Of a stretch of 64,000 bases of DNA, positions 1 to 64,000 are shown piece by piece. Every line of letters starts with the position of its first letter. The stretch's first letter is position 1. The DNA is from a virus. The notes under the pieces were generated by a model. It was given only the letters and a program-made list of their open reading frames with translations, had not been told where the DNA came from and made no database searches. The stretch is from the IMG/VR virus record IMGVR_UViG_3300021964_000017; one strand, written 5' to 3'. A program made the translations under genes and the position numbers.

Positions 1-330
1 CGATGCAATGTTACCTTCAGTGGTTACAGCTCTGTGAGGATACCTCTTTTTAACCATTGTTCTTAATTCATGCTCAGGCATGGGCCAACCAGACTCTCTC
101 AGTCCATCATTCATAGCAAAGAATGTCCAGTGGTAATCTGGGGTTCCGTATAGCTTCTGAGAAACTATATCTGGTCGATCTCCATCTAGAATTGTGTACT
201 TCTCATAAAAAGAAATCTCTTGTTTAACCTGATCAATAATATCAATATACGCACTAAGGTTAGGAAACAGTGTTTGTGCTTCATTGTCGCCAAAGTTGTA
301 TCCTACTAAAGGAAATTTTTTAAAATACAT
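1..330 (-). CDS. 53: Baseplate wedge subunit gp53 (5' part; runs off the window edge)
   Basis: Hand translation from ATG at 330: MYFKKFPLVGYNF...YTILDGDRPDIVSQKLYGTPDYHWTFFAMN, the LysM-like gp53 pattern; adjacent to gp48. Confidence 0.85.
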   Translation of the reverse strand, partial: MYFKKFPLVGYNFGDNEAQTLFPNLSAYIDIIDQVKQEISFYEKYTILDGDRPDIVSQKLYGTPDYHWTFFAMNDGLRESGWPMPEHELRTMVKKRYPHRAVTTEGNIAS

Positions 331-332
331 TA

Positions 333-1301
333 TTAGTATCCTTTTCCAATAAGCTCTTTATGGAGTGTTGATGATTCAACGAATGTCATTGAAATATCCA
401 CTTCAGTGAAGTCCCCACCTTCCAAGAATCCCATACCACTTGAGTTATATGTTGCCGTAAAGTTTCTCAGATATGACGGCAGAATTCTTGTAGCCAATCG
501 GTTGCTAGTGTTTTTGTAATACATGTTGATATCAAACACATTTGGAAACTCATACCCAGCATTAATACTACCAATCTTAATTACTTCAGGATACAATTCA
601 GATCTAAAGAAGTTAACAATTTCTTTAATGTTCTGAGTTTCTGTCTTTGATGTAGGAATCATTTTAAATGTAAATGTAAACTCTCTAAGCGGTACACTCT
701 TAAACAAAGCTCGTGTATTAGGGTTTACAGAAGTTCTAGTTGCCGATCTAACAGCGCCTCTGGCTGCGTCAGACGGGATCTTATTGGCCGCTCTTGTTAC
801 TGCCAGTCTGCCTACAGGAGTTCCTAGAGGAGCGTTTCCTGTTAGTGTATCTACAAAGGAATCGATACCTTCTACCGTAGCATTCATTAGTGATGGAACA
901 ACAGCATTACCAGCCTGAAGACCAGCCGCAGCACCAGCGCCTAAGATTCCAAGGTCTACATTATCATATGCAGCAGCATCATTGATCTGAACAGCTTGGG
1001 GTAGATATAATGTACATTTTCTTAGAAAGCGTTCAATCCGCTCACCAGATTCAATAGTCTGGTAAGCAGGATCGTTACCATTCATACCATCAATAATGTT
1101 AGCTCGGGTTGCGGAGGTAGCTCTTACTCTCGCAGCTGCACGTGCCAAACCAGGATCAACCTGGCCAGTACCATATCCAGATACAGGTGTAGCATTACCA
1201 AAGATAGCTGCCACATCAACAGACCGCAATTTAATAGCCTGGAAACTAACTCGTGCTTCATACTTTGTGTCTTGTAAATCAACTGGGAATTGTAGAGCCA
1301 T
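333..1301 (-). CDS. 48: Baseplate tail-tube cap gp48
   Basis: NPNTRALFKSVPLREFTFTFKMIP and ISMTFVE motifs; synteny with gp53 and gp4. Confidence 0.85.
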   Translation of the reverse strand: MALQFPVDLQDTKYEARVSFQAIKLRSVDVAAIFGNATPVSGYGTGQVDPGLARAAARVRATSATRANIIDGMNGNDPAYQTIESGERIERFLRKCTLYLPQAVQINDAAAYDNVDLGILGAGAAAGLQAGNAVVPSLMNATVEGIDSFVDTLTGNAPLGTPVGRLAVTRAANKIPSDAARGAVRSATRTSVNPNTRALFKSVPLREFTFTFKMIPTSKTETQNIKEIVNFFRSELYPEVIKIGSINAGYEFPNVFDINMYYKNTSNRLATRILPSYLRNFTATYNSSGMGFLEGGDFTEVDISMTFVESSTLHKELIGKGY

Positions 1302-1311
1302 TTAATATTCC

Positions 1312-1345
1312 AATAAATAGTGTTAAATCGTTGAAAGTATTTATA
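1312..1345. promoter_or_regulatory. Pair of T4 late promoters (AATAAATA on + at 1312-1319; TATAAATA on - at 1338-1345) serving the divergent gp4 and gp48 genes
   Basis: Match to the gp55-dependent TATAAATA consensus just upstream of each gene. Confidence 0.75.
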
Positions 1346-1857
1346 TGGCTTATTCAGGAAAGTATATTGTAAAACACCGGAGCAAATACAATGGTGACGC
1401 GGATAAGGTGATTTATCGCTCTATGTGGGAAAGACATTGCTTCTATTGGTGTGATATGAATGCTAATATTAAAAGTTGGTCTAGTGAAGAAGTAGTCATT
1501 CCATATCGTTGGGATGTTGATAAACGCATGCATCGTTACTTTATGGATCTCAAGATTACTTATAAGACTGGCAAGACAATACTTGTAGAGATCAAACCAG
1601 ACAAAGAAACCAAACCTCCAAAGAGACCCGACAAGTCTAAACGGTATATCAACGAAGCAATGACATATGTAAAGAATATGAACAAGTGGGAAGCTGCCAA
1701 TGAGTATGCTAAAGATCGGGGATGGGACTTTCAAATCTGGACTGAAAAGACTTTGACTGAAATGGGAATTATGCCCACACAATCAAAGAAGGGAAGTTTA
1801 AAACCTCTCAAGCCGCTAAAGCCTTTTCGAAAGAAAAAGCCTAAGAAAAAGGTATAA
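1345..1857 (+). CDS. 4: Head completion nuclease gp4 (TnsA-like)
   Basis: MAYSGKY..KY.GD..IYRSMWE..WSSEE..YFMD..VEIKP signature. Confidence 0.92.
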   Translation: MAYSGKYIVKHRSKYNGDADKVIYRSMWERHCFYWCDMNANIKSWSSEEVVIPYRWDVDKRMHRYFMDLKITYKTGKTILVEIKPDKETKPPKRPDKSKRYINEAMTYVKNMNKWEAANEYAKDRGWDFQIWTEKTLTEMGIMPTQSKKGSLKPLKPLKPFRKKKPKKKV

Positions 1858-1860
1858 ATA
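1853..1860 (+). promoter_or_regulatory. T4 late promoter TATAAATA
   Basis: Exact consensus 5 nt before the gp2 ATG. Confidence 0.8.
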
Positions 1861-1865
1861 CCACC

Positions 1866-2450
1866 ATGAGCAATTTATTTCAAACACTAGAGATGGAAGC
1901 ATTCCGTAACGGAATCACACCTCGTACAAAACAATCCAGAGAATGGTTCCGTAAGAAGGCCCAGTCAATGCGGCGTGTCAATCGTAATCAGATTATGAAA
2001 GAAGAGCCAATTGAGTTGAAGAGCAGATTCCAGCCAGGTGCAATGGCCATGTTCTTTTACGATCCTAAGACAAAAGAAAAGCTCCCCTACTATGACTCCT
2101 TTCCATTAACAATTATTGTAGACTCTGCTCCTGGTGGATTCTATGGAATGAATCTACATTATCTTCCTCCAATGCTCAGAGCTAAGTTCTTAGACGTGTT
2201 GTTGGATAATACTAATAATAAGTACTATGATGAAAAGACAAGGTTTGCTGTGTCGTACAACTATCTAAAGAGATCTGCGCGCACTAAGTATTTTAAACCA
2301 TGCTTCAAACATTATCTAACAGACCATGTTAAGAGTAGATTTGCTATTATACCAGCGCCTGAGTGGGAGATTGCAACATTCTTACCTTTGGCTGATTGGC
2401 AAAAAGCTAGTGGTAGTAAAGTATATGCAGATTCAAGAAGGATGCTGTAA
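1866..2450 (+). CDS. 2: DNA end protector gp2
   Basis: FFYDPKTKEKLPYYDSFPL...GMNLHYLPP...FKHYL motifs. Confidence 0.92.
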   Translation: MSNLFQTLEMEAFRNGITPRTKQSREWFRKKAQSMRRVNRNQIMKEEPIELKSRFQPGAMAMFFYDPKTKEKLPYYDSFPLTIIVDSAPGGFYGMNLHYLPPMLRAKFLDVLLDNTNNKYYDEKTRFAVSYNYLKRSARTKYFKPCFKHYLTDHVKSRFAIIPAPEWEIATFLPLADWQKASGSKVYADSRRML

Positions 2451-3019
2451 TGAACATTGATCAATTAAAATCGGTTGCATCTAAGTCAAGAGGATTTGCT
2501 AGCGCAAACCAATTTATGGTTACTCTACCATCCCTTGGTAGATATGATACTAGAGATCTAAATATCCTTTGTACCAATGTTAATATGCCAGGTAGACAGA
2601 TCCTGACACAAGAAAGACTAATTGGTGTTAAAGGTCGTAAGATGCCTAATGGATTCGCATCAGATGATGTGAGTATGACATTTCATGTTATGAATGACTA
2701 TATGATTAAAAACTACTTTGAAGAGTGGCAAGAGTCAACAATTAGTCAAGCAACGCATGAGATTGCATATCCTTCTTCCTATTGTAGGGATGTGAGGATT
2801 GCACAGCTAAAGAAGGGAATGGCTTTTGATTTCCCTGTAGATAAAATCTTTGGTATCAATTTGGATATCGATATTCGTACCAGAGATTCTATCGTCTATG
2901 AATGCAAACTGATGGATGCATTCCCAACAACTTTGAACGCAATTGAATTAAATAACGAGTTGGATGGCCTAGTCCAACTCAATGTCCAGCTTTCGTATAG
3001 AAACTGGGAGAAAGTATAA
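2450..3019 (+). CDS. Baseplate tail-tube initiator (gp54/gp19-like)
   Basis: LCTNVNMPG, FEEWQ and L.DAFPT..V.LSY tube-fold motifs; position between gp2 and gp26. Confidence 0.75.
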   Translation: MNIDQLKSVASKSRGFASANQFMVTLPSLGRYDTRDLNILCTNVNMPGRQILTQERLIGVKGRKMPNGFASDDVSMTFHVMNDYMIKNYFEEWQESTISQATHEIAYPSSYCRDVRIAQLKKGMAFDFPVDKIFGINLDIDIRTRDSIVYECKLMDAFPTTLNAIELNNELDGLVQLNVQLSYRNWEKV

Positions 3020-3031
3020 GGATGATAAATT

Positions 3032-3733
3032 ATGGCACTACCTAAGATTAATGGAACTCCAAAGTATGATATGACTATTCCTTCAACAAAGGAAACGGTT
3101 AGGTTCAGACCGTTCCTCGTTAAAGAAGAAAAAGTTCTTATGATGGCTATGGAGTCTAATGACAATAATCAAATGTTAAACTCTATTGTAGATACGTTAG
3201 ATGCGTGTGTAGAAAATGGAGTTGATAAACAAAACTTAACAACATTTGATGTTGAGTATATGTTCACCAAACTAAGAGCTAAGTCGGTTGGAGAAACTTC
3301 AAAAGTTGGAGTTCAATGTACACAATGTGATGAACAAAATGAAGTATCAATAAATGTAGAAGATATTCAAATAGATGTCCCCAAAACAGATCATATTATT
3401 GACCTAGGAAATGATATCAAAGTTGAAACTAAGTGGCCTTGTTATTCTGACATTATTAAATTGAATCCAGATGGTAATTCTACCGATCAAGTTTTTGCAA
3501 TTTTGAGAGCAAGTCTATCTGCTGTTCATACTAATGATGAACGGCTCGACTTAAAAGATGAGACTGAAAAAGAAATTCAAGACTTTATTGAGTCGATGAA
3601 TAGAAGTCAGTTTGAGATGCTGCAACATTTTGTTGAAGGAATGCCTTCATTATCACACAATGTTGAATTTAAATGCTCAAGCTGTAGTGCAGAAAATAAA
3701 GTTGTTTTAGAAGGAATGCAAAGTTTTTTTTAG
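3032..3733 (+). CDS. 26: Baseplate hub assembly protein gp26
   Basis: MALPK..P.Y..IPST..FRPFLVKEEK, LRAKSVGE, two CxxC motifs, C-terminal SFF. Confidence 0.9.
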   Translation: MALPKINGTPKYDMTIPSTKETVRFRPFLVKEEKVLMMAMESNDNNQMLNSIVDTLDACVENGVDKQNLTTFDVEYMFTKLRAKSVGETSKVGVQCTQCDEQNEVSINVEDIQIDVPKTDHIIDLGNDIKVETKWPCYSDIIKLNPDGNSTDQVFAILRASLSAVHTNDERLDLKDETEKEIQDFIESMNRSQFEMLQHFVEGMPSLSHNVEFKCSSCSAENKVVLEGMQSFF

Positions 3734-3912
3734 TGTGTCTATCTCACAATGATTTATACACTCATTATCAAACTAACTTTTCTTTAATGCAACACCATAA
3801 ATATAGTTTGAGTGAGATAGACGAAATGATACCTTGGGAACGGGAAGTTTATCTTTCATTACTCATAGACTATTTAAAACAAGAAGAGCAAGCTAGAAGA
3901 GAAGCAGGATAA
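3733..3912 (+). CDS. 51: Baseplate hub assembly catalyst, gp51-like (short; possibly reached by -1 frameshift from gp26)
   Basis: Not in the ORF track; hand translation VCLSHNDLYTHYQTNFSLMQHHKYSLSEIDEMIPWEREVYLSLLIDYLKQEE. Confidence 0.85.
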   Translation: MCLSHNDLYTHYQTNFSLMQHHKYSLSEIDEMIPWEREVYLSLLIDYLKQEEQARREAG

Positions 3913-3914
3913 CA

Positions 3915-5738
3915 ATGGCAACATTAACAGATGTAATAGACCAGTTAAAAGTTAACAATGTTGGTATTGATAACACGTCAAAAAATATTGACAAGCTCGT
4001 ACAAAGCATTGAACGGTCCCGCCTCGATAACCTAGAAGATAAGTTAGATAAAAATAGAGCTGTGAAGCCTATTGTTGAAAAATCTAAAGCGTTTCAGGCT
4101 GGCGAAAATGTAGGCAGTTTTGGTTTTATGGGGATGTTTAACCCAGCTGCCCTATTAGCACCACTACTAGCAAGTGTCACAGCGTTTGGTGCTGGTATTG
4201 CTGACCTGCGTGGTTGGGAAAAGGGTGCAATAACATCTATTACAAAAGGTCTTACAACACTAACAAGTAGTGCTCTTGATGGCGCTAGAAATTTACGGAC
4301 AGGCATTCTTGGGAAGATGTTTGGCATTGAAGTTGATGCTAAAACAGGTTTGGCGAAATCAGGAGATACGACTAAAAAAGGCTTGGCGATCTATAGGCCA
4401 TTAAGTGAAGTAATCGAGGCACGGTTTGCTTCTCTAAGAACTGGATTCCTTAATGCGTTTGGTGTTGGAGCTGATGGTAAGCCAATTCAAGACCCAAAAA
4501 ACAAAATGAAGGTGAGTACGACAGGCGCGTTTATCACTAAAGCCACCGAGCGGATTAATAAGTTGTTAAGCCCTGTTATGAAAGTGTCGGCAGGTATTGC
4601 TGACTTTATCAAGGGCGCTGGATCGGGGTTATTTAAGTTTTTAGATCCATTCATTTCAGGTGCAAAAGCTTTTGGAACTATGTTTTCTAAAATACTTTGG
4701 CCAGTTGGAGTTATTATGTCTTTGTTTGAAGCTGTGACTGCATACCAGAACGAAGACGGTTCTAAGTTTGACAAATTCAAAGAAGGTTTTGGCACATTCT
4801 TTGCAGACTTTATAGGTGCACCACTTGACCTTCTAAAGTCCGGTATGGTATGGATAATGAGAAAACTGCTAGGAGTTGAGGTTGATGATGATGGTAATAT
4901 CAAGCCAGGGCAAGGCATCTCTGGTGATGCATTAGCTATTATTCAAAAGTTTAGCTTCAAAGAATCTATTAAATCCTTAATTGATGGAGTGTTTAGCATT
5001 GGCGAATCTGCATTCAAGTGGTTTAGCGACTTGTTCTCTGGTGAGAAGTCTATTGGAGAGTCTATGTCTATCTTATGGAAAGCGTGGTTGGGCGCAGCAG
5101 CAGATATAGGTAGCTGGGTTTGGAACAAAGCAATTGCTCCTATCACAGAATGGTTTGCGTCTAAGTTAGGTATTGATTTAGACCTACCTGAGCTTGATAT
5201 CAAAGAAATGGTTGGTAATACATACGAAAGAATCAAGAATAACTTCTTAAACTCTATGGAAAACCTAGCCATATGGTTCATGACTATGCCCAAGAAGATA
5301 GGACTTGCTTTAGAAGAAGAATGGGTATATGCAATAGCAAAACTCAAAACTGGGTTTGTTAAATTTGGTGAATGGATTTCTGGCTTGCCAGATTCTATAT
5401 TCTTAGGATCATTGCAGAAGTTAAAAGATACTGTACCCAATTGGGCATCCAAAGCTCTGGGGTTAAATTCATCAATTGAAAACGCTCAAGCACGTGTTGA
5501 TGCTAGAGGAGCAGGTACAGCAGCGTCAATGGAAAGAATTGACTTCGAGACTGCTAGACAACTTGGAGATATTAATCAAAGACGTCAAGAGTTAGAAACA
5601 TACGCTCAGCAGCTAATTGATGCCAAACAGTATAACTCAACAACTGTGAACTCTGGTGGCATTGTCATGGATGCGACAACTCCCACCACTGATCCTCTCG
5701 GTGGTGGGAGCGCTTACGCATTTGTGGGTGGTAGGTGA
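3915..5738 (+). CDS. Tape-measure / baseplate hub-like protein (gp29 equivalent)
   Basis: 607 aa, Gly/Ala-rich amphipathic helices with periodic W/F; directly after gp26/gp51. Confidence 0.6.
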   Translation: MATLTDVIDQLKVNNVGIDNTSKNIDKLVQSIERSRLDNLEDKLDKNRAVKPIVEKSKAFQAGENVGSFGFMGMFNPAALLAPLLASVTAFGAGIADLRGWEKGAITSITKGLTTLTSSALDGARNLRTGILGKMFGIEVDAKTGLAKSGDTTKKGLAIYRPLSEVIEARFASLRTGFLNAFGVGADGKPIQDPKNKMKVSTTGAFITKATERINKLLSPVMKVSAGIADFIKGAGSGLFKFLDPFISGAKAFGTMFSKILWPVGVIMSLFEAVTAYQNEDGSKFDKFKEGFGTFFADFIGAPLDLLKSGMVWIMRKLLGVEVDDDGNIKPGQGISGDALAIIQKFSFKESIKSLIDGVFSIGESAFKWFSDLFSGEKSIGESMSILWKAWLGAAADIGSWVWNKAIAPITEWFASKLGIDLDLPELDIKEMVGNTYERIKNNFLNSMENLAIWFMTMPKKIGLALEEEWVYAIAKLKTGFVKFGEWISGLPDSIFLGSLQKLKDTVPNWASKALGLNSSIENAQARVDARGAGTAASMERIDFETARQLGDINQRRQELETYAQQLIDAKQYNSTTVNSGGIVMDATTPTTDPLGGGSAYAFVGGR

Positions 5739-6653
5739 TTAGTCCTCTGCAGCCAACTTAGCAAAGTAACTCATGGTATCATCTTCCATACCAGACTCTG
5801 CTGTAGCAATCTCTGGTTGAGGCGATCCAGCGATATCAGGCTGGGGAGCTGATGGAAAGTCAGGGATCTCATCATCAAGTTCCAATGAAGCTGCTTGCTT
5901 TTGAGTACGAGGAGCTTGTTCACCAAGAACCATAGCCAAACGAGACTTGAGCTCGTCATAGGTCTTGTAGTTCTTCGGATCAGTAAACTCCGTCATATCA
6001 TGCTGCTTACTATACAGCTCCTCCATTGCCTCGTCTTCACCAATTGCTGATGGAGACTTAAATGAAGAGGCATCATAGTTAGGATAGCCTTCGACCTTAC
6101 GGATCTTAACAGTAAAGTCTGCACCTTCCCACATGTCGAATGGATTAACAGGCTTCTCGTCTGGGAACTGAGGTTGCATGCTATCCATAATCTTGTCAAA
6201 GATCTTCTTACCAAAACGATACAGTTTGATCTGTCCTTCGTTCTCTGGTGCAGATGGATCTGAGATGATCAATACGTTTGCAACATACCGCAAGTTCCGC
6301 TTACGTTGACGTACTGTAGCTTTGTCAGCCTCGACACCAGAGTTCCACATTTTACTGTTTAGCTCTGAGAGAGGATCTTGCTGACCAATAGAAGTCAATG
6401 ACTTCTCAATGTACCACTGACCAGTTGGGCCTTTGAATGCATGGTCCCAGTAGCGGACCCATGGAGTGGCTGCTTCTGCATCTCCTGGCAAGAAGCGAAT
6501 CACAGCGTAACCATTGCCAGCCTTATCTCGTGTAGGCTGCCAGAATCGAGGGTCATCTGATTGTCGTTTAGTTTGACCTCCAGTAGCTTGCTGAGCTTGC
6601 TCTACAAGTTTACCGAGGTCGGCGCGGTTACGTTTTAGCGCTGCGAATGACAT
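5739..6653 (-). CDS. 32: Single-stranded DNA-binding protein gp32
   Basis: DDPRFWQPTRDKAGNGYAVIRFLP, WYIE.SL, FGKKIFDKI, acidic tail ending SYFAKLAAED. Confidence 0.95.
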   Translation of the reverse strand: MSFAALKRNRADLGKLVEQAQQATGGQTKRQSDDPRFWQPTRDKAGNGYAVIRFLPGDAEAATPWVRYWDHAFKGPTGQWYIEKSLTSIGQQDPLSELNSKMWNSGVEADKATVRQRKRNLRYVANVLIISDPSAPENEGQIKLYRFGKKIFDKIMDSMQPQFPDEKPVNPFDMWEGADFTVKIRKVEGYPNYDASSFKSPSAIGEDEAMEELYSKQHDMTEFTDPKNYKTYDELKSRLAMVLGEQAPRTQKQAASLELDDEIPDFPSAPQPDIAGSPQPEIATAESGMEDDTMSYFAKLAAED

Positions 6654-6722
6654 ATGTATTCTCCTTATTAAGATATGTGTCGTATGGTTGTATGTTCGTA
6701 TATTATACTACATTATATATGG

Positions 6723-6953
6723 CTAATCAATAGGTAATTGATTGCCTCGGGGAAGAAAGTTGAGATTCATAGCCTCAGCTTCCAACTTATTTTTGATGAC
6801 TGGAGAGATGAACTTACGCACCTCTTCCAGCTCAACTTCATTTTCTTCACATAGATGAATTATTGCATCCATGTAGGTCAGTCTCTTTTTAGTTACTGCA
6901 CCTTCAATTAACTTGGCAAAACTTGCCTTTGTTAGAAATTGTTTATCAAGCAT
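6723..6953 (-). CDS. 33: Late transcription coactivator gp33
   Basis: YMDAIIHLCEE...IKNKLEAEAMNLNFL. Confidence 0.85.
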   Translation of the reverse strand: MLDKQFLTKASFAKLIEGAVTKKRLTYMDAIIHLCEENEVELEEVRKFISPVIKNKLEAEAMNLNFLPRGNQLPID

Positions 6954-7542
6954 CCTGCTCAGCCATTTCCTTTGTATAGAGTCCCACGTCAGGATAGTAC
7001 CATCCTACGCTGCGTTTTGGAGTTCCGTCTTTATTGTATGCCATAACATACACACGATGAGAGATCTTATTCTGCATCTGCGATCCATAGAAGAAGTCAA
7101 GATAGACCCCATGCCGTAGATACGATTCAAGATTGAAGACGTATGTTTCGATCTGTTGGTACTTCGACCGCTCGTTAGAATCTTTAGAGGTCTTGAAGTC
7201 ACGAATGCCTGCCAGCACCTCTTTGTTCTCTTTGATCCAAGAACGAACATTAACCAACGACAGAGGATTGTCGTCAGGAAGATTACGAACATTCTCAGCA
7301 ATGAGTTTGTTCTGTGATGGTCCTTTACTTGCACGAGCAGCAGCAAGACGATCAGCAGCAGCCTTTTTCTGCTCTTCAGTCATCACACGCTTCTTACGAA
7401 ACTTCTTAGCAGGCTTACGATCGAGACCTAGCTTCTCCAATGCGGCGGCTTTGTTAGCAGCCTTAGTAGCTTTCATCTTTGCAACCTTAGCTGCCATTTC
7501 TTCCTCAGTCAACTTTCTACGTGCCATGTGCACCTCCATCAT
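6946..7542 (-). CDS. Conserved T4-like hypothetical protein with basic N-terminus
   Basis: Long ORF with RBS; AAADRLAAAR and YLRHG.Y motifs; upstream of gp33. Confidence 0.6.
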   Translation of the reverse strand: MMEVHMARRKLTEEEMAAKVAKMKATKAANKAAALEKLGLDRKPAKKFRKKRVMTEEQKKAAADRLAAARASKGPSQNKLIAENVRNLPDDNPLSLVNVRSWIKENKEVLAGIRDFKTSKDSNERSKYQQIETYVFNLESYLRHGVYLDFFYGSQMQNKISHRVYVMAYNKDGTPKRSVGWYYPDVGLYTKEMAEQDA

Positions 7543-7553
7543 AATATAGAACT

Positions 7554-7588
7554 ATTATCGCACCTTATTGTAATAAAGTCAACAGTTA
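7554..7588 (-). promoter_or_regulatory. Early promoter (TAACTG-TTGACT-17-GATAAT)
   Basis: One of 13 related copies in the window. Confidence 0.75.
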
Positions 7589-7792
7589 ATATTCATCGTG
7601 GAGCTTAATAATTTCAATTTCTCCATCCGAATTTGTTTTATGCTTGAGGTAACCTTCCTGGCAGAGATGGTTAATCGTATCCTCAATAGTATTAGTTGTT
7701 TTTCTTTGACCCCACTCTCTACCTGCCATGAAGGCGCATATACTAGCGCCTCCAATAAGCGCCCACTGGACTAACCCTGGATCAAGATACAT
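7586..7792 (-). CDS. Small membrane protein
   Basis: N-terminal hydrophobic helix; AAGGAG RBS; late promoter TATAAATA at 7821-7828. Confidence 0.6.
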   Translation of the reverse strand: MYLDPGLVQWALIGGASICAFMAGREWGQRKTTNTIEDTINHLCQEGYLKHKTNSDGEIEIIKLHDEY

Positions 7793-7828
7793 GTAAAATC
7801 TCCTTATGTGTGCACTTAGTTATTTATA

Positions 7829-8095
7829 TCAGCTAAATGAGATCACGTTTTCTACCCGGAATGATCGGAATGCTGACTTATTGACATCCCAAGCAACAAT
7901 CGTTTGTTCATTGACCGCACGGACCTTTTTCTGTGTCAGCGGATCATCTTTCTTAGCAGGAGGAAGAACATCCTCTTGAAGAGTGCAGACCATGTTACGT
8001 TCTTCACCATTGATCTTTGTAAAGATCACGCGGCACTCACGTTGCTGCAATTCAGTAATCATTTCTTCTCTATTCATATCAGTTATATCCCACAT
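7829..8095 (-). CDS. SH3/Sm-like beta-barrel protein (WYL_2-like)
   Basis: V.FTK.NGEER.M.CTL...WDV.K.AFRSFR pattern. Confidence 0.7.
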   Translation of the reverse strand: MWDITDMNREEMITELQQRECRVIFTKINGEERNMVCTLQEDVLPPAKKDDPLTQKKVRAVNEQTIVAWDVNKSAFRSFRVENVISFS

Positions 8096-8103
8096 TGTAA
8101 TTA

Positions 8104-9017
8104 TTAATTCCAGTCGTTATCGAACCGAGTAGTTTCATGATATACTTCACCATACCACTCTTTGGCATACTTAGATGCATCAGTATAATAACGCTCGTCT
8201 TTCATAGAATCAGAGTTGTCGAGAAAAGATTTAGCGTTGCTCTTCGAAGGCTTAGCCTCCATACGTACAAATCGAGCTTCGCGAGTCTTTGACTGTTGTA
8301 AGCGTTTCGCAGATGCTTTGATCATTGCAATTCTTTCAGCTTTACTTTGCATTCCAACCATTCTCCTTTAGACGTTGAGTGAACATTATCTTCTCTTCTG
8401 TCGATAAAGTCAACTCTGTTTTTTTACATCGATTAGCAAATTCACGTAGGACCCAAGTTCCCATTCCATTATTGACAAGACTGTAGTGTTTATCATCACC
8501 CCACTTGTCGTGTTTGTAAATCATCCCCAATCCTTCCAATCTTGGTTAACAGTTTCATTATACTCGAAACCAGCATGATACTCAAGCAATTCTCGCTTGG
8601 TCATCTCACTTTTTTCTATGCGATGAGAAGTAAACGTATCGCCAACAAAATAATGAGGCTGTAAGCCACGACCATAATAACTATCAGCCGATCCACGATC
8701 GAACGGACCTCCATGGCGGAGTGTTTCAGATTTTCCAAATGTGACGTCATAGTCGATTCCTTTATATGTGAAAATTTCCATTACATCTGTCCTCCCAATG
8801 TAGCATATCCATCAGAGTCTTGCAAGAACAGCTCATCCATATGAACATCGAGAGCCTTTTCTTCGCGAGCGATATTATTGATTAGATCACCAATAATCAT
8901 ATCAAGCTCAACTTGGATATCAGACTTGCTCATGTTGAAGGTGTTCGAACGACGAAGAACGCCAGCAAGTTTGTTCTTAACTGTGATTGCATCTTGGATG
9001 TCTTTGACGATAAGCAT
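8104..9017 (-). CDS. Run of four small early hypothetical genes (8104-8361, 8342-8539, 8521-8781, 8781-9017)
   Basis: Tightly packed or overlapping ORFs after the promoter at 9044-9072; 8521 has a HGGPFDRGSADSYYGR motif. Confidence 0.6.
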
Positions 9018-9043
9018 AATAAATCTCCTTCATTTGATATCCC

Positions 9044-9078
9044 CTTATCCCCTATTGTGAGGATAAGGTCAACAGTTA
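9044..9078 (-). promoter_or_regulatory. Early promoter (TTGACC-17-GATAAG)
   Basis: Repeated TAACTGTTGAC motif. Confidence 0.7.
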
Positions 9079-9165
9079 TTTTAGCTTTTTATCAAAAAGT
9101 TTCTACGATGGCTGTTGCTACGCAAAGACATACAAAGAACGCTGAACAGAATACAAAAGCTCCCA

Positions 9166-9501
9166 TTACAAAACTTCTCCTGTAATTACGTTAACAACTT
9201 TAGCATTTGGACCAAAAGCTGCTTGAGCCATCATGCGCTCTTCATTCTTTTGTTCTTCTGAACGATTAGCTTGAGCAAACATGTAATCTTTCAACATTGC
9301 TGTCTGCTCGATCTTACGAGTATTCTCAGAAAGCTCGACTTGAAAATCAGCAATCAAACCCAATGTTGCAAAGTCAGTTACCATGTCAAGAAAAGGAACT
9401 CGGTCGTTAGATACCCAACGAACTACATCACCATCCATATATGCACCAGCAAAGTTCTCGATGATCTTTTCTGCTGTGTAACCTGTTTCAAACTTTTCCA
9501 T
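9166..9501 (-). CDS. Hypothetical early protein
   Basis: AAGGAG RBS and its own early promoter; W.SNDRVP and AAFG..VVNVITG motifs. Confidence 0.65.
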   Translation of the reverse strand: MEKFETGYTAEKIIENFAGAYMDGDVVRWVSNDRVPFLDMVTDFATLGLIADFQVELSENTRKIEQTAMLKDYMFAQANRSEEQKNEERMMAQAAFGPNAKVVNVITGEVL

Positions 9502-9524
9502 GTCTTTTCTCCTTTTGATGCCCC

Positions 9525-9559
9525 TTTATCGGACATAAATAGACAAAGGTCAACAGTTA
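9525..9559 (-). promoter_or_regulatory. Early promoter (TTGACC-17-GATAAA) overlapping a + strand late promoter CATAAATA (9534-9541)
   Basis: Motif matches. Confidence 0.7.
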
Positions 9560-9580
9560 TTTTAAGAAAGACTAAAAAAA

Positions 9581-10057
9581 ATGATTAGTTTTGATGTAGA
9601 AAATATAACCAAAGGCATAGGTGTAGTAACAGCAACATTAGCAATGCTGGGTGGCGGTTACACTGTGTGGGACAAGTTCTCAAGCAAGGACATACTTACT
9701 TGGGCACCAGAACACTTTGAAATTAGCAATGCACCTGTTGACGGAACATTTGATGTTATTGTTGCTCGTGAAAAACACAGAGATGATTGTAGTGTTGAAG
9801 GGTTTACGCTTGAAGTCAAAGACAGTGAGTATATGGTACACGAAGCAACTCCTGGTATGACAAAGTTCAGCGGACCTGCTAGTGATAAAATTGATAAGTT
9901 TGGATTTACATTTACTATTGACGAAGAACATCAGCATATGATCCCTGCAGGTGAAGCAACACTGTTAGCTCACATAGATTATCAATGTCCAGAGGGGGCA
10001 GTGGTTGTTAACTATCCAGATCATGAAAATTTAACATTTAAAATACTAGAGGAATAG
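9581..10057 (+). CDS. Membrane-anchored late protein
   Basis: N-terminal TM segment, beta-rich domain with two Cys; late promoter upstream. Confidence 0.6.
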   Translation: MISFDVENITKGIGVVTATLAMLGGGYTVWDKFSSKDILTWAPEHFEISNAPVDGTFDVIVAREKHRDDCSVEGFTLEVKDSEYMVHEATPGMTKFSGPASDKIDKFGFTFTIDEEHQHMIPAGEATLLAHIDYQCPEGAVVVNYPDHENLTFKILEE

Positions 10058-10060
10058 ACA

Positions 10061-10342
10061 ATGGTAGATTTATTTGATTTTGGATTTACAGCTGTAGATG
10101 AAGATGAGTTAGATGCTGTGCAAAAACAGCAGCAGAAGGCAGCTGAGATAGGTGCAGATGCAGCAAGAGCAGCCTCAGCCGCAAATGATAGACAAGAGAG
10201 ATTAGACAATCTATATAATGCTATCGTGCCATTGCTGAACAACTTAAAAAAGAATCCAGAGAAAGATTATATTCTCTGGCCCAATCGTCTAGCTAAAGTT
10301 GAAGAGTTTGAAGATCACCTGCAAAAGATTTACAACGGGTGA
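10061..10342 (+). CDS. Conserved T4-like hypothetical protein
   Basis: FDFGFTAVDEDEL...PLLNNLKKNPEKDYILWPNR. Confidence 0.65.
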   Translation: MVDLFDFGFTAVDEDELDAVQKQQQKAAEIGADAARAASAANDRQERLDNLYNAIVPLLNNLKKNPEKDYILWPNRLAKVEEFEDHLQKIYNG

Positions 10343-10908
10343 AGCTTTCCGTCTGAGCCGTACTTTGCAAAGCTCCAACCAAAGTCTTTCATAGCACCAA
10401 TACCCACTCTTCGAGCCAACATTGCTCTTTGCTTCTGACCGTCTTCGGCCGAGACATTTCCTAGGTTGTCGTACATCTTAAAGCCATGGGGATATGCAAC
10501 AGCCATAATATTCTCATGTGGTGTTGGCCCTCCATATCCATTTGTCAAGAACTCTCGAAGAAATGGCATGAACTTACGCATTATGTAAACTCGATCTTTC
10601 ATATCAAGTTGTAGCTGATGAAGTGTGGCGCTTTCATATCGCCACGAAACTTCTGCAAGCTCGATATCATAATTAGCTCGTTCATTCAACCTCAAGTTGT
10701 CGTAGATCCCTCTACACTGCTCTAGCGTTTGTTTTTCGTTGTGGCAGATAGCAAATAAAAAGTCTTCCTTCTTCTTATATGCTAGATAGCGAGCAATGAG
10801 TTTTACCTCATCCCCGCTGTCTAAAGGAACTACAATCTCATGTTCATATCCTGTGGGGGGCTGATATTTCTCCATCCACTCCATCAGGAATTCAACTTTA
10901 TTAAACAT
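10330..10908 (-). CDS. Hypothetical protein
   Basis: 192-aa ORF with RBS. Confidence 0.55.
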   Translation of the reverse strand: MFNKVEFLMEWMEKYQPPTGYEHEIVVPLDSGDEVKLIARYLAYKKKEDFLFAICHNEKQTLEQCRGIYDNLRLNERANYDIELAEVSWRYESATLHQLQLDMKDRVYIMRKFMPFLREFLTNGYGGPTPHENIMAVAYPHGFKMYDNLGNVSAEDGQKQRAMLARRVGIGAMKDFGWSFAKYGSDGKLHPL

Positions 10909-10916
10909 TATAATCC

Positions 10917-11204
10917 TTACTCAGATGGTTGTTCCATCTCCAACACTTCAATGCGGCTTTCGAGAATCTCTAGCTCATCTTGAGTGGCAGCATTTTCTAA
11001 TTGCTGATTAGCATAGAGAGATGAATGAGCTGCTGCTGTTTTGAGCAAAGTTGTTTCATGAGATTCTAGAACCTTGTTGATTTCTACAATCTCAATTTGT
11101 TGGACGATTGATTGCGCTACTAGTTCATCAATGTGAACCTGTTGCTTTTTAATTTCTGTGTCCATTGCCATCATTGACAAGAACCATAATACCGCTATTT
11201 CCAT
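10917..11204 (-). CDS. Coiled-coil protein with hydrophobic N-terminus
   Basis: AAGGAG RBS; heptad pattern. Confidence 0.55.
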   Translation of the reverse strand: MEIAVLWFLSMMAMDTEIKKQQVHIDELVAQSIVQQIEIVEINKVLESHETTLLKTAAAHSSLYANQQLENAATQDELEILESRIEVLEMEQPSE

Positions 11205-11385
11205 TTTAGTCTCCTTAGATAATTTCTGTGTATGTGCTAACGGTTCAACGCTTTCGCTCCACGCTTTGCACTAACGACATACACCTGCCGGCATACTTGC
11301 ATCGACCCTTTTGTTGTGACTGCGAACTCACTTCAATCATATGGGACTTGGTAACCCATACTAGTTAGTGGCAAACTAACGTGAC

Positions 11386-11459
11386 TGGCACAGGTGCTAA
11401 GAATCGAACTCAGACTTACGGATTTGGAATCCGTCGTGATACCATTTCACCACACCCTT
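11386..11459 (-). tRNA. tRNA-Trp (CCA)
   Basis: Anticodon arm ACGGA-TT-CCA-AA-TCCGT; T arm GTTCGATT; encoded 3' GCCA. Confidence 0.9.
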
Positions 11460-11463
11460 ATTT

Positions 11464-11541
11464 TGGTGATCTCTGTAGGACTCGAACCTACGACCTAGTG
11501 CTTAGAAGGCACTTGCTCTGATCCAGCTGAGCTAAGAGACC
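11464..11541 (-). tRNA. tRNA-Arg (TCT)
   Basis: GGTCTCT/AGAGATC acceptor stem; AGTGC-CT-TCT-AA-GCACT; GGTTCGAGTCC; encoded ACCA. Confidence 0.93.
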
Positions 11542-11717
11542 GTTATACTTATGCACATGGCCTGTTGCCCCGACTTAAAATATCCTCCGCCCATACCGAC
11601 TTCATCACTTAGTGCTTCTCTAGCATGAAAGCACTCAACCATTGAATCGTATGTGTCATACTTAACAACGTATGGATCATCTGCATACAGATATATAAAA
11701 ACCAAAACCCAAGCCAT
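11532..11717 (-). CDS. Small hypothetical protein with hydrophobic N-terminus
   Basis: W.LVF..Y.SM.EC..C pattern; stop codon lies inside the tRNA-Arg 5' end. Confidence 0.5.
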   Translation of the reverse strand: MAWVLVFIYLYADDPYVVKYDTYDSMVECFHAREALSDEVGMGGGYFKSGQQAMCISITVS

Positions 11718-12187
11718 TATTTCTGAAACTGAACTACGTATCGTTGACCATTTATATAGAAACGAATTGTAGAGTGGCTATAGCGCTCTTGCGTTTGATT
11801 AACATACGAAACGACATCACTACACTGTTGTTGAGTTTCATATCCAACAATTCGACGTTCCGTTCTTGAGCGTGATGCCTGATCAGCACCTATGATTCCA
11901 CCAAGGACAGCCCCCGCAGCTGCTCCGCCATCATCATTGGTTACGCCTTTACCAAGCAAACCACCAATGATCATACCCGCAAGCGCACCGCCTGCTGCAT
12001 CGCCTTGTGTTTGCACATCTTGATAGATTGGCACTTCTATGTTCTGACAACGTGTCTGTGTCTGCGGAACTTGAGTAACAACAGTTTTTGTATGATCAAA
12101 TACCTTAACACGATCCACTGTGTCCGCAGCTACTGTAGTTGCTAGCAGTGAAGAAGCCAGCACGACCTTACCTAAAAAATTTATCAT
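11717..12187 (-). CDS. Glycine-zipper 2TM secreted/envelope protein
   Basis: Signal peptide plus GGALAGMIIGGLLG...GAAAGAVLGGIIG. Confidence 0.8.
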   Translation of the reverse strand: MINFLGKVVLASSLLATTVAADTVDRVKVFDHTKTVVTQVPQTQTRCQNIEVPIYQDVQTQGDAAGGALAGMIIGGLLGKGVTNDDGGAAAGAVLGGIIGADQASRSRTERRIVGYETQQQCSDVVSYVNQTQERYSHSTIRFYINGQRYVVQFQK

Positions 12188-12746
12188 TTTTCGTCTCCAT
12201 GTTCTATAAGCATACTATCAACCATCCAACAAATCCAGTCAACATCTTCTTGGTCGCAAGGTGGGATTACTTTACTATACAACCCCTTAACAATTTCATC
12301 TTCAATTTTTTCTTTATTAGCTTTACCATTTACAAACGGTTGATGATAGCCATGTTCGAGAACATGAAATACCATCGCGCCTTGTTGTTCAGTACTAAGC
12401 AACATATCTATTCTCCTTTACGATGACATGGATTGTGGCGACTGACTTATCAGTCTTACTCACAAAGAATTCTAGACCAGCTTCACTGAGCATTTTACGT
12501 ACTTCTTCAATCGTCATGGGGCATCTCCAATCCAGTAAAGTTTGCTTGTAACCAACCGCGGTCCATAGCATGTAGGACAACCATATCTTTGTATGGTTCC
12601 TCGACGTGGCCAGTTTTAATAGCCCATTCCTTCATGTCCTGTCCAACCATAGCAAGTTGATCACCATGTGTATGATGAGCGTGAATACGTTCAGCCTCAG
12701 ACTCAACCATGTTCCACTCGATGTTTTGTTTTTCAAAATTTGTCAT
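12184..12746 (-). CDS. Three small early hypothetical genes (12184-12405, 12395-~12520, 12507-12746)
   Basis: Overlapping stop/start packing. Confidence 0.5.
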
Positions 12747-12961
12747 TATGCAGCCACCTCAAAGTAGTTATCTACTAGTACACCAATACAATCGTTAAGA
12801 TACTCAGTGTCATAGAAGACAGCCAGCGGAATAAACATATCAGATTCTACAAAGTTCCAGTTAATACCACCAGAGCTATTGATGTTCTCTGGGTTAGTAA
12901 CAGCAGCTTCGAAAGCTTCGATGATGTCGTTTTTGATCATTGCACCGTATGTAGTAAGCAT
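12746..12961 (-). CDS. Early acidic protein (paralog of 53648-53914)
   Basis: Start moved to ATG 12961 after AAGGAG; AVTNPEN..NWNFVESD. Confidence 0.65.
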   Translation of the reverse strand: MLTTYGAMIKNDIIEAFEAAVTNPENINSSGGINWNFVESDMFIPLAVFYDTEYLNDCIGVLVDNYFEVAA

Positions 12962-12985
12962 CTTTGTTCTCCTTTTGATATAATA

Positions 12986-13020
12986 GTTATACCATAGAGT
13001 ACTTATGAGGTCAACAGTTA
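12986..13020 (-). promoter_or_regulatory. Early promoter (TTGACC-17-TATAAC)
   Basis: Repeated motif. Confidence 0.8.
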
Positions 13021-13409
13021 TTTTGTTTCTCCATATCACTCATTGATACAGTTTCCTTGAACGATTTGTTTACCAGCAGCAATACACTGTTCTTTTAATT
13101 GTGTGCTATTTTCCATATCAATCGCAATCAAATAACCAATACCCCAAGCACAAAAGAACAATAGGGCAAGAAAGGCCATCATTGGAACATCGTGTTTATA
13201 CATTTTCTTTCTCCACGAATACAGTTATTTTGAACTTTTCTTTACCATCTCAACCATGCTCATAGCGCGTCCTAGTGTTATAATATTCACTTCGGTCACG
13301 CCGTTCCAATCGTTGTCCAGAATTCTCCGGCACACTTCTGCTACTGTCACGTTTCAACCATCCTGTTAAATTTTCACCTACAACATCATCACATGGATCG
13401 TCACAAGAG

Positions 13410-13712
13410 TCAACCATCCTTACCTCTTAATTCTGCTATTGCGCCTTTTATACGCGAGGGGTATTTACCCAAAAAAGTTCCTGCACCTAGATCATCTTTT
13501 GTAATATAATCTTTGTGCATGTGTTCTACTTCATCGTAATGTGTTAATAGTTTCTTGCCCATACGATCAAACGACATGTCAGATAGAATAGGATTGTCTT
13601 CAACATAATAAGCATATGCCGCCATTAGATACCATGGCACCAACATGTTGATATTATTGTCCGTTGTTTCCAGACAAAGTTTATCATAATCAGTTGGGTC
13701 GCGTCTGGCCAT
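13410..13712 (-). CDS. Stand-alone NAD-dependent DNA ligase domain Ia-like protein
   Basis: AYAYYVEDNPILSDMSFD resembles LigA YYVLDxPxISDAEYD. Confidence 0.6.
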   Translation of the reverse strand: MARRDPTDYDKLCLETTDNNINMLVPWYLMAAYAYYVEDNPILSDMSFDRMGKKLLTHYDEVEHMHKDYITKDDLGAGTFLGKYPSRIKGAIAELRGKDG

Positions 13713-14079
13713 TGAATGCCTCCGTTAGTTCTTTATCCATGGCATGCGCTTCGATTTCTTGCCAACGTTGCTCGTATGGGCTCTCGGTATCCATCACCAT
13801 ACAATTTAGATATTGCTTTACATGAACGAGTTCATGCAGAACAGTCGTTATCAGATCAGGGATTGATAGGGAAAGGTCGAGACGAATCGTAAACTCATGA
13901 TCGTCTTCATACATACAGTCGCCAAAAACTCCTTGTTTGCGAATGCCTGATATATTTATAAAGACATCATCAACTTCAGGAAATAATTTATCAGATCCAA
14001 ACGCAATTACATCACAGATTAGATCTTGTTTTTTTCTAGCAAATCTACTATTGAATTCAACTAACATATTGTCCTCCAT
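13690..14079 (-). CDS. Zincin-type metallopeptidase
   Basis: VLHELVHVKQY...W.EIEA. Confidence 0.7.
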   Translation of the reverse strand: MEDNMLVEFNSRFARKKQDLICDVIAFGSDKLFPEVDDVFINISGIRKQGVFGDCMYEDDHEFTIRLDLSLSIPDLITTVLHELVHVKQYLNCMVMDTESPYEQRWQEIEAHAMDKELTEAFNGQTRPN

Positions 14080-14090
14080 CTAACTTATAC

Positions 14091-14119
14091 GTTATAGCAT
14101 AAAGTTAAAAGAAAGTCAA
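14091..14119 (-). promoter_or_regulatory. Early promoter (TTGACT-17-TATAAC)
   Basis: Variant of the repeated motif. Confidence 0.65.
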
Positions 14120-14715
14120 CCGTTTTTTGTGCGTACCTCGACATTTTTTCCAAGTTTGATCTTAGCATCGTTGTGTTCGTGGTACAGAACAAACTGGGTA
14201 TTGGGAAACTCTTTAAACAGATTCTCCCACACAGGCCGCCAGTTGCTTGCAAGCCTGTTGTTGTTAGTTAGACTTCTATCACTGTTAAGATACATGTCAG
14301 TACAGCTACGAAGATTAAAGTCGAATATAGAATCAAATCCATACATATGAACCACGTCTGCATTCAGCTCATTGGCACTGTAGTGAGTTGCCATGTGTCC
14401 ACAGTTAAAGTCTGTATAGTTGCTCACATAATTAGGTAAAGTAAGATAGAACCCCTTGATGTGCTGAGCGACCCGCATATAAAATTCAGGTCTTTGCTCC
14501 ATCCAAATTTTAGGTCTAAATCCAAGAGTCCACTCCCCAGGGATATGAACAGACCCTTCTGTCATAGCTTTCATCATCTTAAAATCAACAAGACAGGTTG
14601 TATATACATTTGCTACTTCAAACGGAGGGATGTTGCATGTAACCTTAATACCTTTTGATGGTTTATACATTACAGCATTATCGCCATTACCAATTAGATG
14701 AACGGTCCTACTCAT
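14116..14715 (-). CDS. Rossmann-like, glycosyltransferase-related protein
   Basis: HLIGNG, CN, VD, NCGH and HMYGFD motifs. Confidence 0.5.
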   Translation of the reverse strand: MSRTVHLIGNGDNAVMYKPSKGIKVTCNIPPFEVANVYTTCLVDFKMMKAMTEGSVHIPGEWTLGFRPKIWMEQRPEFYMRVAQHIKGFYLTLPNYVSNYTDFNCGHMATHYSANELNADVVHMYGFDSIFDFNLRSCTDMYLNSDRSLTNNNRLASNWRPVWENLFKEFPNTQFVLYHEHNDAKIKLGKNVEVRTKNG

Positions 14716-15319
14716 TCATTTGCTTCCTTATCTCTTCTTTTCCAAGTCTACCGGTCCAATGCATAATTTTAATATTAGAAGGAGCGGTGCGATCGATTAA
14801 GTCTAACCTAAGCGTATTCCATTGTTTTGGAATCGTTCGTATATGTATCTCTCTTTTAAGACCTTCTCTAACAATCCCATGAAGAATATCTTGATCCCCA
14901 AACATTGTGCCACGATCTTCTACCATCATTATCGATTCTTCTGCCCAATGGTCCAACACTAGTGGGCGGTTAGCAAACGCTACTACACCACTATTGTGCC
15001 ACCTCTCCCCACGTCTCATGCTCCATGGCTGGTCTTCTACCATTGTTAGTTTATTAGAGTCTATGAGGTCGAATATGGGAGTGATATCTGCTCTTACTTC
15101 ACAGTCCGTATCGAGCCAACAGATCTTCTCTGCCATTTCTGTTGCTAGTCTCATTACAACGGGTTTGTTGAACCAACCCCTACCTGTCTTATCAAAATCA
15201 AACACATGGAGATTAGCATCGGGGTTATGTTTGTAGAAATTCTTCTCAAACCAAGGGAGCATCCATCTCGTGTTCTCATCACACCCAGTAATGAACAGTT
15301 TAGATAATCTTGTAACCAT
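14708..15319 (-). CDS. GT-A glycosyltransferase
   Basis: WLDTD (DxD), NSGV, GDQ, IMHWTG. Confidence 0.75.
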   Translation of the reverse strand: MVTRLSKLFITGCDENTRWMLPWFEKNFYKHNPDANLHVFDFDKTGRGWFNKPVVMRLATEMAEKICWLDTDCEVRADITPIFDLIDSNKLTMVEDQPWSMRRGERWHNSGVVAFANRPLVLDHWAEESIMMVEDRGTMFGDQDILHGIVREGLKREIHIRTIPKQWNTLRLDLIDRTAPSNIKIMHWTGRLGKEEIRKQMNE

Positions 15320-15941
15320 TGTTATAATTATGCTTTGCTAAGCATCCCTCTGTTCTTTGTATAGTGGTAAAACTGTCTCTTGCTTCTACTGGCCACGGAT
15401 AGTATTCTTGGAGCCATTGAAACACTTCATTATTCAAGAATACATCTGTTGGTCTTGCAAACACTTTAGCCTGAGCAATTAACAAGCTAGCTCCTTGAGG
15501 ACTAACTCTGTATCCATGTGCACCAGGAAAGTACCTTTTAGATGTTAAAGGATTAACACCCAATGTTGTGGGAGTGTTGAACTTACCATAAGAAGGCTTT
15601 CCTAAACTAATACACCCATTATGAATCATTTCTGGAATATAGTCAACCACGACAGCATCATGTTCAAAGATAGTTACTTCTTGATTGATCTCTGTACAAT
15701 GCTTCCACAGTGACCAATGTGAATGAAAAGCTGCCATACAGTTCTCTAAGCGCGAATACTTCTCTCTAAACCCAGCTTCACCAATACCTGCATCCCACAA
15801 AAACGCTGAGAGCAATTCATTAGGAGTAGTTGCTTCCCACTTCTCAATATTAAGATCAAACTTCTTGCCAGAAGCAATACATCGTTCAGCTGCTTGAACT
15901 GACTGAGGAGTCTGAGACATAGTAATGACATAATGTTTCAT
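15300..15941 (-). CDS. Glycosyltransferase family 25
   Basis: SHWSLW, IFEHDA, GAHGY.VSP.GA; start moved to ATG 15941. Confidence 0.8.
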   Translation of the reverse strand: MKHYVITMSQTPQSVQAAERCIASGKKFDLNIEKWEATTPNELLSAFLWDAGIGEAGFREKYSRLENCMAAFHSHWSLWKHCTEINQEVTIFEHDAVVVDYIPEMIHNGCISLGKPSYGKFNTPTTLGVNPLTSKRYFPGAHGYRVSPQGASLLIAQAKVFARPTDVFLNNEVFQWLQEYYPWPVEARDSFTTIQRTEGCLAKHNYNNGYKII

Positions 15942-16630
15942 AGAGATGTTGTACTCTCTGTACCTTGAACCTGTGTATAGAACTTCTTGGTGACTCCTAG
16001 ACGAGGTACAAGCTGACGACACATAAGAGCATCATTGGGCCAAAGCCCATGGTCTCTGACTAGCTTAAGCATTCTACTAGCCCCTTCTGGCTTGATTATA
16101 TATGCACTATTACCAGCCAGCCCTTGAGGGATATCGTAATGATCAATCTTTGGCACCAATTGGATCCACGGTTTGTTATTAATAATTGTTGTGTAAAATT
16201 CACGAGCACGTCTTGTTGCACCTAGCGGGTTGTTAATGCCAATGATATACATCTTAGAATCATTAATATCAAAGTCAATCTTCTCAACAAACTTAGCATC
16301 ATGTTCAAGAATTATCATAGGCTCCTGTGTCTTGACACAGGTCTTCCACAACTTGTAGTGACTAAGAGCGCAAGCAATTCTTGCTTTAGGTCTATTGGTT
16401 TTATACGCATTCTTACGTAAACCTGTTTGCAGACATTGCTCTTTACCTGCCCATGGGTAGTTCCAGACAACATTAAGATCCTTCATTACGCTATCAACTT
16501 CATAGGGAGTGATTGCATCAAATCTGTTAATAGGAAATGTGTTCCCTACATCCTTTGATGATTGGTTTAAAATCTCATAGGACTGTTCAGACAGCTTATG
16601 GCCCTTTATTACAATTGCGTATGCTTTCAT
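15938..16630 (-). CDS. Glycosyltransferase family 25
   Basis: ACALSHYKLW, ILEHDA, GNSAYIIKPEGA. Confidence 0.8.
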   Translation of the reverse strand: MKAYAIVIKGHKLSEQSYEILNQSSKDVGNTFPINRFDAITPYEVDSVMKDLNVVWNYPWAGKEQCLQTGLRKNAYKTNRPKARIACALSHYKLWKTCVKTQEPMIILEHDAKFVEKIDFDINDSKMYIIGINNPLGATRRAREFYTTIINNKPWIQLVPKIDHYDIPQGLAGNSAYIIKPEGASRMLKLVRDHGLWPNDALMCRQLVPRLGVTKKFYTQVQGTESTTSL

Positions 16631-16634
16631 CCGT

Positions 16635-17246
16635 TCACCGTACTCTTATAATATAGCTATCTGGTTCGCCCGATTGTTTACGAAGATCAAAGCGCTTAGT
16701 GTCTTTGCCATCCAATTCTTTCAAGAACTTGTTCATTTCTAAAATGTTGTATCTGTCCGGATGTTTTTGAATCCACCAGTGTTGCATCTCTTGGGTTGTC
16801 ATAACGTCAAGCGGCCATACATCTTCAACATAGAATCTACCATTCTTTTTTAGTAAAGGAAATAGATTGTGTAGAGTCTTTGCATTGGCATCTGGTGTAT
16901 GCAGCCCATCATCAATTATAATATCAAAACGGATTCGAGGCCACTTCTTTTTAATCTGATCTCGTACCGCAATGTTTGTGCTGTCACATTTAAGCCAATG
17001 GACTCGCTCGTTGTTTAGCACTTCAATGTCATTGGGACTGACTCGCTTGAAGATATCAATACCATAGATTGTGGCATTAGGAAAGAACTCTAGCCAAGCC
17101 TTAATACTGTCACCTCTGAACACCCCAACTTCAAGAATGTTGATTGGTTCGTTCCTTAGAGTATCAAACTCTGGTTCATACACTGTGTGATAGTGATGTT
17201 TAATAGCCTTATCACATCCGTTCTTATTAAATAATATATCAAGCAT
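16635..17246 (-). CDS. Class I SAM-dependent O-methyltransferase
   Basis: ILEVGV.RG.S, YGIDI, FDIIIDDGLH, YVED; start moved to ATG 17246. Confidence 0.8.
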   Translation of the reverse strand: MLDILFNKNGCDKAIKHHYHTVYEPEFDTLRNEPINILEVGVFRGDSIKAWLEFFPNATIYGIDIFKRVSPNDIEVLNNERVHWLKCDSTNIAVRDQIKKKWPRIRFDIIIDDGLHTPDANAKTLHNLFPLLKKNGRFYVEDVWPLDVMTTQEMQHWWIQKHPDRYNILEMNKFLKELDGKDTKRFDLRKQSGEPDSYIIRVR

Positions 17247-17916
17247 ACATTGTGTTCCTTGTCGGGCCTGTATCAAAGTCGTAGCCCCATTGTTCAATAT
17301 CTTTTTTGTACCAATCAGCTACGATCTGAATGGTCTCGGGTGTATATAGATCTTTATATGATCCCTTATTAATTGCAGTTACATTACGAGCTGCACTCAT
17401 CTCTACCAGGTTAAAGTATTTGCATAGATCAGAGTTGAGATGTTCAAATCGAATGATATCGCAACGGACGTTTCCTTTATCATCACTAACATGATCAAAC
17501 GCAGGATACCAACCACGGACAGCTCTATGCCACATGTAGTCTTCGTTACCCCACTTATGCCGCTCTTCTAAAAACGCTTCAAATGAACTGACATCCGCAT
17601 AACTTTTGTCTACTTTCTTTTCAACTTCAATAACCTTTTTTGCAAAAAAGAAACGACTAACCACACGATCCCAGGGGTTACGGACAACAGCAAATGAAGT
17701 GTTGTTTCTACGTATTGATGGATGAATATCGCGCCAGCGAGCATGTTCAAAACCATGATGATCTCCTAGTGAATTCATCTTGTTAAGCACAGCTTGAGAA
17801 TACTGTGGGGACTTGTGAATGTTACTTCCAGCTAACATTATTCTATTGTTTAGCATAGGACTACGACGAATAGTCATACCTGCATTCTTTGGAATGTGAA
17901 TGAATAATTTATACAT
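17239..17916 (-). CDS. Sulfotransferase family 2-like protein
   Basis: FIHIPKNAG (5'-PSB), VRNPWDRVVS, IRFE, Y..DI..WGY. Confidence 0.8.
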   Translation of the reverse strand: MYKLFIHIPKNAGMTIRRSPMLNNRIMLAGSNIHKSPQYSQAVLNKMNSLGDHHGFEHARWRDIHPSIRRNNTSFAVVRNPWDRVVSRFFFAKKVIEVEKKVDKSYADVSSFEAFLEERHKWGNEDYMWHRAVRGWYPAFDHVSDDKGNVRCDIIRFEHLNSDLCKYFNLVEMSAARNVTAINKGSYKDLYTPETIQIVADWYKKDIEQWGYDFDTGPTRNTMYA

Positions 17917-18706
17917 ACTTCATTAGCTCCTCAACATTCTCTCCACGATTTGGTAGCTTATCTTTCAAAAAGAAATGAACGAAGTTACATTGTTTAATCT
18001 TATCCATTCCGATACCAGTAAACAACCCATTCCATTTCCAATCAAGATTATTCACAGCCATCTTCTCTTCTTTGACCCACACATTAAGAAGTGTCTGATC
18101 TGTAGACCATTTCCACGCTCCAACACCATCTACGAAAGGTTTGAATCTAGGTCTGCGTAAGAACTGTTGGGGAGTTTCTCCGTTGAGGTATTTCTCAATC
18201 GACTTGTTAACAACCATCAGACCCATGTTATAGAAGTCTGCCCCAGCTTTGTGGTCCCAGTTAAACAGACCACTAAGCCCAGGATGAGCATATTGCATAC
18301 GTGTATAGTTAGCCAGCTTTTGTGTATAAGCTGGTACTGTTGGCATCGATCGTTCTAGAACTCCAGCAAAATCAACACTAGTGCCAGCAGCGGCAAAAAT
18401 GCAATCTTTGCAATCAGGCCGTACGTAAATATCAGCGTCAATAATAGCAATTTGATCATACGACTTGAGGTAGGAGAAAGCATTCTCTTTCTCAAAGATC
18501 GGAAGGAATCCACCATATTTTTCATATGATTCTTTGCTCCTATTGCTAGTAAAGGGGTCAGGTTTAATCATTAGAATAGGTGTTCGTTGCTGAACATAGT
18601 CAGCCCCTATTCGTTTTGCATACTCAGCGACTGATTGGGTACAGTGATTGTACAGCTCGCTCTTCTTGCCCGTGTACACCTGATAGATTAGTTTTTTCAT
18701 TTTCAT
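17909..18706 (-). CDS. GT-A glycosyltransferase (GT8/GT34-like)
   Basis: IIDAD, YNMG, DQTLLN, WKWN, HFF. Confidence 0.75.
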   Translation of the reverse strand: MKMKKLIYQVYTGKKSELYNHCTQSVAEYAKRIGADYVQQRTPILMIKPDPFTSNRSKESYEKYGGFLPIFEKENAFSYLKSYDQIAIIDADIYVRPDCKDCIFAAAGTSVDFAGVLERSMPTVPAYTQKLANYTRMQYAHPGLSGLFNWDHKAGADFYNMGLMVVNKSIEKYLNGETPQQFLRRPRFKPFVDGVGAWKWSTDQTLLNVWVKEEKMAVNNLDWKWNGLFTGIGMDKIKQCNFVHFFLKDKLPNRGENVEELMKYV

Positions 18707-19092
18707 AACTCTTTATAATATCTTTGGCAATTTCCATTGCTTCATCAAACCGCTTGCGGAAGCGATTGTTTTTTGCACCATGATTAATAAAGTAATATAA
18801 ACTATCTATATCACTACTATAGGATGGTAAATCATATGTCTTACGGAACGACACAATATCTTCATACTGCGTTCTAAGATTTAGAATATAGAACACATAT
18901 TCACCCGTTAAGTTGTTGAGGGGGATCTTCGTCGAGGCCTTCATATTCATCGTACATAACCTCATTTAGTTTAAAACCGGGAAGTTTATTGTCATTACCC
19001 ATAACTTTAATTCGTGTTTCTTGGTCTAACGACTTATTCTTATTACGATCTTTTTTCTTGTTGCGAGGGTCGTACCTCTCAAACTTAGCCAT
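18624..19092 (-). CDS. Two small conserved hypothetical genes (18624-~18900, 18901-19092)
   Basis: Operon packing; NRFRKRF and RYDPRNKKK motifs. Confidence 0.5.
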
Positions 19093-19376
19093 TAGAAACC
19101 TCCTTGGCCGAACTCTCTGGTGTTTTCAATATAAGTGCCAAGTTCGTTAAAACCTCCAATGAACTTGCCGTTATGCCAAATTGCTGGCACTGTTCTAATA
19201 TTAAGGTTATCAATACTAGCTTTTTCTTTCAACGCATCTAGATTAGCTTTACCTTCAAATCTATCGTCTACTGAATAATAATCAAACTCGAGTGAGTATT
19301 GGCTACACAACTCTTTTGCTTTATCACAGTATTCGCACATCTCTTTTCCGTAGATCTGAAACTTATGTCCATTCAT
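19092..19376 (-). CDS. Glutaredoxin (NrdC-like)
   Basis: CEYC, RTVPAI, IGGFNEL; start ATG 19376 overlaps the phoH stop. Confidence 0.85.
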   Translation of the reverse strand: MNGHKFQIYGKEMCEYCDKAKELCSQYSLEFDYYSVDDRFEGKANLDALKEKASIDNLNIRTVPAIWHNGKFIGGFNELGTYIENTREFGQGGF

Positions 19377-20077
19377 GGTTCTATTCCTAACATCTCTTTC
19401 GTCATTATATAGTCTCTCACAAAATCCGACCGAACGATATCTTCCCAACCAAAATTGATTATCTCAAACTTCTTGAGTTGTTCAACAATTGTCAGAAACT
19501 TAATAATACCATCCTTATCATCTTTGTACTTGAAATCAGATTGCAGATAGTCACCCGCAAAGATAATTCTTGAGTTCTTTCCAACTCGTGTTATGACAGA
19601 GTCCAATTCGTGGAACGAAAGATTCTGCATTTCATCCACTAATATTACAGCATTATCCAAAGTAAGTCCACGGATGAAAGACGTTGATTCAAACTGAATC
19701 TTACCTGCGGTTATAGCTTTGTTCCAGGATGACTTGTCACCAAATAGCTCGTGTGCAATAGCTTTATATGGAGAAGTAAACACATCTTCTTTTTCTTCTT
19801 TGGTACCAGGTAAGAATCCTAAATCTCTTGTGGGCACCATCGAGCGAACAATTACTAAGCGGTCCTGTTCTGTATCTGGTTCTAAGACTTGCTCGAGACC
19901 TAGATACATTCCCAAGAATGTTTTACCGGTTCCCGCAGAACCAGTCAACACCATATTGTAATCATTCTCCCATGCGTCATATACAACCTCTTGATTTTTT
20001 GTAATGGGGTCATGCTCTAACAGATCGTCAATTCTAACCTGTAGTGAGTTGTGCGGTGTTTTATGTCGATTTGCCAT
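19373..20077 (-). CDS. phoH: PhoH-like ATPase
   Basis: GSAGTGKT, LGFLPG, FIRGLT, VDEMQN, IVRS. Confidence 0.93.
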   Translation of the reverse strand: MANRHKTPHNSLQVRIDDLLEHDPITKNQEVVYDAWENDYNMVLTGSAGTGKTFLGMYLGLEQVLEPDTEQDRLVIVRSMVPTRDLGFLPGTKEEKEDVFTSPYKAIAHELFGDKSSWNKAITAGKIQFESTSFIRGLTLDNAVILVDEMQNLSFHELDSVITRVGKNSRIIFAGDYLQSDFKYKDDKDGIIKFLTIVEQLKKFEIINFGWEDIVRSDFVRDYIMTKEMLGIEP

Positions 20078-20307
20078 TAGACGTTAATTGTATTACCTCG
20101 TCCAGAAGTCTTTTTAATTTGCTTCAAATGATCTTTCCAACCATCTGATGTCATGCTAAGTGTTCCTCTCACGTTAGTGACAATTTTTGGTGCAGTGAGG
20201 GCTTGAGTATATTCACCGGTAGCAAGCAACTCTTCTCGTTCAGACATTGACAAGATCATATCTTGCGCTTCGCCAGTTTCTTTGTTTATCATTGTGTAGG
20301 TTGGCAT
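20077..20307 (-). CDS. FmdB-like small protein (Cys-less)
   Basis: MPTY...TGE...GWKD.L..IK pattern typical upstream of phage phoH. Confidence 0.6.
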   Translation of the reverse strand: MPTYTMINKETGEAQDMILSMSEREELLATGEYTQALTAPKIVTNVRGTLSMTSDGWKDHLKQIKKTSGRGNTINV

Positions 20308-20366
20308 TTGGTTTCCTTGGTTGTTGGTGGTCAGCCGTGAAAACTGACCACCGCCACCTCCGTGTG

Positions 20367-20519
20367 TTAGATGTGAACAGCAATTCGTGATTCTAAGAAA
20401 TCAAGTTTCTTTGAGAGTTTTGCTACTAGAGTATCTTTTCCTTTAAGGGAAAGTTCTGAGATATACTCTCGAAGTTCTTGAGAATCTTTTTGAAGTACAG
20501 AAAGCTGAAAATCAGTCAT
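20367..20519 (-). CDS. Small helical protein (50 aa)
   Basis: Hand translation MTDFQLSVLQKDSQELREYI...; AAGGAG RBS. Confidence 0.55.
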   Translation of the reverse strand: MTDFQLSVLQKDSQELREYISELSLKGKDTLVAKLSKKLDFLESRIAVHI

Positions 20520-20546
20520 ACACATCTCCTTGTGTTTTATTTGAGG

Positions 20547-20975
20547 TTAACTAATCAGTCCTGGAAAGGCCTCCTCTACTAATTTCTTAGTAATGCCTTT
20601 AGCCGGCTGCTTTTTTGCCACCATCTTCAATAGAAGTTCGGCATCTTTAGGATGGATTTGTTCGATCAAACGGATAAAGATTTGTTCTCGTTTGAAGGCT
20701 GGTAATGTGTCGCCTGGACCACCCTTAATTAAATCATTAAATTTTCTGGTTTGCTTCAACAAATTTGAAGGAACACTACGCTCTTCTGCCGCCTCAAAAG
20801 GAGGTCTACCCAGTGGGAGGTTCCATTCAATCTTGCTGTGAAAAGTGCCCACGAGAACATCTTTCAATGCTTGGGTCTCATGTTTTTTTAGAACGGCGAT
20901 CTTGTCTTCTCTCGTCTTTGCTTCAGACGCCATTTCAATTACTTCATGCACTCGTCTAGTCACTTGGTGTGCCAT
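20547..20975 (-). CDS. Conserved T4-like hypothetical protein downstream of RNase H
   Basis: LP.G.PPF, KRE.IFI.L.E.IHP.DA, EAFPGL. Confidence 0.7.
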   Translation of the reverse strand: MAHQVTRRVHEVIEMASEAKTREDKIAVLKKHETQALKDVLVGTFHSKIEWNLPLGRPPFEAAEERSVPSNLLKQTRKFNDLIKGGPGDTLPAFKREQIFIRLIEQIHPKDAELLLKMVAKKQPAKGITKKLVEEAFPGLIS

Positions 20976-21817
20976 TATACAAATTCCTCAACATTTTCTA
21001 ATAACATTCTACATCTCTTGTCAATGAGGTAAGGAAGCACTTTACCTCTATCAGCCACTTCTTGTACGTTATAATTATATATAATTTCTTTACGGACGGG
21101 CTCAGGTGTTTCTGATAAATCGATTAACTTTTTATTGCGTAGATAGTTACGATAGACCTCTTCACCCAGCGCTTTAGGATCTTTTGTCAGCTCGTCAATC
21201 TTATTCTGTCGTAAAGGCGTTTGGCGGATACCTTCAACAAAGACACTGTCTCCACTAAGAACATTGGGAACTCCATCGGATGTGTCTCCTTTAAGTATTA
21301 GTTCCATAAGCTGCTTGCGTGGTGTGTCGGTTTTAATAAACTTCTTTTGTACGGGAGAGTACTGAGCGACATTATCATACTTCTGTAGCTGTGCAAAGTC
21401 TTTATCGCCAGAGATAATCATCACCTCCTCATGTTGACCAAACTCTTGAGTCTGTTCAACCAAGACACCGATAATATCATCTGCTTCGCAATCCGCTACC
21501 TCTACTACTTTATACGGGAAGTGTTGTTTAAGCTCTTCTTGGACCATATTGGTAATACGAAACAACTCAGTCCAATCCATACTAGATTCTTTACGGGCGT
21601 CTTTACGCTTAAACTTATAAGGAGGAAATACTTCTTTACGCCAGTTGTTCCAACCATCACAGCAGATAACAACTTCACCATACTTAGCTTTGTTCTTTAC
21701 TCGATGCATTCGAATACTATTAAGGATCATGTGCCGAACCATGTTCTCTTCAACTTCCATCTTCATAGCAACAACATTGCTAATAGCAATTGCATTATAA
21801 TCAATCAGAATCATCAT
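20975..21817 (-). CDS. rnh: T4 RNase H (5'-3' flap nuclease)
   Basis: YK.KR, EADDII, SGDKDFAQL, GD.SDGVPN. Confidence 0.92.
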   Translation of the reverse strand: MMILIDYNAIAISNVVAMKMEVEENMVRHMILNSIRMHRVKNKAKYGEVVICCDGWNNWRKEVFPPYKFKRKDARKESSMDWTELFRITNMVQEELKQHFPYKVVEVADCEADDIIGVLVEQTQEFGQHEEVMIISGDKDFAQLQKYDNVAQYSPVQKKFIKTDTPRKQLMELILKGDTSDGVPNVLSGDSVFVEGIRQTPLRQNKIDELTKDPKALGEEVYRNYLRNKKLIDLSETPEPVRKEIIYNYNVQEVADRGKVLPYLIDKRCRMLLENVEEFV

Positions 21818-22217
21818 TCTTCCTTATATGTTTAGAGTGGATCTTACATCCAATAAACTCATTGTAGTACTCATCGCTGAGCAACACATCATATTGAAAT
21901 TGTAGCTTGGCTTCATAGTAAGAACACTCACCCTTAGTTCTACATAAGTATAGCACATCTCTACGGTAGTTGTCAACACCTTTTTGTTCGACAAGTTGTT
22001 GCACCTCGGTAGATGAGCCATAGTACTTACGCCAATCGCTTTCTACGCGTGTTTTAACGCGTCTCTTGCGGGTCTTAGTCTTGGGGAGGATCTTTGGCTT
22101 CCAGAAGAACTTCTTGCCAATATACTTCTTTCCTGTATCGATTTCGGTTATCATATAGACAAACCCCTGATACTGTTCTGGTGTTTCATCAAACACCTCG
22201 TCATTATAATACCACAT
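21801..22217 (-). CDS. GIY-YIG family protein
   Basis: GFVYMIT..TGKKYIGKK, YYGSS, YYE, YYN. Confidence 0.75.
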   Translation of the reverse strand: MWYYNDEVFDETPEQYQGFVYMITEIDTGKKYIGKKFFWKPKILPKTKTRKRRVKTRVESDWRKYYGSSTEVQQLVEQKGVDNYRRDVLYLCRTKGECSYYEAKLQFQYDVLLSDEYYNEFIGCKIHSKHIRKNDDSD

Positions 22218-22242
22218 AAAAAATAAGCCCTTTCGGACCTAT

Positions 22243-22383
22243 TTAGTCTTCATCTTCCATTAGCTCATATGAGGTTGGATATCCACACATTGGACAGTTC
22301 TGAGGTACCTCATCATTATCAATAACCATTACCTGTGTTTCTGTATCGCAGGCGACACAGTCTGTCCAATATTCTTCTTCCAT
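22243..22383 (-). CDS. Small acidic zinc-ribbon/rubredoxin-like protein (46 aa)
   Basis: Hand translation MEEEYWTDCVACD...NCPMCGY...EDED; AGGAG RBS. Confidence 0.65.
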   Translation of the reverse strand: MEEEYWTDCVACDTETQVMVIDNDEVPQNCPMCGYPTSYELMEDED

Positions 22384-22433
22384 GTGCTTTGTCTCCTACA
22401 TACACAAATCTTCGTACCTAGAGGTATATAGGC

Positions 22434-22456
22434 GGTGGCGACTTTTGTCGCCACCC
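22434..22456 (-). terminator. Hairpin after nrdJ
   Basis: GGTGGCGAC-4 nt-GTCGCCACC inverted repeat; weak U-tract. Confidence 0.5.
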
Positions 22457-22474
22457 CTATGTGATGTGAAGTAA

Positions 22475-24703
22475 CTAAAAAGTAATCTCACATGCGCCCC
22501 CTTGACACGCTACGGCGCCCATTGTATCAATCTCTGTAAAACGCTTCTCATCCAGTTCGTCAACAAAGTCAATAGAGTTAATGTTCTGTTGAATCTTTGT
22601 CCACTTATGAAGGAGGAATACATCTTTGAGACAATACTCTGCTTCTTTGAGATCATTCATAAAATAGTTATCAGCAAACTTATTGAATCGACGAATCCAC
22701 TCAGCGCGTAGATCTGATACTTCACCTTGATATTCTGGTGGTGTCTGAGCGATCATTGTAGCTTCCCACAAATCACGGAACCCTTGCTTACGTGTATCAA
22801 CAATCAAACCAGATGCAAACAAAGCGGCCTTACCATACTTGGATACAATCTGACTCTCAGTAAGTACTTCTGTCATTGGAGCCTGGGCAAAGTCTTTATC
22901 ACCAGAACCTGCCAAGAAACTAATACCAGCAAATGAATGACGGTTTTCGTACACATAGTCTTCTACTTGTGTCCACTGATGTGGCATGACAGTAACAGTG
23001 TTAGACACGTTGTGACGGGTCTTTGGATTGGCACACAACTCATAGTTGGTCCCAGCTTCTACCCAGTTATTCTGTACCAATGATACCTTTTCCAACAAGT
23101 CTGTTGCATATAGGTCTTCACGATACAATGAATTCTCGGGTGAGATAACAGGGAAGCCAATACAATAGTCAGTACCATTAGCTGACCACACTGACTCTTC
23201 TACCATGTATGGATTAGTCTTAGCAATCAGCTGAGCAACCTCGGTATCTTTGTTTAATTGAATATGACGCAGATAACGAGCAGAATGCTCACCATGTATA
23301 CCAGACGCCGTCTGGAGAAGTACGGAAGCGTTTCCAGACGGTTTAACGCACGTTGTTCGAGCGGCCGGATTAATTCCGATAAGTTCCGCAACTTGTTTAT
23401 TAACTTGTTTAACAATTTCAGCTCCTTCTTTTTGAACTTCTACATCGAGAAGAACATCTGGGTTATTCATCCAGCCTGTCACGGAAACCCCTAATAGTGC
23501 TTCGCGCTCAAAGATCTTCTTTGATGTATCCGTTAGATATTTAAAGTCTGTATAGCCAGCCTGCAGTGTACCCATAATAGCACCTGCGCGACAAGCCTTG
23601 AAAAACTCTTCTTTTGATGTACACTTAGATCCGTTGATCTCTGTGAGGTTACACCCCTGCCAACCAGACTCACCATCTAGCTGTGGGAACATACCAATTT
23701 CAACACAAGGGTTGGTTGTGATGTCTTTATCATCTACAAAGAAGAACCCTGGCTCTCCAAACTCTTTGATAGATTTCATCACATTGGAGAACTCTTCTTT
23801 TGTAACTTCATCACGAACAATAACAGCTGAGTTATTGGAACGGCCACGCTGTGGATTGTCGACAAACCAGTTCCCTGTCTTTGCTTTCAACATCTCTTCA
23901 TCATCTTTCGAGAACAAACAGATTGTTGCAGAACGACGAACACCACCAGCAAGTACAGCATCAGCTGCATGCATAGCAATATCATAGATGTCGATAGGAC
24001 GCAGACGAGTTTCACCTTTCAGCACACGCGATTGAATTAGATGCTCAATCTTATCCAACGAACGACGAAGTGGTTCTGGCCCTGGTGCTTTAAAGCCACC
24101 ATTGATCATTGCGCCCTTTGGACGGACTTGGTTAAGGTCAAAGTAAACCTTACGACCAGCCATCTCTGGCATCTGTTGATCGCTGGTAAAGTATGATGAC
24201 ATCAACGCACCTAGTGCATCTGCCCAACCTTCTACCGAGTCTTCTACTACCCAGCCTTTAGCTTGCTTCTTACGTTCAGCAATGCTGGGCATCTTATCTG
24301 CATGATGCTTCTGCACAGAGAATCCTGCACCAGCACCGCATAAGAGCACGTAAAACAGCTCAGAGAAGAACCTTGGACGGTCTGCATAGGTAGAGGTGCA
24401 GTTGTACATTCTCATCATGTGTTTTAGTAGCTGATCGCCACCAAACTGCAATGCACGTTGTGCTCCTAGAGCATACTTCAGCTTATATGAAGACTCAGCT
24501 TCATCAATCAATAGCTGCAGCTCTGGAGTCATTTTTTCTGTATAGAAGTCACGATGCATGTCCATTACGCGTGATACTGATTCGTCCCACATCTCATAGC
24601 GGCCCTTTTCATCATCCCATCTGGAATAGCCTTCATAGAATTTAGTTTGGGACATCAGGTCTCTTGTGTCCCTTTCCCGATTAGTTGGAACTGGTTTTAG
24701 CAT
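22475..24703 (-). CDS. nrdJ: Class II (adenosylcobalamin-dependent) ribonucleotide reductase
   Basis: YNC, GGVRRSA, TNPCVE, CNLTE, VKPSG, C-terminal CQGGACE; no beta subunit adjacent; start at ATG 24703 after GAGGTG. Confidence 0.85.
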   Translation of the reverse strand: MLKPVPTNRERDTRDLMSQTKFYEGYSRWDDEKGRYEMWDESVSRVMDMHRDFYTEKMTPELQLLIDEAESSYKLKYALGAQRALQFGGDQLLKHMMRMYNCTSTYADRPRFFSELFYVLLCGAGAGFSVQKHHADKMPSIAERKKQAKGWVVEDSVEGWADALGALMSSYFTSDQQMPEMAGRKVYFDLNQVRPKGAMINGGFKAPGPEPLRRSLDKIEHLIQSRVLKGETRLRPIDIYDIAMHAADAVLAGGVRRSATICLFSKDDEEMLKAKTGNWFVDNPQRGRSNNSAVIVRDEVTKEEFSNVMKSIKEFGEPGFFFVDDKDITTNPCVEIGMFPQLDGESGWQGCNLTEINGSKCTSKEEFFKACRAGAIMGTLQAGYTDFKYLTDTSKKIFEREALLGVSVTGWMNNPDVLLDVEVQKEGAEIVKQVNKQVAELIGINPAARTTCVKPSGNASVLLQTASGIHGEHSARYLRHIQLNKDTEVAQLIAKTNPYMVEESVWSANGTDYCIGFPVISPENSLYREDLYATDLLEKVSLVQNNWVEAGTNYELCANPKTRHNVSNTVTVMPHQWTQVEDYVYENRHSFAGISFLAGSGDKDFAQAPMTEVLTESQIVSKYGKAALFASGLIVDTRKQGFRDLWEATMIAQTPPEYQGEVSDLRAEWIRRFNKFADNYFMNDLKEAEYCLKDVFLLHKWTKIQQNINSIDFVDELDEKRFTEIDTMGAVACQGGACEITF

Positions 24704-24782
24704 CGTGCACCTCGTTGGAATATATGTATGGATGTCCATGACTGTATGCCATAGATCTATTGTTTTATTGTTTGTTGGTAGC

Positions 24783-24811
24783 ATTATATAGGATTTTCCC
24801 AAACTGGTAAA
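24783..24811 (-). promoter_or_regulatory. Sigma70-type promoter for nrdJ (TTTACC-17-TATAAT)
   Basis: Spacing and consensus. Confidence 0.6.
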
Positions 24812-24847
24812 CGCGGGGAAACGCCTATATTTAAAATATATATTTTT

Positions 24848-25285
24848 TTATTTTTCTTCGGGAGATGGCTTGGGCTCATCTGGTGTTAGAGCTTCTTCAT
24901 AGTATGCAATAATGGCCTGTTGGTCTTTCACATACCTACGAAGATCAGCAATACCAATTGCCAAGTTCTCGTACCCCTTAGGAGTAATTGAAAACAAAAC
25001 TACATTGCCAGTCTTAGTGTCAATCTCGGCTAGCTTCTCTTCTAAATTCTCTTCAGTAATAACAAACCAATCAACCGGAGGAAAATCTACAGCCTTCGGT
25101 CTTTCCTGAAGTGGAATGTTCTGTTCTTGGTACTCAGTTGCTACTACTACTGTCGGTTCCGGTGGTCTCCCCAGACATCCCGCCAGCAGGATTGGTGTCG
25201 TCAGAAGGAGGAGTAGTTTCGTCTTGGATCCGCCCAATAAGTTTGTTGACAGCATTGTTGACTCTGTCTTCAAGTCCTTGCGCAT
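24848..25285 (-). CDS. Outer-membrane spanin (o-spanin lipoprotein); true start uncertain
   Basis: Lipobox LLAG-C and Pro-rich region; overlaps the 3' end of the i-spanin gene. Confidence 0.7.
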   Translation of the reverse strand: MRKDLKTESTMLSTNLLGGSKTKLLLLLTTPILLAGCLGRPPEPTVVVATEYQEQNIPLQERPKAVDFPPVDWFVITEENLEEKLAEIDTKTGNVVLFSITPKGYENLAIGIADLRRYVKDQQAIIAYYEEALTPDEPKPSPEEK

Positions 25286-25583
25286 TTGTTAATGCCTCCA
25301 TTGTCAAGTCGATTTTAGCAAACACACCTCTTAGCTTATCAAGATGTTCTTGTGATTGCTGCAATCTTTTGGTTAAATCATTATTTAGTTGTTCATTCTT
25401 TTTTGCATCAGCAGTAATCTTCTCTACAGTCGCCTGGAGTGTTTCTGTTGCTGTTACCAATTTAACATTGTTTTCTCTCAATGTCCCAATTGTTTCCTGT
25501 GACCACATATAATAACTGTATCCAGCATACCCCACGCCAGACATCAAAGATACAAGAAACAGGAATAAGTATACCTTAGCCAT
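25134..25583 (-). CDS. Inner-membrane spanin (i-spanin)
   Basis: N-terminal TM plus long coiled coil; Rz/Rz1-type overlap. Confidence 0.7.
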   Translation of the reverse strand: MAKVYLFLFLVSLMSGVGYAGYSYYMWSQETIGTLRENNVKLVTATETLQATVEKITADAKKNEQLNNDLTKRLQQSQEHLDKLRGVFAKIDLTMEALTNAQGLEDRVNNAVNKLIGRIQDETTPPSDDTNPAGGMSGETTGTDSSSSN

Positions 25584-26130
25584 TTTCTTCCATATGCTTT
25601 CTGAATCGTTTTAACAATACAGGAAGTTTATTCTTCTTCCGTCTACGATCCGTTACGTTAATTTCTTTAGGTCTTTTACCCATGACTGTAGTAGCTGGAT
25701 TAGGAATAGATCCTGTATTCACGGCTGCTACATCTTCGTTCTTTTGTTTACCTTTACGCATATTAATCTGCCAATGTGCTAGTTGTTTCTTACGCTTACT
25801 TGTAGAAGCTGATGATCTAATCTTTTTAAGAGTTGAGATAGAGGCTTTCTTTGGAATACCATGTCTAGCACTATCACCTTTGTCTTGAGGATTGCGGCCG
25901 TCTTGAAAGTTTTCATCTAATTTATCCATAACAAGTTCTTTTGCATACCCTTTGCCTTGAACTGTATTATCCCACTCCCAGTCACGTCTACGCTTATCCC
26001 ACATCATAATCTTATACTCACCTCTATGACGCTCGTTGTGATCCAAAGCCTTCTCAATCTTATATCGTTGACCTTTTATTGTAACTTCTACTTCACCATT
26101 ATTTCCAGCTTTTTTCCATCTAGGGGTCAT
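25576..26130 (-). CDS. Basic modular late protein (probable internal head protein)
   Basis: Modules separated by LDE and KNE sites. Confidence 0.5.
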   Translation of the reverse strand: MTPRWKKAGNNGEVEVTIKGQRYKIEKALDHNERHRGEYKIMMWDKRRRDWEWDNTVQGKGYAKELVMDKLDENFQDGRNPQDKGDSARHGIPKKASISTLKKIRSSASTSKRKKQLAHWQINMRKGKQKNEDVAAVNTGSIPNPATTVMGKRPKEINVTDRRRKKNKLPVLLKRFRKHMEENG

Positions 26131-27435
26131 ACCAATAGTTCCTCTACAGAAACATAAACCTTTTGATTTGTGTTGCGATGTGTCATCTCATATATCTGAA
26201 CACCAAAAATCTCGCCAACTGGATAACAATGCTCATCAGCAATAACCGTGTCTTTTTTGTTAACCATTTCATCCATCGATGAATTAAGAACTTTTGCGGT
26301 TGATACTTTATATGATCCTGGAGACAACCTACCATCTTCCAGTATAAACCACTGAGAGCTTTCTGTCAACAGATCTAAGTGATCAACACCAGCTTCTGTC
26401 AATGCTTCTATAATCTTTTTCTCAGATACACTAAACTGCTCTTTAATTAGATATAGAGCACTAACATAAGATCCTAACTTACCACCTGGGATCAGCTTCT
26501 TGATATTATACACCAATCTGTGGAATGGAGTATATGCATTGCGCTCTTCTGAACTATTAGGTCGTTGAATACGTTTACCATCTTTATCAATAATGCCTAG
26601 CTTAAACGCTTCCGTATCCTTAAAGTCTGTTACCAGCAACTTTAAGAATCTAAAAGTATATACTAGATCACCAGCGCGTTTAATGATACCCATCATATGT
26701 TCCTTAATGCGGCAGCTACAGTTGGGTCTATATCTATGTCCCCCTCTACAGCTTTTAGAAATACTAGAAATGGATTAATTATATTCCAATGGCTCTCCAG
26801 TAGCTTTAATTCCAGTATGTTTAACCCAGCTTCGATACCAAAGACATTGAATATAACTATCAAATGATTGAGAACAAGTCTCTCAGACAGCTTACCCGTT
26901 TCTAGATAACGATTCAACAATCTTTTAATATACTTGAACCTCTTCAGATCCTCTTGAAACTCCTCCGCATCAATATACTTTGGATTATAATAATGCTTTG
27001 CAGCATAGAGATGTAGGTTTTCTTCAGTTAATTTTAGCATGATTACCTCAGCAGAAGTCTTTACTCCTATTTAGAGGTAATAATACTCTTCATCTGTTCA
27101 ATTAAAGTGTTTTTAGTTTGACGACGATCAAGCTCTACACCATGTTCCCTACCAAGTGCTTCTAACTGTCTCTTTGACATTGATTCAAGATCTGTATCTT
27201 GAGAAGCCTCCTGTTGTTCAAATCTAATCGTCTCAGCTTCAAGTTTACCTTCTGTGATAAGATCAGTCAAATCATTCATTGGAGCTGTGGTGGCTGTATC
27301 CTTCTCTGCCCAGAAACCGTCAATCTCTTCCTGAGTAAATCGTTTGTTCAAAAGAATTTCATTTGTAGCCCAATGCTTCCAACCACTTGCAACTGGAACT
27401 GCCTTGGAGCACCACGAAGGAGGTTTAACAGCCAT
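26127..27435 (-). CDS. Three conserved T4-like late hypothetical genes (26127-26696, 26693-27040, 27067-27435)
   Basis: AFKLGIID.DG..HRLVYNIK; HYYNP..F.EDL.RFKYIKRL; SAP/Rho_N-like tail GVELDRR. Confidence 0.65.
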
Positions 27436-27437
27436 GT

Positions 27438-28139
27438 CTAGTTTCCTTTCATTTTAGCAGGGTTAATAACTGACTTGTCACCTTTCATATTGTCATTAGG
27501 ACGAGCTTTGCGAGCTGGTCCAGCGCGACCTGCTTTAGAGACGTCATCATGACCTTTTTCTTCCGTATCATCCATTTTAGCGCCAGCTTCCATATCAGCT
27601 TTTGCTTTCTTAGCTGTAGGAGACAACCCTTCGCCCGCTGGGCTACCTGGGTTAGCTTTGTCATCATGTTTTCTAGCTTCAAGAATACGTGCATATACAG
27701 ATGGAATAGTGCTTTCCATTTGGTCAGCATTTTGAATTGATGCCTTATCTTTTTTCTTAGTTGGATTCATTTCTACTTCATCATCTTTTTTTATAGCTTT
27801 CGAAACCGCTTTACGGCGGTTGTGAAGATACTCGTCGGAAGAATCTGTGTCACCGTCATTGTCGATATCTTTATCGTCGCGATCAGCATGCTTGCCTTTA
27901 AGCTCTTTTTTATCAACAGGGTCCATTTTAGAATTGTATAGTCCCTTTTTCATTTTCTCTTTGGAAGACATTTCTGTCTTCTCTTTATCTTTGTCCCAAG
28001 GAGCCTTAGGAAGCGTTACTGCTGCCTTACCTTTCTCAGAACTAGCCGCAGCTTTCGCCAATGCTTTTTTGTTTGCCATTTGTTGGTTTTCGTTGACTTG
28101 TGCATATGCTTCAGCCAACTTTGCTGTGATATTGCTCAT
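27438..28139 (-). CDS. Charged internal head / prohead core-like protein
   Basis: LAEAY..VNE site; DIDNDGDTDSSDEYL.NRRKA motif. Confidence 0.55.
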   Translation of the reverse strand: MSNITAKLAEAYAQVNENQQMANKKALAKAAASSEKGKAAVTLPKAPWDKDKEKTEMSSKEKMKKGLYNSKMDPVDKKELKGKHADRDDKDIDNDGDTDSSDEYLHNRRKAVSKAIKKDDEVEMNPTKKKDKASIQNADQMESTIPSVYARILEARKHDDKANPGSPAGEGLSPTAKKAKADMEAGAKMDDTEEKGHDDVSKAGRAGPARKARPNDNMKGDKSVINPAKMKGN

Positions 28140-28150
28140 GTGTATTCTCC

Positions 28151-28429
28151 TTACATCCAAAGTTGAGCTGCAATTGATCCTGCAATAGCAACAACTGCTA
28201 CCCAGAATAGTTTATTAATTACTTTTACCGTATGTGCATTGTCTTCAACTTTACGATCAATTTCGTCTAGTTTCTGAGATAGTCTATTGACACGTTCATA
28301 CATTTTTTCATGATCATCTTTTAGTCCCGCCATTTTTTCTTCTGCTCTGGCCAAAGATACCATTGCATCAGCTAGTCTATCTAGCTTTTCCTCAATTCTT
28401 AGTAGGCGCGTGTTGGTTGTCTCTGCCAT
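28151..28429 (-). CDS. Coiled-coil protein with C-terminal TM helix
   Basis: RL.RIEEKLD.L..AMV.LARAEE. Confidence 0.6.
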   Translation of the reverse strand: MAETTNTRLLRIEEKLDRLADAMVSLARAEEKMAGLKDDHEKMYERVNRLSQKLDEIDRKVEDNAHTVKVINKLFWVAVVAIAGSIAAQLWM

Positions 28430-28435
28430 TTGTAT

Positions 28436-28744
28436 TTACCACTTTTCCTTATTTGCCCAATACGCAGCCGATGTTTTACCCTTTGCAATATTTTTAGCAT
28501 GTCTAGCTTTAAACGATGACCGCTTCTTCTTCATGCGATCTGATTCACCTTTTTTAGGGTCCCCTGCCGTTGATGCACCTTGCTCACCAAAACGAATAGT
28601 CTTTACTTTACCCCCATCTTTGACAACCACGATGTGGCTTTTCTTAGGATGGCTTGGAGTTCTTTTAGGTTTACTAAAACCAGATACACCAGCCCTTTTT
28701 AGAGCTGGATGCTTTTCTTCGGAAAAAGTCTTGAACGTAATCAT
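28436..28744 (-). CDS. Basic internal head protein
   Basis: CTS-like MITFKTFSEE; IRFGEQG..R.SFKARH..SAAYWA. Confidence 0.6.
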   Translation of the reverse strand: MITFKTFSEEKHPALKRAGVSGFSKPKRTPSHPKKSHIVVVKDGGKVKTIRFGEQGASTAGDPKKGESDRMKKKRSSFKARHAKNIAKGKTSAAYWANKEKW

Positions 28745-29886
28745 TTCTTAACCATCTTCTTTAGTCTGTCTAACTTAGTAGTGACGTTGATGGCGCCCTT
28801 CAGTCTATTGTTAGCTTTTCTTGAACCACTAAACGCATCATCACCTTTGGTTTTGTCCCAATATGATTGCATTGTATCTTTAGAAAGCTCATTAACTGAT
28901 TCTACATAACCTTTATCACCAGGCTTCTTACCGTGGTTCATAACCTTTTTACCCATTGGAGTAAGGTTACCTTTTTTATCATACATTTGATTAACAAGTT
29001 TCTTTTCAGCCGCAGTTAACTCATCGATCTGCTCAACTTCTTCACGGATTTTAACTTTAAACATTTTTTCAACTGTTTGTTTACCCATATGCTTGGCCAT
29101 AACCGTAAGAATCTTTTCATATACTTCAGTGTCCTGACCATCAACAAACTTGATAAGAGCCATTCCTGCTTTGCCAGTAGATAACATCTTAGCTGTTTTC
29201 ATAAAGTCAGCTTTATCTATGCCACCACTTTTCTTTGCATATGAGTTAAGTTCATCTGCAGCCTTTTTCATAGCAGGTGTTGCGGCTTCATTAACTGATT
29301 CTGTTGCAGCTACCTTAGCAGCAGATCCTTTGCCTTGCATTTTACGCAACTTGTCATCAGCTCTCTTCTGTCCGCCAATCCTCTTGTCTTGACGTCTAAC
29401 ATCAAAGACGCTGGCATTACCAGCATCAGCTGTAGACTTTCTCATATAGTTACTAAGAGTCTTAGCTGAAACTTCGTTCACGTCTGATACTTTAGTGCTT
29501 TCTTCCATCTTTTCTGACTCCAAATAGTCTCTGACCGAACGAATATAGTCAGTAGCTTTAGTTACTTTAGATTGAACCCACTCAGGAAGATTATCATCAT
29601 CCTTAACCATTGACATTAACTTTTCGTTAGCAGAACAGATCTGACGAAGTTGACCCTTCATCATTGAGCCCTCTTTATCATACTCTTCTGGATCTTTAGC
29701 TTCATTTTTAGACATAGAACCGGTCTTAACAACACCAGATCGTTTGATCTTGTTAATCAGCTTGAGTTTAGCTAATTGACTATTCTCACTCTTGACAACC
29801 TCTCTATCAACTGGTACCATACGAACTTTAGGTTTTCCATCTGGACCAACATACATCTCGGGTTTTTTATCTGCAGATTGTGTCAT
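28741..29886 (-). CDS. Modular internal head polyprotein
   Basis: Repeated VNE/IDE sites followed by (V/L)S..T...Y; NLPEWVQSK.TKA.DY module. Confidence 0.6.
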   Translation of the reverse strand: MTQSADKKPEMYVGPDGKPKVRMVPVDREVVKSENSQLAKLKLINKIKRSGVVKTGSMSKNEAKDPEEYDKEGSMMKGQLRQICSANEKLMSMVKDDDNLPEWVQSKVTKATDYIRSVRDYLESEKMEESTKVSDVNEVSAKTLSNYMRKSTADAGNASVFDVRRQDKRIGGQKRADDKLRKMQGKGSAAKVAATESVNEAATPAMKKAADELNSYAKKSGGIDKADFMKTAKMLSTGKAGMALIKFVDGQDTEVYEKILTVMAKHMGKQTVEKMFKVKIREEVEQIDELTAAEKKLVNQMYDKKGNLTPMGKKVMNHGKKPGDKGYVESVNELSKDTMQSYWDKTKGDDAFSGSRKANNRLKGAINVTTKLDRLKKMVKK

Positions 29887-31505
29887 TACGCTAGATCCTT
29901 ATCGTGGTTTAAACCACCTTGTTTTTTCTTTCTAATAAACGCGTTTACACGCGCGTGGCCCCACTGTGAGGGTGTTGTACCAGGTCTATGACCTGTCTTC
30001 CATGCAGCAACCCCTCGTTGATAAACTTTCTTTAGAGTGCCTGTTGAAATTCCTGATGCTTTTGATTTGTCTTCAAAAGATGCCTCTTGAACTGAGTTAT
30101 ATCCAATCCCAGTTGATTTTTTCTTCATATAGTCTTTCTGAGAAATTGGAGGTCCACCATATTCTTGCATGTTCTTTTTCTTCGTATCGTTAAGTCTAGC
30201 ACGATCCATCATACTATCGTGTTTCTTCTTGTCGGCTTCTTTCTCACGATCGATCTTGGCTTTTGCCATAGCTACTCGAGAGTCAGCTTCACCCATCATC
30301 TTGCGAACAAATGTTGTATGTTTAGATGGCTTTGTTTTAGCGTTAGCATCACCAGGGGCTGGACCATCTTTATTAGCTTGAAAGTGACGGTCTCTAGCAA
30401 TCTTTGTTGCTTTAGATAAACCTTTGTGATAACGAGCTGGTTGAGAACCTTCTCTGTCTTTAATATCTGGATCCTGCGCTTCTTGTTGACCTGGAGTCAT
30501 CTTACGAGCATGCTTAGCAGAAGCATCTGTGCCCCACTCATACTTGTATTCTTCAACAGTCTTCTTAGCAACTGAAGTAGCAATGGCCATCTTCTTATCC
30601 ATGGGCATATCAGGATTGTCACGCTCAATCGACTTAGCAACCTTCTCACGCTTCTTCAGTTCAGCTGGTGTGAGTGTCTTCTCTTCGATCTTTTCAACAG
30701 CATCTAACCATTGACGAGTCTTGCGGTCGGCAGTCTCAACAATCACATAGTTAGACCCTAGAACAGTTATCGTACCCACTTCATCTGTTTTCTTGATAAT
30801 AACAGATTCGCCCAACTGGAACAATTCTCCTTGCACAAACTTCTCACGAGTCTCTGAAACAGAATCTAATGCAATGTGCCTCTTGAATTCACTAGCTTCG
30901 CGAAGTCCCATTCCTTTACGCACATCATTAAACAAACGCTTTGCATCTGCTGTCGACATTGTCTTAGGAAGACCTTGAGAGAACTTAGTAAAGTCGTTAT
31001 CGGATGCAAAGCCACGTTGTTTAGTGCCAGAAGCACCCTCTGCGCCCTTAGCATCTGGATCTCTTTGTCCTGCAGATACAATCTTAATACCATTATTAAA
31101 GTTGTAAAAACCATGAGCGCCTTTTTTGCCATTGTACTTGTTCAGACGAATATCATACTCTTGTATTCTATCTGATCCTGCAACCATAACCACTTTACGG
31201 AAGCCTTCATCATATAATGCAGATAGCGCATCGAATGGAGTCTTAACCTTCTTATTAATCATTACTGAACGTGCATGCTTTGGAAACATCTTACGCACAT
31301 GTTTGACTTTGTCCTGATACTGCACAGGATTATCTTTTTTGTCGTTAGATTGTGATAGGAACAGTTTGTATGGATTACGACCAGCCACTGATGCTAGCTT
31401 ATCCATAAGTTTGCCATGACCCACAGTTGGAGGATTCATTCTACCAAAGGCAAAATAAACCACTCGATCCTCTTCTACAAGGTATTGGCTAAAAGAATTA
31501 ATCAT
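29886..31505 (-). CDS. HxGH-class nucleotidyltransferase (cytidylyltransferase-like) with modular C-terminus
   Basis: FGRMNPPTVGH, VAGSDR, SAG.RDPD, SGTK.R; CTS-like N-terminus. Confidence 0.8.
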   Translation of the reverse strand: MINSFSQYLVEEDRVVYFAFGRMNPPTVGHGKLMDKLASVAGRNPYKLFLSQSNDKKDNPVQYQDKVKHVRKMFPKHARSVMINKKVKTPFDALSALYDEGFRKVVMVAGSDRIQEYDIRLNKYNGKKGAHGFYNFNNGIKIVSAGQRDPDAKGAEGASGTKQRGFASDNDFTKFSQGLPKTMSTADAKRLFNDVRKGMGLREASEFKRHIALDSVSETREKFVQGELFQLGESVIIKKTDEVGTITVLGSNYVIVETADRKTRQWLDAVEKIEEKTLTPAELKKREKVAKSIERDNPDMPMDKKMAIATSVAKKTVEEYKYEWGTDASAKHARKMTPGQQEAQDPDIKDREGSQPARYHKGLSKATKIARDRHFQANKDGPAPGDANAKTKPSKHTTFVRKMMGEADSRVAMAKAKIDREKEADKKKHDSMMDRARLNDTKKKNMQEYGGPPISQKDYMKKKSTGIGYNSVQEASFEDKSKASGISTGTLKKVYQRGVAAWKTGHRPGTTPSQWGHARVNAFIRKKKQGGLNHDKDLA

Positions 31506-31965
31506 TTTTTGTATTTGCTCTATCTAGTGAAGCGTTCGATTTACCACGTTTACGCTCTTGTTCAAGTTTACGCATCTTAGGAAGTAGCTTCTTTGCAATT
31601 CTATCGATACGCGGCTTGAGCTTATCTAGTCTCTTTTCTATCTCTTGTTTTCTTGCAAATGATAGATCAGAATAATTACCTTTGGCGAGCTTTTTAGCAA
31701 TCATGTTACGTGCCTGCTTTTGAGCACGACGTTTCAGCCGCTTAGGATCTGCTGTCCTACGAGCGGCCTTTTCTTTACCTATTTTGATGCGGGATGCATA
31801 TTTCTTCATCTGGCGAGAACGCTTCATTCTCTGCTGCAGAGTCAGCGCTTCGTCAACGTCACTATCTTCTACTTTACGTTTCTTAGCATTGTACTTGACT
31901 TGATCAGGCTCACCAGGAGCTAAATCTACGTTTAGATAGTCTTTAAAATTTAGTTTCTTAACCAT
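31498..31965 (-). CDS. Highly basic late protein
   Basis: VDE|ALTLQQRMKR; Arg/Lys-rich helices. Confidence 0.6.
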   Translation of the reverse strand: MVKKLNFKDYLNVDLAPGEPDQVKYNAKKRKVEDSDVDEALTLQQRMKRSRQMKKYASRIKIGKEKAARRTADPKRLKRRAQKQARNMIAKKLAKGNYSDLSFARKQEIEKRLDKLKPRIDRIAKKLLPKMRKLEQERKRGKSNASLDRANTKND

Positions 31966-33206
31966 TAGCTTCTTCCTGGCTTATCCCATCCCTTTAATAT
32001 ATCAGGCGAAAAGTTGTTGTATGAGAATTCCATTCTATCAACAATCTTTACAGCGTCACCACCAATTTTATCAATTGCAACGTAACCTTCTTCTCCAGTT
32101 ACCTTGTATCCATTCCGTGTTCTAACAAAAGTCTTAACATTCGCTAGTTTGTTGAGAGTATTTATAAGTTTTAGTTTGGCCAATACAATAACTTTTTGTA
32201 GGTCAAACATCTTAATTAACCCCACTCTATTCTTATTTGAAAAGAATTCTAATAGAGCGTCTAGCTTCTGCTTCTGAGCTGTCTTCCCTCGTTCCGTCTT
32301 ACGTGAATCGATCTCTCGTTGATATCGCGCTGTGATCCAACGTATGAGGCCAGATACGTGTCGTTTTGTATCTCCGATGACCTCTCCTTTTCGGACAAAT
32401 GAGTTGTTGTATGTTTCGATGTGCTGAGCGAGTTGAGCATTGGATTCCAGTTCTCTAAGAGTTGATCCGGAAATTTGGTTAAATAGTTTGCCAGCTTGTG
32501 ATAGGTATTCATTAACAACTTCAGTGTCCTTTTTGCTCATAGTAGCTTTGGTTAAATCACGAAGCATTGCGTCTTGCGACCACACCGACTTCGAAGTCTT
32601 TAGTTTAGATACATCTACTCCATAACTTGCTTTAAGGGAGGCAAAATCTCCACCTCTATTGGATCCGGTATAAGTTGTGTGCCACACGATTCCAATTTTA
32701 GCCGCTTTGATTGCTCTCGCAGCATCAGACTCTGCAGGAACAGCATAAACGATAGTATTAGGATGGAAGGTAAGATAATTTTCGCCATTAATTTTTTTCT
32801 TTTTTACATCTCCAGGACCAAACAAGAAATCGCCTTGGATTACACCTTTGATTCCTAGCTTAGGCAATTCTCTTAAAGCTAGCTTTAATTTATCTGCTAG
32901 ATCGCCACTTGTATCATCATCAACTTCACTAGCTGTTTTGTACACTTTTGGATTCTTATTAAAGATACCCTTTTTAGCAACAAAGAATTGACCATCGGAG
33001 GGATCGGTTCCTGCAAAGACAGCTGGAGCGCCATCCCATTTAACAGAGACACTACCATCATGCTGACCCTTTAACATATCACGTAAAGAGCGCAACGCAA
33101 GAATAGCTTGTCGCGTACCTTTGACACCACCATAGATAACTTTATCTTCGATGTGAGTCATGTGTGTATTCTTCTGCTCTGAGAGTGTCTCAGTAAAACT
33201 TAACAT
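31965..33206 (-). CDS. Ligase-like covalent nucleotidyltransferase (DUF6267-like)
   Basis: SVKWDGAPA (motif I), QGD, EGYV (motif IV), VKIVDR (motif V); CTS-like MLSFTETLSE. Confidence 0.7.
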   Translation of the reverse strand: MLSFTETLSEQKNTHMTHIEDKVIYGGVKGTRQAILALRSLRDMLKGQHDGSVSVKWDGAPAVFAGTDPSDGQFFVAKKGIFNKNPKVYKTASEVDDDTSGDLADKLKLALRELPKLGIKGVIQGDFLFGPGDVKKKKINGENYLTFHPNTIVYAVPAESDAARAIKAAKIGIVWHTTYTGSNRGGDFASLKASYGVDVSKLKTSKSVWSQDAMLRDLTKATMSKKDTEVVNEYLSQAGKLFNQISGSTLRELESNAQLAQHIETYNNSFVRKGEVIGDTKRHVSGLIRWITARYQREIDSRKTERGKTAQKQKLDALLEFFSNKNRVGLIKMFDLQKVIVLAKLKLINTLNKLANVKTFVRTRNGYKVTGEEGYVAIDKIGGDAVKIVDRMEFSYNNFSPDILKGWDKPGRS

Positions 33207-33208
33207 AA

Positions 33209-33991
33209 TTAATTCTCCAAGAACAATTTTTGAATACCTTGGACAGTATCAATTGTGTGTTTTGATTTACCCTTAGTTCTTAGACGACCCTGAAAACGAA
33301 GTCCAGCTGTGCGGGTTTCAGTGCCATCAGGGAACCTACCTTTTGTTCCAGAATACGCAAGACGTATCTCCACTTGGATCTCACCTTTGAGGCGAGGGAC
33401 AGGTAGATTGTAAATGTTATTACCCAGATAGAAAAGACCAGCTTTACCAATCTGGATATAGTACACACCCTTCTTGTTGTAGTGCTTTTCAATGAATCTT
33501 GCGTCAGTAATTACTTTTGTGTTGATGTCTTTGAGCAAGCCTTTTGCTTTTAGCTCGTCACGACCAGCCTTCGATACTTTAATCGGAACACCAGAAATGT
33601 CTTTATGATACTTGACTGGATCTAACTTTTGAGCAGCCTTGATGTAATTGTCAAGAGCTTTTGTTTTGTCCTTTACAGCGGAAAGTAGAAGCTCTTCGTC
33701 GGCAGGATCCATCTTCTTTGCAGCAGTAAATTTCTTACTACGCATATCATATATAAAAGACCCACCACCCATTTGATCATCAGGAGATAGCTTAACTTCA
33801 ATATTAAATGGCTTGCCATTGAGCGTACCTTCAATATCACCAGCACCAACATTTGAGAAACCAGCAGATGGTTTGTCTCCAGGTGTGAAGAAATCAACTC
33901 CAGATTGCTGAATAGCTTTATAGATTTTCAGCTCATAATCTAAACCCTTTTGACCTGAAACCATTTCTCGTACTTCCCTAAACGTCTTCAT
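33209..33991 (-). CDS. PD-(D/E)xK nuclease-like protein
   Basis: YE, GDI...IEVK, YYIQIG.GLF; CTS-like MKTFREVRE. Confidence 0.6.
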   Translation of the reverse strand: MKTFREVREMVSGQKGLDYELKIYKAIQQSGVDFFTPGDKPSAGFSNVGAGDIEGTLNGKPFNIEVKLSPDDQMGGGSFIYDMRSKKFTAAKKMDPADEELLLSAVKDKTKALDNYIKAAQKLDPVKYHKDISGVPIKVSKAGRDELKAKGLLKDINTKVITDARFIEKHYNKKGVYYIQIGKAGLFYLGNNIYNLPVPRLKGEIQVEIRLAYSGTKGRFPDGTETRTAGLRFQGRLRTKGKSKHTIDTVQGIQKLFLEN

Positions 33992-34018
33992 ACTGACCCC
34001 ATATGATATCTTTTCTTC

Positions 34019-34026
34019 TATTTATA
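34019..34026 (-). promoter_or_regulatory. T4 late promoter TATAAATA for the 24.8-34 kb operon
   Basis: Exact consensus. Confidence 0.8.
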
Positions 34027-34029
34027 AAG

Positions 34030-34051
34030 AAAAAAGAGGCCGCGACCTCTT
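34030..34051 (-). terminator. Rho-independent terminator
   Basis: AAGAGG-TCGCGG-CCTCTT followed by a U-run. Confidence 0.65.
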
Positions 34052-34078
34052 GACAGTTTGCAAAATACTGTGTATAAT
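34050..34078 (+). promoter_or_regulatory. Perfect sigma70 promoter TTGACA-17-TATAAT, antisense to the adjacent genes
   Basis: Exact consensus hexamers and spacing. Confidence 0.65.
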
Positions 34079-34108
34079 AAAGGGGCCTCCTTTGCGGTGG
34101 GCAGTATA

Positions 34109-34291
34109 TTATAATTGGCGAACATAGACTTTTTTACCTATCTTCTCTGCCTTATATTGATATTGCTCGAATCCAGAATCACGAAGATCTCGATTAGTAT
34201 TCTTTACCATGTTACTGACAAATAAAAAGTCATCAGATGACTCAATCATCCCCACTAGATCCGGATCGTTCTTGTCGTTGATAAGCTTCAT
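34109..34291 (-). CDS. Small hypothetical protein
   Basis: RBS; 60 aa. Confidence 0.5.
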   Translation of the reverse strand: MKLINDKNDPDLVGMIESSDDFLFVSNMVKNTNRDLRDSGFEQYQYKAEKIGKKVYVRQL

Positions 34292-34419
34292 CTTCTTCCC
34301 TCAATCTCCTAAGTATATAGTTGTGGTAGCGCTCCTGATTGCTATCTTTATCATTGATATTGTTAACAGCCTCGAAGGACGGGTAGCCCCTCTCGAATAC
34401 TGGGGCTACCCGATCACTA

Positions 34420-35388
34420 TCATGCTGCATTAGCATACTCCACAGCTTTGTTGACAGCAACCAGCTTACGAGCTTGGTTTTGACCAAACCACGCAGACTG
34501 CATACGAGACTCTGCATTACGACCCATCTGGTGATCGGTCATGTAAGTTACAGAGTTAAGAGCCTGCCACCAAGAACCCTCACCCAGCTGGGCACCAGGC
34601 TGTGTGTAGAGAACATCCATAGCAGCCTTAGCATTCTTAGTCAAGTCTTCAGCGACTTTCACTTCCTTGCCTTTGCTATAAGTGTGGGGGAATACATCGT
34701 TGTAGTAGTTGATCAACGACTCTACTGAGAAACGCTTTGTGCTCAAGAACTCAGCCATCTCTTTGTATTGAGCAAACTTCTCGTGAGCAATACCCATCTG
34801 CTCTTTAACCATATCTGGGTTGAAGACAGAACGGTGGTTCAACTTAACAGCGTTCTTAGACTTGGCTTCCAATGAGAATGTAAGAGTGTTGTTGCATACA
34901 ACGCGGATAGGAGTAAAGCGAACATCAATAGCTTTACCATACTCGTGTGGGTTAGAGAACAACAAATATGAATCGACTTGGTCTTCGCCAAGGATAGTAA
35001 ATGATTCTTTTACTTTGGCAAGAGCAAACACATTCTTACCACCTTTCAAAGAACCTGCTGTGTGCATTTCCATGTCACCAGCCAGCACATACTCTGAGAA
35101 GAATTCAAACGCTTCTGAGTTCTGTACAGGGTTCCAACCCTTTCCAACATTGGTAAGGATCTTGCCATCGGTAGAGCGAACCAACGACTTCTGACCAGTA
35201 GGTACCTGCTCACCGTTGAAGTTGATGTATGATTCGACTTCTTCGACAGTCCAATCCAGACCAGCTTTCTGCTGCATCTGAGCTGGTGTCAGATCATTAG
35301 ATACTTCTGTACCAAGACCATGCCAAGGTGTTGCGCCTGCATAAGCCATTTGAGCTACACCGTTTACGATTTCTACTTCATGTGCCAT
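34420..35388 (-). CDS. DUF932 (DUF945) family protein
   Basis: MAH, PWHGLG, AGLDW, TAGSL.GG, TPIRVVCNNT, G.WW.A.N.VT..DH. Confidence 0.88.
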   Translation of the reverse strand: MAHEVEIVNGVAQMAYAGATPWHGLGTEVSNDLTPAQMQQKAGLDWTVEEVESYINFNGEQVPTGQKSLVRSTDGKILTNVGKGWNPVQNSEAFEFFSEYVLAGDMEMHTAGSLKGGKNVFALAKVKESFTILGEDQVDSYLLFSNPHEYGKAIDVRFTPIRVVCNNTLTFSLEAKSKNAVKLNHRSVFNPDMVKEQMGIAHEKFAQYKEMAEFLSTKRFSVESLINYYNDVFPHTYSKGKEVKVAEDLTKNAKAAMDVLYTQPGAQLGEGSWWQALNSVTYMTDHQMGRNAESRMQSAWFGQNQARKLVAVNKAVEYANAA

Positions 35389-35421
35389 TTTCACTTCTCC
35401 ATTATTTAATCTTTATACCTT

Positions 35422-35456
35422 AACATACATCAGTCTGAAGGTAAAGTCAACAGCTA
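35422..35456 (-). promoter_or_regulatory. Early promoter (TTGACT-17-TATGTT)
   Basis: Repeated motif. Confidence 0.7.
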
Positions 35457-35457
35457 A

Positions 35458-35865
35458 TTACGCTGCGCACATATCTTTATACTCAACAACAGCAGCTAGA
35501 TCTTTAACTAGCCGCTTACCATAATCAGTAAACAAGATACCTTGCTCCCAAACAAAGTGTTCGACATCTTGAATGTGATAGAAGGTTTCAGTACCTACTA
35601 TCCAGAGAAGAGCGTTGGTGTAGTTGCCAGCACCAAGCTCGATAACATCCTGAACACGAGCTTGAAAGCGAGCTACTGCTTTGACTTCTTGTTCTTTTTC
35701 AAACTTATTGTTAACCTCAAGCTCCTCACAGAGTTCATCCCAACGAGCTTGCTTCTGGGCAGGGTCCATAGAATCCCAGTTCTCCATGATAATACCGCGA
35801 GGACGAAATCCATAAACATCTTTATGAAGATCTGAGAAGCAATCGTCTGAATAAGTAAATGTCAT
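35458..35865 (-). CDS. Early hypothetical protein
   Basis: SDLHKDVYGFRPR motif; promoter TTGACC-17-TATAAA at 35891-35919. Confidence 0.7.
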   Translation of the reverse strand: MTFTYSDDCFSDLHKDVYGFRPRGIIMENWDSMDPAQKQARWDELCEELEVNNKFEKEQEVKAVARFQARVQDVIELGAGNYTNALLWIVGTETFYHIQDVEHFVWEQGILFTDYGKRLVKDLAAVVEYKDMCAA

Positions 35866-35931
35866 TTTTTTTTTCTCCTTCTATACCCCCTTTATACATC
35901 ATAGTGATACTAAGGTCAACAGTTAATTGAA

Positions 35932-36082
35932 ACTATTTTATACATACGCCCGAGTTAGTATCTCCAATCTCTCCGCGCGGCCTTATTGACATTGCCGCTC
36001 TAGTTCGATTGAAACTAACATCTCTTTCGAGATAGTGCTTTTAGGTAGCCTGCCCTCTACACAGACGTATGTATGAAATAGT
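35932..36082 (-). ncRNA. Candidate structured non-coding RNA (~150 nt)
   Basis: About 20-bp closing stem with G-U pairs enclosing three hairpins, one with a GAAA tetraloop. Confidence 0.5.
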
Positions 36083-36090
36083 CTCCTTAG

Positions 36091-36506
36091 TTAGGGTAAC
36101 TGAACCATTTCAATCTTAGCAAAACGATTAGTATCACGAAGACGCTTGAAAAACTTATCAGCATGAGCATGACTAAGACCACTTGCAAATTCAGCTAACT
36201 GGTAATAACCAGCGTTGAATGTGTAAGCATTAATTGTCCAAGATGTATTATTCATGATGTATTCCTTTTCATTTGATAACTTAATGTACCTCATTGTGGA
36301 ACAGAAGTCAACAGTTAATTGTATGCTTCGGCCATCATTGCATCAACTTCTCTCAATTCTTTAATTCGTTTCACCATCACATAATCTGGATTTTCTCTCT
36401 TACTCATCCAATATTTGTACAATATCCCATTATGTGTTTCTTTGTCAGGAGCATACTCTTCTCTCAGAGCGTCTAATTGAGATTTTCTTTTTCTAGCAAT
36501 AGTCAT
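36091..36506 (-). CDS. Two small early genes (36091-~36255, 36315-36506), each with its own early promoter (36283-36311, 36532-36560)
   Basis: Promoter-RBS-ORF cassettes. Confidence 0.55.
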
Positions 36507-36563
36507 TACACTTCTCCTTATGTGAACACTAATAGTACATCGTAGTCAAACTCAGGTCAACAG

Positions 36564-37151
36564 TTAAGTTAGCATTTCGTAGATTTCTTTCCAACCTTTT
36601 ACAATAGGAATATCATCATTGACATAATTCATATTATGACCATGTTCAACCAGAATTGATTGCAGACCCAACCGCTGACCAAGCTCAGCATTCTCGATCT
36701 TATCTTCAATCCAGAATAGACCTGAACCTTCGTAAGGAGCAAGAGCTTCATCTTTATCAGCACCTGTGCCAATACAAAGAACATCTTCAAACACAGTAGG
36801 TCCAAAGAGCTTACTGAGATTCTCTTCACGCAACTTTGCAGCTGCTGGATCAGTTGATAGGGAGGTTATTGCACGGAACACATATCCATGCTTGCGATGT
36901 AGCAGATCTACATAGTACATTGCATCTCGCAATGGAGGTAAGAATCCAATAGCAGCTGATTCGTTAAAGAACCGTACTAACTCTTTACCTTTTGAGTATG
37001 GAATACCATAGCGGTCAGATATATCATAATCTGAAGCTGTAGTGTTTAGCTTATAGCCATGCTGTTCCATCCAGCATTTAAAAGCGTACTCCCAATTAAG
37101 AAGTACACCATCAACATCCGTTAGGATTACTTTATTCGTATTAATGATCAA
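36564..37151 (-). CDS. HAD-family phosphatase/nucleotidase
   Basis: DVDGVL, ITS, K, WIED; early promoter at 37180-37208. Confidence 0.8.
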   Translation of the reverse strand: MIINTNKVILTDVDGVLLNWEYAFKCWMEQHGYKLNTTASDYDISDRYGIPYSKGKELVRFFNESAAIGFLPPLRDAMYYVDLLHRKHGYVFRAITSLSTDPAAAKLREENLSKLFGPTVFEDVLCIGTGADKDEALAPYEGSGLFWIEDKIENAELGQRLGLQSILVEHGHNMNYVNDDIPIVKGWKEIYEMLT

Positions 37152-37454
37152 CTTTGATCTCCTTTATAAGTTATGCCCCCTTATAGCACATTCTTATACT
37201 GAAGTCAACAGCTAATCGTAACCAAGGACAGCAACTTTAGATATTTCTTCGTCTTCTCTATCTCTCCACGCAGATGAAAATCCACTTTCGCTAACACAGT
37301 TTTCGTGATTGCCCCAGATGCGTTTCATATACGATTCGTATATTTCTTCTACATCTTTGTCGGACCATGATTGGGGGATTAATGAACCTTTTACTATCCA
37401 GTAAAAACGATTGGCTTGCTTACGCACATATGGTGAACACACATATAATACTCC

Positions 37455-37462
37455 TATAAATA
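37455..37462 (+). promoter_or_regulatory. T4 late promoter TATAAATA heading the rightward oxygenase operon
   Basis: Exact consensus. Confidence 0.7.
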
Positions 37463-37537
37463 GATACTTATACTCTGTTAGCGCTAACAATGTTTAGCAA
37501 AACAAAACTTTTGGCAAATACACAGTTGGGATGATTA

Positions 37538-38026
37538 ATGAAATGGTTTGATGTAGATATGAATTTACGCGATGAAGATGTAGAATGGATAAATAATATT
37601 GGTGATAATATTAATAAACCTAAATGGTCTATAAGATCGTACAAACTAAATAAGGAAGAACTCAAAAGAATATCTTATATTACTGAGCAGATTAAAGTAA
37701 AACCTTCCTATGTTGTTATAATGATGGTTCCCGCAAATAGTATATGTGAAACTCATGTAGATCACAAGGCTGGTATGGGTATGAGACAACGTATAACAGC
37801 GATTAACATACCAGTTCAAGTACATCAGACTAGTGCTTTTCAATATATGAAGGGGATTGAAAGCCCACAGATTTTAGAGGAAGTATATCTTGACAGAGCA
37901 AAGTGTTGGAGAGTTGATAAACCCCATCGAGTAGATAATTCTCAAAGTCCTTTTAACAGAGTTGTTCTCAGCTTATCATATACGGAAAGCATAGATCAAA
38001 TATATAATTCCTTATCAAGCCGCTGA
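37538..38026 (+). CDS. Cupin Fe(II)/2OG oxygenase-like protein
   Basis: THVD...AINIP...PHRVDN...RVVLS (HxD, H, RxS). Confidence 0.7.
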   Translation: MKWFDVDMNLRDEDVEWINNIGDNINKPKWSIRSYKLNKEELKRISYITEQIKVKPSYVVIMMVPANSICETHVDHKAGMGMRQRITAINIPVQVHQTSAFQYMKGIESPQILEEVYLDRAKCWRVDKPHRVDNSQSPFNRVVLSLSYTESIDQIYNSLSSR

Positions 38027-38065
38027 GCTAAATACAGTGTGGACTCAGGATAGAGAACAGGTTGC

Positions 38066-38509
38066 ATGAAATATTTTATAACAGGAACAAGGCGGGGCTT
38101 AGGTGAAGCCTTAGCCAATAAGTATGGTAATTGTGGTTCCCTTGAAGATTGTGATGTTTTTATTAATAACAAGTGTGATAGGTTTGAACAGGTGTTTATG
38201 CTATATCGTGCAGCTGAGCTAAATAAAAGGATTATAAATATAAGTAGCAATACGTCAGATAAGAAGAAGCCTAATAATAGAATGTACGCAGTCTATAAAG
38301 GCGCATTAGACGACTTAAATGATAGATTGTATTATGAAGGGTATCCTACAACATCAATAAGGTTTGGATATTTTGATAGTCCAAGAGTTGAACATATCGA
38401 TGCGGATAAAATGCCAATCGATTATTGTGTAGACGTAATTGATTGGATATTGAAACAACCTTACGTAATAAAAGAAATAACTATCACTCCAGAGGTTAAA
38501 CATGGCTAA
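38066..38509 (+). CDS. Minimal short-chain dehydrogenase/reductase
   Basis: ITGTRRGLG, FINN, IINISS, YAVYK. Confidence 0.8.
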   Translation: MKYFITGTRRGLGEALANKYGNCGSLEDCDVFINNKCDRFEQVFMLYRAAELNKRIINISSNTSDKKKPNNRMYAVYKGALDDLNDRLYYEGYPTTSIRFGYFDSPRVEHIDADKMPIDYCVDVIDWILKQPYVIKEITITPEVKHG

Positions 38510-38813
38510 AACACAATCGTATACAATTATATTTAACACGCCCCAGGATGATGCACTCAGTGCAATGAATTTGGTAGGAGCTGATGTAGCTAACGACATT
38601 AGAGCTCTTATACATGAGGGATTAGTGGTTGGCAGCGTTGTTGATCAGGTTCAGAATTTATCATCGGATGGGTTAACTCTAAACGTGGAAAGAACCTTTA
38701 CAGATGAGGTTTATAACAATTTAATGGAAATCGTATCAGTAAGCGATATCAAAACTCAAATTGAAAATGTGACAGAAGTGAGTTCAGTGACATATGGATT
38801 TTCAGACTCTTGA
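38502..38813 (+). CDS. Acidic non-enzymatic protein
   Basis: GAGGT RBS; no catalytic motif; Val/Ser/Thr/Asp-rich. Confidence 0.55.
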   Translation: MAKTQSYTIIFNTPQDDALSAMNLVGADVANDIRALIHEGLVVGSVVDQVQNLSSDGLTLNVERTFTDEVYNNLMEIVSVSDIKTQIENVTEVSSVTYGFSDS

Positions 38814-39189
38814 TCAAATAGATGTAGAAGCAATATTGGATGAAGTTTCACATCTAATAGATCCTACTGATAATATATTGTTGCAAAAGGGTACAAGCAC
38901 TCTACACAATTTGCCGTATACAAATTCACTATTTGAAAAATATAATATGACTACATCTCGTATCATGAAGCTAACACCAAGAGAATGTTATTCATGGCAC
39001 ACTGATGTATCTCCAAGAATACACTTTCCTTTAATAACAAACGATAGCTGTCTTTTTATTTTAGAAGACACTGTTTATACAATGCCGTCAGGTAATGCGT
39101 ACTATGTTGATACTCGAAAAAAACACACTGCAATAAATGGTAACAGAAGAAATTTTATCAGGTATCACATTGTGGGCATGGTAAGTTGA
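38794..39189 (+). CDS. Asp/Asn beta-hydroxylase-like cupin oxygenase
   Basis: YSWHTD..RIHFPLITN..HTAIN..RYHIV. Confidence 0.75.
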   Translation: MDFQTLDQIDVEAILDEVSHLIDPTDNILLQKGTSTLHNLPYTNSLFEKYNMTTSRIMKLTPRECYSWHTDVSPRIHFPLITNDSCLFILEDTVYTMPSGNAYYVDTRKKHTAINGNRRNFIRYHIVGMVS

Positions 39190-39258
39190 GAAGTTTATAT
39201 CGCTATATCTTGTATAGAATACAACTATACAAAATGAAGAAAGAGGATCACTTTATTT

Positions 39259-39921
39259 ATGAAACCGATAGTCATCGTAGGGACGAGCCATAGTTCAGTA
39301 AGGTATTCACCAAGCCTAACAAACATTCTTTCTGAATTATCAACTGTTAAAAATCTGGCGGCATATGGCCATGGAATTGACACCTACTTTCCTAGAGTAG
39401 TAAAGATAAGAGAGCCATCGATATTTGTAATTGAAGCTCCTCATCATACTAGATATACAGAATTCATGAATGAGTCAACGTACGAACCATTTAGTTATAC
39501 AGATGATGAATTTTGGACTGAAAAGAGATATATGGATCATCTGGCGTTTTTCTCAAAGTCAGTTTTGTTACCAGATGAAGAATATAGGGAAGCAATACGT
39601 CCCAGTAAAAATGATCTAATTGCATTGCAAAGAATTAAAGTATTAGCAAACCAACAACTGGAATTAGAAGACAATATATTAAAATGTGTGGCCATTGATG
39701 TGTACTTGAAATACAACAACCATCAAGTTTATTGGTGGACAGCAAACAACAAGTTGTTGCATAAATGGAATCATGATTTTCATTTGCTTACAGATAAACC
39801 TGTGTTTGATAACTATCCAGATAAATCTATGTACCCTGACGGATACCATCTAGCAGATAAATATTTTAAACATATAATTAGAGAGAGTTTTGTAAATGAA
39901 TTGGTTCGAAGTAGATGTTAA
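39259..39921 (+). CDS. SGNH/GDSL hydrolase or acyltransferase-like protein
   Basis: IVGTSHS (block I), NLAAYGHG (block II), PDGYH (block V). Confidence 0.6.
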   Translation: MKPIVIVGTSHSSVRYSPSLTNILSELSTVKNLAAYGHGIDTYFPRVVKIREPSIFVIEAPHHTRYTEFMNESTYEPFSYTDDEFWTEKRYMDHLAFFSKSVLLPDEEYREAIRPSKNDLIALQRIKVLANQQLELEDNILKCVAIDVYLKYNNHQVYWWTANNKLLHKWNHDFHLLTDKPVFDNYPDKSMYPDGYHLADKYFKHIIRESFVNELVRSRC

Positions 39922-40399
39922 TTTAAACGAAGAAGATTTTCATTGGGCTTTGGATATTGGAGACAACATCACGGAACCCAATTGGACTATACGTCCATAC
40001 AAACTAAATGATCAAGAGATGGATCGTATTTCTTATCTTACAGATCAAATTGGTACAGCTCCTAGCTATGCAGCAATAATAATGGTTCCAGCGAATAGTG
40101 TTTGTAAAACTCATGTTGATGACAAGGCTGATACTGCTGGAGTCAAACAAAGAATAACTGCTATCAACATTCCTATTCAAGTACACCAATCTTCTATGTT
40201 TCAATACATGATTAATGATCCATTTGCAGGAGAGATGGCTATAGAAATGGTTAAACTTAACACACCTAAATGTTGGAGGGTTGATATACCCCACAGAGTA
40301 GACAATAGTAAAAGTCCGTTTAACAGAGTTGTTCTAAGCCTATCTTATACTCAAACAATAGAGGAACTACATGAAGTATATCGTGCCATTAAAAATTGA
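39896..40399 (+). CDS. Cupin Fe(II)/2OG oxygenase-like protein, paralog of 37538-38026
   Basis: Near-identical blocks MVPANS.C.THVD, QRITAINIP.QVHQ, PHRVDNS.SPFNRVVLSLSYT. Confidence 0.75.
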   Translation: MNWFEVDVNLNEEDFHWALDIGDNITEPNWTIRPYKLNDQEMDRISYLTDQIGTAPSYAAIIMVPANSVCKTHVDDKADTAGVKQRITAINIPIQVHQSSMFQYMINDPFAGEMAIEMVKLNTPKCWRVDIPHRVDNSKSPFNRVVLSLSYTQTIEELHEVYRAIKN

Positions 40400-40937
40400 A
40401 TATGATAAGAATCAATTTCTAGAATTCATTAATCGAAAAAATTTAGATTATGATGCATTGGCCCAAAAGAAACGATGGCACAATAACTTTCCTGTTGAAG
40501 AATTAAACATCGGACCTATCCAGCAATACATGAAGGATGTTGTTCTAATTCTTAGTTTGTTTCCAAAGTATCAAATACCAATTCATGCAGATGGTGCAGG
40601 GACCAGATTAGACAATACCTACAATGTCAGTATTAATTTTCCTGTTGCTAATTGCACTGAAGAGACAGTCACTCACTTCTGGGATTTTGAAGACAGACGT
40701 GAGATAAAATATATTCATCATGAGAAGTTGGGGACACGAGAAATAGTTGATAAGGACCAACTAGTAGTTGCACAAGATTATGTGTTTAGAGATACGCCTG
40801 TGCTATTCAGAAATGAATATCCTCATAGTGTATCTAATAAATGTAATAATTTGAGATTAATGTTAAGCTGGAGATTTAAACCAGAATATTCGTGGGAACA
40901 GGCAATTGAACTATGTGAGCAACATCACCTGTCATAA
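40371..40937 (+). CDS. Cupin Fe(II)/2OG oxygenase-like protein
   Basis: PIHAD..SINFP..PHSV.N..RLMLS. Confidence 0.7.
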   Translation: MKYIVPLKIEYDKNQFLEFINRKNLDYDALAQKKRWHNNFPVEELNIGPIQQYMKDVVLILSLFPKYQIPIHADGAGTRLDNTYNVSINFPVANCTEETVTHFWDFEDRREIKYIHHEKLGTREIVDKDQLVVAQDYVFRDTPVLFRNEYPHSVSNKCNNLRLMLSWRFKPEYSWEQAIELCEQHHLS

Positions 40938-41325
40938 TATAGTGTTGATTGATAGTCCATTTATCTCGCTCAATTATAGTTTGTTGATAAACCTGATCAA
41001 ATAGATCCTTACCTGTAATTCTTTCTAGCGATTGCTTTACAAGGTCAATTCTTCTATATGATGTTGCAATTGTATAGTTCTCCATCACGTACTGATAGAT
41101 CTTGTTATCTAGTTTATGTAAGGAATGCCAATGGCCATGTAATACATGCTTGTGACCATATACTATTTCTTCTACATTATATTCATTTTTTCCAAGATAT
41201 TCAGGTGTGTGCAACACACCATGCGCAGGAAGTTTATTATGCTTTTCTGCAAGATAGTTTACTAATGCTTTGGATGCAGTTCGTGGAAAACTAATTACTG
41301 CTATATTAGAAATTGTGTTCTCCAT
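40876..41325 (-). CDS. Sulfotransferase-like P-loop protein (short)
   Basis: ISFPRTAS resembles the PRTGS 5'-PSB loop; R...Q.S downstream. Confidence 0.45.
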   Translation of the reverse strand: MENTISNIAVISFPRTASKALVNYLAEKHNKLPAHGVLHTPEYLGKNEYNVEEIVYGHKHVLHGHWHSLHKLDNKIYQYVMENYTIATSYRRIDLVKQSLERITGKDLFDQVYQQTIIERDKWTINQHYIMTGDVAHIVQLPVPTNILV

Positions 41326-41993
41326 AACAACCTTTCGCCTTCAAACGCTATACGCTTATGATTCATCCTTAGATTATCCCATACAAGTATTTCGTTATCT
41401 TTCCATTTATGTTTGTATGCGTTTTCTTCACAGTATTCTCTAATTGGTGTAACATCCCAATCAAAGTTTTGTAGTGTTCCTATGCTACAATATAATATCT
41501 CTTCGCCTGTAATATGGTGATTTATAATGAACGGACGAGTGGCCTTTTGTTTTTCTAAAATACGCAGCTGCTTTTCCGTAAAGCATTGTCCATGTAGGTT
41601 TTGTGGAGGATAATATTCTCCTACTGCATCCTTATAGATATGTTTTAAGATATCTGGTGCTTTACTCATATCACAAAACCAAGTAGGCGACAAGTGTGCA
41701 TTACTTACATTGTATAGTATTGTGCCAAAATAGTTACCTCTACCATAACTCCAATCATGATGCCACTGTACATCATCATTACCAAATAATCCACTATTGC
41801 TTAATTCCTGTACAGTTCTATTTTCATTAAGGACATGCTTTGTTGTTACTAACGGTTTACCTAATGCATTAGCAATCTTTTCGAATTGTTCTATAGTAAT
41901 CTTACCTGGCATTTGTATCTTAAGCAATCCATAATTTAGGAGATCGTCACGCAATGTGTGTAACCACTTATCCTGCCATTCTATTTCAAGCAT
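41301..41993 (-). CDS. TauD/TfdA-family Fe(II)/2OG dioxygenase
   Basis: WHHD, T.F.D, H.W...LVWDN...HKR..RLLWR. Confidence 0.85.
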   Translation of the reverse strand: MLEIEWQDKWLHTLRDDLLNYGLLKIQMPGKITIEQFEKIANALGKPLVTTKHVLNENRTVQELSNSGLFGNDDVQWHHDWSYGRGNYFGTILYNVSNAHLSPTWFCDMSKAPDILKHIYKDAVGEYYPPQNLHGQCFTEKQLRILEKQKATRPFIINHHITGEEILYCSIGTLQNFDWDVTPIREYCEENAYKHKWKDNEILVWDNLRMNHKRIAFEGERLLWRTQFLI

Positions 41994-42582
41994 TGTATTC
42001 TCCTAAATGTTTTTCCATTTGTTCAAAGGTTAAATCTGGAAGTTCAATATGTAACATTAGCCTGTCTTTGTTAATATTTTTAACACCATGTCTTTTCATT
42101 ACATTCATTATAACTGGCTGTGTTATATTGTAGCTTCCACCATCCGGATAATATGTTAATGCTTCAGTAGTCTCAAACTCATTATAAAAAAGAGGAAGCA
42201 TTAACAAACAATTTTTTCTATAAGGATAATCGCCATGTACAGGAACATCTTCTCCTGCACGCTGCATAAAAAATGTAATTAATCCTGGCTTTAGTCCCAA
42301 ACCACTTAATTGTGCAATTATGGGTATTATACTTTCATGCATAACATCTGGATATGCTATAATGTCTGTCCTTGCCTGACTTTGTACGCCTTTACTTTGT
42401 AAATGCTTTTTTAGATCTCTTATGCTATCACCTTCAAAGTACCCATAATCACGTTTAAATTCATCTACGTATGTTGCTGGTGTATCCTCCAGCATTTCTA
42501 ATGATAATTTTTTAAAATATCTGTAAAGGGCAGCTGTGCAATATGTTATATCAATCAGTAATATTTCACTGGTGTGTGGCAA
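41986..42582 (-). CDS. Cupin Fe(II)/2OG oxygenase-like protein
   Basis: PVHGD...HGVKN...RLML. Confidence 0.6.
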   Translation of the reverse strand: MPHTSEILLIDITYCTAALYRYFKKLSLEMLEDTPATYVDEFKRDYGYFEGDSIRDLKKHLQSKGVQSQARTDIIAYPDVMHESIIPIIAQLSGLGLKPGLITFFMQRAGEDVPVHGDYPYRKNCLLMLPLFYNEFETTEALTYYPDGGSYNITQPVIMNVMKRHGVKNINKDRLMLHIELPDLTFEQMEKHLGEYNA

Positions 42583-42584
42583 GG

Positions 42585-43457
42585 TTAAGAGGCTTCTGAC
42601 ATGAGACTTTCACAAGTCCATGTTTCAGAAGTTTCTCTCTTAGGGGTAAGCCAGATTCCAGCTCTCCATAATTCACGGTCTCCATCATATGCGTCCCTCT
42701 TGTGCAAGCTGTGGTGTTGATCACTCAGTACAATGTCGTACTGATCCCACTTATGAGTGTAGACATACTTGTCGCTAAGCGTATGTTCTTTTAGTTTATA
42801 ATACAAGTCATGTTGCTGATCATGAGTAAGTCCAGTGAATCCTCTAATAACACTCCAAGGGAAATACAACCCTTCCTTGTTGTTTATAGGATGAATTGTT
42901 ACCAGATCTTTTCTGGGCGCTTGCTTTTCAAATGATGTCTGACCATCAATGTCTCTAAATTCCATCATAGTCTGTTCGTCACTGAAAACATTTTTATAAT
43001 GCATCTTCTCTAACTTCATTTTTGCATTATACGTAACAGTCTTTGACTTTACCTTTCGGCAAACATCTTTTGTATCATCATCTAAGTCTTCCCATGCAGA
43101 TTGGTGATCAGTAAAATAAGTGTCACCACCACTATCTGCTTTTTGATGCATATACATTGCAACAATGTCATCGTGGCCAGTTCTATTCATACCTGCACTA
43201 TGCCATTCTAACTCACCATCATCCTTGCCTGCAAACAAACCATTCTGTCTTACCTTGACAAGTTCTCCAGTAGCAATGGTGCCTGTTACCTTTTTGTTTT
43301 GTTTTACAACATCACCTATCTTCTTGTAGAACTCTATCAGAGTTTGAGGAGCAAGAGGCACTTTATTTTTTATGATAACAGTTCTATACTCTCCAATCAA
43401 TTCTCTAATTCTTGGAGCATCCGTATCATAATTTATGTCATTTACAATATAAGTCAT
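42585..43457 (-). CDS. TauD-fold Fe(II)/2OG enzyme with HxA motif (putative halogenase)
   Basis: EWHSAG in place of WHxD; GGDTYF.D, HP, H.W...D....HKR, RELWR retained. Confidence 0.75.
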   Translation of the reverse strand: MTYIVNDINYDTDAPRIRELIGEYRTVIIKNKVPLAPQTLIEFYKKIGDVVKQNKKVTGTIATGELVKVRQNGLFAGKDDGELEWHSAGMNRTGHDDIVAMYMHQKADSGGDTYFTDHQSAWEDLDDDTKDVCRKVKSKTVTYNAKMKLEKMHYKNVFSDEQTMMEFRDIDGQTSFEKQAPRKDLVTIHPINNKEGLYFPWSVIRGFTGLTHDQQHDLYYKLKEHTLSDKYVYTHKWDQYDIVLSDQHHSLHKRDAYDGDRELWRAGIWLTPKRETSETWTCESLMSEAS

Positions 43458-43954
43458 TTTTTCTCCATCAATAGTTCAGCAGTATTATTTATAGGTGTCC
43501 AAGCTATATGCTGATAATCATTCTCTGTCATTCTATACAATTGATCGGGAGTATGCCATAGCTGAGGTAAGTATTTTTTATAATGATTAAACGCTTGAGT
43601 CTTTGCTTCTCTACTCATGAACGCACAATCAAAACCAAGTTGTTTAGCAACGATTAGTTGTTGATCGATCATCTGCAATGTTTCTTGTGACACTCTTGCT
43701 TTTTTATTTTCAAATCTATAGTTAGGAACTTTATAAAACCTATTTAAAATTCGACAATTGTTCTGCCAATATGGTCTCCATATTACTGAAGAAAATCCTC
43801 CGGCAAAAACTGATACTGCTTCCCACTCTTGTGTTTTTAATTGTTGATATGAATAATTAAGGCGTAGCTTGTCGTTTGGAAGATTACTTACCATTTCCTT
43901 TATTTGTTCTATACAATCGATAAAGTCTGGATGATCTCTAATAACCGTTTTCAT
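43454..43954 (-). CDS. GNAT-like fold protein
   Basis: RILNRFY..P.YR...QQL..AKQLGFDCAFMSRE resembles GNAT motifs A and B. Confidence 0.45.
   Translation of the reverse strand: MKTVIRDHPDFIDCIEQIKEMVSNLPNDKLRLNYSYQQLKTQEWEAVSVFAGGFSSVIWRPYWQNNCRILNRFYKVPNYRFENKKARVSQETLQMIDQQLIVAKQLGFDCAFMSREAKTQAFNHYKKYLPQLWHTPDQLYRMTENDYQHIAWTPINNTAELLMEKK
43486..43493 (-). promoter_or_regulatory. Internal T4 late promoter TATAAATA just upstream of the HxA TauD gene
   Basis: Exact consensus about 30 nt before ATG 43457. Confidence 0.6.
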
Positions 43955-44870
43955 TTTTCTTCACGTGTTCAAAAAAAGGAGCAATCTTAAAGTTTTCTGT
44001 TAACCTACCTCTGTTAGGATTATCATGATCAATCACCCCATCGTCATTTGTCTGCCAATCAATAAGGCGAATAAGAACTGTACCAGCTCTAGTTTTATAT
44101 GGAAACATCATAGACGTAAGAGCCTCCATTGTAGGTCCTGCCTTTACTACTCCAGCAGATGTTTGTATCATTTGATCTTTTGTAACGCCCAGTCTATACT
44201 CAGCCATATCAATTAACTCTTCCATGGTATGAGAACAATCTTCCATATACCGCCCGATGGCACCAACGCTTTTCATTCTTAATACTGGAGTAATTTTATT
44301 GTAAGGTTTAGTTGTATCGAAGTTTATACCATGAGCAATTGCTCTTTCTGCAAACAGCTCTATCTGTCTTAACATGGTAAACTCATTAACTCCTTTTGCA
44401 ATAATTGTTCCGGTATTAACAGGAAGTCTTTGTTCAAATATATTGTCCAGAGCTCTTACTTTTACTGTTGCCCATTTGCCATTATCAAGCTCCTTGTATA
44501 CCAAATCATCATCTGCTCCATTCATACTATGAAGCAACAACCTTAGACCAGAATCTTTCAATTGTTTGACGTAAGATTTGTTTGCTAGCTTTAAACCATT
44601 AGTTGTTAGACTAGGTCTATGGCCAAGAGACTTTACCATATAAATTATCTCACATATATCTTCTCTCATTGTGGGCTCAGCACCAATTAATCTAATGTAA
44701 GTTCTAAATGGAAGTTTTTTAAGAAAGTCGTATAGATTGCTTGTTGGTAGATCGGGAACATCTCTATTGGGAATGTAGCAGTTAGCACATTCCATGTTAC
44801 ATCTGTGAGTTAAATCAACTACAATGTTTGAGAACGTATTGTTCTCTGGATCGAGTTCATAATAATTCAT
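43938..44870 (-). CDS. Radical SAM enzyme
   Basis: CNMECANC, GAEPT, TTNG; start at ATG 44870 after GAGGG; late promoter AATAAATA at 44916-44923. Confidence 0.9.
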   Translation of the reverse strand: MNYYELDPENNTFSNIVVDLTHRCNMECANCYIPNRDVPDLPTSNLYDFLKKLPFRTYIRLIGAEPTMREDICEIIYMVKSLGHRPSLTTNGLKLANKSYVKQLKDSGLRLLLHSMNGADDDLVYKELDNGKWATVKVRALDNIFEQRLPVNTGTIIAKGVNEFTMLRQIELFAERAIAHGINFDTTKPYNKITPVLRMKSVGAIGRYMEDCSHTMEELIDMAEYRLGVTKDQMIQTSAGVVKAGPTMEALTSMMFPYKTRAGTVLIRLIDWQTNDDGVIDHDNPNRGRLTENFKIAPFFEHVKKNENGY

Positions 44871-44943
44871 ATTGTTACCCTCGTTATGGACGTTTTGCCC
44901 TCGTCCGCACACTACTATTTATTGCATAATATTTTTACATTAT

Positions 44944-45261
44944 CTACCAGTTTAATTCGTAACCTATCACAGCACCTACTGTATCTTTGCCTTCTAATGC
45001 AGGTGCTACAAAAAAGTTTTTGTATGTTCCTCTCACATAAGGAATAACATCTGCTTGAGGATAGCCTGTGACTGCTCCTGCCTCCAAACCAAAGCCGTTG
45101 TATTCCCAACGTTTGCCAGCATAGGTGCTTATGTTACTTTCTGAGTTGTAGTATACACCCGCAATATAGTTTTGCTCATTATATCTTATGTGCGGGTGTA
45201 TGCTATTGTAGTCGCCTTGTAATCCTAAGTGTAGGCTAAATGCCAACGCTAATTCAATCAA
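44944..45261 (-). CDS. Small outer-membrane beta-barrel-like protein
   Basis: Alternating strands, G.Y.NS, G.VTGY, C-terminal aromatic residue. Confidence 0.55.
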   Translation of the reverse strand: MIELALAFSLHLGLQGDYNSIHPHIRYNEQNYIAGVYYNSESNISTYAGKRWEYNGFGLEAGAVTGYPQADVIPYVRGTYKNFFVAPALEGKDTVGAVIGYELNW

Positions 45262-45398
45262 TTACACACTCCTCATATTTGCAAGGATTTAACATTTGAT
45301 CCCATTTGGGGCCAACACTTTCCCAATACACTTTACTCGTTCCACCATATGAAAAAATAGTGTATAATAAGAACATCAGTCCCACTACCATTATAATA

Positions 45399-45821
45399 CT
45401 AATCTTCCACATCGCGATTGTCCCATGGTGCGTTTTCGTAACAGCCTGCTGGCAGTTTATCTTTGTAACTTACGCCTGCTTTGAATCCATTTTGAGTTTG
45501 TTCTAGGTATGCACTCTCAAACGGCATATCTCTTGGCTTGCCCCAGCAACGATTTAAGCTTTGGCCTGGAACTCTGTATCTGGGATTGTGTTTTAGAAAG
45601 TCTCTTAGCTCTGCCAACTCAGCTGCTTGTATCTTCATACGTACCTTCATAGCGCAACTTGCTATCTTCGTAAAGTCGATAGTGTCGAACTTATCAATTG
45701 AGTAGTTATGATCAGATAGACATTTCTTCAATCCGTTGTTATATGTCTCTTCTGCGTTTGCGTGGTTAAATGTAAAGAAAACTAAACAGCCAATTACTAA
45801 ACACCGTAATACATTTTTCAT
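45399..45821 (-). CDS. Secreted Cys-containing protein
   Basis: Signal peptide ending ANA; four Cys in the mature part. Confidence 0.55.
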   Translation of the reverse strand: MKNVLRCLVIGCLVFFTFNHANAEETYNNGLKKCLSDHNYSIDKFDTIDFTKIASCAMKVRMKIQAAELAELRDFLKHNPRYRVPGQSLNRCWGKPRDMPFESAYLEQTQNGFKAGVSYKDKLPAGCYENAPWDNRDVED

Positions 45822-45842
45822 TATGTGTTATTATTTCATCTC

Positions 45843-46484
45843 CTAATTTGCTAGTGGATTATCCAATGCTCGCTGCAGCTTCGTATTCAATGCGTCTTGC
45901 AGTTCTCTCATTTCACGAGCAATCTTTGCTTCTAGGTCAGTCATACGCTGGCCACTAGACTCACGCAGATCTGTTGCTTTAGTATCGTATTGATTCTGTA
46001 GTGCATCTCTCTTATTATCAAAACGCTCTTCAGCATTCTGAATAATCTGTCTGATGTCTGCTTCTGTCTCTCGTACCAACTTCTCTACTCTACGAGTCTG
46101 ATCTTCAAGGTAACCAATCTGTGAGTTGGTGTCTACTTTGTTCTCGCGGTTGCGGGTGTTTGCATCATCTAACTGCTTTTGTATAGCAATAAGCTGAATA
46201 GTGATTTCTTTATTTACATTTTCAAGTGACGCTTCTATCTGTTGATTGCGTGTTTCAATTACATCAACATCAATGTTTTGAACAATCTCTTTCATACCCA
46301 TGTAGTCGTCATACACTTGGAAAGCACCGTACAGACCACCGACGATTGAACTGAGCAACGCAAACAGCATACCAATAGTTGTTGGTGTCATTGTGATACC
46401 AAACAACTTCATTTTAGTGTTCTTGAGATTTTCTACTTCTTGTTCAAAATTCTCTATGCCTTCGCCAAGATCTTTATCGGCCAT
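45843..46484 (-). CDS. Membrane-anchored coiled-coil protein
   Basis: TM segment (IVGGLYGA), long coiled coil, C-terminal ALDNPLAN. Confidence 0.65.
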   Translation of the reverse strand: MADKDLGEGIENFEQEVENLKNTKMKLFGITMTPTTIGMLFALLSSIVGGLYGAFQVYDDYMGMKEIVQNIDVDVIETRNQQIEASLENVNKEITIQLIAIQKQLDDANTRNRENKVDTNSQIGYLEDQTRRVEKLVRETEADIRQIIQNAEERFDNKRDALQNQYDTKATDLRESSGQRMTDLEAKIAREMRELQDALNTKLQRALDNPLAN

Positions 46485-46495
46485 CTAAACTTCTC

Positions 46496-46918
46496 CTAGT
46501 TTTCAAACTGTGCTGTACTAGACTCATTCAAACGCCTAAGAGCCTCTAACTCTTGTTGCAGCTTTAAAACTTCTAGTCGCTTTTTCCTCAGCTCTAATTG
46601 ATATAAACTGTTACAGTTAATTCTTTCTTTGGGTTTGTCCAATGGAATAACAATACGTGCATACACACCCACATCTTTTTCGCTATTGCCATAATCAGGA
46701 GATCCAAACGGACTTGCATAATTATCAATGATACCAGTAAGACCAAATTCAAGTTGTGTCGCGCCACCGATAGAGTTCTTACAATCTATGTCCCCAGCTC
46801 TAATGCTGTCTGATCCATATGAACTACCAGCTCCTGGCAGCGACAATCCAATTCCTGCATTATCAGCTAATCCTTGAATTGGGAATAACATAACACATGC
46901 TATAATATATTTTTTCAT
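46496..46918 (-). CDS. Secreted protein with beta-hairpin and coiled coil
   Basis: Signal peptide; two conserved-looking Cys; GVYARIVIPL. Confidence 0.6.
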   Translation of the reverse strand: MKKYIIACVMLFPIQGLADNAGIGLSLPGAGSSYGSDSIRAGDIDCKNSIGGATQLEFGLTGIIDNYASPFGSPDYGNSEKDVGVYARIVIPLDKPKERINCNSLYQLELRKKRLEVLKLQQELEALRRLNESSTAQFEN

Positions 46919-47304
46919 TCGCCTGGCCCCCCTACCTTAGAACAAATCTTAGATGAGATCGCTGTCCGATTAACAACCGATTTGCGTAATTTTGATACAG
47001 AGCATATGTAAGTAACTTTGTCCTTATTAATGTCTTGAACGTAAATATCAAACGTCACTGCGCTCAGGTATGGAATTTTATAAACTTTGTAACTGGAAAC
47101 GAACCGAATGGGTTTCCAATCTTTAGTGAAAACTCCAATTTCATAGTACTCAATCTCCGGTCTTTTATTGAATACTGTTAAGGAAGTCTTATGCAGACCT
47201 TCCATATAAGATGGTGCCAACTTGGGATATGTTGGCACCATCTCATGTGCATTTACAGGAGAACAAACAATACACACTAGCATAAACAAGACATAACGTA
47301 ACAT
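46915..47304 (-). CDS. Secreted pilus-chaperone-like Ig-fold protein
   Basis: Signal peptide, then PT...LTVFN....YEI.V resembling PapD-type N-domains. Confidence 0.45.
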   Translation of the reverse strand: MLRYVLFMLVCIVCSPVNAHEMVPTYPKLAPSYMEGLHKTSLTVFNKRPEIEYYEIGVFTKDWKPIRFVSSYKVYKIPYLSAVTFDIYVQDINKDKVTYICSVSKLRKSVVNRTAISSKICSKVGGPGE

Positions 47305-47313
47305 AAGTAATCC

Positions 47314-47832
47314 TTACTTCGCGATACAGGAAGCCTCTACAAGTGCTGTATAGTTGCCTCCAGGGAACGCTTTAGAACCACCCATTGTGGCTGTTGAAGA
47401 AGTTTCAAACCATGTTGATCCAGTAGCAGTAAGATCATAGCGATCTGTCATTCCTGTTTCAATTTTATTGGTTTCGTACGATCCCATCCCCGTTGCATCT
47501 GACAATGTCTTGACGGATGTGTCCCCAGCCCAGGTAACAAGGTCTGGAAGGTTAGGTGCAGATGAAAAGCTACTGGGCGCAGTAATATCCACGTAGTATG
47601 CGTTTGCTAGAGTCACATCTACTCGGATAATTGGAAGTGCTCCACCATCGGCTGGTGTTGTGGATAGTGTATAAGCATTAGGGTTTCCGTAGATCCCAGG
47701 TTGGTCTGTTTGAATAATACAGCGACTTTGTACGGTACCATTAATAGGTGTGTCTTGTGCTTGCGAGATACCTGGTTGTACCAGAAGTGGTACAAGGAGT
47801 ACTGCAAGCGCACCTCTTTTTAAAGTTAACAT
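47314..47832 (-). CDS. Secreted fimbrial/pilin-like protein
   Basis: Signal peptide AQA; INGTVQSRC.I N-terminus and PGGNYTALV C-terminal strand, as in chaperone-usher pilins. Confidence 0.5.
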   Translation of the reverse strand: MLTLKRGALAVLLVPLLVQPGISQAQDTPINGTVQSRCIIQTDQPGIYGNPNAYTLSTTPADGGALPIIRVDVTLANAYYVDITAPSSFSSAPNLPDLVTWAGDTSVKTLSDATGMGSYETNKIETGMTDRYDLTATGSTWFETSSTATMGGSKAFPGGNYTALVEASCIAK

Positions 47833-47842
47833 TTTATTCTCC

Positions 47843-48748
47843 TTAGTTTTCGTTTAGGGTATATTGCATATCAATCATTTGCTTGTGTAACAACTGCTGA
47901 GCTAATCCATTACGTAAACCATTCTTTGCATCAGGAATTTTTGTATCTACTAATGATACACTTTCATTGTATTGTCCACCTGGAATACTAGCTATCAAAT
48001 ATGTTGAAGCGATTGCGGTTTGAGCAACCTCATTCATTAACTGTATTCTTTGATTCTCCGCTAACAACGCATTTGTGTCGATAGCAGACATTGCCTTTTC
48101 CAGTCTGTATTTTCTCTTCAGTTCTTCTTCTTCTTCTTTTTTCTTCTTTTCAGATTCTTCTAAATTCTCTACATCTTGCTCTAAAGAAACCTTGCGGTCA
48201 AGCTCAATGTTCTCATCTTTGGTTGCATCATATACATCATCCAGACTAACCTGGGGGATGTCTGGCACCGGCGTCACATATCCAGGACAGTTCGGATCAA
48301 ACTGTGGATCATAACAAGGGGTAACCTTGTAGGTATATATCACACTCGCATCGTAAACTGAACCATTTCCTTGCACATCAATACTACCAGGTCCCCATAG
48401 CTCTCTAGGCAGATCACCCACAGCAACAACTTTATTAATCTGCGTGCCAGCTATTGATCCTGGCTTCCAATCATCTCGCTGTCTAAAGATATATCCAGTC
48501 CCATCCGCGTTCTCGTTTTGGACATAAACTGTAACCCATTCACCCGTTTCTTTTTGAATTCTATAACTGTATATTACATTCTGAATATCCAACCCAGCAG
48601 GATCTGGTAACACGCCGCCCATAGACCAGCTTAAAGACTGATCTGTTATAGCGTTTCCAGTATACCCGAAGTACGGTGCTATGCTATCAGAGTAGCAGTA
48701 GGAAGGCCAAAACGCCAGCGCCGACAACAGGAGCAGCTTTTTCTGCAT
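47843..48748 (-). CDS. Secreted protein with beta domain and charged coiled coil
   Basis: Signal peptide; CYDPQFDPNCPGY; poly-E/K stretch. Confidence 0.6.
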   Translation of the reverse strand: MQKKLLLLSALAFWPSYCYSDSIAPYFGYTGNAITDQSLSWSMGGVLPDPAGLDIQNVIYSYRIQKETGEWVTVYVQNENADGTGYIFRQRDDWKPGSIAGTQINKVVAVGDLPRELWGPGSIDVQGNGSVYDASVIYTYKVTPCYDPQFDPNCPGYVTPVPDIPQVSLDDVYDATKDENIELDRKVSLEQDVENLEESEKKKKEEEEELKRKYRLEKAMSAIDTNALLAENQRIQLMNEVAQTAIASTYLIASIPGGQYNESVSLVDTKIPDAKNGLRNGLAQQLLHKQMIDMQYTLNEN

Positions 48749-49286
48749 CTATAGGTCCCATTAGTTTGAGTTCTTTTTCAGTCTCTTCAACATGAGTTTC
48801 CCAACCCAGCTTAGCCGCTTCACCAATTAAACCTTGATATGGACAAGGTGTTCCTGCGTTCATCATTGCCTTAAAGACGTTTTCATCTTGACACATAGTT
48901 GAAACTGCGGCCACCTTCATGCCCATATCGTAGAGCACTTTTGCATTTTTCAATCGCTGACAATTCTCTTCAGTGAATGTACCACCCGCCGAGATACCTA
49001 AGATCTGTGTTTGTACAGATGCTGAAGCACCAATTGTACATAAGTCACTATTATTCCCAGAACTAAACTGTGGTGATATTGCGGATGGGGGTGGCTGCTT
49101 AATAGTTGTTGTCATTTGTCCACTGGTAGTGATATTACTATCATTGCCTGACAAAGTACACACATACCCTTCAGGACATTCAACATCTTGAGCATGTGCT
49201 GATGTTGCGAGTGCCGCAACTATCAACATACCAAAGAACATCACTACAACTAGCCAAATAATTTTATGCAACATGTTAAACTCCAT
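48687..49286 (-). CDS. Secreted Cys-rich membrane-anchored protein
   Basis: Signal peptide; PPPSAISP; six Cys; C-terminal TM; late promoter TATAAATA at 49297-49304. Confidence 0.65.
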   Translation of the reverse strand: MEFNMLHKIIWLVVVMFFGMLIVAALATSAHAQDVECPEGYVCTLSGNDSNITTSGQMTTTIKQPPPSAISPQFSSGNNSDLCTIGASASVQTQILGISAGGTFTEENCQRLKNAKVLYDMGMKVAAVSTMCQDENVFKAMMNAGTPCPYQGLIGEAAKLGWETHVEETEKELKLMGPIDAEKAAPVVGAGVLAFLLLL

Positions 49287-49299
49287 TCATCAGTCCTAT

Positions 49300-49524
49300 T
49301 TATAAAGATTCCTTTTTGGACCCATACTGGTGGCATTTGAGATCAATAATCTCATATCGTTCCAGTATAGAAGTATTCTCGTATAGTGAATTTACTTTTT
49401 GAACCACCACGTTCATACATTGCTGTTCTGTTTCGAATTTTACTTTACCCTCAACTACTTCGCAGGTCTCATATGAATGGGGTTGTCCAATAAGACATAC
49501 GTATATTGCTGCTGTGAATATCAT
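49300..49524 (-). CDS. Small four-Cys hypothetical protein
   Basis: 74-aa ORF with hydrophobic N-terminus. Confidence 0.5.
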   Translation of the reverse strand: MIFTAAIYVCLIGQPHSYETCEVVEGKVKFETEQQCMNVVVQKVNSLYENTSILERYEIIDLKCHQYGSKKESL

Positions 49525-49608
49525 TATAGTTTCTCTCTAAATAATGTGCCCGTATTATTTAGTCAAGAATAAAGGCCGCACAAATCGACCTTTTAGTGTT
49601 GTATTTGC

Positions 49609-50088
49609 CTAATCAATATTAGCTCTATCTAACCGTCTAAATATTTCTTCAATGTCCTTCAAGACATTGTGGATGCGTTTATCATCATCTATCTGTGTGT
49701 TGTTAACTTCACGTTCTATCTTGTCAAGTCTGCTGTAGATATCTGAAACTTTGTTTGACAGGTTACGCATCTGTTCAAGTGTGTCTCTCAGTGCGTAGAT
49801 TTGATCTCTTAATGTGTCCATCTGTCCACGTGTAACTGAGTCATTTTTCTGACGCTCTAATGATCCTACAATTCCGTTTACTTCAGCACTGATTGACTGT
49901 AAATCTAATAGTTGCTTGTTGATGTCTTTTTGGGATTGTGCAATAGAATCTATCCTTGCGTGAGCATCTGCTGATGTCTGTATAGACTGTTCAAGCGAAG
50001 TTTGTAGATCACTGGTGATTCTAAGACCTCCGTACAACACCCCAATCAAAGGCAAGACTGCTGTGATATATCCTATCCATTTCCACAT
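49609..50088 (-). CDS. Membrane-anchored coiled-coil protein
   Basis: AAGGAG RBS; TM (LIGVLYGG) plus heptads; same architecture as 45843. Confidence 0.6.
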   Translation of the reverse strand: MWKWIGYITAVLPLIGVLYGGLRITSDLQTSLEQSIQTSADAHARIDSIAQSQKDINKQLLDLQSISAEVNGIVGSLERQKNDSVTRGQMDTLRDQIYALRDTLEQMRNLSNKVSDIYSRLDKIEREVNNTQIDDDKRIHNVLKDIEEIFRRLDRANID

Positions 50089-50109
50089 TTTATAATTCTC
50101 CTTAAAAAC

Positions 50110-50138
50110 AAAAAAGTCGGGCTAACCATGGCCCGACA
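50110..50138 (-). terminator. Rho-independent terminator
   Basis: GTCGGGC-8 nt-GCCCGAC-TTTTTT. Confidence 0.7.
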
Positions 50139-50180
50139 CGTGCTTATTACGTAGCAACCCGATACTTTTATTTATACGTA

Positions 50181-50540
50181 TTAGAATGCGAAAGATGCAC
50201 CCATTTTTACGTTGCCAAACTCAAAGTCAGAGTCTGTAGATACTTCACCATATGCGGTCAAGCCTGTTGCGCCAATGGCATACTCAGCTGAGAAGTCCAG
50301 ACCCTTAAAGGTGTCATCACCATTGAGGTTCATCAGATCGAATGTGGATCCCACGGTTACTTCTGCGCCCATAAGACCCAAGCCAACTTCAGGAGTTGCT
50401 TCAAGTGCCCAAAGCTCTGTGCCAGTGGTGTAGTTCATATCTACTTCACCACCTACTGTAAGACCATTACCAAGGTCTACTGCTGATGCTTGTGTTGCAA
50501 CCAAGAGAGTTGCTGCTGTTGCGAATACTGCGAGTTTCAT
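50181..50540 (-). CDS. Small outer-membrane beta-barrel protein
   Basis: Signal peptide ASA; amphipathic strands; C-terminal GASFAF beta-signal. Confidence 0.7.
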   Translation of the reverse strand: MKLAVFATAATLLVATQASAVDLGNGLTVGGEVDMNYTTGTELWALEATPEVGLGLMGAEVTVGSTFDLMNLNGDDTFKGLDFSAEYAIGATGLTAYGEVSTDSDFEFGNVKMGASFAF

Positions 50541-50574
50541 TTTACTTTTTCCTAGATTGAGTTAAACATTATAA

Positions 50575-50870
50575 AAGTGCCACATTTTCTGTTGCTAAGC
50601 AAGTGGCCAGCTCCCTGTGTTTAGGCTGCTAGAGCCAAACCAGATGGTGCAAAGTTATTGTTTGCAGTTAGTTTGTTTGATCTATACGCGATCATCCGGT
50701 AAACTCCACTTCATCTTCACACCTGTCGATCCTATTTCAGCCCCATCAAAAGTACACTTTATATTGAGAGGTTCTTACGGCTTCAGCGCTGCCTCGTAGT
50801 GTACTTATGGTGGAGCTGCTGGGTACCGCCCCCAGGTCCAGTATGTGTCCACGTTGCTTCAACGTTTACT
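50575..50870 (-). ncRNA. ssrA: Circularly permuted two-piece tmRNA
   Basis: Acceptor piece ends GGACCTGGGGGCGGTACCCAGCAGCTCCACCA (50808); intervening hairpin; coding piece starts GGGGCTGAAATAGGATCGAC (50744); tag ANNNFAPSGLALAA* at 50665-50621. Outer ends approximate. Confidence 0.92.
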
Positions 50871-51293
50871 AGCTTACTTATACATCCTCTTTAATTTAAA
50901 GGCAACAAGGTTTAAACATTTGTACAGAGTAGGACCTAAAAGGCACAGTGCATAATACATTCCAAGTATTATCAAATACTCTGTAAACACATTCCCTTGT
51001 GTACGTAACACTCCACTGAATATACTACTATGGATTGCGGTGTATAGTAATACAAGAAAATATGAAAAGAATGGCCCCAAAGCCAGCATTAGCAATTTCA
51101 TTAAAAGGGTGGCTCCTCACCCTCATACGAAGGCATCCATCCCATGGATATACCAGTGCGTACAGCGCGCTCATGGGGAGTTTCTTCTTCAGGCCACACA
51201 ATATCTGACTGTGAACCATAAATTGCTATTCTGTCATCTGATGATAGAACGCCATGCTTAAGCATCCAGCACTCAAGGTCAATAGGTATCTCT

Positions 51294-51782
51294 TCAGTTG
51301 CTTGCATCCCAATCTCCATCCCATGTATAAAATAAATGATTACCAATCACTTTAGACAGATCAACATATTCTGCCCAGCTAGGATTGACGTAGTTCGCAT
51401 GATAGTATACAGCACCCATGGTAGGGTCGACAACATTTCCTATCATGACATCGCGCGCAATTACCTTAGCTGCGTTCCACGCTTTGTATTCTTGTGGAGT
51501 CTGCTGTTTAATTAGATGAGTCCAGCTAAACTGCTTAGGTTGATAAACAACCTCACAAACCGTTGAAGGCCATTTTTTATGGGCCACACGATTCATAGTA
51601 ACATGAGCAACTGCAATTTGACCTTCTACACGTTCACCTCTAGCCTCATGATAGATGTTCAAAGCAAGGCATTCATGCTGCTTTGAATCAACGGTAGGAG
51701 GAGCCATCATAGCTGCCGCAACAACGCTTGCTGCAATAGACATAGTGATTAATCCACTTATTATGTTAGTTGTTCTGCTCAT
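51294..51782 (-). CDS. Cell wall hydrolase (SleB/Hydrolase_2)
   Basis: CLALNIYHEARGE, V.NRV, QFSW, YYHA.YV.P.W, IGNHLFY; early promoter at 51788-51816. Confidence 0.9.
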   Translation of the reverse strand: MSRTTNIISGLITMSIAASVVAAAMMAPPTVDSKQHECLALNIYHEARGERVEGQIAVAHVTMNRVAHKKWPSTVCEVVYQPKQFSWTHLIKQQTPQEYKAWNAAKVIARDVMIGNVVDPTMGAVYYHANYVNPSWAEYVDLSKVIGNHLFYTWDGDWDASN

Positions 51783-51869
51783 ACTTATACATACCTCACT
51801 TTGATATTGAAGTCAACAGCTAATATTTATAAATACGATAATAAAACAATAATAATTGGGAACCAACCT

Positions 51870-52334
51870 ATGTATGAATATAGAGCAAGGATTAACAGAG
51901 TCGTAGATGGCGATACCGTTGATGTTGATATTGAACTTGGATTTGGAGTTGTCTTATCAGACGAGCGAGTCCGTATTATGGGTATTGATACACCCGAATC
52001 CCGTACAAGCGATAAAGTAGAAAAGTTGTTTGGAAAAGCTGCTAAGGCTAAACTTCAAGAACTGTTGGGCGATGTCTCTATTCTAAAGACCCAGATCGCT
52101 AAAGACGGTGAAGATATGAAAGGTAAGTTTGGCCGAGTTCTTGGTGACTTTGTTACAGAAGATGGTCGAATGGTAACAGAAGTAATGGCAGAGACCGGCC
52201 ATTGCGTGCCGTACATGGGTGGTTCGAAAGAAGATACACAGGCAGGCCACCAAGCTAATAGAGAGCGTCTATTGGCCGAAGGTGTGGTGTCACAAGAGGA
52301 TTATAAAAAGGCTTGGGAGAAAATGAATGGCTGA
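51870..52334 (+). CDS. Thermonuclease (SNase) family protein
   Basis: RVVDGDT, RI.GIDTPE, GKFGRVL; late promoter TATAAATA at 51828-51835. Confidence 0.85.
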   Translation: MYEYRARINRVVDGDTVDVDIELGFGVVLSDERVRIMGIDTPESRTSDKVEKLFGKAAKAKLQELLGDVSILKTQIAKDGEDMKGKFGRVLGDFVTEDGRMVTEVMAETGHCVPYMGGSKEDTQAGHQANRERLLAEGVVSQEDYKKAWEKMNG

Positions 52335-52888
52335 TAATCAACAACCAATAGACATGCCAGAAGGTAAAATGGAAATGTCCCTCAGAGTTCTGGGCAATGA
52401 GCTTATTGGAATCAAGATGACTGTAGATGACTTCAAAATGAAGTGGATGGCTTTTGGAGTAATTGCAATCGTTGTAGTAACAGCAGCAGTTTCTACCTTT
52501 GGTCCATCAATAGCGGGGTTACTCGATAATGGCTAATAAGAAAAACACTTTTGGTATTGAACAACGAACACTAGACGGAATGAAAGCTGCTGACCTTGAT
52601 GGCAACGGCGATGTTACTCATGAAGAGCTAGAGCTACAGCGTAAGATTTTAGAGATTCAAGACGAAGATGCTATGCGTGATGCACAGCGGAAGATGGCAT
52701 GGTTTGCCTTGTTTGGAATGCTGCTGTATCCATTTGCTGTTGTTCTAGCAGTGCTGCTTGGACTGGGCGAAGCGTCGAAGATACTTGGAAGCATGGCTTC
52801 TGTATACTTTGTCTCTGTCGCAGCAATCGTAGCAGCGTTCTTTGGTGGCCAAGCGATCAAAGGTAAGGGTACGCCTGATAAGAAGTAG
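52327..52888 (+). CDS. Two small membrane proteins (52327-52536; 52529-52888, EF-hand-like loop plus 2 TM, holin-like)
   Basis: DLDGNGDV..EE loop and two hydrophobic helices. Confidence 0.55.
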
Positions 52889-53045
52889 TGCGGAACGTAT
52901 ATTCTAGTTCACTAATCAGATCTTTTAAGTCATCTCGATTAGCTTGATATAGAAATCCAATTCCCCCAGCAGCTTTCCACTTTTGAATGTTGCTGGGGTT
53001 ATCATCTACAAGGATGTTAGGCGAACCATCAACAATGTCATTTAC
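52857..53045 (-). pseudogene. C-terminal remnant of a 5'(3')-deoxyribonucleotidase (NT5C-like HAD)
   Basis: Frame reads VNDIVDGSPNILVDDNPSNIQKWKAAGGIGFLYQ with no in-frame start and no motif I. Confidence 0.6.
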
Positions 53046-53460
53046 ACTCCTAAAATTCGACGTACGGTTGTCGGATCATCCGACATAACATTACCACCAG
53101 CATTCATATGCTCAACAATCTGCTCAAAGTAGAACTGAGCATCAGACTCGTCCTCCATTAGCTGAGCAGCTGTACGAAAGAAGTTACGCAACTTCATATC
53201 CTGCATGCCATCGTTAGCTGCAGCCTTGTGTGTCTTACCTGATCGTTGATTACTCATGATGTATACTCCTTACTAACTTCGCTTGCATCCCAAACATAGG
53301 GATGATACTTCAAATTATCAACAACGACAACATCGCTATCACCAACCTCGGTCCAGACTCTATCATCCATCCACTTGTGGTAATAAGCAGGTCCACCCCA
53401 GACTCTTCGAGCCCGTTGGTAAGTTGCCTCATCCATTCCTACGTAGTGCACGGTTCGCAA
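53042..53460 (-). CDS. Two small early hypothetical genes (53042-53257, 53254-53460)
   Basis: ATGA overlap packing. Confidence 0.55.
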
Positions 53461-53648
53461 AAGTTTTCCTCCACAGACTTAATATGTTTACATTTCTTGA
53501 ATGCGGGACAGTCACAATAGAAACCCCTGTCCGACAATTCAATATTATACATGTTATTCTTAGAACCAGCAACAGTCCATTTGAACCCTATTGCCCAATG
53601 ACCTTTAGTGTTGATCTCATCAGACTTATGATAAAACTTAGACTTCAT
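53439..53648 (-). CDS. SWIM zinc-finger protein
   Basis: GS..MY...CDCP....CKHI. Confidence 0.7.
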   Translation of the reverse strand: MKSKFYHKSDEINTKGHWAIGFKWTVAGSKNNMYNIELSDRGFYCDCPAFKKCKHIKSVEENFCEPCTT

Positions 53649-53914
53649 TAGGCTGCTTGATCAGCCATGTTGTCATCAACTTCACCAAACTCGATATACT
53701 CTCTAACCAAGCCTTCGATAAAATCATCAAGGTCAAAATGCAATTCACCAAGATCTGCTTCTTTAACACCGATGTGTACATCAGCATCAACAAAGTTCCA
53801 ATTAAAACCTTCCCAAGGATTGTTTTTGCAATCAGCATTTTCAGGGTTAGCTACAGCCTTACGGAAGATTGCGATTACTTTGTCTTCGATCATCATTTCG
53901 TTTGTATAAGCCAT
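53648..53914 (-). CDS. Early acidic protein (paralog of 12746-12961)
   Basis: AVANPEN..NWNFVDAD; early promoter at 53939-53967. Confidence 0.65.
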   Translation of the reverse strand: MAYTNEMMIEDKVIAIFRKAVANPENADCKNNPWEGFNWNFVDADVHIGVKEADLGELHFDLDDFIEGLVREYIEFGEVDDNMADQAA

Positions 53915-53976
53915 TATAGTTCTCCTTTTGTTATATTAGTTATAACATATAAAAGAACAAAGGTCAACAACTAAAT

Positions 53977-54335
53977 TTAACTTTTTTGATCATCTATTAC
54001 ATATGCCCCTTCAGGTAATTGAAAAGACTTCATTAGTTGAAGATACATTTCTGGGGATAATACAATAACGTCAAACCAATCTTTCTTTTCATTCCACTGG
54101 CGAATATAGCAAACTTCGTCATAGAGCAGAGCAGAGACATCTTCATGATATCCCTCTCTGTCCATAATAGTCAGTAAAGTTTCGTCGTGATCAAACTCTA
54201 CTGTAATCATTTGTTTCGACGCTGACGACGAAGTCGTGCAAATATGTTCTCTGTCCGTTGCCGAATTACAGAATTGATTCTTTTGCGTTTCAATCTAGCT
54301 GCAGTAGACTTTGCTAGTCTTATTGCTCTATCCAT
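53977..54335 (-). CDS. Two small genes (53977-54210; 54207-54335, an Arg-rich 42-aa peptide)
   Basis: Second gene hand-translated as MDRAIRLAKSTAARLKRKRI...RRQRRNK; ATGA overlap. Confidence 0.5.
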
Positions 54336-54825
54336 ATTTTTTGTCATGTCCTTTACCATCACCATAATCTCCATCATACATGCTAAGAGTTTCTGCTTCG
54401 TAACTTAGATACTGACCAATACGAGTACCAGGCTTAATACGCATTGGACCCACACCTACATGCATAACACCAGCCATCACACCAGAGTATCCAGCATCAT
54501 ACAAACCAGAGGTGAGGAACACGCCATTGCGGTTAAGAGTAGAACGTGTGATGACCCAACCTGCTTCACCACTTGCAACTGTCACTTTGTTTTCCATAAT
54601 GACTTCATAGTCTCCTGGAATAAGATGATAGTATCCATCAGATCCAACATGCATCTCATCAGACCCACGATGAACTTTTTGATCTTCATCAATAATGAAT
54701 TCGGTGCCCTTGATCTTGAAGATCTTACCTACACGTAAGTCAACAGCGTTCGGCTGAACATCTCCATCCTTAACAGCAGTTAAACTAGAATTGTTTTGCT
54801 TACTTGCAATATTAATCATGCTCAT
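54328..54825 (-). CDS. dCTP deaminase/dUTPase superfamily protein
   Basis: QPNAVDLR, RSTLNRNG, YDAGYSG, RIGQ, YDG.Y. Confidence 0.8.
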   Translation of the reverse strand: MSMINIASKQNNSSLTAVKDGDVQPNAVDLRVGKIFKIKGTEFIIDEDQKVHRGSDEMHVGSDGYYHLIPGDYEVIMENKVTVASGEAGWVITRSTLNRNGVFLTSGLYDAGYSGVMAGVMHVGVGPMRIKPGTRIGQYLSYEAETLSMYDGDYGDGKGHDKKYG

Positions 54826-55251
54826 AGTTTGCGCTCTCCCATGCATTTAGAATATTATTAAAACCCATTATGACCCAATCATATGGTGTATCATATTGGA
54901 GGTCAACCCAATTGCGTAGCTCCTGCCACTGCTCTTCGGTTAGATCATCAGTATCATCTACCCCATAATGTTCTTGAACGGTATCCATTGCCCACTCGGT
55001 GAGAGTGTGCTCAATGTTATCAACCCACTTGTGTAGCTTTGGTACATCAAACTCAGACATTAGTTTCCTCCAGATCCAAAGCATGGCATAAGAATAGACT
55101 GTACGCAATTACTAGAATACGCTTCTGGGTCGATTGCAAATGCTAAAAATAATGGGACTGCGCTAAGTATTAGGATGATCGTAAGAAACGATAGCGGAAG
55201 TCCTCGAAATAGTTTAGTAGACTTGCTCATGATTGTGCCTCCCATTTACCT

Positions 55252-55572
55252 TCAACAACCCAAGAAGGGCGCGCGGCCCTCTCGGACAGCATCAAGTTCT
55301 GCTTCCTCTAGATCCAATGCATATAACATTAATACACAATAGTGCATAGCCTTCATAATGTCCTTACGATTCTTACCACCTTTCTTACCGTACCGAGCAA
55401 GATACTTAATCGCTGTATCACGAGACGTAGTCTCCAGCGAACCTAAGGAACGCCAGAAGTCTACAGTCTGAACATCACCATCACCAACATAGTGTTGGCC
55501 ATACGTTCCATCAATATACTCTTGCAAAGCTGCCATAGCTTTGTCTTCATTATATTTGTATTTAATTGTCAT
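55252..55572 (-). CDS. DUF3310 (T7 gp1.7-like nucleotide kinase family) protein
   Basis: TY.QHY, AIKYLARYGKK, DIMKA.HY. Confidence 0.7.
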   Translation of the reverse strand: MTIKYKYNEDKAMAALQEYIDGTYGQHYVGDGDVQTVDFWRSLGSLETTSRDTAIKYLARYGKKGGKNRKDIMKAMHYCVLMLYALDLEEAELDAVREGRAPFLGC

Positions 55573-56431
55573 AGTACACTCCTGAATCAGCTGGTAATTG
55601 ATCATCGATATGCCGGCAATTATACATTGCTTTGGCAATCTTGGCAACGTCTGCTGAGTTGTGATCGAAATCTACCTCAATCTCATTCTTACCAGCAATC
55701 AATCCAGTTGGAGAATTATCAAATTGAATATCACACATACCAGCCCACACAGCTGCAGAGCTATCCCAAGAGTCAATCGCCCACAGATACTCTTCCACTA
55801 GACTACATTCGTTAGGACCATCAACCATACCCAGGAAGTGAATCTTCTTATTGTTACCTTTGATTGCATCTAGGATACCACGCTCGTGGAGCTCACGCAT
55901 AAACTTCCAACGAGACATGAATCGTTGTAGCTTATTGTCTTTTTCAACACCATACGCAATTGGGACGGCTAGAATAGAGACACCAATATAATCTACATGC
56001 TCGGACTGAGCTGCCCACTCGAACGCACGAATGAGATCTTCGAGGTCTCCCTCTTCCGATTGAGGAACAAAGAATGTTCCAAACCCAGCCTCTCGTAGCT
56101 CTGGCGCCATCTCAATAGCTTTATCAATAGTTACTTGAGAGGGTTGGCCTGGATAGTCGGACATCACAATGTAGTCAGCTCCGACTTTGGTTCCCATTTC
56201 AATTAGCTTATCGGATGGATACATTTCACGACCCTGCTTGTACATCTCGAAGGCAGAGTTATCCATAATGTTAACATAAGGACTAAGCCCACGAGACAAG
56301 TCGCGATCAGCATACCAACTGGCATACGTCTCGTCTTGCTCGATCAAGTGTGCTAATGTTAAGTGAAAAGGTCGACCTGCTGCAAACAAGTCTAAGTACG
56401 CGGTTGGCGTAATGTGCGCAAATTCAGTCAT
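55562..56431 (-). CDS. TGT-fold DNA deazaguanine transglycosylase (DpdA3-like)
   Basis: IMDNSAFE, FVPQ, IHFLG, SWDSS; located in the que gene cluster; promoter TAGACT-17-TATAAT at 56478-56506. Confidence 0.7.
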   Translation of the reverse strand: MTEFAHITPTAYLDLFAAGRPFHLTLAHLIEQDETYASWYADRDLSRGLSPYVNIMDNSAFEMYKQGREMYPSDKLIEMGTKVGADYIVMSDYPGQPSQVTIDKAIEMAPELREAGFGTFFVPQSEEGDLEDLIRAFEWAAQSEHVDYIGVSILAVPIAYGVEKDNKLQRFMSRWKFMRELHERGILDAIKGNNKKIHFLGMVDGPNECSLVEEYLWAIDSWDSSAAVWAGMCDIQFDNSPTGLIAGKNEIEVDFDHNSADVAKIAKAMYNCRHIDDQLPADSGVYYDN

Positions 56432-56503
56432 GATATCTCCATAGTTTAAGGTATAGGCAGATTAATCGTCTGCCTATATTATACTTCAAATCAGTTTAAA
56501 AGT

Positions 56504-56734
56504 CTACTGGGCTTGATGAATGTGATGAGGAGGAACTCGATGTGCTGCTTTACCAGTTTCGACATGAGCATAAGACCGACCGCCCATTGACTTCATGCCT
56601 TTATAAGTACCAGTAACTTTTTCGCCTGTTCTCTGATGCGTGAAAGATACTTCTTTGCCCTTCATAGGCTTGAGTTTAGCCTTAGCGGCCTTAACTGCAT
56701 CTTCCTGCAGTGAGTGGTTTTGAAATGATTGCAT
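56504..56734 (-). CDS. Small basic internal head protein
   Basis: CTS-like MQSFQNHSLQE; own late promoter TATAAATA at 56772-56779. Confidence 0.55.
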   Translation of the reverse strand: MQSFQNHSLQEDAVKAAKAKLKPMKGKEVSFTHQRTGEKVTGTYKGMKSMGGRSYAHVETGKAAHRVPPHHIHQAQ

Positions 56735-56774
56735 CTTTAAGATCCCATAAGATTAAGTGTATATACAGTCTTAT

Positions 56775-57158
56775 TTATACATCTTCATATCGCGAAACGG
56801 AACCGTTCTCACCATCTTCTGATACTTCTATTTCAATGGATCGTCCAGGATACTTAGCATTGATAAGTTCTGCAAGCTCGTCTGAAACCATCTCACAAGA
56901 TCTGTAGTCAAGTGTGAGTGTTCCGTCAGAATATAGACGCTCAAGCCAACGCTTAAACTGAATAAACTCAATGTCACGATCATCATGAAAAACCTCAATA
57001 CCCACCCGAAAATGGAAAATGTGCCGATGAGGATAGCCCAGAAAGCTAACATCATCCCAACCACCAGTAGCAAGTTTAGGATCATCTAATGCTGCAGGAT
57101 ACTTATGTATCCCCTCCTTTTTGAATGTTACCCATATTTGATTAAATACTTTTTTCAT
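56775..57158 (-). CDS. QueD-paralog T-fold enzyme (DpdL-like, predicted CDG decarboxylase)
   Basis: LGYPHRHIF (LxxxHRHxF), DRDIEF, SCE, VSEDGENG. Confidence 0.7.
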   Translation of the reverse strand: MKKVFNQIWVTFKKEGIHKYPAALDDPKLATGGWDDVSFLGYPHRHIFHFRVGIEVFHDDRDIEFIQFKRWLERLYSDGTLTLDYRSCEMVSDELAELINAKYPGRSIEIEVSEDGENGSVSRYEDV

Positions 57159-57487
57159 TAGCGAATTGCCTCGTATCGGTTACGTTTTACTGAATGTTCA
57201 TAGGGGTTCATGTCGATATTATACTTTGGTCTTGTATAACGAATCAACGCACCCTCTTCAATTTCAATTTGCTGTTTAGTGCATTCTTTAGGTTCTTGAG
57301 CCCAACGAACGGTCCAATCTTGACCAATGGTAATCAGAGCTTCTCGGAACAAGGTAGAACTATATCCCTTCTCCTTCCACTGTCTATGATTCTCTTCAAG
57401 ACCACCTAAATACCATTTAGACGTTGATCCCTGATAGACCACCTCATTTCCATCTAACCATTCATAGATTCCATACTTATACGCCAT
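57158..57487 (-). CDS. GIY-YIG nuclease-like protein
   Basis: GIY..VVYQG.T..E..LI....PKYN. Confidence 0.6.
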   Translation of the reverse strand: MAYKYGIYEWLDGNEVVYQGSTSKWYLGGLEENHRQWKEKGYSSTLFREALITIGQDWTVRWAQEPKECTKQQIEIEEGALIRYTRPKYNIDMNPYEHSVKRNRYEAIR

Positions 57488-58222
57488 AACCCTGGCCTTT
57501 CATAATAAAGTTATTCATAGCAAGAATCATACGATCTTTCTTCATGTAAGACAACTGATTAATCAATGTGTAATTGGGTGCGCGCGCATTTTCAATCAAT
57601 GCTTTACAATACGCTTCACACTCATCGCGATCCATAGTTTGGATTGCAGAATAGAATTCAAGCTGCTGTTGTTCTTTGATCTTAGCGTTTTTCATTATAT
57701 ATAATAAATCCCATACTGTTTTTTTGCTTTGGTAGTATTCAGCTTCGGCATTTCAATTAACTCTACTCCCGCAGTTTCATACATTTCCTTCCAACAGTCA
57801 ACGCCAAAAACGAAGTCCTTTTGAAAATGCTTCAATCGCATATTCTCATCTGCTGTTGTGATGGTTGTTACTAGATTGGTGAACCACATATCAATATAAT
57901 CCTGAAAGGATAATGTGTGTGGTAAACAGAGAATGTGCTCAGCAACATTCTTATGAGTGATGGGATGCTCGACAGCAGTTCTTTGACCGCCTACCGGTTT
58001 GATCCCTTTCTTTTTATTGATAATAGTTTCTAAAGCTGCTTTACTAACAAGGCCTGTCTTATTGCCTCGGAATCCTGCTTCTGTAAGCATACCTTCTATT
58101 TGCCTGCGGGCTCTTGACTTTTGAGTCTTTGATAAGCTATTCCAGTTTTCTTTCACCTGGACATATACACCATATGCCAACTCGTAGTTAAATTTTACGT
58201 CTTCGAAAGTTATCTTCGCCAT
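57477..58222 (-). CDS. Two early hypothetical genes (57477-57695, 57695-58222)
   Basis: Behind the early promoter at 58254-58282; the larger has an EH..T..EN motif reminiscent of HNH-like folds. Confidence 0.55.
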
Positions 58223-58293
58223 AGGTCACTACTCCATTTTTGATATACCTATAGGTATACCATACAGTCGAATAGAAGTCAACAGTTAATTAA

Positions 58294-58575
58294 TTAAACA
58301 CCAAAACTTTCTCCACAACCACAGTTAGCGGTTGCGTTGGGGTTGATTACTTTAAGGTAGGACCCACCCAACTCTTTCACATAATCAATTGTGCATCCAA
58401 AGATAAACATCTCAGCCATAGGATCAAGCCATAGGTTGTCTATGGTAGGTTCTTTATCAGTAGTGCCCCACACATACTGAAAACCAGCACATCCCCCGCC
58501 TTTGACAGCGAGGGACACATTTGGATCACCAACTTCCAGCATGTATTGCTTTGCTGATTCAGTTAAAGTAATCAT
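58294..58575 (-). CDS. A-type Fe-S carrier (HesB/IscA family)
   Basis: GGGCAGFQY, IDY, NPNA..CGCGESF. Confidence 0.9.
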   Translation of the reverse strand: MITLTESAKQYMLEVGDPNVSLAVKGGGCAGFQYVWGTTDKEPTIDNLWLDPMAEMFIFGCTIDYVKELGGSYLKVINPNATANCGCGESFGV

Positions 58576-58930
58576 TTTAGATACTTGTTTACCATCTCTA
58601 GTAGATCATCATATTTAGCTACTTCATCGAGTTCTTTTTCAATCTCCTCAATGATATCACCATTGTTACCAACTCCAACTGGATTGTTAAGCAACACTTC
58701 TACATTTGCTAAGTGTTTATCAACATGACCCTTTGCATGTGATACGAAGCATTCTAATAGGCGTTCTTTCATTGATCTTCCTTCCGTTTATCTACAACTT
58801 CTTCCAACACACCTAGGACTTCTGCTAGGATAATGAATACACCACCCCATAGTAGGCTACCATAGATGAAAGCAGCACCAGCAACAAAGCGCAGGCCACT
58901 CTTAACAAAACTTACATTCATGTGATTCAT
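58572..58930 (-). CDS. Two small genes (58572-58772; 58769-58930, a membrane peptide)
   Basis: H.ANVEV.L.NPVG.G; hand translation SFVKSGLR..AEVLGVLEE. Confidence 0.55.
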
Positions 58931-59640
58931 TATACACGATTCCCCGCGAACTGTTGTTGCATTTTAATATAGTCAAGGAATTCATTCTTGACAGATGGAT
59001 TAAAGAACTGACCACGCAGCTCACACGTTTGAGTCAATGAGCTATGAGCCATGATACCACGGTTCTCACAACATCCATGAGTCCCTTGAATATATACAGC
59101 CAAGTCTTTTGCGCCTGTATGTGCTGCAATCTCATTAGCAATGTCTTGCGTAAGCTCTTCTTGCAGAGTCCCACGACGTGCACAGTGCTGAGCTATACGA
59201 GTGTATTTAGACAAACCAATTACTTTAACACTAGGAATCAGACCAATATATGCTACACCTGATACCGGCTGGTGGTGATGTGAACACATAGACTTAATCT
59301 CAGAACGTACAACAATCATACCACCATAACGAGTATCAATATCGTCGTTGGGGAATGCTGTAACAGATGGCTGAGGGTCATAACGACCAGCCATAGTCTC
59401 GTTTACATACATCTTAGCCAGACGACGAGCTGTACCCATAGAGTTAGGATCTTCATTCTGATCAATAATCAAAGAGCTAAGGACACCACGAAACTTCTCT
59501 TCGAGCTCATCAATAAGCTCCCATTTCTCTTCTTCACTAATAAACTCCGCGATGTTGTCATTAGCCCAATAGCGAGCTCCTGCTTCATCAATGCGGTCCT
59601 TAATTACATCAGAAATGTTCATTTGTTTTCCTTTTACCAT
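58930..59640 (-). CDS. folE: GTP cyclohydrolase I
   Basis: SMCSHHH, IGLSKY.R, LQE.LT, HGCCE.RG. Confidence 0.93.
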   Translation of the reverse strand: MVKGKQMNISDVIKDRIDEAGARYWANDNIAEFISEEEKWELIDELEEKFRGVLSSLIIDQNEDPNSMGTARRLAKMYVNETMAGRYDPQPSVTAFPNDDIDTRYGGMIVVRSEIKSMCSHHHQPVSGVAYIGLIPSVKVIGLSKYTRIAQHCARRGTLQEELTQDIANEIAAHTGAKDLAVYIQGTHGCCENRGIMAHSSLTQTCELRGQFFNPSVKNEFLDYIKMQQQFAGNRV

Positions 59641-59641
59641 A

Positions 59642-60079
59642 TTAATCTTTCTCCCAAGGAAATACTATCCAACGATCGTCGCTCAAAGTCAACGCTGCAG
59701 TTGCTGGATGTGTAGTTTCGAGCTTCTGGACTAGAGAGATAAACATTACATTGGATCGAGCTCCATGATATGCTTTACTAATCTCACTAAATGTACGCCC
59801 AGTATCATTGATATCATCCACAAAGACAACACGAGATCCTGTGTCAATCAATTGTTGAATGTAACTATTATGCTCACACTTATTGACGTCTCGCGTCTGC
59901 CATATAATCGTTTGCAGTGGTCGATCTAGGTGATGCGACAAGTGGAGAGCTGGAAGAAGACCTCCTCTTGTAATACCTACAATAACGTCAGGTTTAAACT
60001 TAGATACATCATGAACAAGATTCATGTTCATTGATTCTACATCATTGTAGTCCAAATAGATTTTATTTTTAAACTTCAT
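59642..60079 (-). CDS. Purine phosphoribosyltransferase (Gpt-like)
   Basis: RGGL.PA, VDDINDTGRT, WIVFPWE. Confidence 0.85.
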   Translation of the reverse strand: MKFKNKIYLDYNDVESMNMNLVHDVSKFKPDVIVGITRGGLLPALHLSHHLDRPLQTIIWQTRDVNKCEHNSYIQQLIDTGSRVVFVDDINDTGRTFSEISKAYHGARSNVMFISLVQKLETTHPATAALTLSDDRWIVFPWEKD

Positions 60080-61020
60080 TATGTACCAATCGCATTACCA
60101 AAGAGATACACATGCATGCGACCAGATACGTTATAGCCACGCTCAAATGCCATCTTAGCTACATCACCTGCTGTCTCTTCTTGCTCTTCGAGTCTGGCAC
60201 CTGTTGGCATGATCCAGATTGGATACTTAACACCAGCATCACGGAACAATGTTACAACTTCATCTAGCTCGTCCCATTGATCTTGCTCAGGTCCTACAAC
60301 AAACTTTAGTTGACCTTTATCAGACACATCGTAGTACGATTTAACAATCTCTGGCTTGATGGCTTTCTCACGTTTCTCGCCAGCTACAGTCCATAGCTTA
60401 GGTGATACAGAGAAGAATGCTTCTGGCTTAAACAGAGGTGACTTAACCAGCTTAACAAAGTCATCTGATAGACGCTGTGTACCATTAGTCTCCCATGTAA
60501 TCGACGAAGGTAGGTTCTCTGCAGCGTTATAAGACGTCTCTGCAATAGGTCCACCAGGCATAATAGTCAATGCATCGTAGATGTCAAGGAAAGCCATCTG
60601 AGATAGTTTCATCAAAGGCTCACCACCAGTAATACACAAATGATTGTGATGACCAGACAAAGGATGACGGAACCAACCTTCTGGGTTGTGTTCATTCTTC
60701 ATAATGTCTACGAGCTTCTGAGCCAACTCAGGTCCTGTAGCTTGACCCATCAAGTGCTTATACTTCTTAGACCAAGTATATGACGAGTCACACCCTTTCT
60801 CCCACACAGGAAGATCTTCAACACGTTCTACTTTAGATGCATCAAACTCTGCATAAGGCAACTCGTATGTCTCAGGCTTAGTCGGAAACTTCTGACCGAA
60901 GCCATCACATTGTAAGTTACACAAGAAGAATCTTATCCAGGCAGTAGGGACACCAGTGTAGTGTCCCTCACCTTGAATCGAATGGAAGATTTCACTATAC
61001 GTGTATTTCCTATCCGTCAT
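60079..61020 (-). CDS. queE: 7-carboxy-7-deazaguanine synthase (radical SAM)
   Basis: EIF.SIQGEG, CNLQC..(long insert)..CDS, TGGEP, ETNG, SVSPK, R.H. Confidence 0.9.
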   Translation of the reverse strand: MTDRKYTYSEIFHSIQGEGHYTGVPTAWIRFFLCNLQCDGFGQKFPTKPETYELPYAEFDASKVERVEDLPVWEKGCDSSYTWSKKYKHLMGQATGPELAQKLVDIMKNEHNPEGWFRHPLSGHHNHLCITGGEPLMKLSQMAFLDIYDALTIMPGGPIAETSYNAAENLPSSITWETNGTQRLSDDFVKLVKSPLFKPEAFFSVSPKLWTVAGEKREKAIKPEIVKSYYDVSDKGQLKFVVGPEQDQWDELDEVVTLFRDAGVKYPIWIMPTGARLEEQEETAGDVAKMAFERGYNVSGRMHVYLFGNAIGT

Positions 61021-61198
61021 GCGTCTTCGCCTTTTCTACATTGTATCCATTACCATTAGGAAGCTCGGTCCAGATGATAGTATCACCTGGCTTCCAGTTC
61101 ATAGTATCCAACAAATCGTCAGGAAACTCAAGGAATAATTCTCCACTTGAGTCTGCTTGAACAGTTAGAAACTTTTTATTGAGAATAGCTTTGACCAT
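61010..61198 (-). CDS. AbrB/MazE-like small protein
   Basis: L.FPDDLL...WKPGD.I.W. Confidence 0.6.
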   Translation of the reverse strand: MVKAILNKKFLTVQADSSGELFLEFPDDLLDTMNWKPGDTIIWTELPNGNGYNVEKAKTHDG

Positions 61199-61206
61199 AA
61201 TAACTC

Positions 61207-61674
61207 CTAAGCATTGTATGCAATGCCACTAGTGGCATTATAGATGGCGCTATTGGCTCCATGCTCTGCACATTCCACAGAGACAACCCAACAACGATTA
61301 TCTGTCATTTCTCTTACTAATTTATCTGCAAAGTTGTATGCATGCTTAGCAAACATCTCTACACCCACACCATCTAGAATCGTAAGCTCGGCTAGTCCAT
61401 TACTTGCTAGAAACTCAAACTTAGGAAGATGAGGATCTGTGCTATCCAATACTACCTTATGATCGAATGTATCTTCAAGCCAGGCTTTCAGAGGTTTCAA
61501 CCCACCAAAGTCTACTACCCAATTGCGTTCATCCAGCTCAGCAGCTTGGAATGTAAACTTGAATGCTAGTGAATATCCATGCAAGAACTTGCAATGTGAA
61601 TGAGCGTTTGGTTGTCTAAAACAAGCGCTGAGGCCAATATTATGGCCATATGTTTTTGTACTACAATAAGGCAC
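61207..61674 (-). CDS. queD: 6-carboxy-tetrahydropterin synthase
   Basis: C.FLHGY, WVVDFG, FDH, E..A. Confidence 0.9.
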   Translation of the reverse strand: MPYCSTKTYGHNIGLSACFRQPNAHSHCKFLHGYSLAFKFTFQAAELDERNWVVDFGGLKPLKAWLEDTFDHKVVLDSTDPHLPKFEFLASNGLAELTILDGVGVEMFAKHAYNFADKLVREMTDNRCWVVSVECAEHGANSAIYNATSGIAYNA

Positions 61675-61906
61675 TTTGAATGTTTCCTTCCAGTTTCTTA
61701 ATTCCTAAAGCCCAGTTCTCTGCAGCATCTTCAACATAACTAATAGACTTGTTAGGAAAATCTTCTTCAAAGAACTTAACATCATTATCGTCAAAATACT
61801 TAATAAAGGCAACTTCTTCTTTGAAGTCCATCCAAACTTCAGCGTATCCCTTTCCAAAGTCTGACCAGTATGTTGAAATCTTCCTTTGACGACTTTCTGT
61901 GGACAT
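61661..61906 (-). CDS. Conserved hypothetical protein
   Basis: KS..YVEDAAENWALG. Confidence 0.6.
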   Translation of the reverse strand: MSTESRQRKISTYWSDFGKGYAEVWMDFKEEVAFIKYFDDNDVKFFEEDFPNKSISYVEDAAENWALGIKKLEGNIQSALL

Positions 61907-61910
61907 TATA

Positions 61911-62597
61911 CTACTCCTTTATGAAATTGGCAACAGGGGGATAGATGTTAGATATAGCATCTGCTACTGCTATCGCAATATCCATATGTTCCTTCTGTGT
62001 ACCGTTAGCTGAACGAAGTTCGATATAATGAATCCATGATCTAATAGTACCATTCACATACAATCTAGAAACGGTATTGCCTTCTGGTAGAACAGCTCGA
62101 GCTTGTTCTTTAGCAATACCTGCTTCAATAGCCCAATCATAAGCATTCTTAGCTGCTTCGATTACTATTTGCTGATGGGCATGCCACGCTCTTTGAAGAT
62201 GTTCATCATCTGTCTCAATAGAGTTCTGACGATTTTTCATATCTTGTAGACGGCATTCCCGAATTACAAAATCATTATTAAGATCGCGGACGTCAGCATA
62301 CCGCTGAGAAAACTCTTGGAATGAGAATGATCGGTGGCGGAGGAGCTGCCGTGCAATATCTCTGGTTGTTTCGATTTCAATGCAGGCTGATGCCATTTCA
62401 AATGGGGACCAGTGCTTGTGTTTAATGAGATACTCAAGTAGCTTTGGTGTTGTCTTCGTGTTAGCTTGGTTTGCTGGATTGGAGACACGCGCTGCGTAAG
62501 CGATGAGGTCTTGGATATTGTCGAGCCCCGTCGGTGCAAGTTCGCCAGCGTGGATTCGAAAGCTGGGTTGACTATAGGAAATGAGTTTAGCATGCAT
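61911..62597 (-). CDS. thyX: Flavin-dependent thymidylate synthase
   Basis: HWSPFE, RHRSFSFQEFSQRY, EQAR.VLP, TQKEH. Confidence 0.95.
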   Translation of the reverse strand: MHAKLISYSQPSFRIHAGELAPTGLDNIQDLIAYAARVSNPANQANTKTTPKLLEYLIKHKHWSPFEMASACIEIETTRDIARQLLRHRSFSFQEFSQRYADVRDLNNDFVIRECRLQDMKNRQNSIETDDEHLQRAWHAHQQIVIEAAKNAYDWAIEAGIAKEQARAVLPEGNTVSRLYVNGTIRSWIHYIELRSANGTQKEHMDIAIAVADAISNIYPPVANFIKE

Positions 62598-62710
62598 TAA
62601 CCCTGACCTCGATTCTTCTTATAGCTACGTTTTTTCGATTTGTTCATAGAAGACATCTTGATATTTCGTTTGCCAATAGAAGTCTTTTTACTGTTAGTTA
62701 TACCCTTCAT
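62597..62710 (-). CDS. Small basic peptide ending RGQG (37 aa)
   Basis: Hand translation MKGITNSKKTSIGKRNIKMSSMNKSKKRSYKKNRGQG. Confidence 0.6.
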   Translation of the reverse strand: MKGITNSKKTSIGKRNIKMSSMNKSKKRSYKKNRGQG

Positions 62711-62716
62711 AGTACC

Positions 62717-63199
62717 TCACACTTGTTTGTACCAGATAAGATCTGGTCCGGTTTCGTACGTTACGATTGTTTCTGTTATAGCTTGTTTAACCCACGGTTG
62801 ATTAATGTCATGACCACACATATATCCTCCAGATCGGACCTTAGGTAGCCAGTTAATAATGTCTTTCTTTACGGATTCGTATTTATGATCAGCATCGATA
62901 AACACAAAGTCTAACGATACATCATCAATGTGTCTATGAGCTGTAAATGTAGATTCTCGTAAGATAATAGAGTTGCTATTAGTCTTACAATCTTCAACCA
63001 ACTGTTTATACCAATTGATAAAGATAGGTTTATGAGTCCACAGATCAACACCATAGAGGGTTAGGGTTGGACATGTCTCTAACAGATGTCTGTAAGTAAC
63101 ACCTTCATGCACCCCTAGTTCCGCTCCTCTAGTAAAGTTATTGTCTTTGACTAGTTTCTCTAGCCACAGCTTTCTATGATTATCTGGATGCGCTACCAT
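62717..63199 (-). CDS. Class I SAM methyltransferase (Methyltransf_24-like)
   Basis: AELGV.EG, GVD.W, DFVFIDADH.Y, GG...GHD. Confidence 0.8.
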   Translation of the reverse strand: MVAHPDNHRKLWLEKLVKDNNFTRGAELGVHEGVTYRHLLETCPTLTLYGVDLWTHKPIFINWYKQLVEDCKTNSNSIILRESTFTAHRHIDDVSLDFVFIDADHKYESVKKDIINWLPKVRSGGYMCGHDINQPWVKQAITETIVTYETGPDLIWYKQV

Positions 63200-63202
63200 G
63201 TT

Positions 63203-64000
63203 CTATTCCATCTTAAAGTCATTAAATCTTTCTGCAGTCTTTGACTTATCGAATGCAGGTGAATCATCCACAACTCCTTCCTCGGGGTTATCTACATCAT
63301 ACAACCTCATCCGCGAGCGGTCAATGCCTAACACGAATCTTTTCTTAAAGTTGGGATCATTATATCGATTCTTCAATTGCTTGACCATAACCTGTCCGAG
63401 CGATTCTAGTTCTTCTGATGATACCAGAGCAAACATTAGATCTGCCGTTGCGGGTAGTCCAAAAGATTCGGACGTGTCTTCAAGCCCAGGATCCGAGCTA
63501 GTATAACCACTACGAGTCGTCTGCGTTGCAGATACGACCGGTACGTCAAACTCGACCGCAAGGCCACGAAGCTCTTCAGCAATTGCTTTAATGTATGTGT
63601 AGGAATTGATTGACCCTCCCATGCCTTTCATACGAGACGAAGAACAGATATTCAGATAGTCAATAAAGATCATCTCTGGGACAAAGTTCTTCTTTAGTTT
63701 AAGTTCATTAAGTAGAGCTCTAAAGTGACCCGCATGGGCAGCTCCAGTTGGATATTCTTTAATGATCAACTTACCATTGCTGCCAGTAGCAATATCTTCT
63801 ACTTTTGACGTCAGCATAGGTTTAGATATGTGCTGCAACTGATCTAGTGGTATATTGAGCAGGTTAGCATCTATACGTTCAGCAATACGCTCTTCTGCCA
63901 TTTCCATGGTAATATATAGGACGTTTCTACCCTGAGCAAGAACATTACCTGCAACATGACACATAAACAATGACTTACCAACACCAGTACCAGCCAGGCA
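63203..64000 (-). CDS. 41: Replicative helicase gp41 (C-terminal part; start outside the window)
   Basis: Walker A LAGTGVGKS at the edge; TMEMAEE, IDYLN, SATQ, SESFGLP, KQLKNRY. Confidence 0.95.
   Translation of the reverse strand, partial: CLAGTGVGKSLFMCHVAGNVLAQGRNVLYITMEMAEERIAERIDANLLNIPLDQLQHISKPMLTSKVEDIATGSNGKLIIKEYPTGAAHAGHFRALLNELKLKKNFVPEMIFIDYLNICSSSRMKGMGGSINSYTYIKAIAEELRGLAVEFDVPVVSATQTTRSGYTSSDPGLEDTSESFGLPATADLMFALVSSEELESLGQVMVKQLKNRYNDPNFKKRFVLGIDRSRMRLYDVDNPEEGVVDDSPAFDKSKTAERFNDFKME

Follow-up and report, generated by a model that had tools for sequence, protein, structure and literature searches.

A mobile radical SAM and iron-oxygenase island in a marine T4-like virus and its possible role in acyl-group tailoring

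A radical SAM (rSAM) enzyme of an unnamed family is constant across phages and bacteria while its partner enzymes are swapped, a pattern that is new in this analysis. The enzyme is encoded in an island of 13 intact ORFs, arranged in two convergent arms, in a marine T4-like virus (IMG/VR record IMGVR_UViG_3300021964_000017; the window is the whole analyzed stretch of 64,000 nucleotides). We tentatively favor, at somewhat short of an even chance, the reading that the island is a cytoplasmic mobile cassette whose enzymes modify an acyl group, in this virus probably by halogenation and hydroxylation, and link it to a late protein.

Layout, composition, and promoters of the island

The rightward arm carries seven ORFs on the + strand (37538-40937) and the leftward arm six on the - strand (40876-44870), with neighboring genes mostly overlapping. 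The original prediction of two convergent operons with 13 ORFs is borne out, as every ORF was found open, and the same island genes are called in an identical ENA contig. The features are as follows.

37455..37462, + strand: T4-type late promoter box TATAAATA, opening the rightward arm
37538..38026, + strand: small Fe/2OG oxygenase (HVD..H..R), optional; ligands conserved in its family
38066..38509, + strand: minimal SDR, optional; TGxxxGxG and YxxxK conserved; Pfam adh_short E 4.5e-5, below cut-off
38233..38240, + strand: further TATAAATA within the SDR gene, 269 nt upstream of the 103-aa gene; may be chance
38502..38813, + strand: 103-aa acidic protein, ferredoxin-like according to the fold of an Atlas model
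38794..39189, + strand: AspH-family Fe/2OG hydroxylase, soluble; Pfam PF05118 E 2.9e-9; H69-x-D71, H111, R123
39259..39921, + strand: SGNH-like orphan, optional; G-x-S and DGYH motifs only
39896..40399, + strand: small Fe/2OG oxygenase; H73-x-D75, H133, R144
40371..40937, + strand: small Fe/2OG oxygenase; H72-x-D74, H152, R162
40876..41325, - strand: sulfotransferase-like protein; P14-R15-x-x-S18 and R91..S99, like two PAPS-binding motifs
41301..41993, - strand: TauD-family dioxygenase, canonical HxD; Pfam TauD E 1.9e-17
41986..42582, - strand: small Fe/2OG oxygenase (HGD..H..R); TTG start backed by a homologue; alternative ATG at 42495
42585..43457, - strand: TauD-fold enzyme, candidate radical halogenase; H86-x-A88, H252, T113, R261, R265
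43454..43954, - strand: GNAT-fold acyltransferase, unnamed family; fold by structure; usual GxG acetyl-CoA loop absent from the sequence
43486..43493, - strand: late box TATAAATA, internal to the leftward arm, ~35-36 nt before the HxA TauD gene
43938..44870, - strand: single-cluster radical SAM enzyme, CxxxCxxC, unnamed family nearest TrsS/Tes/MoaA
44916..44923, - strand: near-consensus late box AATAAATA, before the rSAM gene

The block had been described as more AT-rich than its flanks, and the sliding GC profile agrees: the island has 34.9% GC, while all 7.5-kb stretches outside it have 39.2-41.9%. GC3 is likewise lower (27% vs 36%, p=5e-7). At the island site, close relatives are empty or hold another island, and in one population the depth of the island is low relative to its flanks. 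The variable site and the low depth fit the proposal that the block was acquired, in the sense of acquired or accessory DNA. No direct repeat was found flanking this copy, and structural genes are not adjacent to it. All 13 proteins are soluble, and PHROGs names none of them apart from generic rSAM/FabG matches. The island contains no protease or exporter, no NRPS or ligase, no glycosyltransferase or sugar aminotransferase, and no ACP or loading enzyme. A PagP-like gene adjoins it, and FolE, QueD, and QueE are encoded elsewhere in the window.

The three late boxes of the original prediction are all in place, at 37455 (+), 43486 (-), and 44916 (-). In the window, TATAAATA occurs 14 times against 5.1 expected by chance, a count reached in 0/100 shuffles. 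The box upstream of the HxA TauD gene is also found in four relatives (L002, L005, L006, and L007); a late box ahead of the rSAM gene is absent in its closest relatives (L001-L017). The early-promoter motif GTTGAC-N17-TA is present at 35450, 35919, 36311, 36560, and 37208, all outside the island, and no copy lies between island genes, as had been claimed. The promoter boxes thus suggest that the 13 genes are probably expressed late; a single RNA run gave a few short contigs within the island and shows neither transcription nor timing.

Enzymes of the two arms

The enzyme names originally proposed stand to different degrees. The rSAM enzyme, both TauD proteins, and AspH pass Pfam cut-offs, and the GNAT fold is confirmed by structure; the SDR match is weak, and the SGNH and sulfotransferase names reflect motifs only. 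Since the four other cupins have HxD..H..R conserved in their own families, they add up with the two TauD proteins and AspH to the predicted seven non-heme iron enzymes. Active-site ligands are retained in these Fe/2OG enzymes, except for HxA replacing HxD in one TauD. The catalytic residues are not degenerate but intact, and the block is under purifying selection.

In the exceptional TauD, H86-S-A88 aligns with the HxD of its TauD paralogue and of RdpA-type enzymes. HxA is present in 21/21 diverged clade members and has a single origin, with HxD in the sister clade, in a tree that is a quick version of the analysis. H252, T113, R261, and R265 are invariant across the HxA clade, and pN is 0.13 relative to a pS of 0.76-0.83, indicating purifying selection. 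Fold comparison gives Z 25 to TauD, 9.2 to WelO5, and 7.9 to HalB, for a model that has low pLDDT in loops near the metal site. As HxA is the halogenase signature, and the distal His and the 2OG-binding residues are kept, the sequence makes this enzyme a candidate radical halogenase. To our knowledge, characterized Fe/2OG halogenases fall in other subfamilies than this TauD/TfdA-fold enzyme.

The rSAM protein has 310 residues, with Cys only at positions 24, 28, 31, 73, and 212. The C-terminal auxiliary-cluster cysteines of the MoaA or SPASM-twitch type are absent; an outgroup clade keeps them. Over the radical SAM core, the best library matches are Tes/GDGT-MAS, TrsS, and MoaA (E 1e-23 to 1e-15), and relative to the curated cut-offs for MoaA, Tes, TrsS, viperin, and SPASM maturases its best score is 83.6 bits vs 490 (TrsS), the others being lower. 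Arginines R60, R207, R287, and R289 are invariant.

The AlphaFold model of the GNAT protein (pLDDT 92) superimposes on a GNAT with Z 10.3 and rmsd 3.2 over 127 aligned residues, and Foldseek agrees, which confirms a GNAT fold; Pfam GNAT (Acetyltransf_1) is matched by 4/42 family members. The fold matches include LasI, RpaI, and MesI (Z 8.7-9.3), tied with generic GNATs. The window protein has no Pfam or NCBIfam match to LuxI, OlsB, FeeM, HlyC, or Mom, and Pfam gave none in 41 relatives. In the sulfotransferase-like protein, the two motifs, which resemble the 5′-PSB loop and the 3′-PB Arg..Ser motif, are invariant in 19 sequences, with weak library matches (E 0.05-0.6). An APS kinase gene adjoins the island in one relative (L161).

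In the rightward arm, the first oxygenase (37538..38026) is a duplicate of that at 39896-40399 (61% identical). The G-x-S and DGYH motifs of the SGNH-like protein are conserved in four close sequences, and a profile search with it was without match. Its gene is cleanly absent in two sister populations, the joint 39180-39892 being present in two DNA runs.

The 103-aa protein (pI 4.1) has few conserved polar residues. In a check for a RiPP precursor, it is folded and has neither repeats nor Cys; a precursor might instead lie in a very short ORF. Its Atlas model reaches TM ~0.6 to ABM/YdhR clusters, and because of this ferredoxin-like fold the earlier label "non-enzymatic" is not established. The protein is a candidate target or scaffold, or else may be a dimeric alpha-beta-barrel enzyme. 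Among this protein and its look-alikes (small, acidic, ~100 aa), a late box lies upstream in 34/45 (76%) vs 15% background. Since its hhalign homology to the ~97-aa family of desaturase-type cassettes is weak (probability 16%, E 0.002), the two families are treated as look-alikes.

Partner exchange and candidate products

Within the clade, rSAM-GNAT-TauD(HxA)-TauD(HxD) forms a conserved unit, often accompanied by genes for the sulfotransferase-like protein, cupins, and the small protein. The gene-neighborhood search suggested with the original prediction thus recovered a recurrent unit rather than merely single or shuffled homologs. The 13 genes as a whole are not one fixed pathway; the SDR, SGNH, and first cupin genes are optional. 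Many aquatic phages and some bacteria share a core of radical enzyme, oxygen-using enzymes, and acyl-transfer enzyme. Among the cultured phages searched, none carries the rSAM family, the small proteins, or the queried cupin, and only Mosig has a distant TauD.

The very variable gene content, the different islands at the same site, and the loss of single genes would also be expected of a recombination hotspot that gathers late accessory genes, each acting independently in its own role and not in a single pathway. Related GNATs that occur with other oxidases and without this rSAM family (L204, Mosig) point the same way. However, the order of the four core genes is kept to about 50% rSAM identity and at several genomic sites, database searches with the HxA TauD and with the GNAT returned only rSAM-bearing loci, and bacteria keep the triad compact. 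We regard a mere hotspot as quite improbable.

In non-redundant loci, the rSAM gene lies within three genes of an O2-dependent oxidase in 56/67, of an acyltransferase in 44/67, and of both in 42/67, counts that come with no formal null and from related loci that are not independent. The oxidase slot is filled by TauD, a desaturase, an AspH-type enzyme, or a haem-oxygenase-like enzyme, and the acyltransferase slot by several GNAT groups, HlyC, or, in bacteria, MBOAT. At roughly one locus in three, no acyltransferase is near the rSAM gene, and some rSAM genes in bacteria are solitary. HlyC, which acylates protein lysines from acyl-ACP, adjoins the rSAM gene or lies within two genes of it in five cases (L081, L083, L085, L252, and the P0007 contig). 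Type I secretion cargo is often found beside bacterial copies; in L082, L085, and L252, the rSAM gene has RTX-repeat cargo and type I secretion genes on its flanks. ACP is present in 15/80 viral loci and absent from the genome of a complete relative, in which controls were positive. In 24/63 viral loci, no more than 4 kb separates the rSAM gene from genes for tail fibres or the neck.

The filling of both slots by distinct families, the HlyC/RTX/type I secretion contexts, ACP in sister loci, and the lipid-chain enzyme Tes among the best rSAM matches are the grounds for proposing acyl-group tailoring. A host thioester (acyl-ACP or acyl-CoA) would supply the chain, since no ACP is encoded within this clade itself. 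The HxA TauD would halogenate this chain, the HxD TauD and the small oxygenases would hydroxylate or desaturate it, and the rSAM enzyme would perform a radical step on it. An amine on a late phage protein would then receive the group from the GNAT; candidates for this target are the acidic 103-aa protein and the proteins of tail and neck. The optional SDR, SGNH, sulfotransferase, and methyltransferase might diversify the tag or other target residues. A protein target is suggested because of tail-fibre and neck proximity, small acidic proteins behind late boxes, and the solubility of all 13 proteins. Protein substrates have also been predicted for related operons with AspH, sulfotransferase, and acetyltransferase (PMC2938197). 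Against acyl tagging, no structural genes adjoin this island, ACP is missing from the complete relative, the 103-aa protein could itself be an enzyme, and about one-third of loci are without a nearby acyltransferase. Moreover, the co-occurrence pattern also fits the synthesis of an aminolipid or a small molecule.

The latter would be a free or membrane-bound N-acyl amino acid, aminolipid, or signal-like compound, formed by the GNAT from an acyl thioester and a small amine, as by OlsB, FeeM, or LuxI, and decorated by the oxidases, halogenase, and rSAM. Such a product requires the same acyl-ACP, oxidase, and acyltransferase logic, TauD-fold enzymes act mostly on small molecules, and the LasI, RpaI, and MesI fold matches are compatible with it. 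Secondary-metabolite synthesis has, in addition, been proposed for cyanophage dioxygenase arrays (PMC2938197). We nevertheless consider it somewhat unlikely: NRPS, ligase, and exporter are missing from the island, no GNAT member matches the LuxI, OlsB, or FeeM Pfam families, the HlyC/type I secretion contexts indicate protein targets, and the promoter-proximal small protein would be unaccounted for.

Decoration of a precursor of glycans or of the host envelope (nucleotide sugar, O-antigen, or virion glycan), serving superinfection exclusion or glycosylation of the virion, would draw on the SGNH-like, sulfotransferase-like, and SDR genes and the adjoining PagP-like gene. The bacterial MBOAT partners, together with aminotransferase, carbamoyltransferase, and probable glycosyltransferase genes in related islands, are in keeping with it, as is the O-chain change proposed for pelagimyophage islands (PMC7029224). 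It appears improbable, however, as the island itself lacks a glycosyltransferase and a sugar aminotransferase, SGNH and SDR are optional, and superinfection exclusion would be expected early, whereas the island has only late boxes.

Thymidine hypermodification pathways use rSAM isomerases and acetyltransferases (PMC8989533), and Mom has a GNAT fold (PMC13219725). In phage DNA modification, rSAM, GNAT, and Fe/2OG enzymes are all known, the invariant rSAM arginines could bind phosphates, and the window encodes FolE, QueD, and QueE. Still, hypermodification of phage DNA or nucleotides is highly improbable here. TET/JBP, HMU kinase, amino-acid:DNA transferase, and Mom are unmatched in the 13 proteins (the genome-wide HMU-kinase check had no positive control), the island is unlinked to replication genes, and desaturase, ACP, HlyC, and MBOAT partners make no sense for DNA. 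The original prediction left a choice among a small molecule and a modified protein, peptide, or nucleotide; on the evidence, the tailoring and transfer of an acyl group is somewhat favored over nucleotide chemistry.

For acyl tagging, varying the virion surface for host recognition is a likely, though speculative, purpose. A broader version, in which a widespread phage pathway uses a TauD-fold halogenase and places a halogenated, rSAM-tailored acyl group on a virion protein as particles assemble, and in which bacteria use the same rSAM module for an HlyC-attached acyl group on secreted surface proteins, is unlikely as a whole.

Comparison with known systems

Phage oxygenase arrays are already known; islands rich in oxygenases were described from marine T4-like phages in 2010 and again in 2020, with no function assigned. 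For this gene combination, no relevant paper was found in a search that missed most subscription papers. The present island reduces to a small testable core with two handles. One is the HxA TauD; the other is the unnamed radical SAM family, for which the partner enzymes suggest acyl chemistry in phages and bacteria alike. If the virion is the target, phages would vary their surface by small-molecule chemistry, beyond protein sequence alone.

The cyanophage dioxygenase arrays (Syn9) and bacterial operons described earlier (PMC2938197) likewise combine numerous Fe/2OG enzymes in a marine phage of the T4 type. They also share AspH, sulfotransferase-like, and acetyltransferase genes, a nearby APS kinase (in one relative here), and a small non-catalytic-looking protein. 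The bacterial AspH, sulfotransferase, and acetyltransferase operons, with tail-collar or collagen-like substrates, are themselves predictions. The island differs in having rSAM, the TauD pair, and the HxA enzyme, and JmjC, flavin halogenase, collagen, and tail-collar proteins were not found in it. The pelagimyophage host recognition cluster (PMC7029224) and the tailoring cluster of Mosig EXVC030M (MT647606) are likewise hypervariable islands with radical SAM cassettes; in Mosig, a TauD (HxN) and a GNAT, both related to those of the island, lie next to tail fibres along with AspH and a desaturase. In contrast, the present island is not in the tail region, lacks a glycosyltransferase, and carries an rSAM family absent from the cultured phages searched.

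With regard to HlyC/RTX acylation and type I secretion, bacterial rSAM copies accompany HlyC, RTX cargo, and HlyB/HlyD, and HlyC occupies the position that the GNAT has in the phage island. The phage GNAT, however, is not HlyC by Pfam, the island has no secretion system, and known hly operons are without chain-tailoring enzymes. JamABC and the aminolipid enzymes OlsB/C/D/E are thioester-tailoring cassettes, and the likeness is seen in sister cassettes with an ACP-dependent acyl donor, desaturase or hydroxylases, and a GNAT-fold acyltransferase; the island lacks acyl-ACP ligase, ACP, and membrane enzyme, and has rSAM and the HxA TauD as extras. Tes/GDGT-MAS, TrsS, and MoaA are the best rSAM sequence matches, but the island enzyme is far below their family cut-offs, has only 310 residues, and is without auxiliary-cluster cysteines.

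Finally, the HxA TauD shares the 2His-1Ala site and the 2OG-binding Thr/Arg with the Fe/2OG radical halogenases SyrB2, CmaB, WelO5, BesD/HalB, AspX, and BtnX, and adjoins a 2His-1Asp paralogue, as in those systems (PMC13489965). It differs from the characterized enzymes in its TauD/TfdA fold and in being phage-encoded; if active, it would be a virus-encoded radical halogenase, of interest for biocatalysis and for the sources of organohalogens in the sea.

The island in its phage

The window derives from a T4-like phage: its ssDNA-binding protein shares 48-52% identity with marine myovirus counterparts. The sequencing runs that best match it are of estuarine origin. The known distribution of tmRNA among bacteria is the basis for inferring a host from the two-piece form; the two-piece tmRNA in the window therefore points to an alphaproteobacterial host.

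Features of the window outside the island
11386-11541: tRNA-Trp and tRNA-Arg
14116-18706 (-): series of genes that by eye resemble those for glycosyltransferases, methyltransferases and sulfotransferases, common to G001, a complete relative genome
35410-37217 (-): early-promoter cassettes, five in tandem, each driving one or two small genes; joints among them occur in contigs from other populations
44944-45261 (-): PagP-like small protein immediately upstream of the radical SAM gene (PHROG 3600, E 1e-9)
45399-49286 (-): block behind the late box at 49304 with six or seven signal-peptide-like proteins, kept whether or not a relative carries the island
50530-50901 (-): phage-encoded two-piece (permuted) tmRNA, tag end LALAA
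55562-61674 (-): FolE, QueD and QueE (7-deazaguanine pathway), with phosphoribosyltransferase-like and unnamed neighbours

The original prediction described the island (37455-44923) as 13 ORFs in convergent layout with three T4-type late boxes (37455, +; 43486 and 44916, -), AT-rich and free of the early-promoter motif of its flanks. All of this was borne out; GC is 34.9% versus 39.2-41.9% outside, and GC3 is 27% versus 36% (p=5e-7). The boxes are the one basis on which late expression is proposed. Several relatives retain the box before the HxA TauD gene (42585-43457, -), while none of those compared retains the box before the radical SAM gene (rSAM; 43938-44870, -).

Searches with the rSAM matched 89 viral contigs and 360 metagenome stretches, and genome bins gave about 30 full-length matches, a few of which are phage contigs. 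The order rSAM-GNAT-TauD(HxA)-TauD(HxD) repeats across dozens of loci; a sulfotransferase-like gene and cupins often come next, with a small protein, AspH and a cupin in the facing arm. Among close relatives, some have an empty site by a DUF932 gene (L180, L183, L185-L189) and others a different island there (L171, L174, L204). Moreover, island contig depth in one population is 0.5-8.5 versus roughly 7-66 for the flanks, and the SGNH gene is missing from two other populations. The island is therefore an accessory, modular cassette. Purifying selection acts on the seven island genes tested (pN 0.10-0.34 versus near-saturated pS). We regard an unlinked gene collection as unlikely.

Enzymes and a candidate halogenase

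Pfam confirmed the radical SAM enzyme, both TauDs and AspH. The remaining cupins, four in number, fall into small Fe/2OG families whose HxD, distal His and an Arg about ten residues on are nearly invariant, so the predicted count of seven non-heme iron enzymes is correct. The 166-aa orphan (43454-43954, -) has a confidently predicted GNAT fold, with no subfamily standing out among the fold matches. The 103-aa protein (38502-38813, +) is acidic and ferredoxin-like. None of the 13 proteins has a hydrophobic segment, which places the chemistry in the cytoplasm. The sulfotransferase-like and SGNH assignments are putative and motif-based; an APS kinase adjoins the island in one locus (L161). A glycan or envelope change is an improbable outcome.

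The rSAM carries a single CxxxCxxC and, in its sequence, no auxiliary-cluster cysteines, which an outgroup clade retains. Its nearest families are TrsS, Tes and MoaA, but scores lie far under the cut-offs. The island and its rSAM fall outside MoaA, Tes and SPASM maturases, and the island falls outside JamABC-type and DNA-hypermodification clusters; DNA modification is the least probable reading that we considered.

In the HxA TauD, His86-Ser-Ala88 aligns to the His-x-Asp of its paralogue and of solved TauD-family enzymes, and His252, Thr113, Arg261 and Arg265 are retained. All reported radical halogenases have 2His-1Gly/Ala (PMC13489965). PMC12871659 cautions against bare motif searches, which can yield false positives; the Ala position here is set by alignment. 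In a quick tree, the 21 HxA sequences (<85% mutual identity) form one clade (support 97) sister to an HxD protein, and HxN relatives, including that of the cultured Pelagibacter phage Mosig EXVC030M, branch further out. An HxD paralogue accompanies the HxA protein in every locus with a long enough contig. The predicted model has a TauD fold (Z 25.4, rmsd 2.7, 248 aligned; WelO5, Z 9.2; HalB, Z 7.9). On this sequence and model evidence, we lean towards a putative halogenase activity.

Partners of the radical SAM gene

Partners were counted within three genes of the rSAM in 67 non-redundant loci that extend far enough to both sides. Of these, 56 contain an O2-dependent oxidase and 44 contain an acyltransferase, with the two together in 42; the counts are inflated by kin and have no formal null. 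Partner replacement is the informative part of these data. The oxidase slot holds a TauD, a membrane desaturase, an AspH-type or a haem-oxygenase-like enzyme, and the acyltransferase slot is filled by an island-type GNAT, by a member of one of three further GNAT groups, by HlyC (E 1e-27 to 1e-33) or by MBOAT. In alphaproteobacterial genomes, the cassette sits amid genes for type I secretion and for RTX-repeat cargo.

Cassettes with replaced partners
L082:5517-13925, also L081, L083, L085, L086 and L252: rSAM, TauD and HlyC or GNAT in uncultured alphaproteobacteria, among them Geminicoccaceae and Rhodospirillales; placed within or close to type I secretion loci, with RTX-repeat cargo in several; histidine-phosphatase-like gene added in L086 and L252
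L102:7962-12237 (with MBOAT) and L104:7728-9217: alternative form, rSAM then a haem-oxygenase-like diiron enzyme

In Chlorobiaceae (L105-L114), a distant rSAM family member stands alone, without any cassette partners.

HlyC acylates proteins from an acyl-ACP donor, and we therefore infer that what the cassettes share is an acyl thioester, which is first tailored and then passed on. Fifteen viral loci encode ACP, some with ACP synthase; none was found in the island's clade, so the island would draw on host ACP. In 24 of 63 phage loci, genes for tail fibres or the neck are found no more than 4 kb from the rSAM, and no structural genes lie beside the window's own island. Small acidic proteins are promoter-proximal in 34 of 45 cases versus a 15% background, a placement more in keeping with an abundant target than with a catalyst. 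Our leading, tentative reading is that the island enzymes would tailor an acyl group that is then moved onto a late protein. An aminolipid or small-molecule product comes second and is rather unlikely; since both readings share acyl tailoring, that step is itself likely. Which chain is used, which reaction the rSAM catalyses and what accepts the group are all inferred.

Related islands and known systems

Tailoring islands in other phages
G001, 45-57.5 kb: second island, by tail-fibre genes; motifs suggest several genes of radical SAM type, an ORF resembling a flavin halogenase, and Fe/2OG enzymes
L164:17436-18011 (-), in that second island: 191-aa protein with a C-terminal Cys/His-x-Ser-like repeat and RGRR
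L171:1-5900, L204:2814-9930 and L141:8130-14383 (Mosig): another conserved island, located at the corresponding phage site or by tail fibres, with desaturase, AspH, His-x-Asn TauD, PLP enzyme, flavodoxin-like protein, peroxiredoxin, cupin and GNAT

The 191-aa protein has no PHROG match and resembles a virion protein that is modified in the manner of a RiPP. G001 has a third enzyme island at 26-39 kb, and a cultured phage, Mosig, is among the carriers of the His-x-Asn TauD island.

Literature searches on this rSAM family, the HxA TauD and the HlyC link found no paper. We know of no characterised product for any of the following systems. Cyanophage tandem dioxygenase arrays and AspH-sulfotransferase operons with protein substrates have been described computationally (PMC2938197), and pelagimyophage host-recognition islands contain variable rSAM cassettes (PMC7029224).

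What the first reader, a model, noticed from the sequence alone, without database searches (positions are those of the whole stretch)
42585..43457. TauD-fold enzyme with HxA instead of HxD: candidate viral non-heme iron halogenase
Seen: the iron motif reads W-H-S-A-G (CAT AGT GCA, 43202-43194), whereas the neighbouring TauD paralog (41301-41993) has W-H-H-D. The distal His (SLHKR) and the 2OG-binding Arg (RELWR) are intact. Known: replacing the facial-triad carboxylate with Ala or Gly is the signature of Fe(II)/2OG halogenases such as SyrB2, WelO5, BesD and AdeV, because it frees a site for chloride. Inference: a halogenase/hydroxylase pair in a marine phage, the former with its own late promoter. 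Caveat: GCA is one substitution from GAA (Glu).
Basis: partly seen in the sequence, partly recalled or inferred. Interest (0 to 1): 0.86.

Follow-up and report, generated by a model that had tools for sequence, protein, structure and literature searches.

The report
Candidate phage iron halogenase, TauD fold
A family of marine phage enzymes has stably lost one of its three iron-holding residues in the way that chlorinating enzymes do, so it may be the first viral enzyme of this chlorinating type, but related phage enzymes lose the same residue in another way, so halogenation is about an even bet.

Summary
The 290-aa TauD-fold protein has His86-Ser-Ala88, His252 and intact 2-oxoglutarate residues (Thr113, Arg261, Arg265). 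Ala is kept in 87 of 88 homologs (40-100% identity), with three different codons, under purifying selection. It marks a supported clade whose few Glu members include a duplicate lying beside an Ala copy. All 17 close loci keep radical SAM, GNAT, TauD(HxA), TauD(HxD).

An Asn enzyme fills the same slot in two related cassettes. Loss of the carboxylate is therefore less diagnostic here than usual. A clade-invariant His249 could not be placed in 3D.

Best reading: radical halogenase (0.45). Rivals: two-His oxygenase like AspH (0.30), three-His site (0.10), non-catalytic partner (0.10). I found no TauD-class or viral radical halogenase in the literature searched. The scan noted the same motif in other phage genomes (unchecked notes). 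The substrate is unknown, and the late promoter is only partly conserved.

The parts
42585..43457 (-). TauD/TfdA-fold Fe(II)/2OG enzyme with His-X-Ala site, 290 aa (candidate radical halogenase)
   Evidence: Pfam TauD 8e-30; AF2 pLDDT 86.5; Z 25.6, rmsd 2.4 A over 240 residues to P. putida TauD
43194..43202 (-). His86-Ser87-Ala88: first iron ligand, and Ala in place of the carboxylate
   Evidence: Ala 87/88
42663..42725 (-). Ser245, Asp246, Gln247, His249, distal His252, Arg261, Arg265 (second sphere, second ligand, 2OG arginines)
   Evidence: each 84-86 of 86 complete homologs; register with solved TauD-family chains
43486..43493 (-). T4-type late promoter candidate TATAAATA inside the 3' end of the GNAT gene
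   Evidence: exact in 4/17 loci
43454..43954 (-). GNAT-fold protein, 166 aa, always directly upstream in the close subclade
   Evidence: AF2 pLDDT 92; all top 50 fold matches are GNAT-fold acyltransferases, Z 8.6-10.4; synteny
43938..44912 (-). Radical SAM enzyme (probable start 44873, 311 aa), first gene of the conserved core
   Evidence: Pfam 8e-15; nearest NCBIfam TrsS/Tes/MoaA, all far below cut-off; synteny
41301..41993 (-). Canonical HxD TauD-fold paralog, 230 aa
   Evidence: Pfam 1.9e-17; His78, Asp80, His212, Arg221, Arg225 invariant in 19
41986..42582 (-). 198-aa variable insert, probably a small cupin oxygenase (HxD...H by eye)
   Evidence: no Pfam hit; family F7 appears at varying positions in the islands
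40876..41325 (-). 149-aa protein with a sulfotransferase-like N-terminal loop (by eye only)
   Evidence: no family hit; follows the core in 8 loci
37538..40937 (+). Convergent accessory operon: small cupin oxygenases, SDR-like protein, 103-aa protein, AspH-like protein
   Evidence: variable subset shared by related loci

Best explanation
A phage-encoded Fe(II)/2-oxoglutarate radical halogenase built on the TauD scaffold. SHOWN: TauD fold; His86 and His252 in the ligand positions; Ala in the carboxylate position; Thr113, Arg261 and Arg265 in the 2OG-binding positions; clade-wide conservation; a fixed place in a radical SAM, GNAT, TauD(HxA), TauD(HxD) cassette. INFERRED from SyrB2/WelO5/BesD/BtnX chemistry: Fe(II) is held by the two His and 2OG; chloride or bromide takes the site opened by Ala88, with Ser245 (where canonical members have Trp) and Gln247 as possible second-sphere donors; O2 gives a halo-ferryl species that abstracts H from an sp3 carbon and returns the halide. 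INFERRED, weaker: the substrate carries an amine (invariant Glu82 lies where E. coli TauD has the amine-binding Asn95, from memory) and passes through acylation (GNAT), radical SAM and hydroxylation (HxD paralog) steps late in infection, on a small molecule or a virion or surface component. The substrate is not identified.
For: Ala in 87/88 homologs with three codons. Clade of 14 representatives (11 Ala, 2 Glu, 1 Cys) keeps support 99 with the site masked. pN 0.13-0.31 against pS 0.64-0.89. His86, Thr113, His252, Arg261, Arg265 invariant in 92 sequences. The Glu member P0086 (GAA, two independent contigs) is the more diverged copy of a tandem pair beside an Ala copy, and its ortholog in L045 (64%) has Ala, which mirrors the BtnX Gly-to-Asp/Glu switch to a hydroxylase (PMC13489965). 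All previously reported radical halogenases have 2His-1Gly/Ala, and both candidates tested from motif mining were halogenases. Marine phage oxygenase islands already encode flavin halogenases (PMC2938197; VirX1), and one distant HxA locus has a tryptophan-halogenase homolog.
Against: Of 136 full-length representatives, the position holds Asn 69, Asp 42, Ala 14, Glu 4, His 3, Gly 3, Cys 1, so this radiation drops the carboxylate routinely. L062/L064 have an HxN enzyme (29-31% identity) directly before the same HxD partner, with the same radical SAM family nearby. AspH hydroxylates with two His and does not halogenate, and FIH D201G is active. TauD D101A is not a halogenase and is rescued by formate. 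His249 is 14/14 in the clade and its position relative to iron was not measured. The flavin halogenase neighbour occurs at one locus type only. No substrate or product is known.
Confidence: 0.45

Rival explanations
1. A catalytically active two-His oxygenase (hydroxylase or desaturase) in which water or a carboxylate of the substrate fills the third site, as in AspH. Ala and Asn would be two ways of doing the same job in this viral radiation.
For: Asn is the commonest residue at the site. Asp/Asn changes at least 16 times on the tree. Gln replaces the canonical Asn of the D-N motif in 84 of 90 non-carboxylate members against about half of carboxylate members, which points to a family-wide remodelling that predates Ala. 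Same cassette slot filled by HxN. AspH, FIH D201G and formate rescue of TauD D101A are precedents.
Against: Inside the clade the site is fixed as Ala rather than drifting among Asn, Asp, Ser or Gly. No clade-specific acid like AspH Asp721 was found near the distal His; Asp246 is canonical for all TauD members. These islands are modular, so the same slot need not mean the same reaction.
Confidence: 0.3
2. A three-His metal site: His249 reaches into the space left by Ala88, giving a different oxygenase chemistry or metal preference.
For: His249 is 86/86 in close homologs and 14/14 in the clade, against 12/69 in HxN and 8/42 in HxD members. It lies three residues before the distal His, on the strand that pairs with the HxA strand.
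Against: The same position is Arg in the HxD partner and in CarC, and Gln or Cys in other solved members, which suggests it faces away from the metal. Glu members of the clade keep His249. Shared ancestry alone could explain the conservation.
Confidence: 0.1
3. A non-catalytic partner (pseudo-enzyme) that binds and shapes the HxD paralog, like TlxI in TlxI-J.
For: HxD partner within two genes in all 17 close loci. TauD D101A is inactive. Heterodimers of this kind exist (PMC11880133).
Against: Both His and all 2OG residues are invariant, whereas TlxI lost the 2OG Arg. The subclade next to DNA polymerase and other HxA members have no HxD partner. The gene is at least as conserved as its partner.
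Confidence: 0.1
4. An ordinary taurine dioxygenase auxiliary metabolic gene, as databases annotate it.
For: JGI names the homologs 'taurine dioxygenase'. Viral tauD is treated as a sulfur AMG in 10.1101/2021.01.05.425418. The best fold match is TauD.
Against: 25 bits against a cut-off of 313 for the NCBIfam taurine dioxygenase model; 13-15% identity to TauD; lacks the Asp whose loss kills TauD; context is a tailoring-enzyme island.
Confidence: 0.03

Closest known systems
TauD/TfdA/clavaminate-synthase-like Fe(II)/2OG dioxygenases (TauD, AtsK, RdpA, AAD-2, PlaO1, ScoE/Rv0097, CarC)
   Same: Fold (Z 13.5-25.6), both His, and the Thr/Arg/Arg 2OG site
   Different: Ala for Asp; W-D-N motif changed to S-D-Q; 13-22% identity; viral; none of the solved members listed is described as a halogenase
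Fe(II)/2OG radical halogenases (SyrB2, CurA, WelO5, BesD/HalB, AdaV, DAH, AspX, BtnX)
   Same: His-X-Ala plus distal His with the 2OG site intact; HxD/E relatives nearby in the family
   Different: Different structural subclass (WelO5 Z 9.4, HalB Z 8.0); no carrier protein in the cassette; phage-encoded; embedded in a radiation dominated by His-X-Asn; activity untested
Aspartate/asparagine beta-hydroxylase AspH
   Same: Only two obvious protein ligands with an intact 2OG site
   Different: Different subclass; no equivalent of the water-holding Asp721 identified; no TPR domain
Cyanophage tandem dioxygenase/halogenase islands (Syn9; Iyer et al. 2010) and VirX1
   Same: Marine T4-like phage island of many oxygenases and tailoring enzymes with unknown product
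   Different: Their halogenases are flavin-dependent and aromatic; this core has radical SAM, GNAT and two TauD-fold enzymes
Pelagibacter phage Mosig EXVC030M gene 75 (QOI69039)
   Same: Only cultured-phage homolog found (26%); in a similar island with GNAT, AspH-like and desaturase genes near tail fibres
   Different: His-X-Asn, no HxD partner, uncharacterised

Membership tests
TauD/TfdA (PF02668) | Profile score above the gathering cut-off and TauD fold | tested here: met
   105 bits vs 27; Z 25.6, rmsd 2.4 A, 240 aligned
TauD/TfdA canonical dioxygenase | 2-His-1-carboxylate triad (HxD/E...H) | tested here: not met
   Ala88 in 87/88
Taurine dioxygenase (equivalog) | NCBIfam PRK09553 cut-off | tested here: not met
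   24.7 bits vs 313
Fe(II)/2OG radical halogenase | DSBH fold with two His ligands | tested here: met
   His86 and His252 invariant and in register with solved TauD-family chains
Fe(II)/2OG radical halogenase | Ala/Gly at the carboxylate position, conserved | tested here: met
Fe(II)/2OG radical halogenase | 2OG-binding Arg and Thr retained | tested here: met
   Thr113, Arg261, Arg265 invariant in 92
Fe(II)/2OG radical halogenase | No other side chain completes the metal site in 3D | tested here: inconclusive
Fe(II)/2OG radical halogenase | Membership of a characterised halogenase sequence family | tested here: inconclusive
   No halogenase among PDB sequence hits; WelO5 Z 9.4 and HalB Z 8.0 only at superfamily level; the 946-candidate atlas supplement could not be read
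Fe(II)/2OG radical halogenase | Halide binds iron and a C-X product forms | not testable with these tools
   needs assay or structure
AspH-type two-His hydroxylase | Second-sphere carboxylate that holds an iron-bound water | tested here: inconclusive
   no clade-specific acid near the distal His; geometry not measured
TlxI-type inactive partner | Loss of the 2OG Arg | tested here: not met
   Arg261 and Arg265 invariant; TlxI description
TlxI-type inactive partner | Heterodimer with the active paralog | not testable with these tools

The most novel reading that the evidence does not exclude
Marine phages carry a large TauD-fold radiation that swaps the third iron ligand among Asp, Asn, Ala, Glu and His, and the Ala clade is a new family of radical halogenases: the first on the TauD/clavaminate-synthase scaffold and the first from viruses, making halogenated sp3 products during infection of abundant marine bacteria.
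Probability: 0.4. Interest if true: 0.88.

Novelty: new variant of a known kind. Interest (0 to 1): 0.7.

Why it matters
If it halogenates, it adds a new scaffold to a small, biocatalytically prized enzyme class and gives marine viruses a route to aliphatic organohalogens; the only characterised viral halogenase found in the papers read is flavin-dependent (VirX1). If it does not, the clade and its His-X-Asn relatives are natural exceptions to the rule 'no carboxylate means halogenase' that current mining relies on, and show an unexplored way of running Fe/2OG chemistry. Either way, many viral genes counted as 'tauD' sulfur-metabolism genes are probably mis-annotated. Natural Ala/Glu duplicates (L017, L045) give a ready test pair.

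Tried and rejected
Sequencing error or private mutation: rejected. Decaying pseudogene: rejected. Host-derived gene with HxA relatives in cells: one pattern scan of GTDB genomes gave only two distant MAG loci, both His-X-Asn; this scan is not exhaustive. Cultured phages: no close homolog of the HxA enzyme, the radical SAM enzyme or the HxD partner. PHROGs has no family for either TauD. Complex prediction of the two paralogs with iron was not available, so there is no verdict on binding. No whole genome was held. No halogenase appeared among the TauD-class rows of the fold searches; this is an absence, not an exclusion. Literature searches for a TauD-class or viral Fe/2OG halogenase, or a His-X-Asn enzyme, found none; the library lacks most subscription papers, and the supplement of PMC13489965, which may list TauD-family or viral candidates, was not readable. 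Flavin halogenase as a general neighbour: rejected, one locus type only. A conserved hairpin before the radical SAM gene belongs to another gene.

Full report
Observation. The minus-strand ORF 43457-42585 encodes 290 aa with a full-length Pfam TauD match (E=8e-30). The motif reads Trp85-His86-Ser87-Ala88-Gly89, with CAT AGT GCA at 43202-43194; His252, Arg261 and Arg265 are present. The paralog at 41993-41301 has His-His-Asp, with one 198-aa gene between the two. The window is a T4-like phage (gp32, T4 RNase H, baseplate tail tube cap, ribonucleotide reductase). It carries an alphaproteobacterial-type two-piece tmRNA, which hints at the host. Several homologs come from Tara Oceans and seawater assemblies.

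Is the Ala real? Yes. The identical protein lies on five contigs. Among 88 homologs at 40-100% identity, 87 have Ala and one Glu. The Ala codon varies (GCA 12, GCT 11, GCC 4), so the residue is what is kept, not the codon. Against the window gene, homologs show pN 0.13-0.31 with saturated pS 0.64-0.89, and the gene is at least as conserved as its HxD partner. His86, Thr113, His252, Arg261 and Arg265 are invariant in 92 sequences; by spacing these match the iron and 2OG residues of TauD (established knowledge; register seen).

Fold. The AlphaFold model (pLDDT 86.5) matches TauD at Z 25.6, rmsd 2.4 A over 240 residues. In the wide search, twenty TauD/clavaminate-synthase-class structures score Z 13.5-24.4, and the halogenases WelO5 and HalB only 9.4 and 8.0. 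It is therefore not an offshoot of a characterised halogenase family as far as these searches show. It is also not a taurine dioxygenase by the NCBIfam model (25 vs 313 bits), although databases name it so and viral tauD has been counted as a sulfur gene.

The wider family changes the picture. A profile search of 1.84 billion representatives showed that, among 136 full-length best hits, the carboxylate position holds Asn 69, Asp 42, Ala 14, Glu 4, His 3, Gly 3 and Cys 1. The nearest Atlas clusters are 89-98% viral. With the site masked, our clade (11 Ala, 2 Glu, 1 Cys) stays one side of a branch with support 99; a second small Ala group exists; Asp and Asn exchange at least 16 times (FastTree, midpoint root only, so the direction of change is not established). 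The canonical W-D-N before the distal His becomes S-D-Q here. Gln is found in 84 of 90 non-carboxylate members and Trp almost only with Asp. So the metal site was remodelled across the radiation, and Ala is one outcome. Two-His sites with Asn are mentioned only as a bioinformatic category in PMC13489965.

Could another residue replace the Asp? Glu82 and an acid at 96 are invariant in close homologs, but Glu82 is absent in several Ala-clade members, and both acids are common in HxN members. From memory, they fall at TauD's amine-binding Asn95 and at a structural salt-bridge position. His249 is the real candidate: 14/14 in the clade, 12/69 in HxN, 8/42 in HxD. The same position is Arg in the partner and in CarC, and the Glu members keep His249, which argues that it points away.

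Context. All 17 distinct loci of the close subclade keep radical SAM, GNAT-fold protein, HxA enzyme and HxD enzyme in that order, sometimes with one inserted gene, followed by a variable set of small cupins and a sulfotransferase-like gene. The GNAT fold was confirmed by model and fold search. The radical SAM enzyme is nearest to TrsS/Tes/MoaA but far below their cut-offs. A sister subclade sits directly after a family B DNA polymerase without an HxD partner, sometimes as a tandem pair. In L017 the pair is Glu plus Ala, confirmed on two contigs, while the orthologous first copy in L045 (64%) has Ala: a natural toggle like the engineered BtnX Gly-to-Asp/Glu hydroxylase, though relaxed selection on a duplicate could also explain it. 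A distant member lies four genes from a tryptophan-halogenase homolog, the only such case. Against this, L062 and L064 place a His-X-Asn enzyme of another lineage (29-31%) directly before the same HxD partner, with the same radical SAM family nearby. The late-promoter 8-mer is enriched in the window and lies 28 nt before the start, but is exact in 4 of 17 loci.

Mechanism. Most likely (0.45): two His and 2OG bind Fe(II), halide takes the Ala88 site, O2 gives a halo-ferryl species, hydrogen abstraction is followed by halide return, as one step of a late tailoring pathway with acylation, radical SAM chemistry and hydroxylation. The site anatomy and the cassette are shown; halide binding, chemistry, substrate and timing are inferred. 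The prior is decent: all reported radical halogenases have 2His-1Gly/Ala, and two of two mined candidates worked, though both came from one CurA-related cluster. It is lowered by AspH, which uses two His and does not halogenate, by active FIH D201G, by TauD D101A, which gains no halogenation and is rescued by formate, and above all by the Asn-rich family background. Hence two-His oxygenase 0.30, three-His site 0.10, inactive partner 0.10 (TlxI lost the 2OG Arg, this protein has not), taurine dioxygenase 0.03.

Novelty. Oxygenase and flavin-halogenase islands in marine phages are known (PMC2938197; VirX1, PMC8407142). I found no report of a viral or TauD-class Fe/2OG halogenase; the 2026 mining paper does not mention phages, viruses or TauD in its main text, but its supplement was not readable. 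First-stage notes of this scan flagged the same motif in other phage genomes; they are unchecked and add no independent support. Verdict: a real, conserved, testable non-canonical enzyme family; new variant of a known kind; interest 0.7.

Noticed in passing
P0089-P0242; L013:2599-3531, L026:5114-6804, L028:7791-8600, L062:6785-7732: A large, mostly viral TauD-fold radiation has His-X-Asn in place of HxD, with both His and the 2OG Arg intact (69 of 136 representatives), including cultured Pelagibacter phage Mosig gene 75; some members have His-X-His. No description found in the papers searched.
   Followed up: partly
window 50576-50920 (-): Alphaproteobacterial-type permuted tmRNA (Rfam RF01849/RF04321), also in L001, L003, L004, L009; suggests an alphaproteobacterial host.
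   Followed up: partly
window 50122-50132 (-); L001:6535, L003:6550, L004:6550, L007:6035, L009:4570: A conserved non-coding two-hairpin element (core GCCAYGGTYAG) with no Rfam match. In the window it follows the 119-aa gene 50540-50181; in several related loci it lies between that gene's homolog and the radical SAM gene.
   Followed up: partly
L017:2235-3987, L045:4375-6150, L046, L047: An HxA subclade sits directly after a family B DNA polymerase and before nucleotide-sugar genes, sometimes duplicated, with one copy HxE; a nucleotide or sugar substrate is worth testing there.
   Followed up: partly
L083:2871-4151: Phage tryptophan-halogenase homolog (E 4e-36 to RebH) with a nitroreductase and an AMP-binding gene in an island that also holds a distant HxA TauD.
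   Followed up: partly
L026 (bacterial MAG), L027 (Pseudobdellovibrionaceae MAG): Cellular islands resemble the phage ones: HxN TauD genes (tandem in L026), AspH-like and GNAT-like genes; L026 also has radical SAM, desaturase and small proteins with Tat-like leaders.
   Followed up: no
window 38502-38813 (+): 103-aa protein without an enzyme motif, kept in several related islands; a possible substrate or scaffold.
   Followed up: no
window 58930-61020 (-): GTP cyclohydrolase I and QueE-like genes suggest 7-deazaguanine DNA modification.
   Followed up: no
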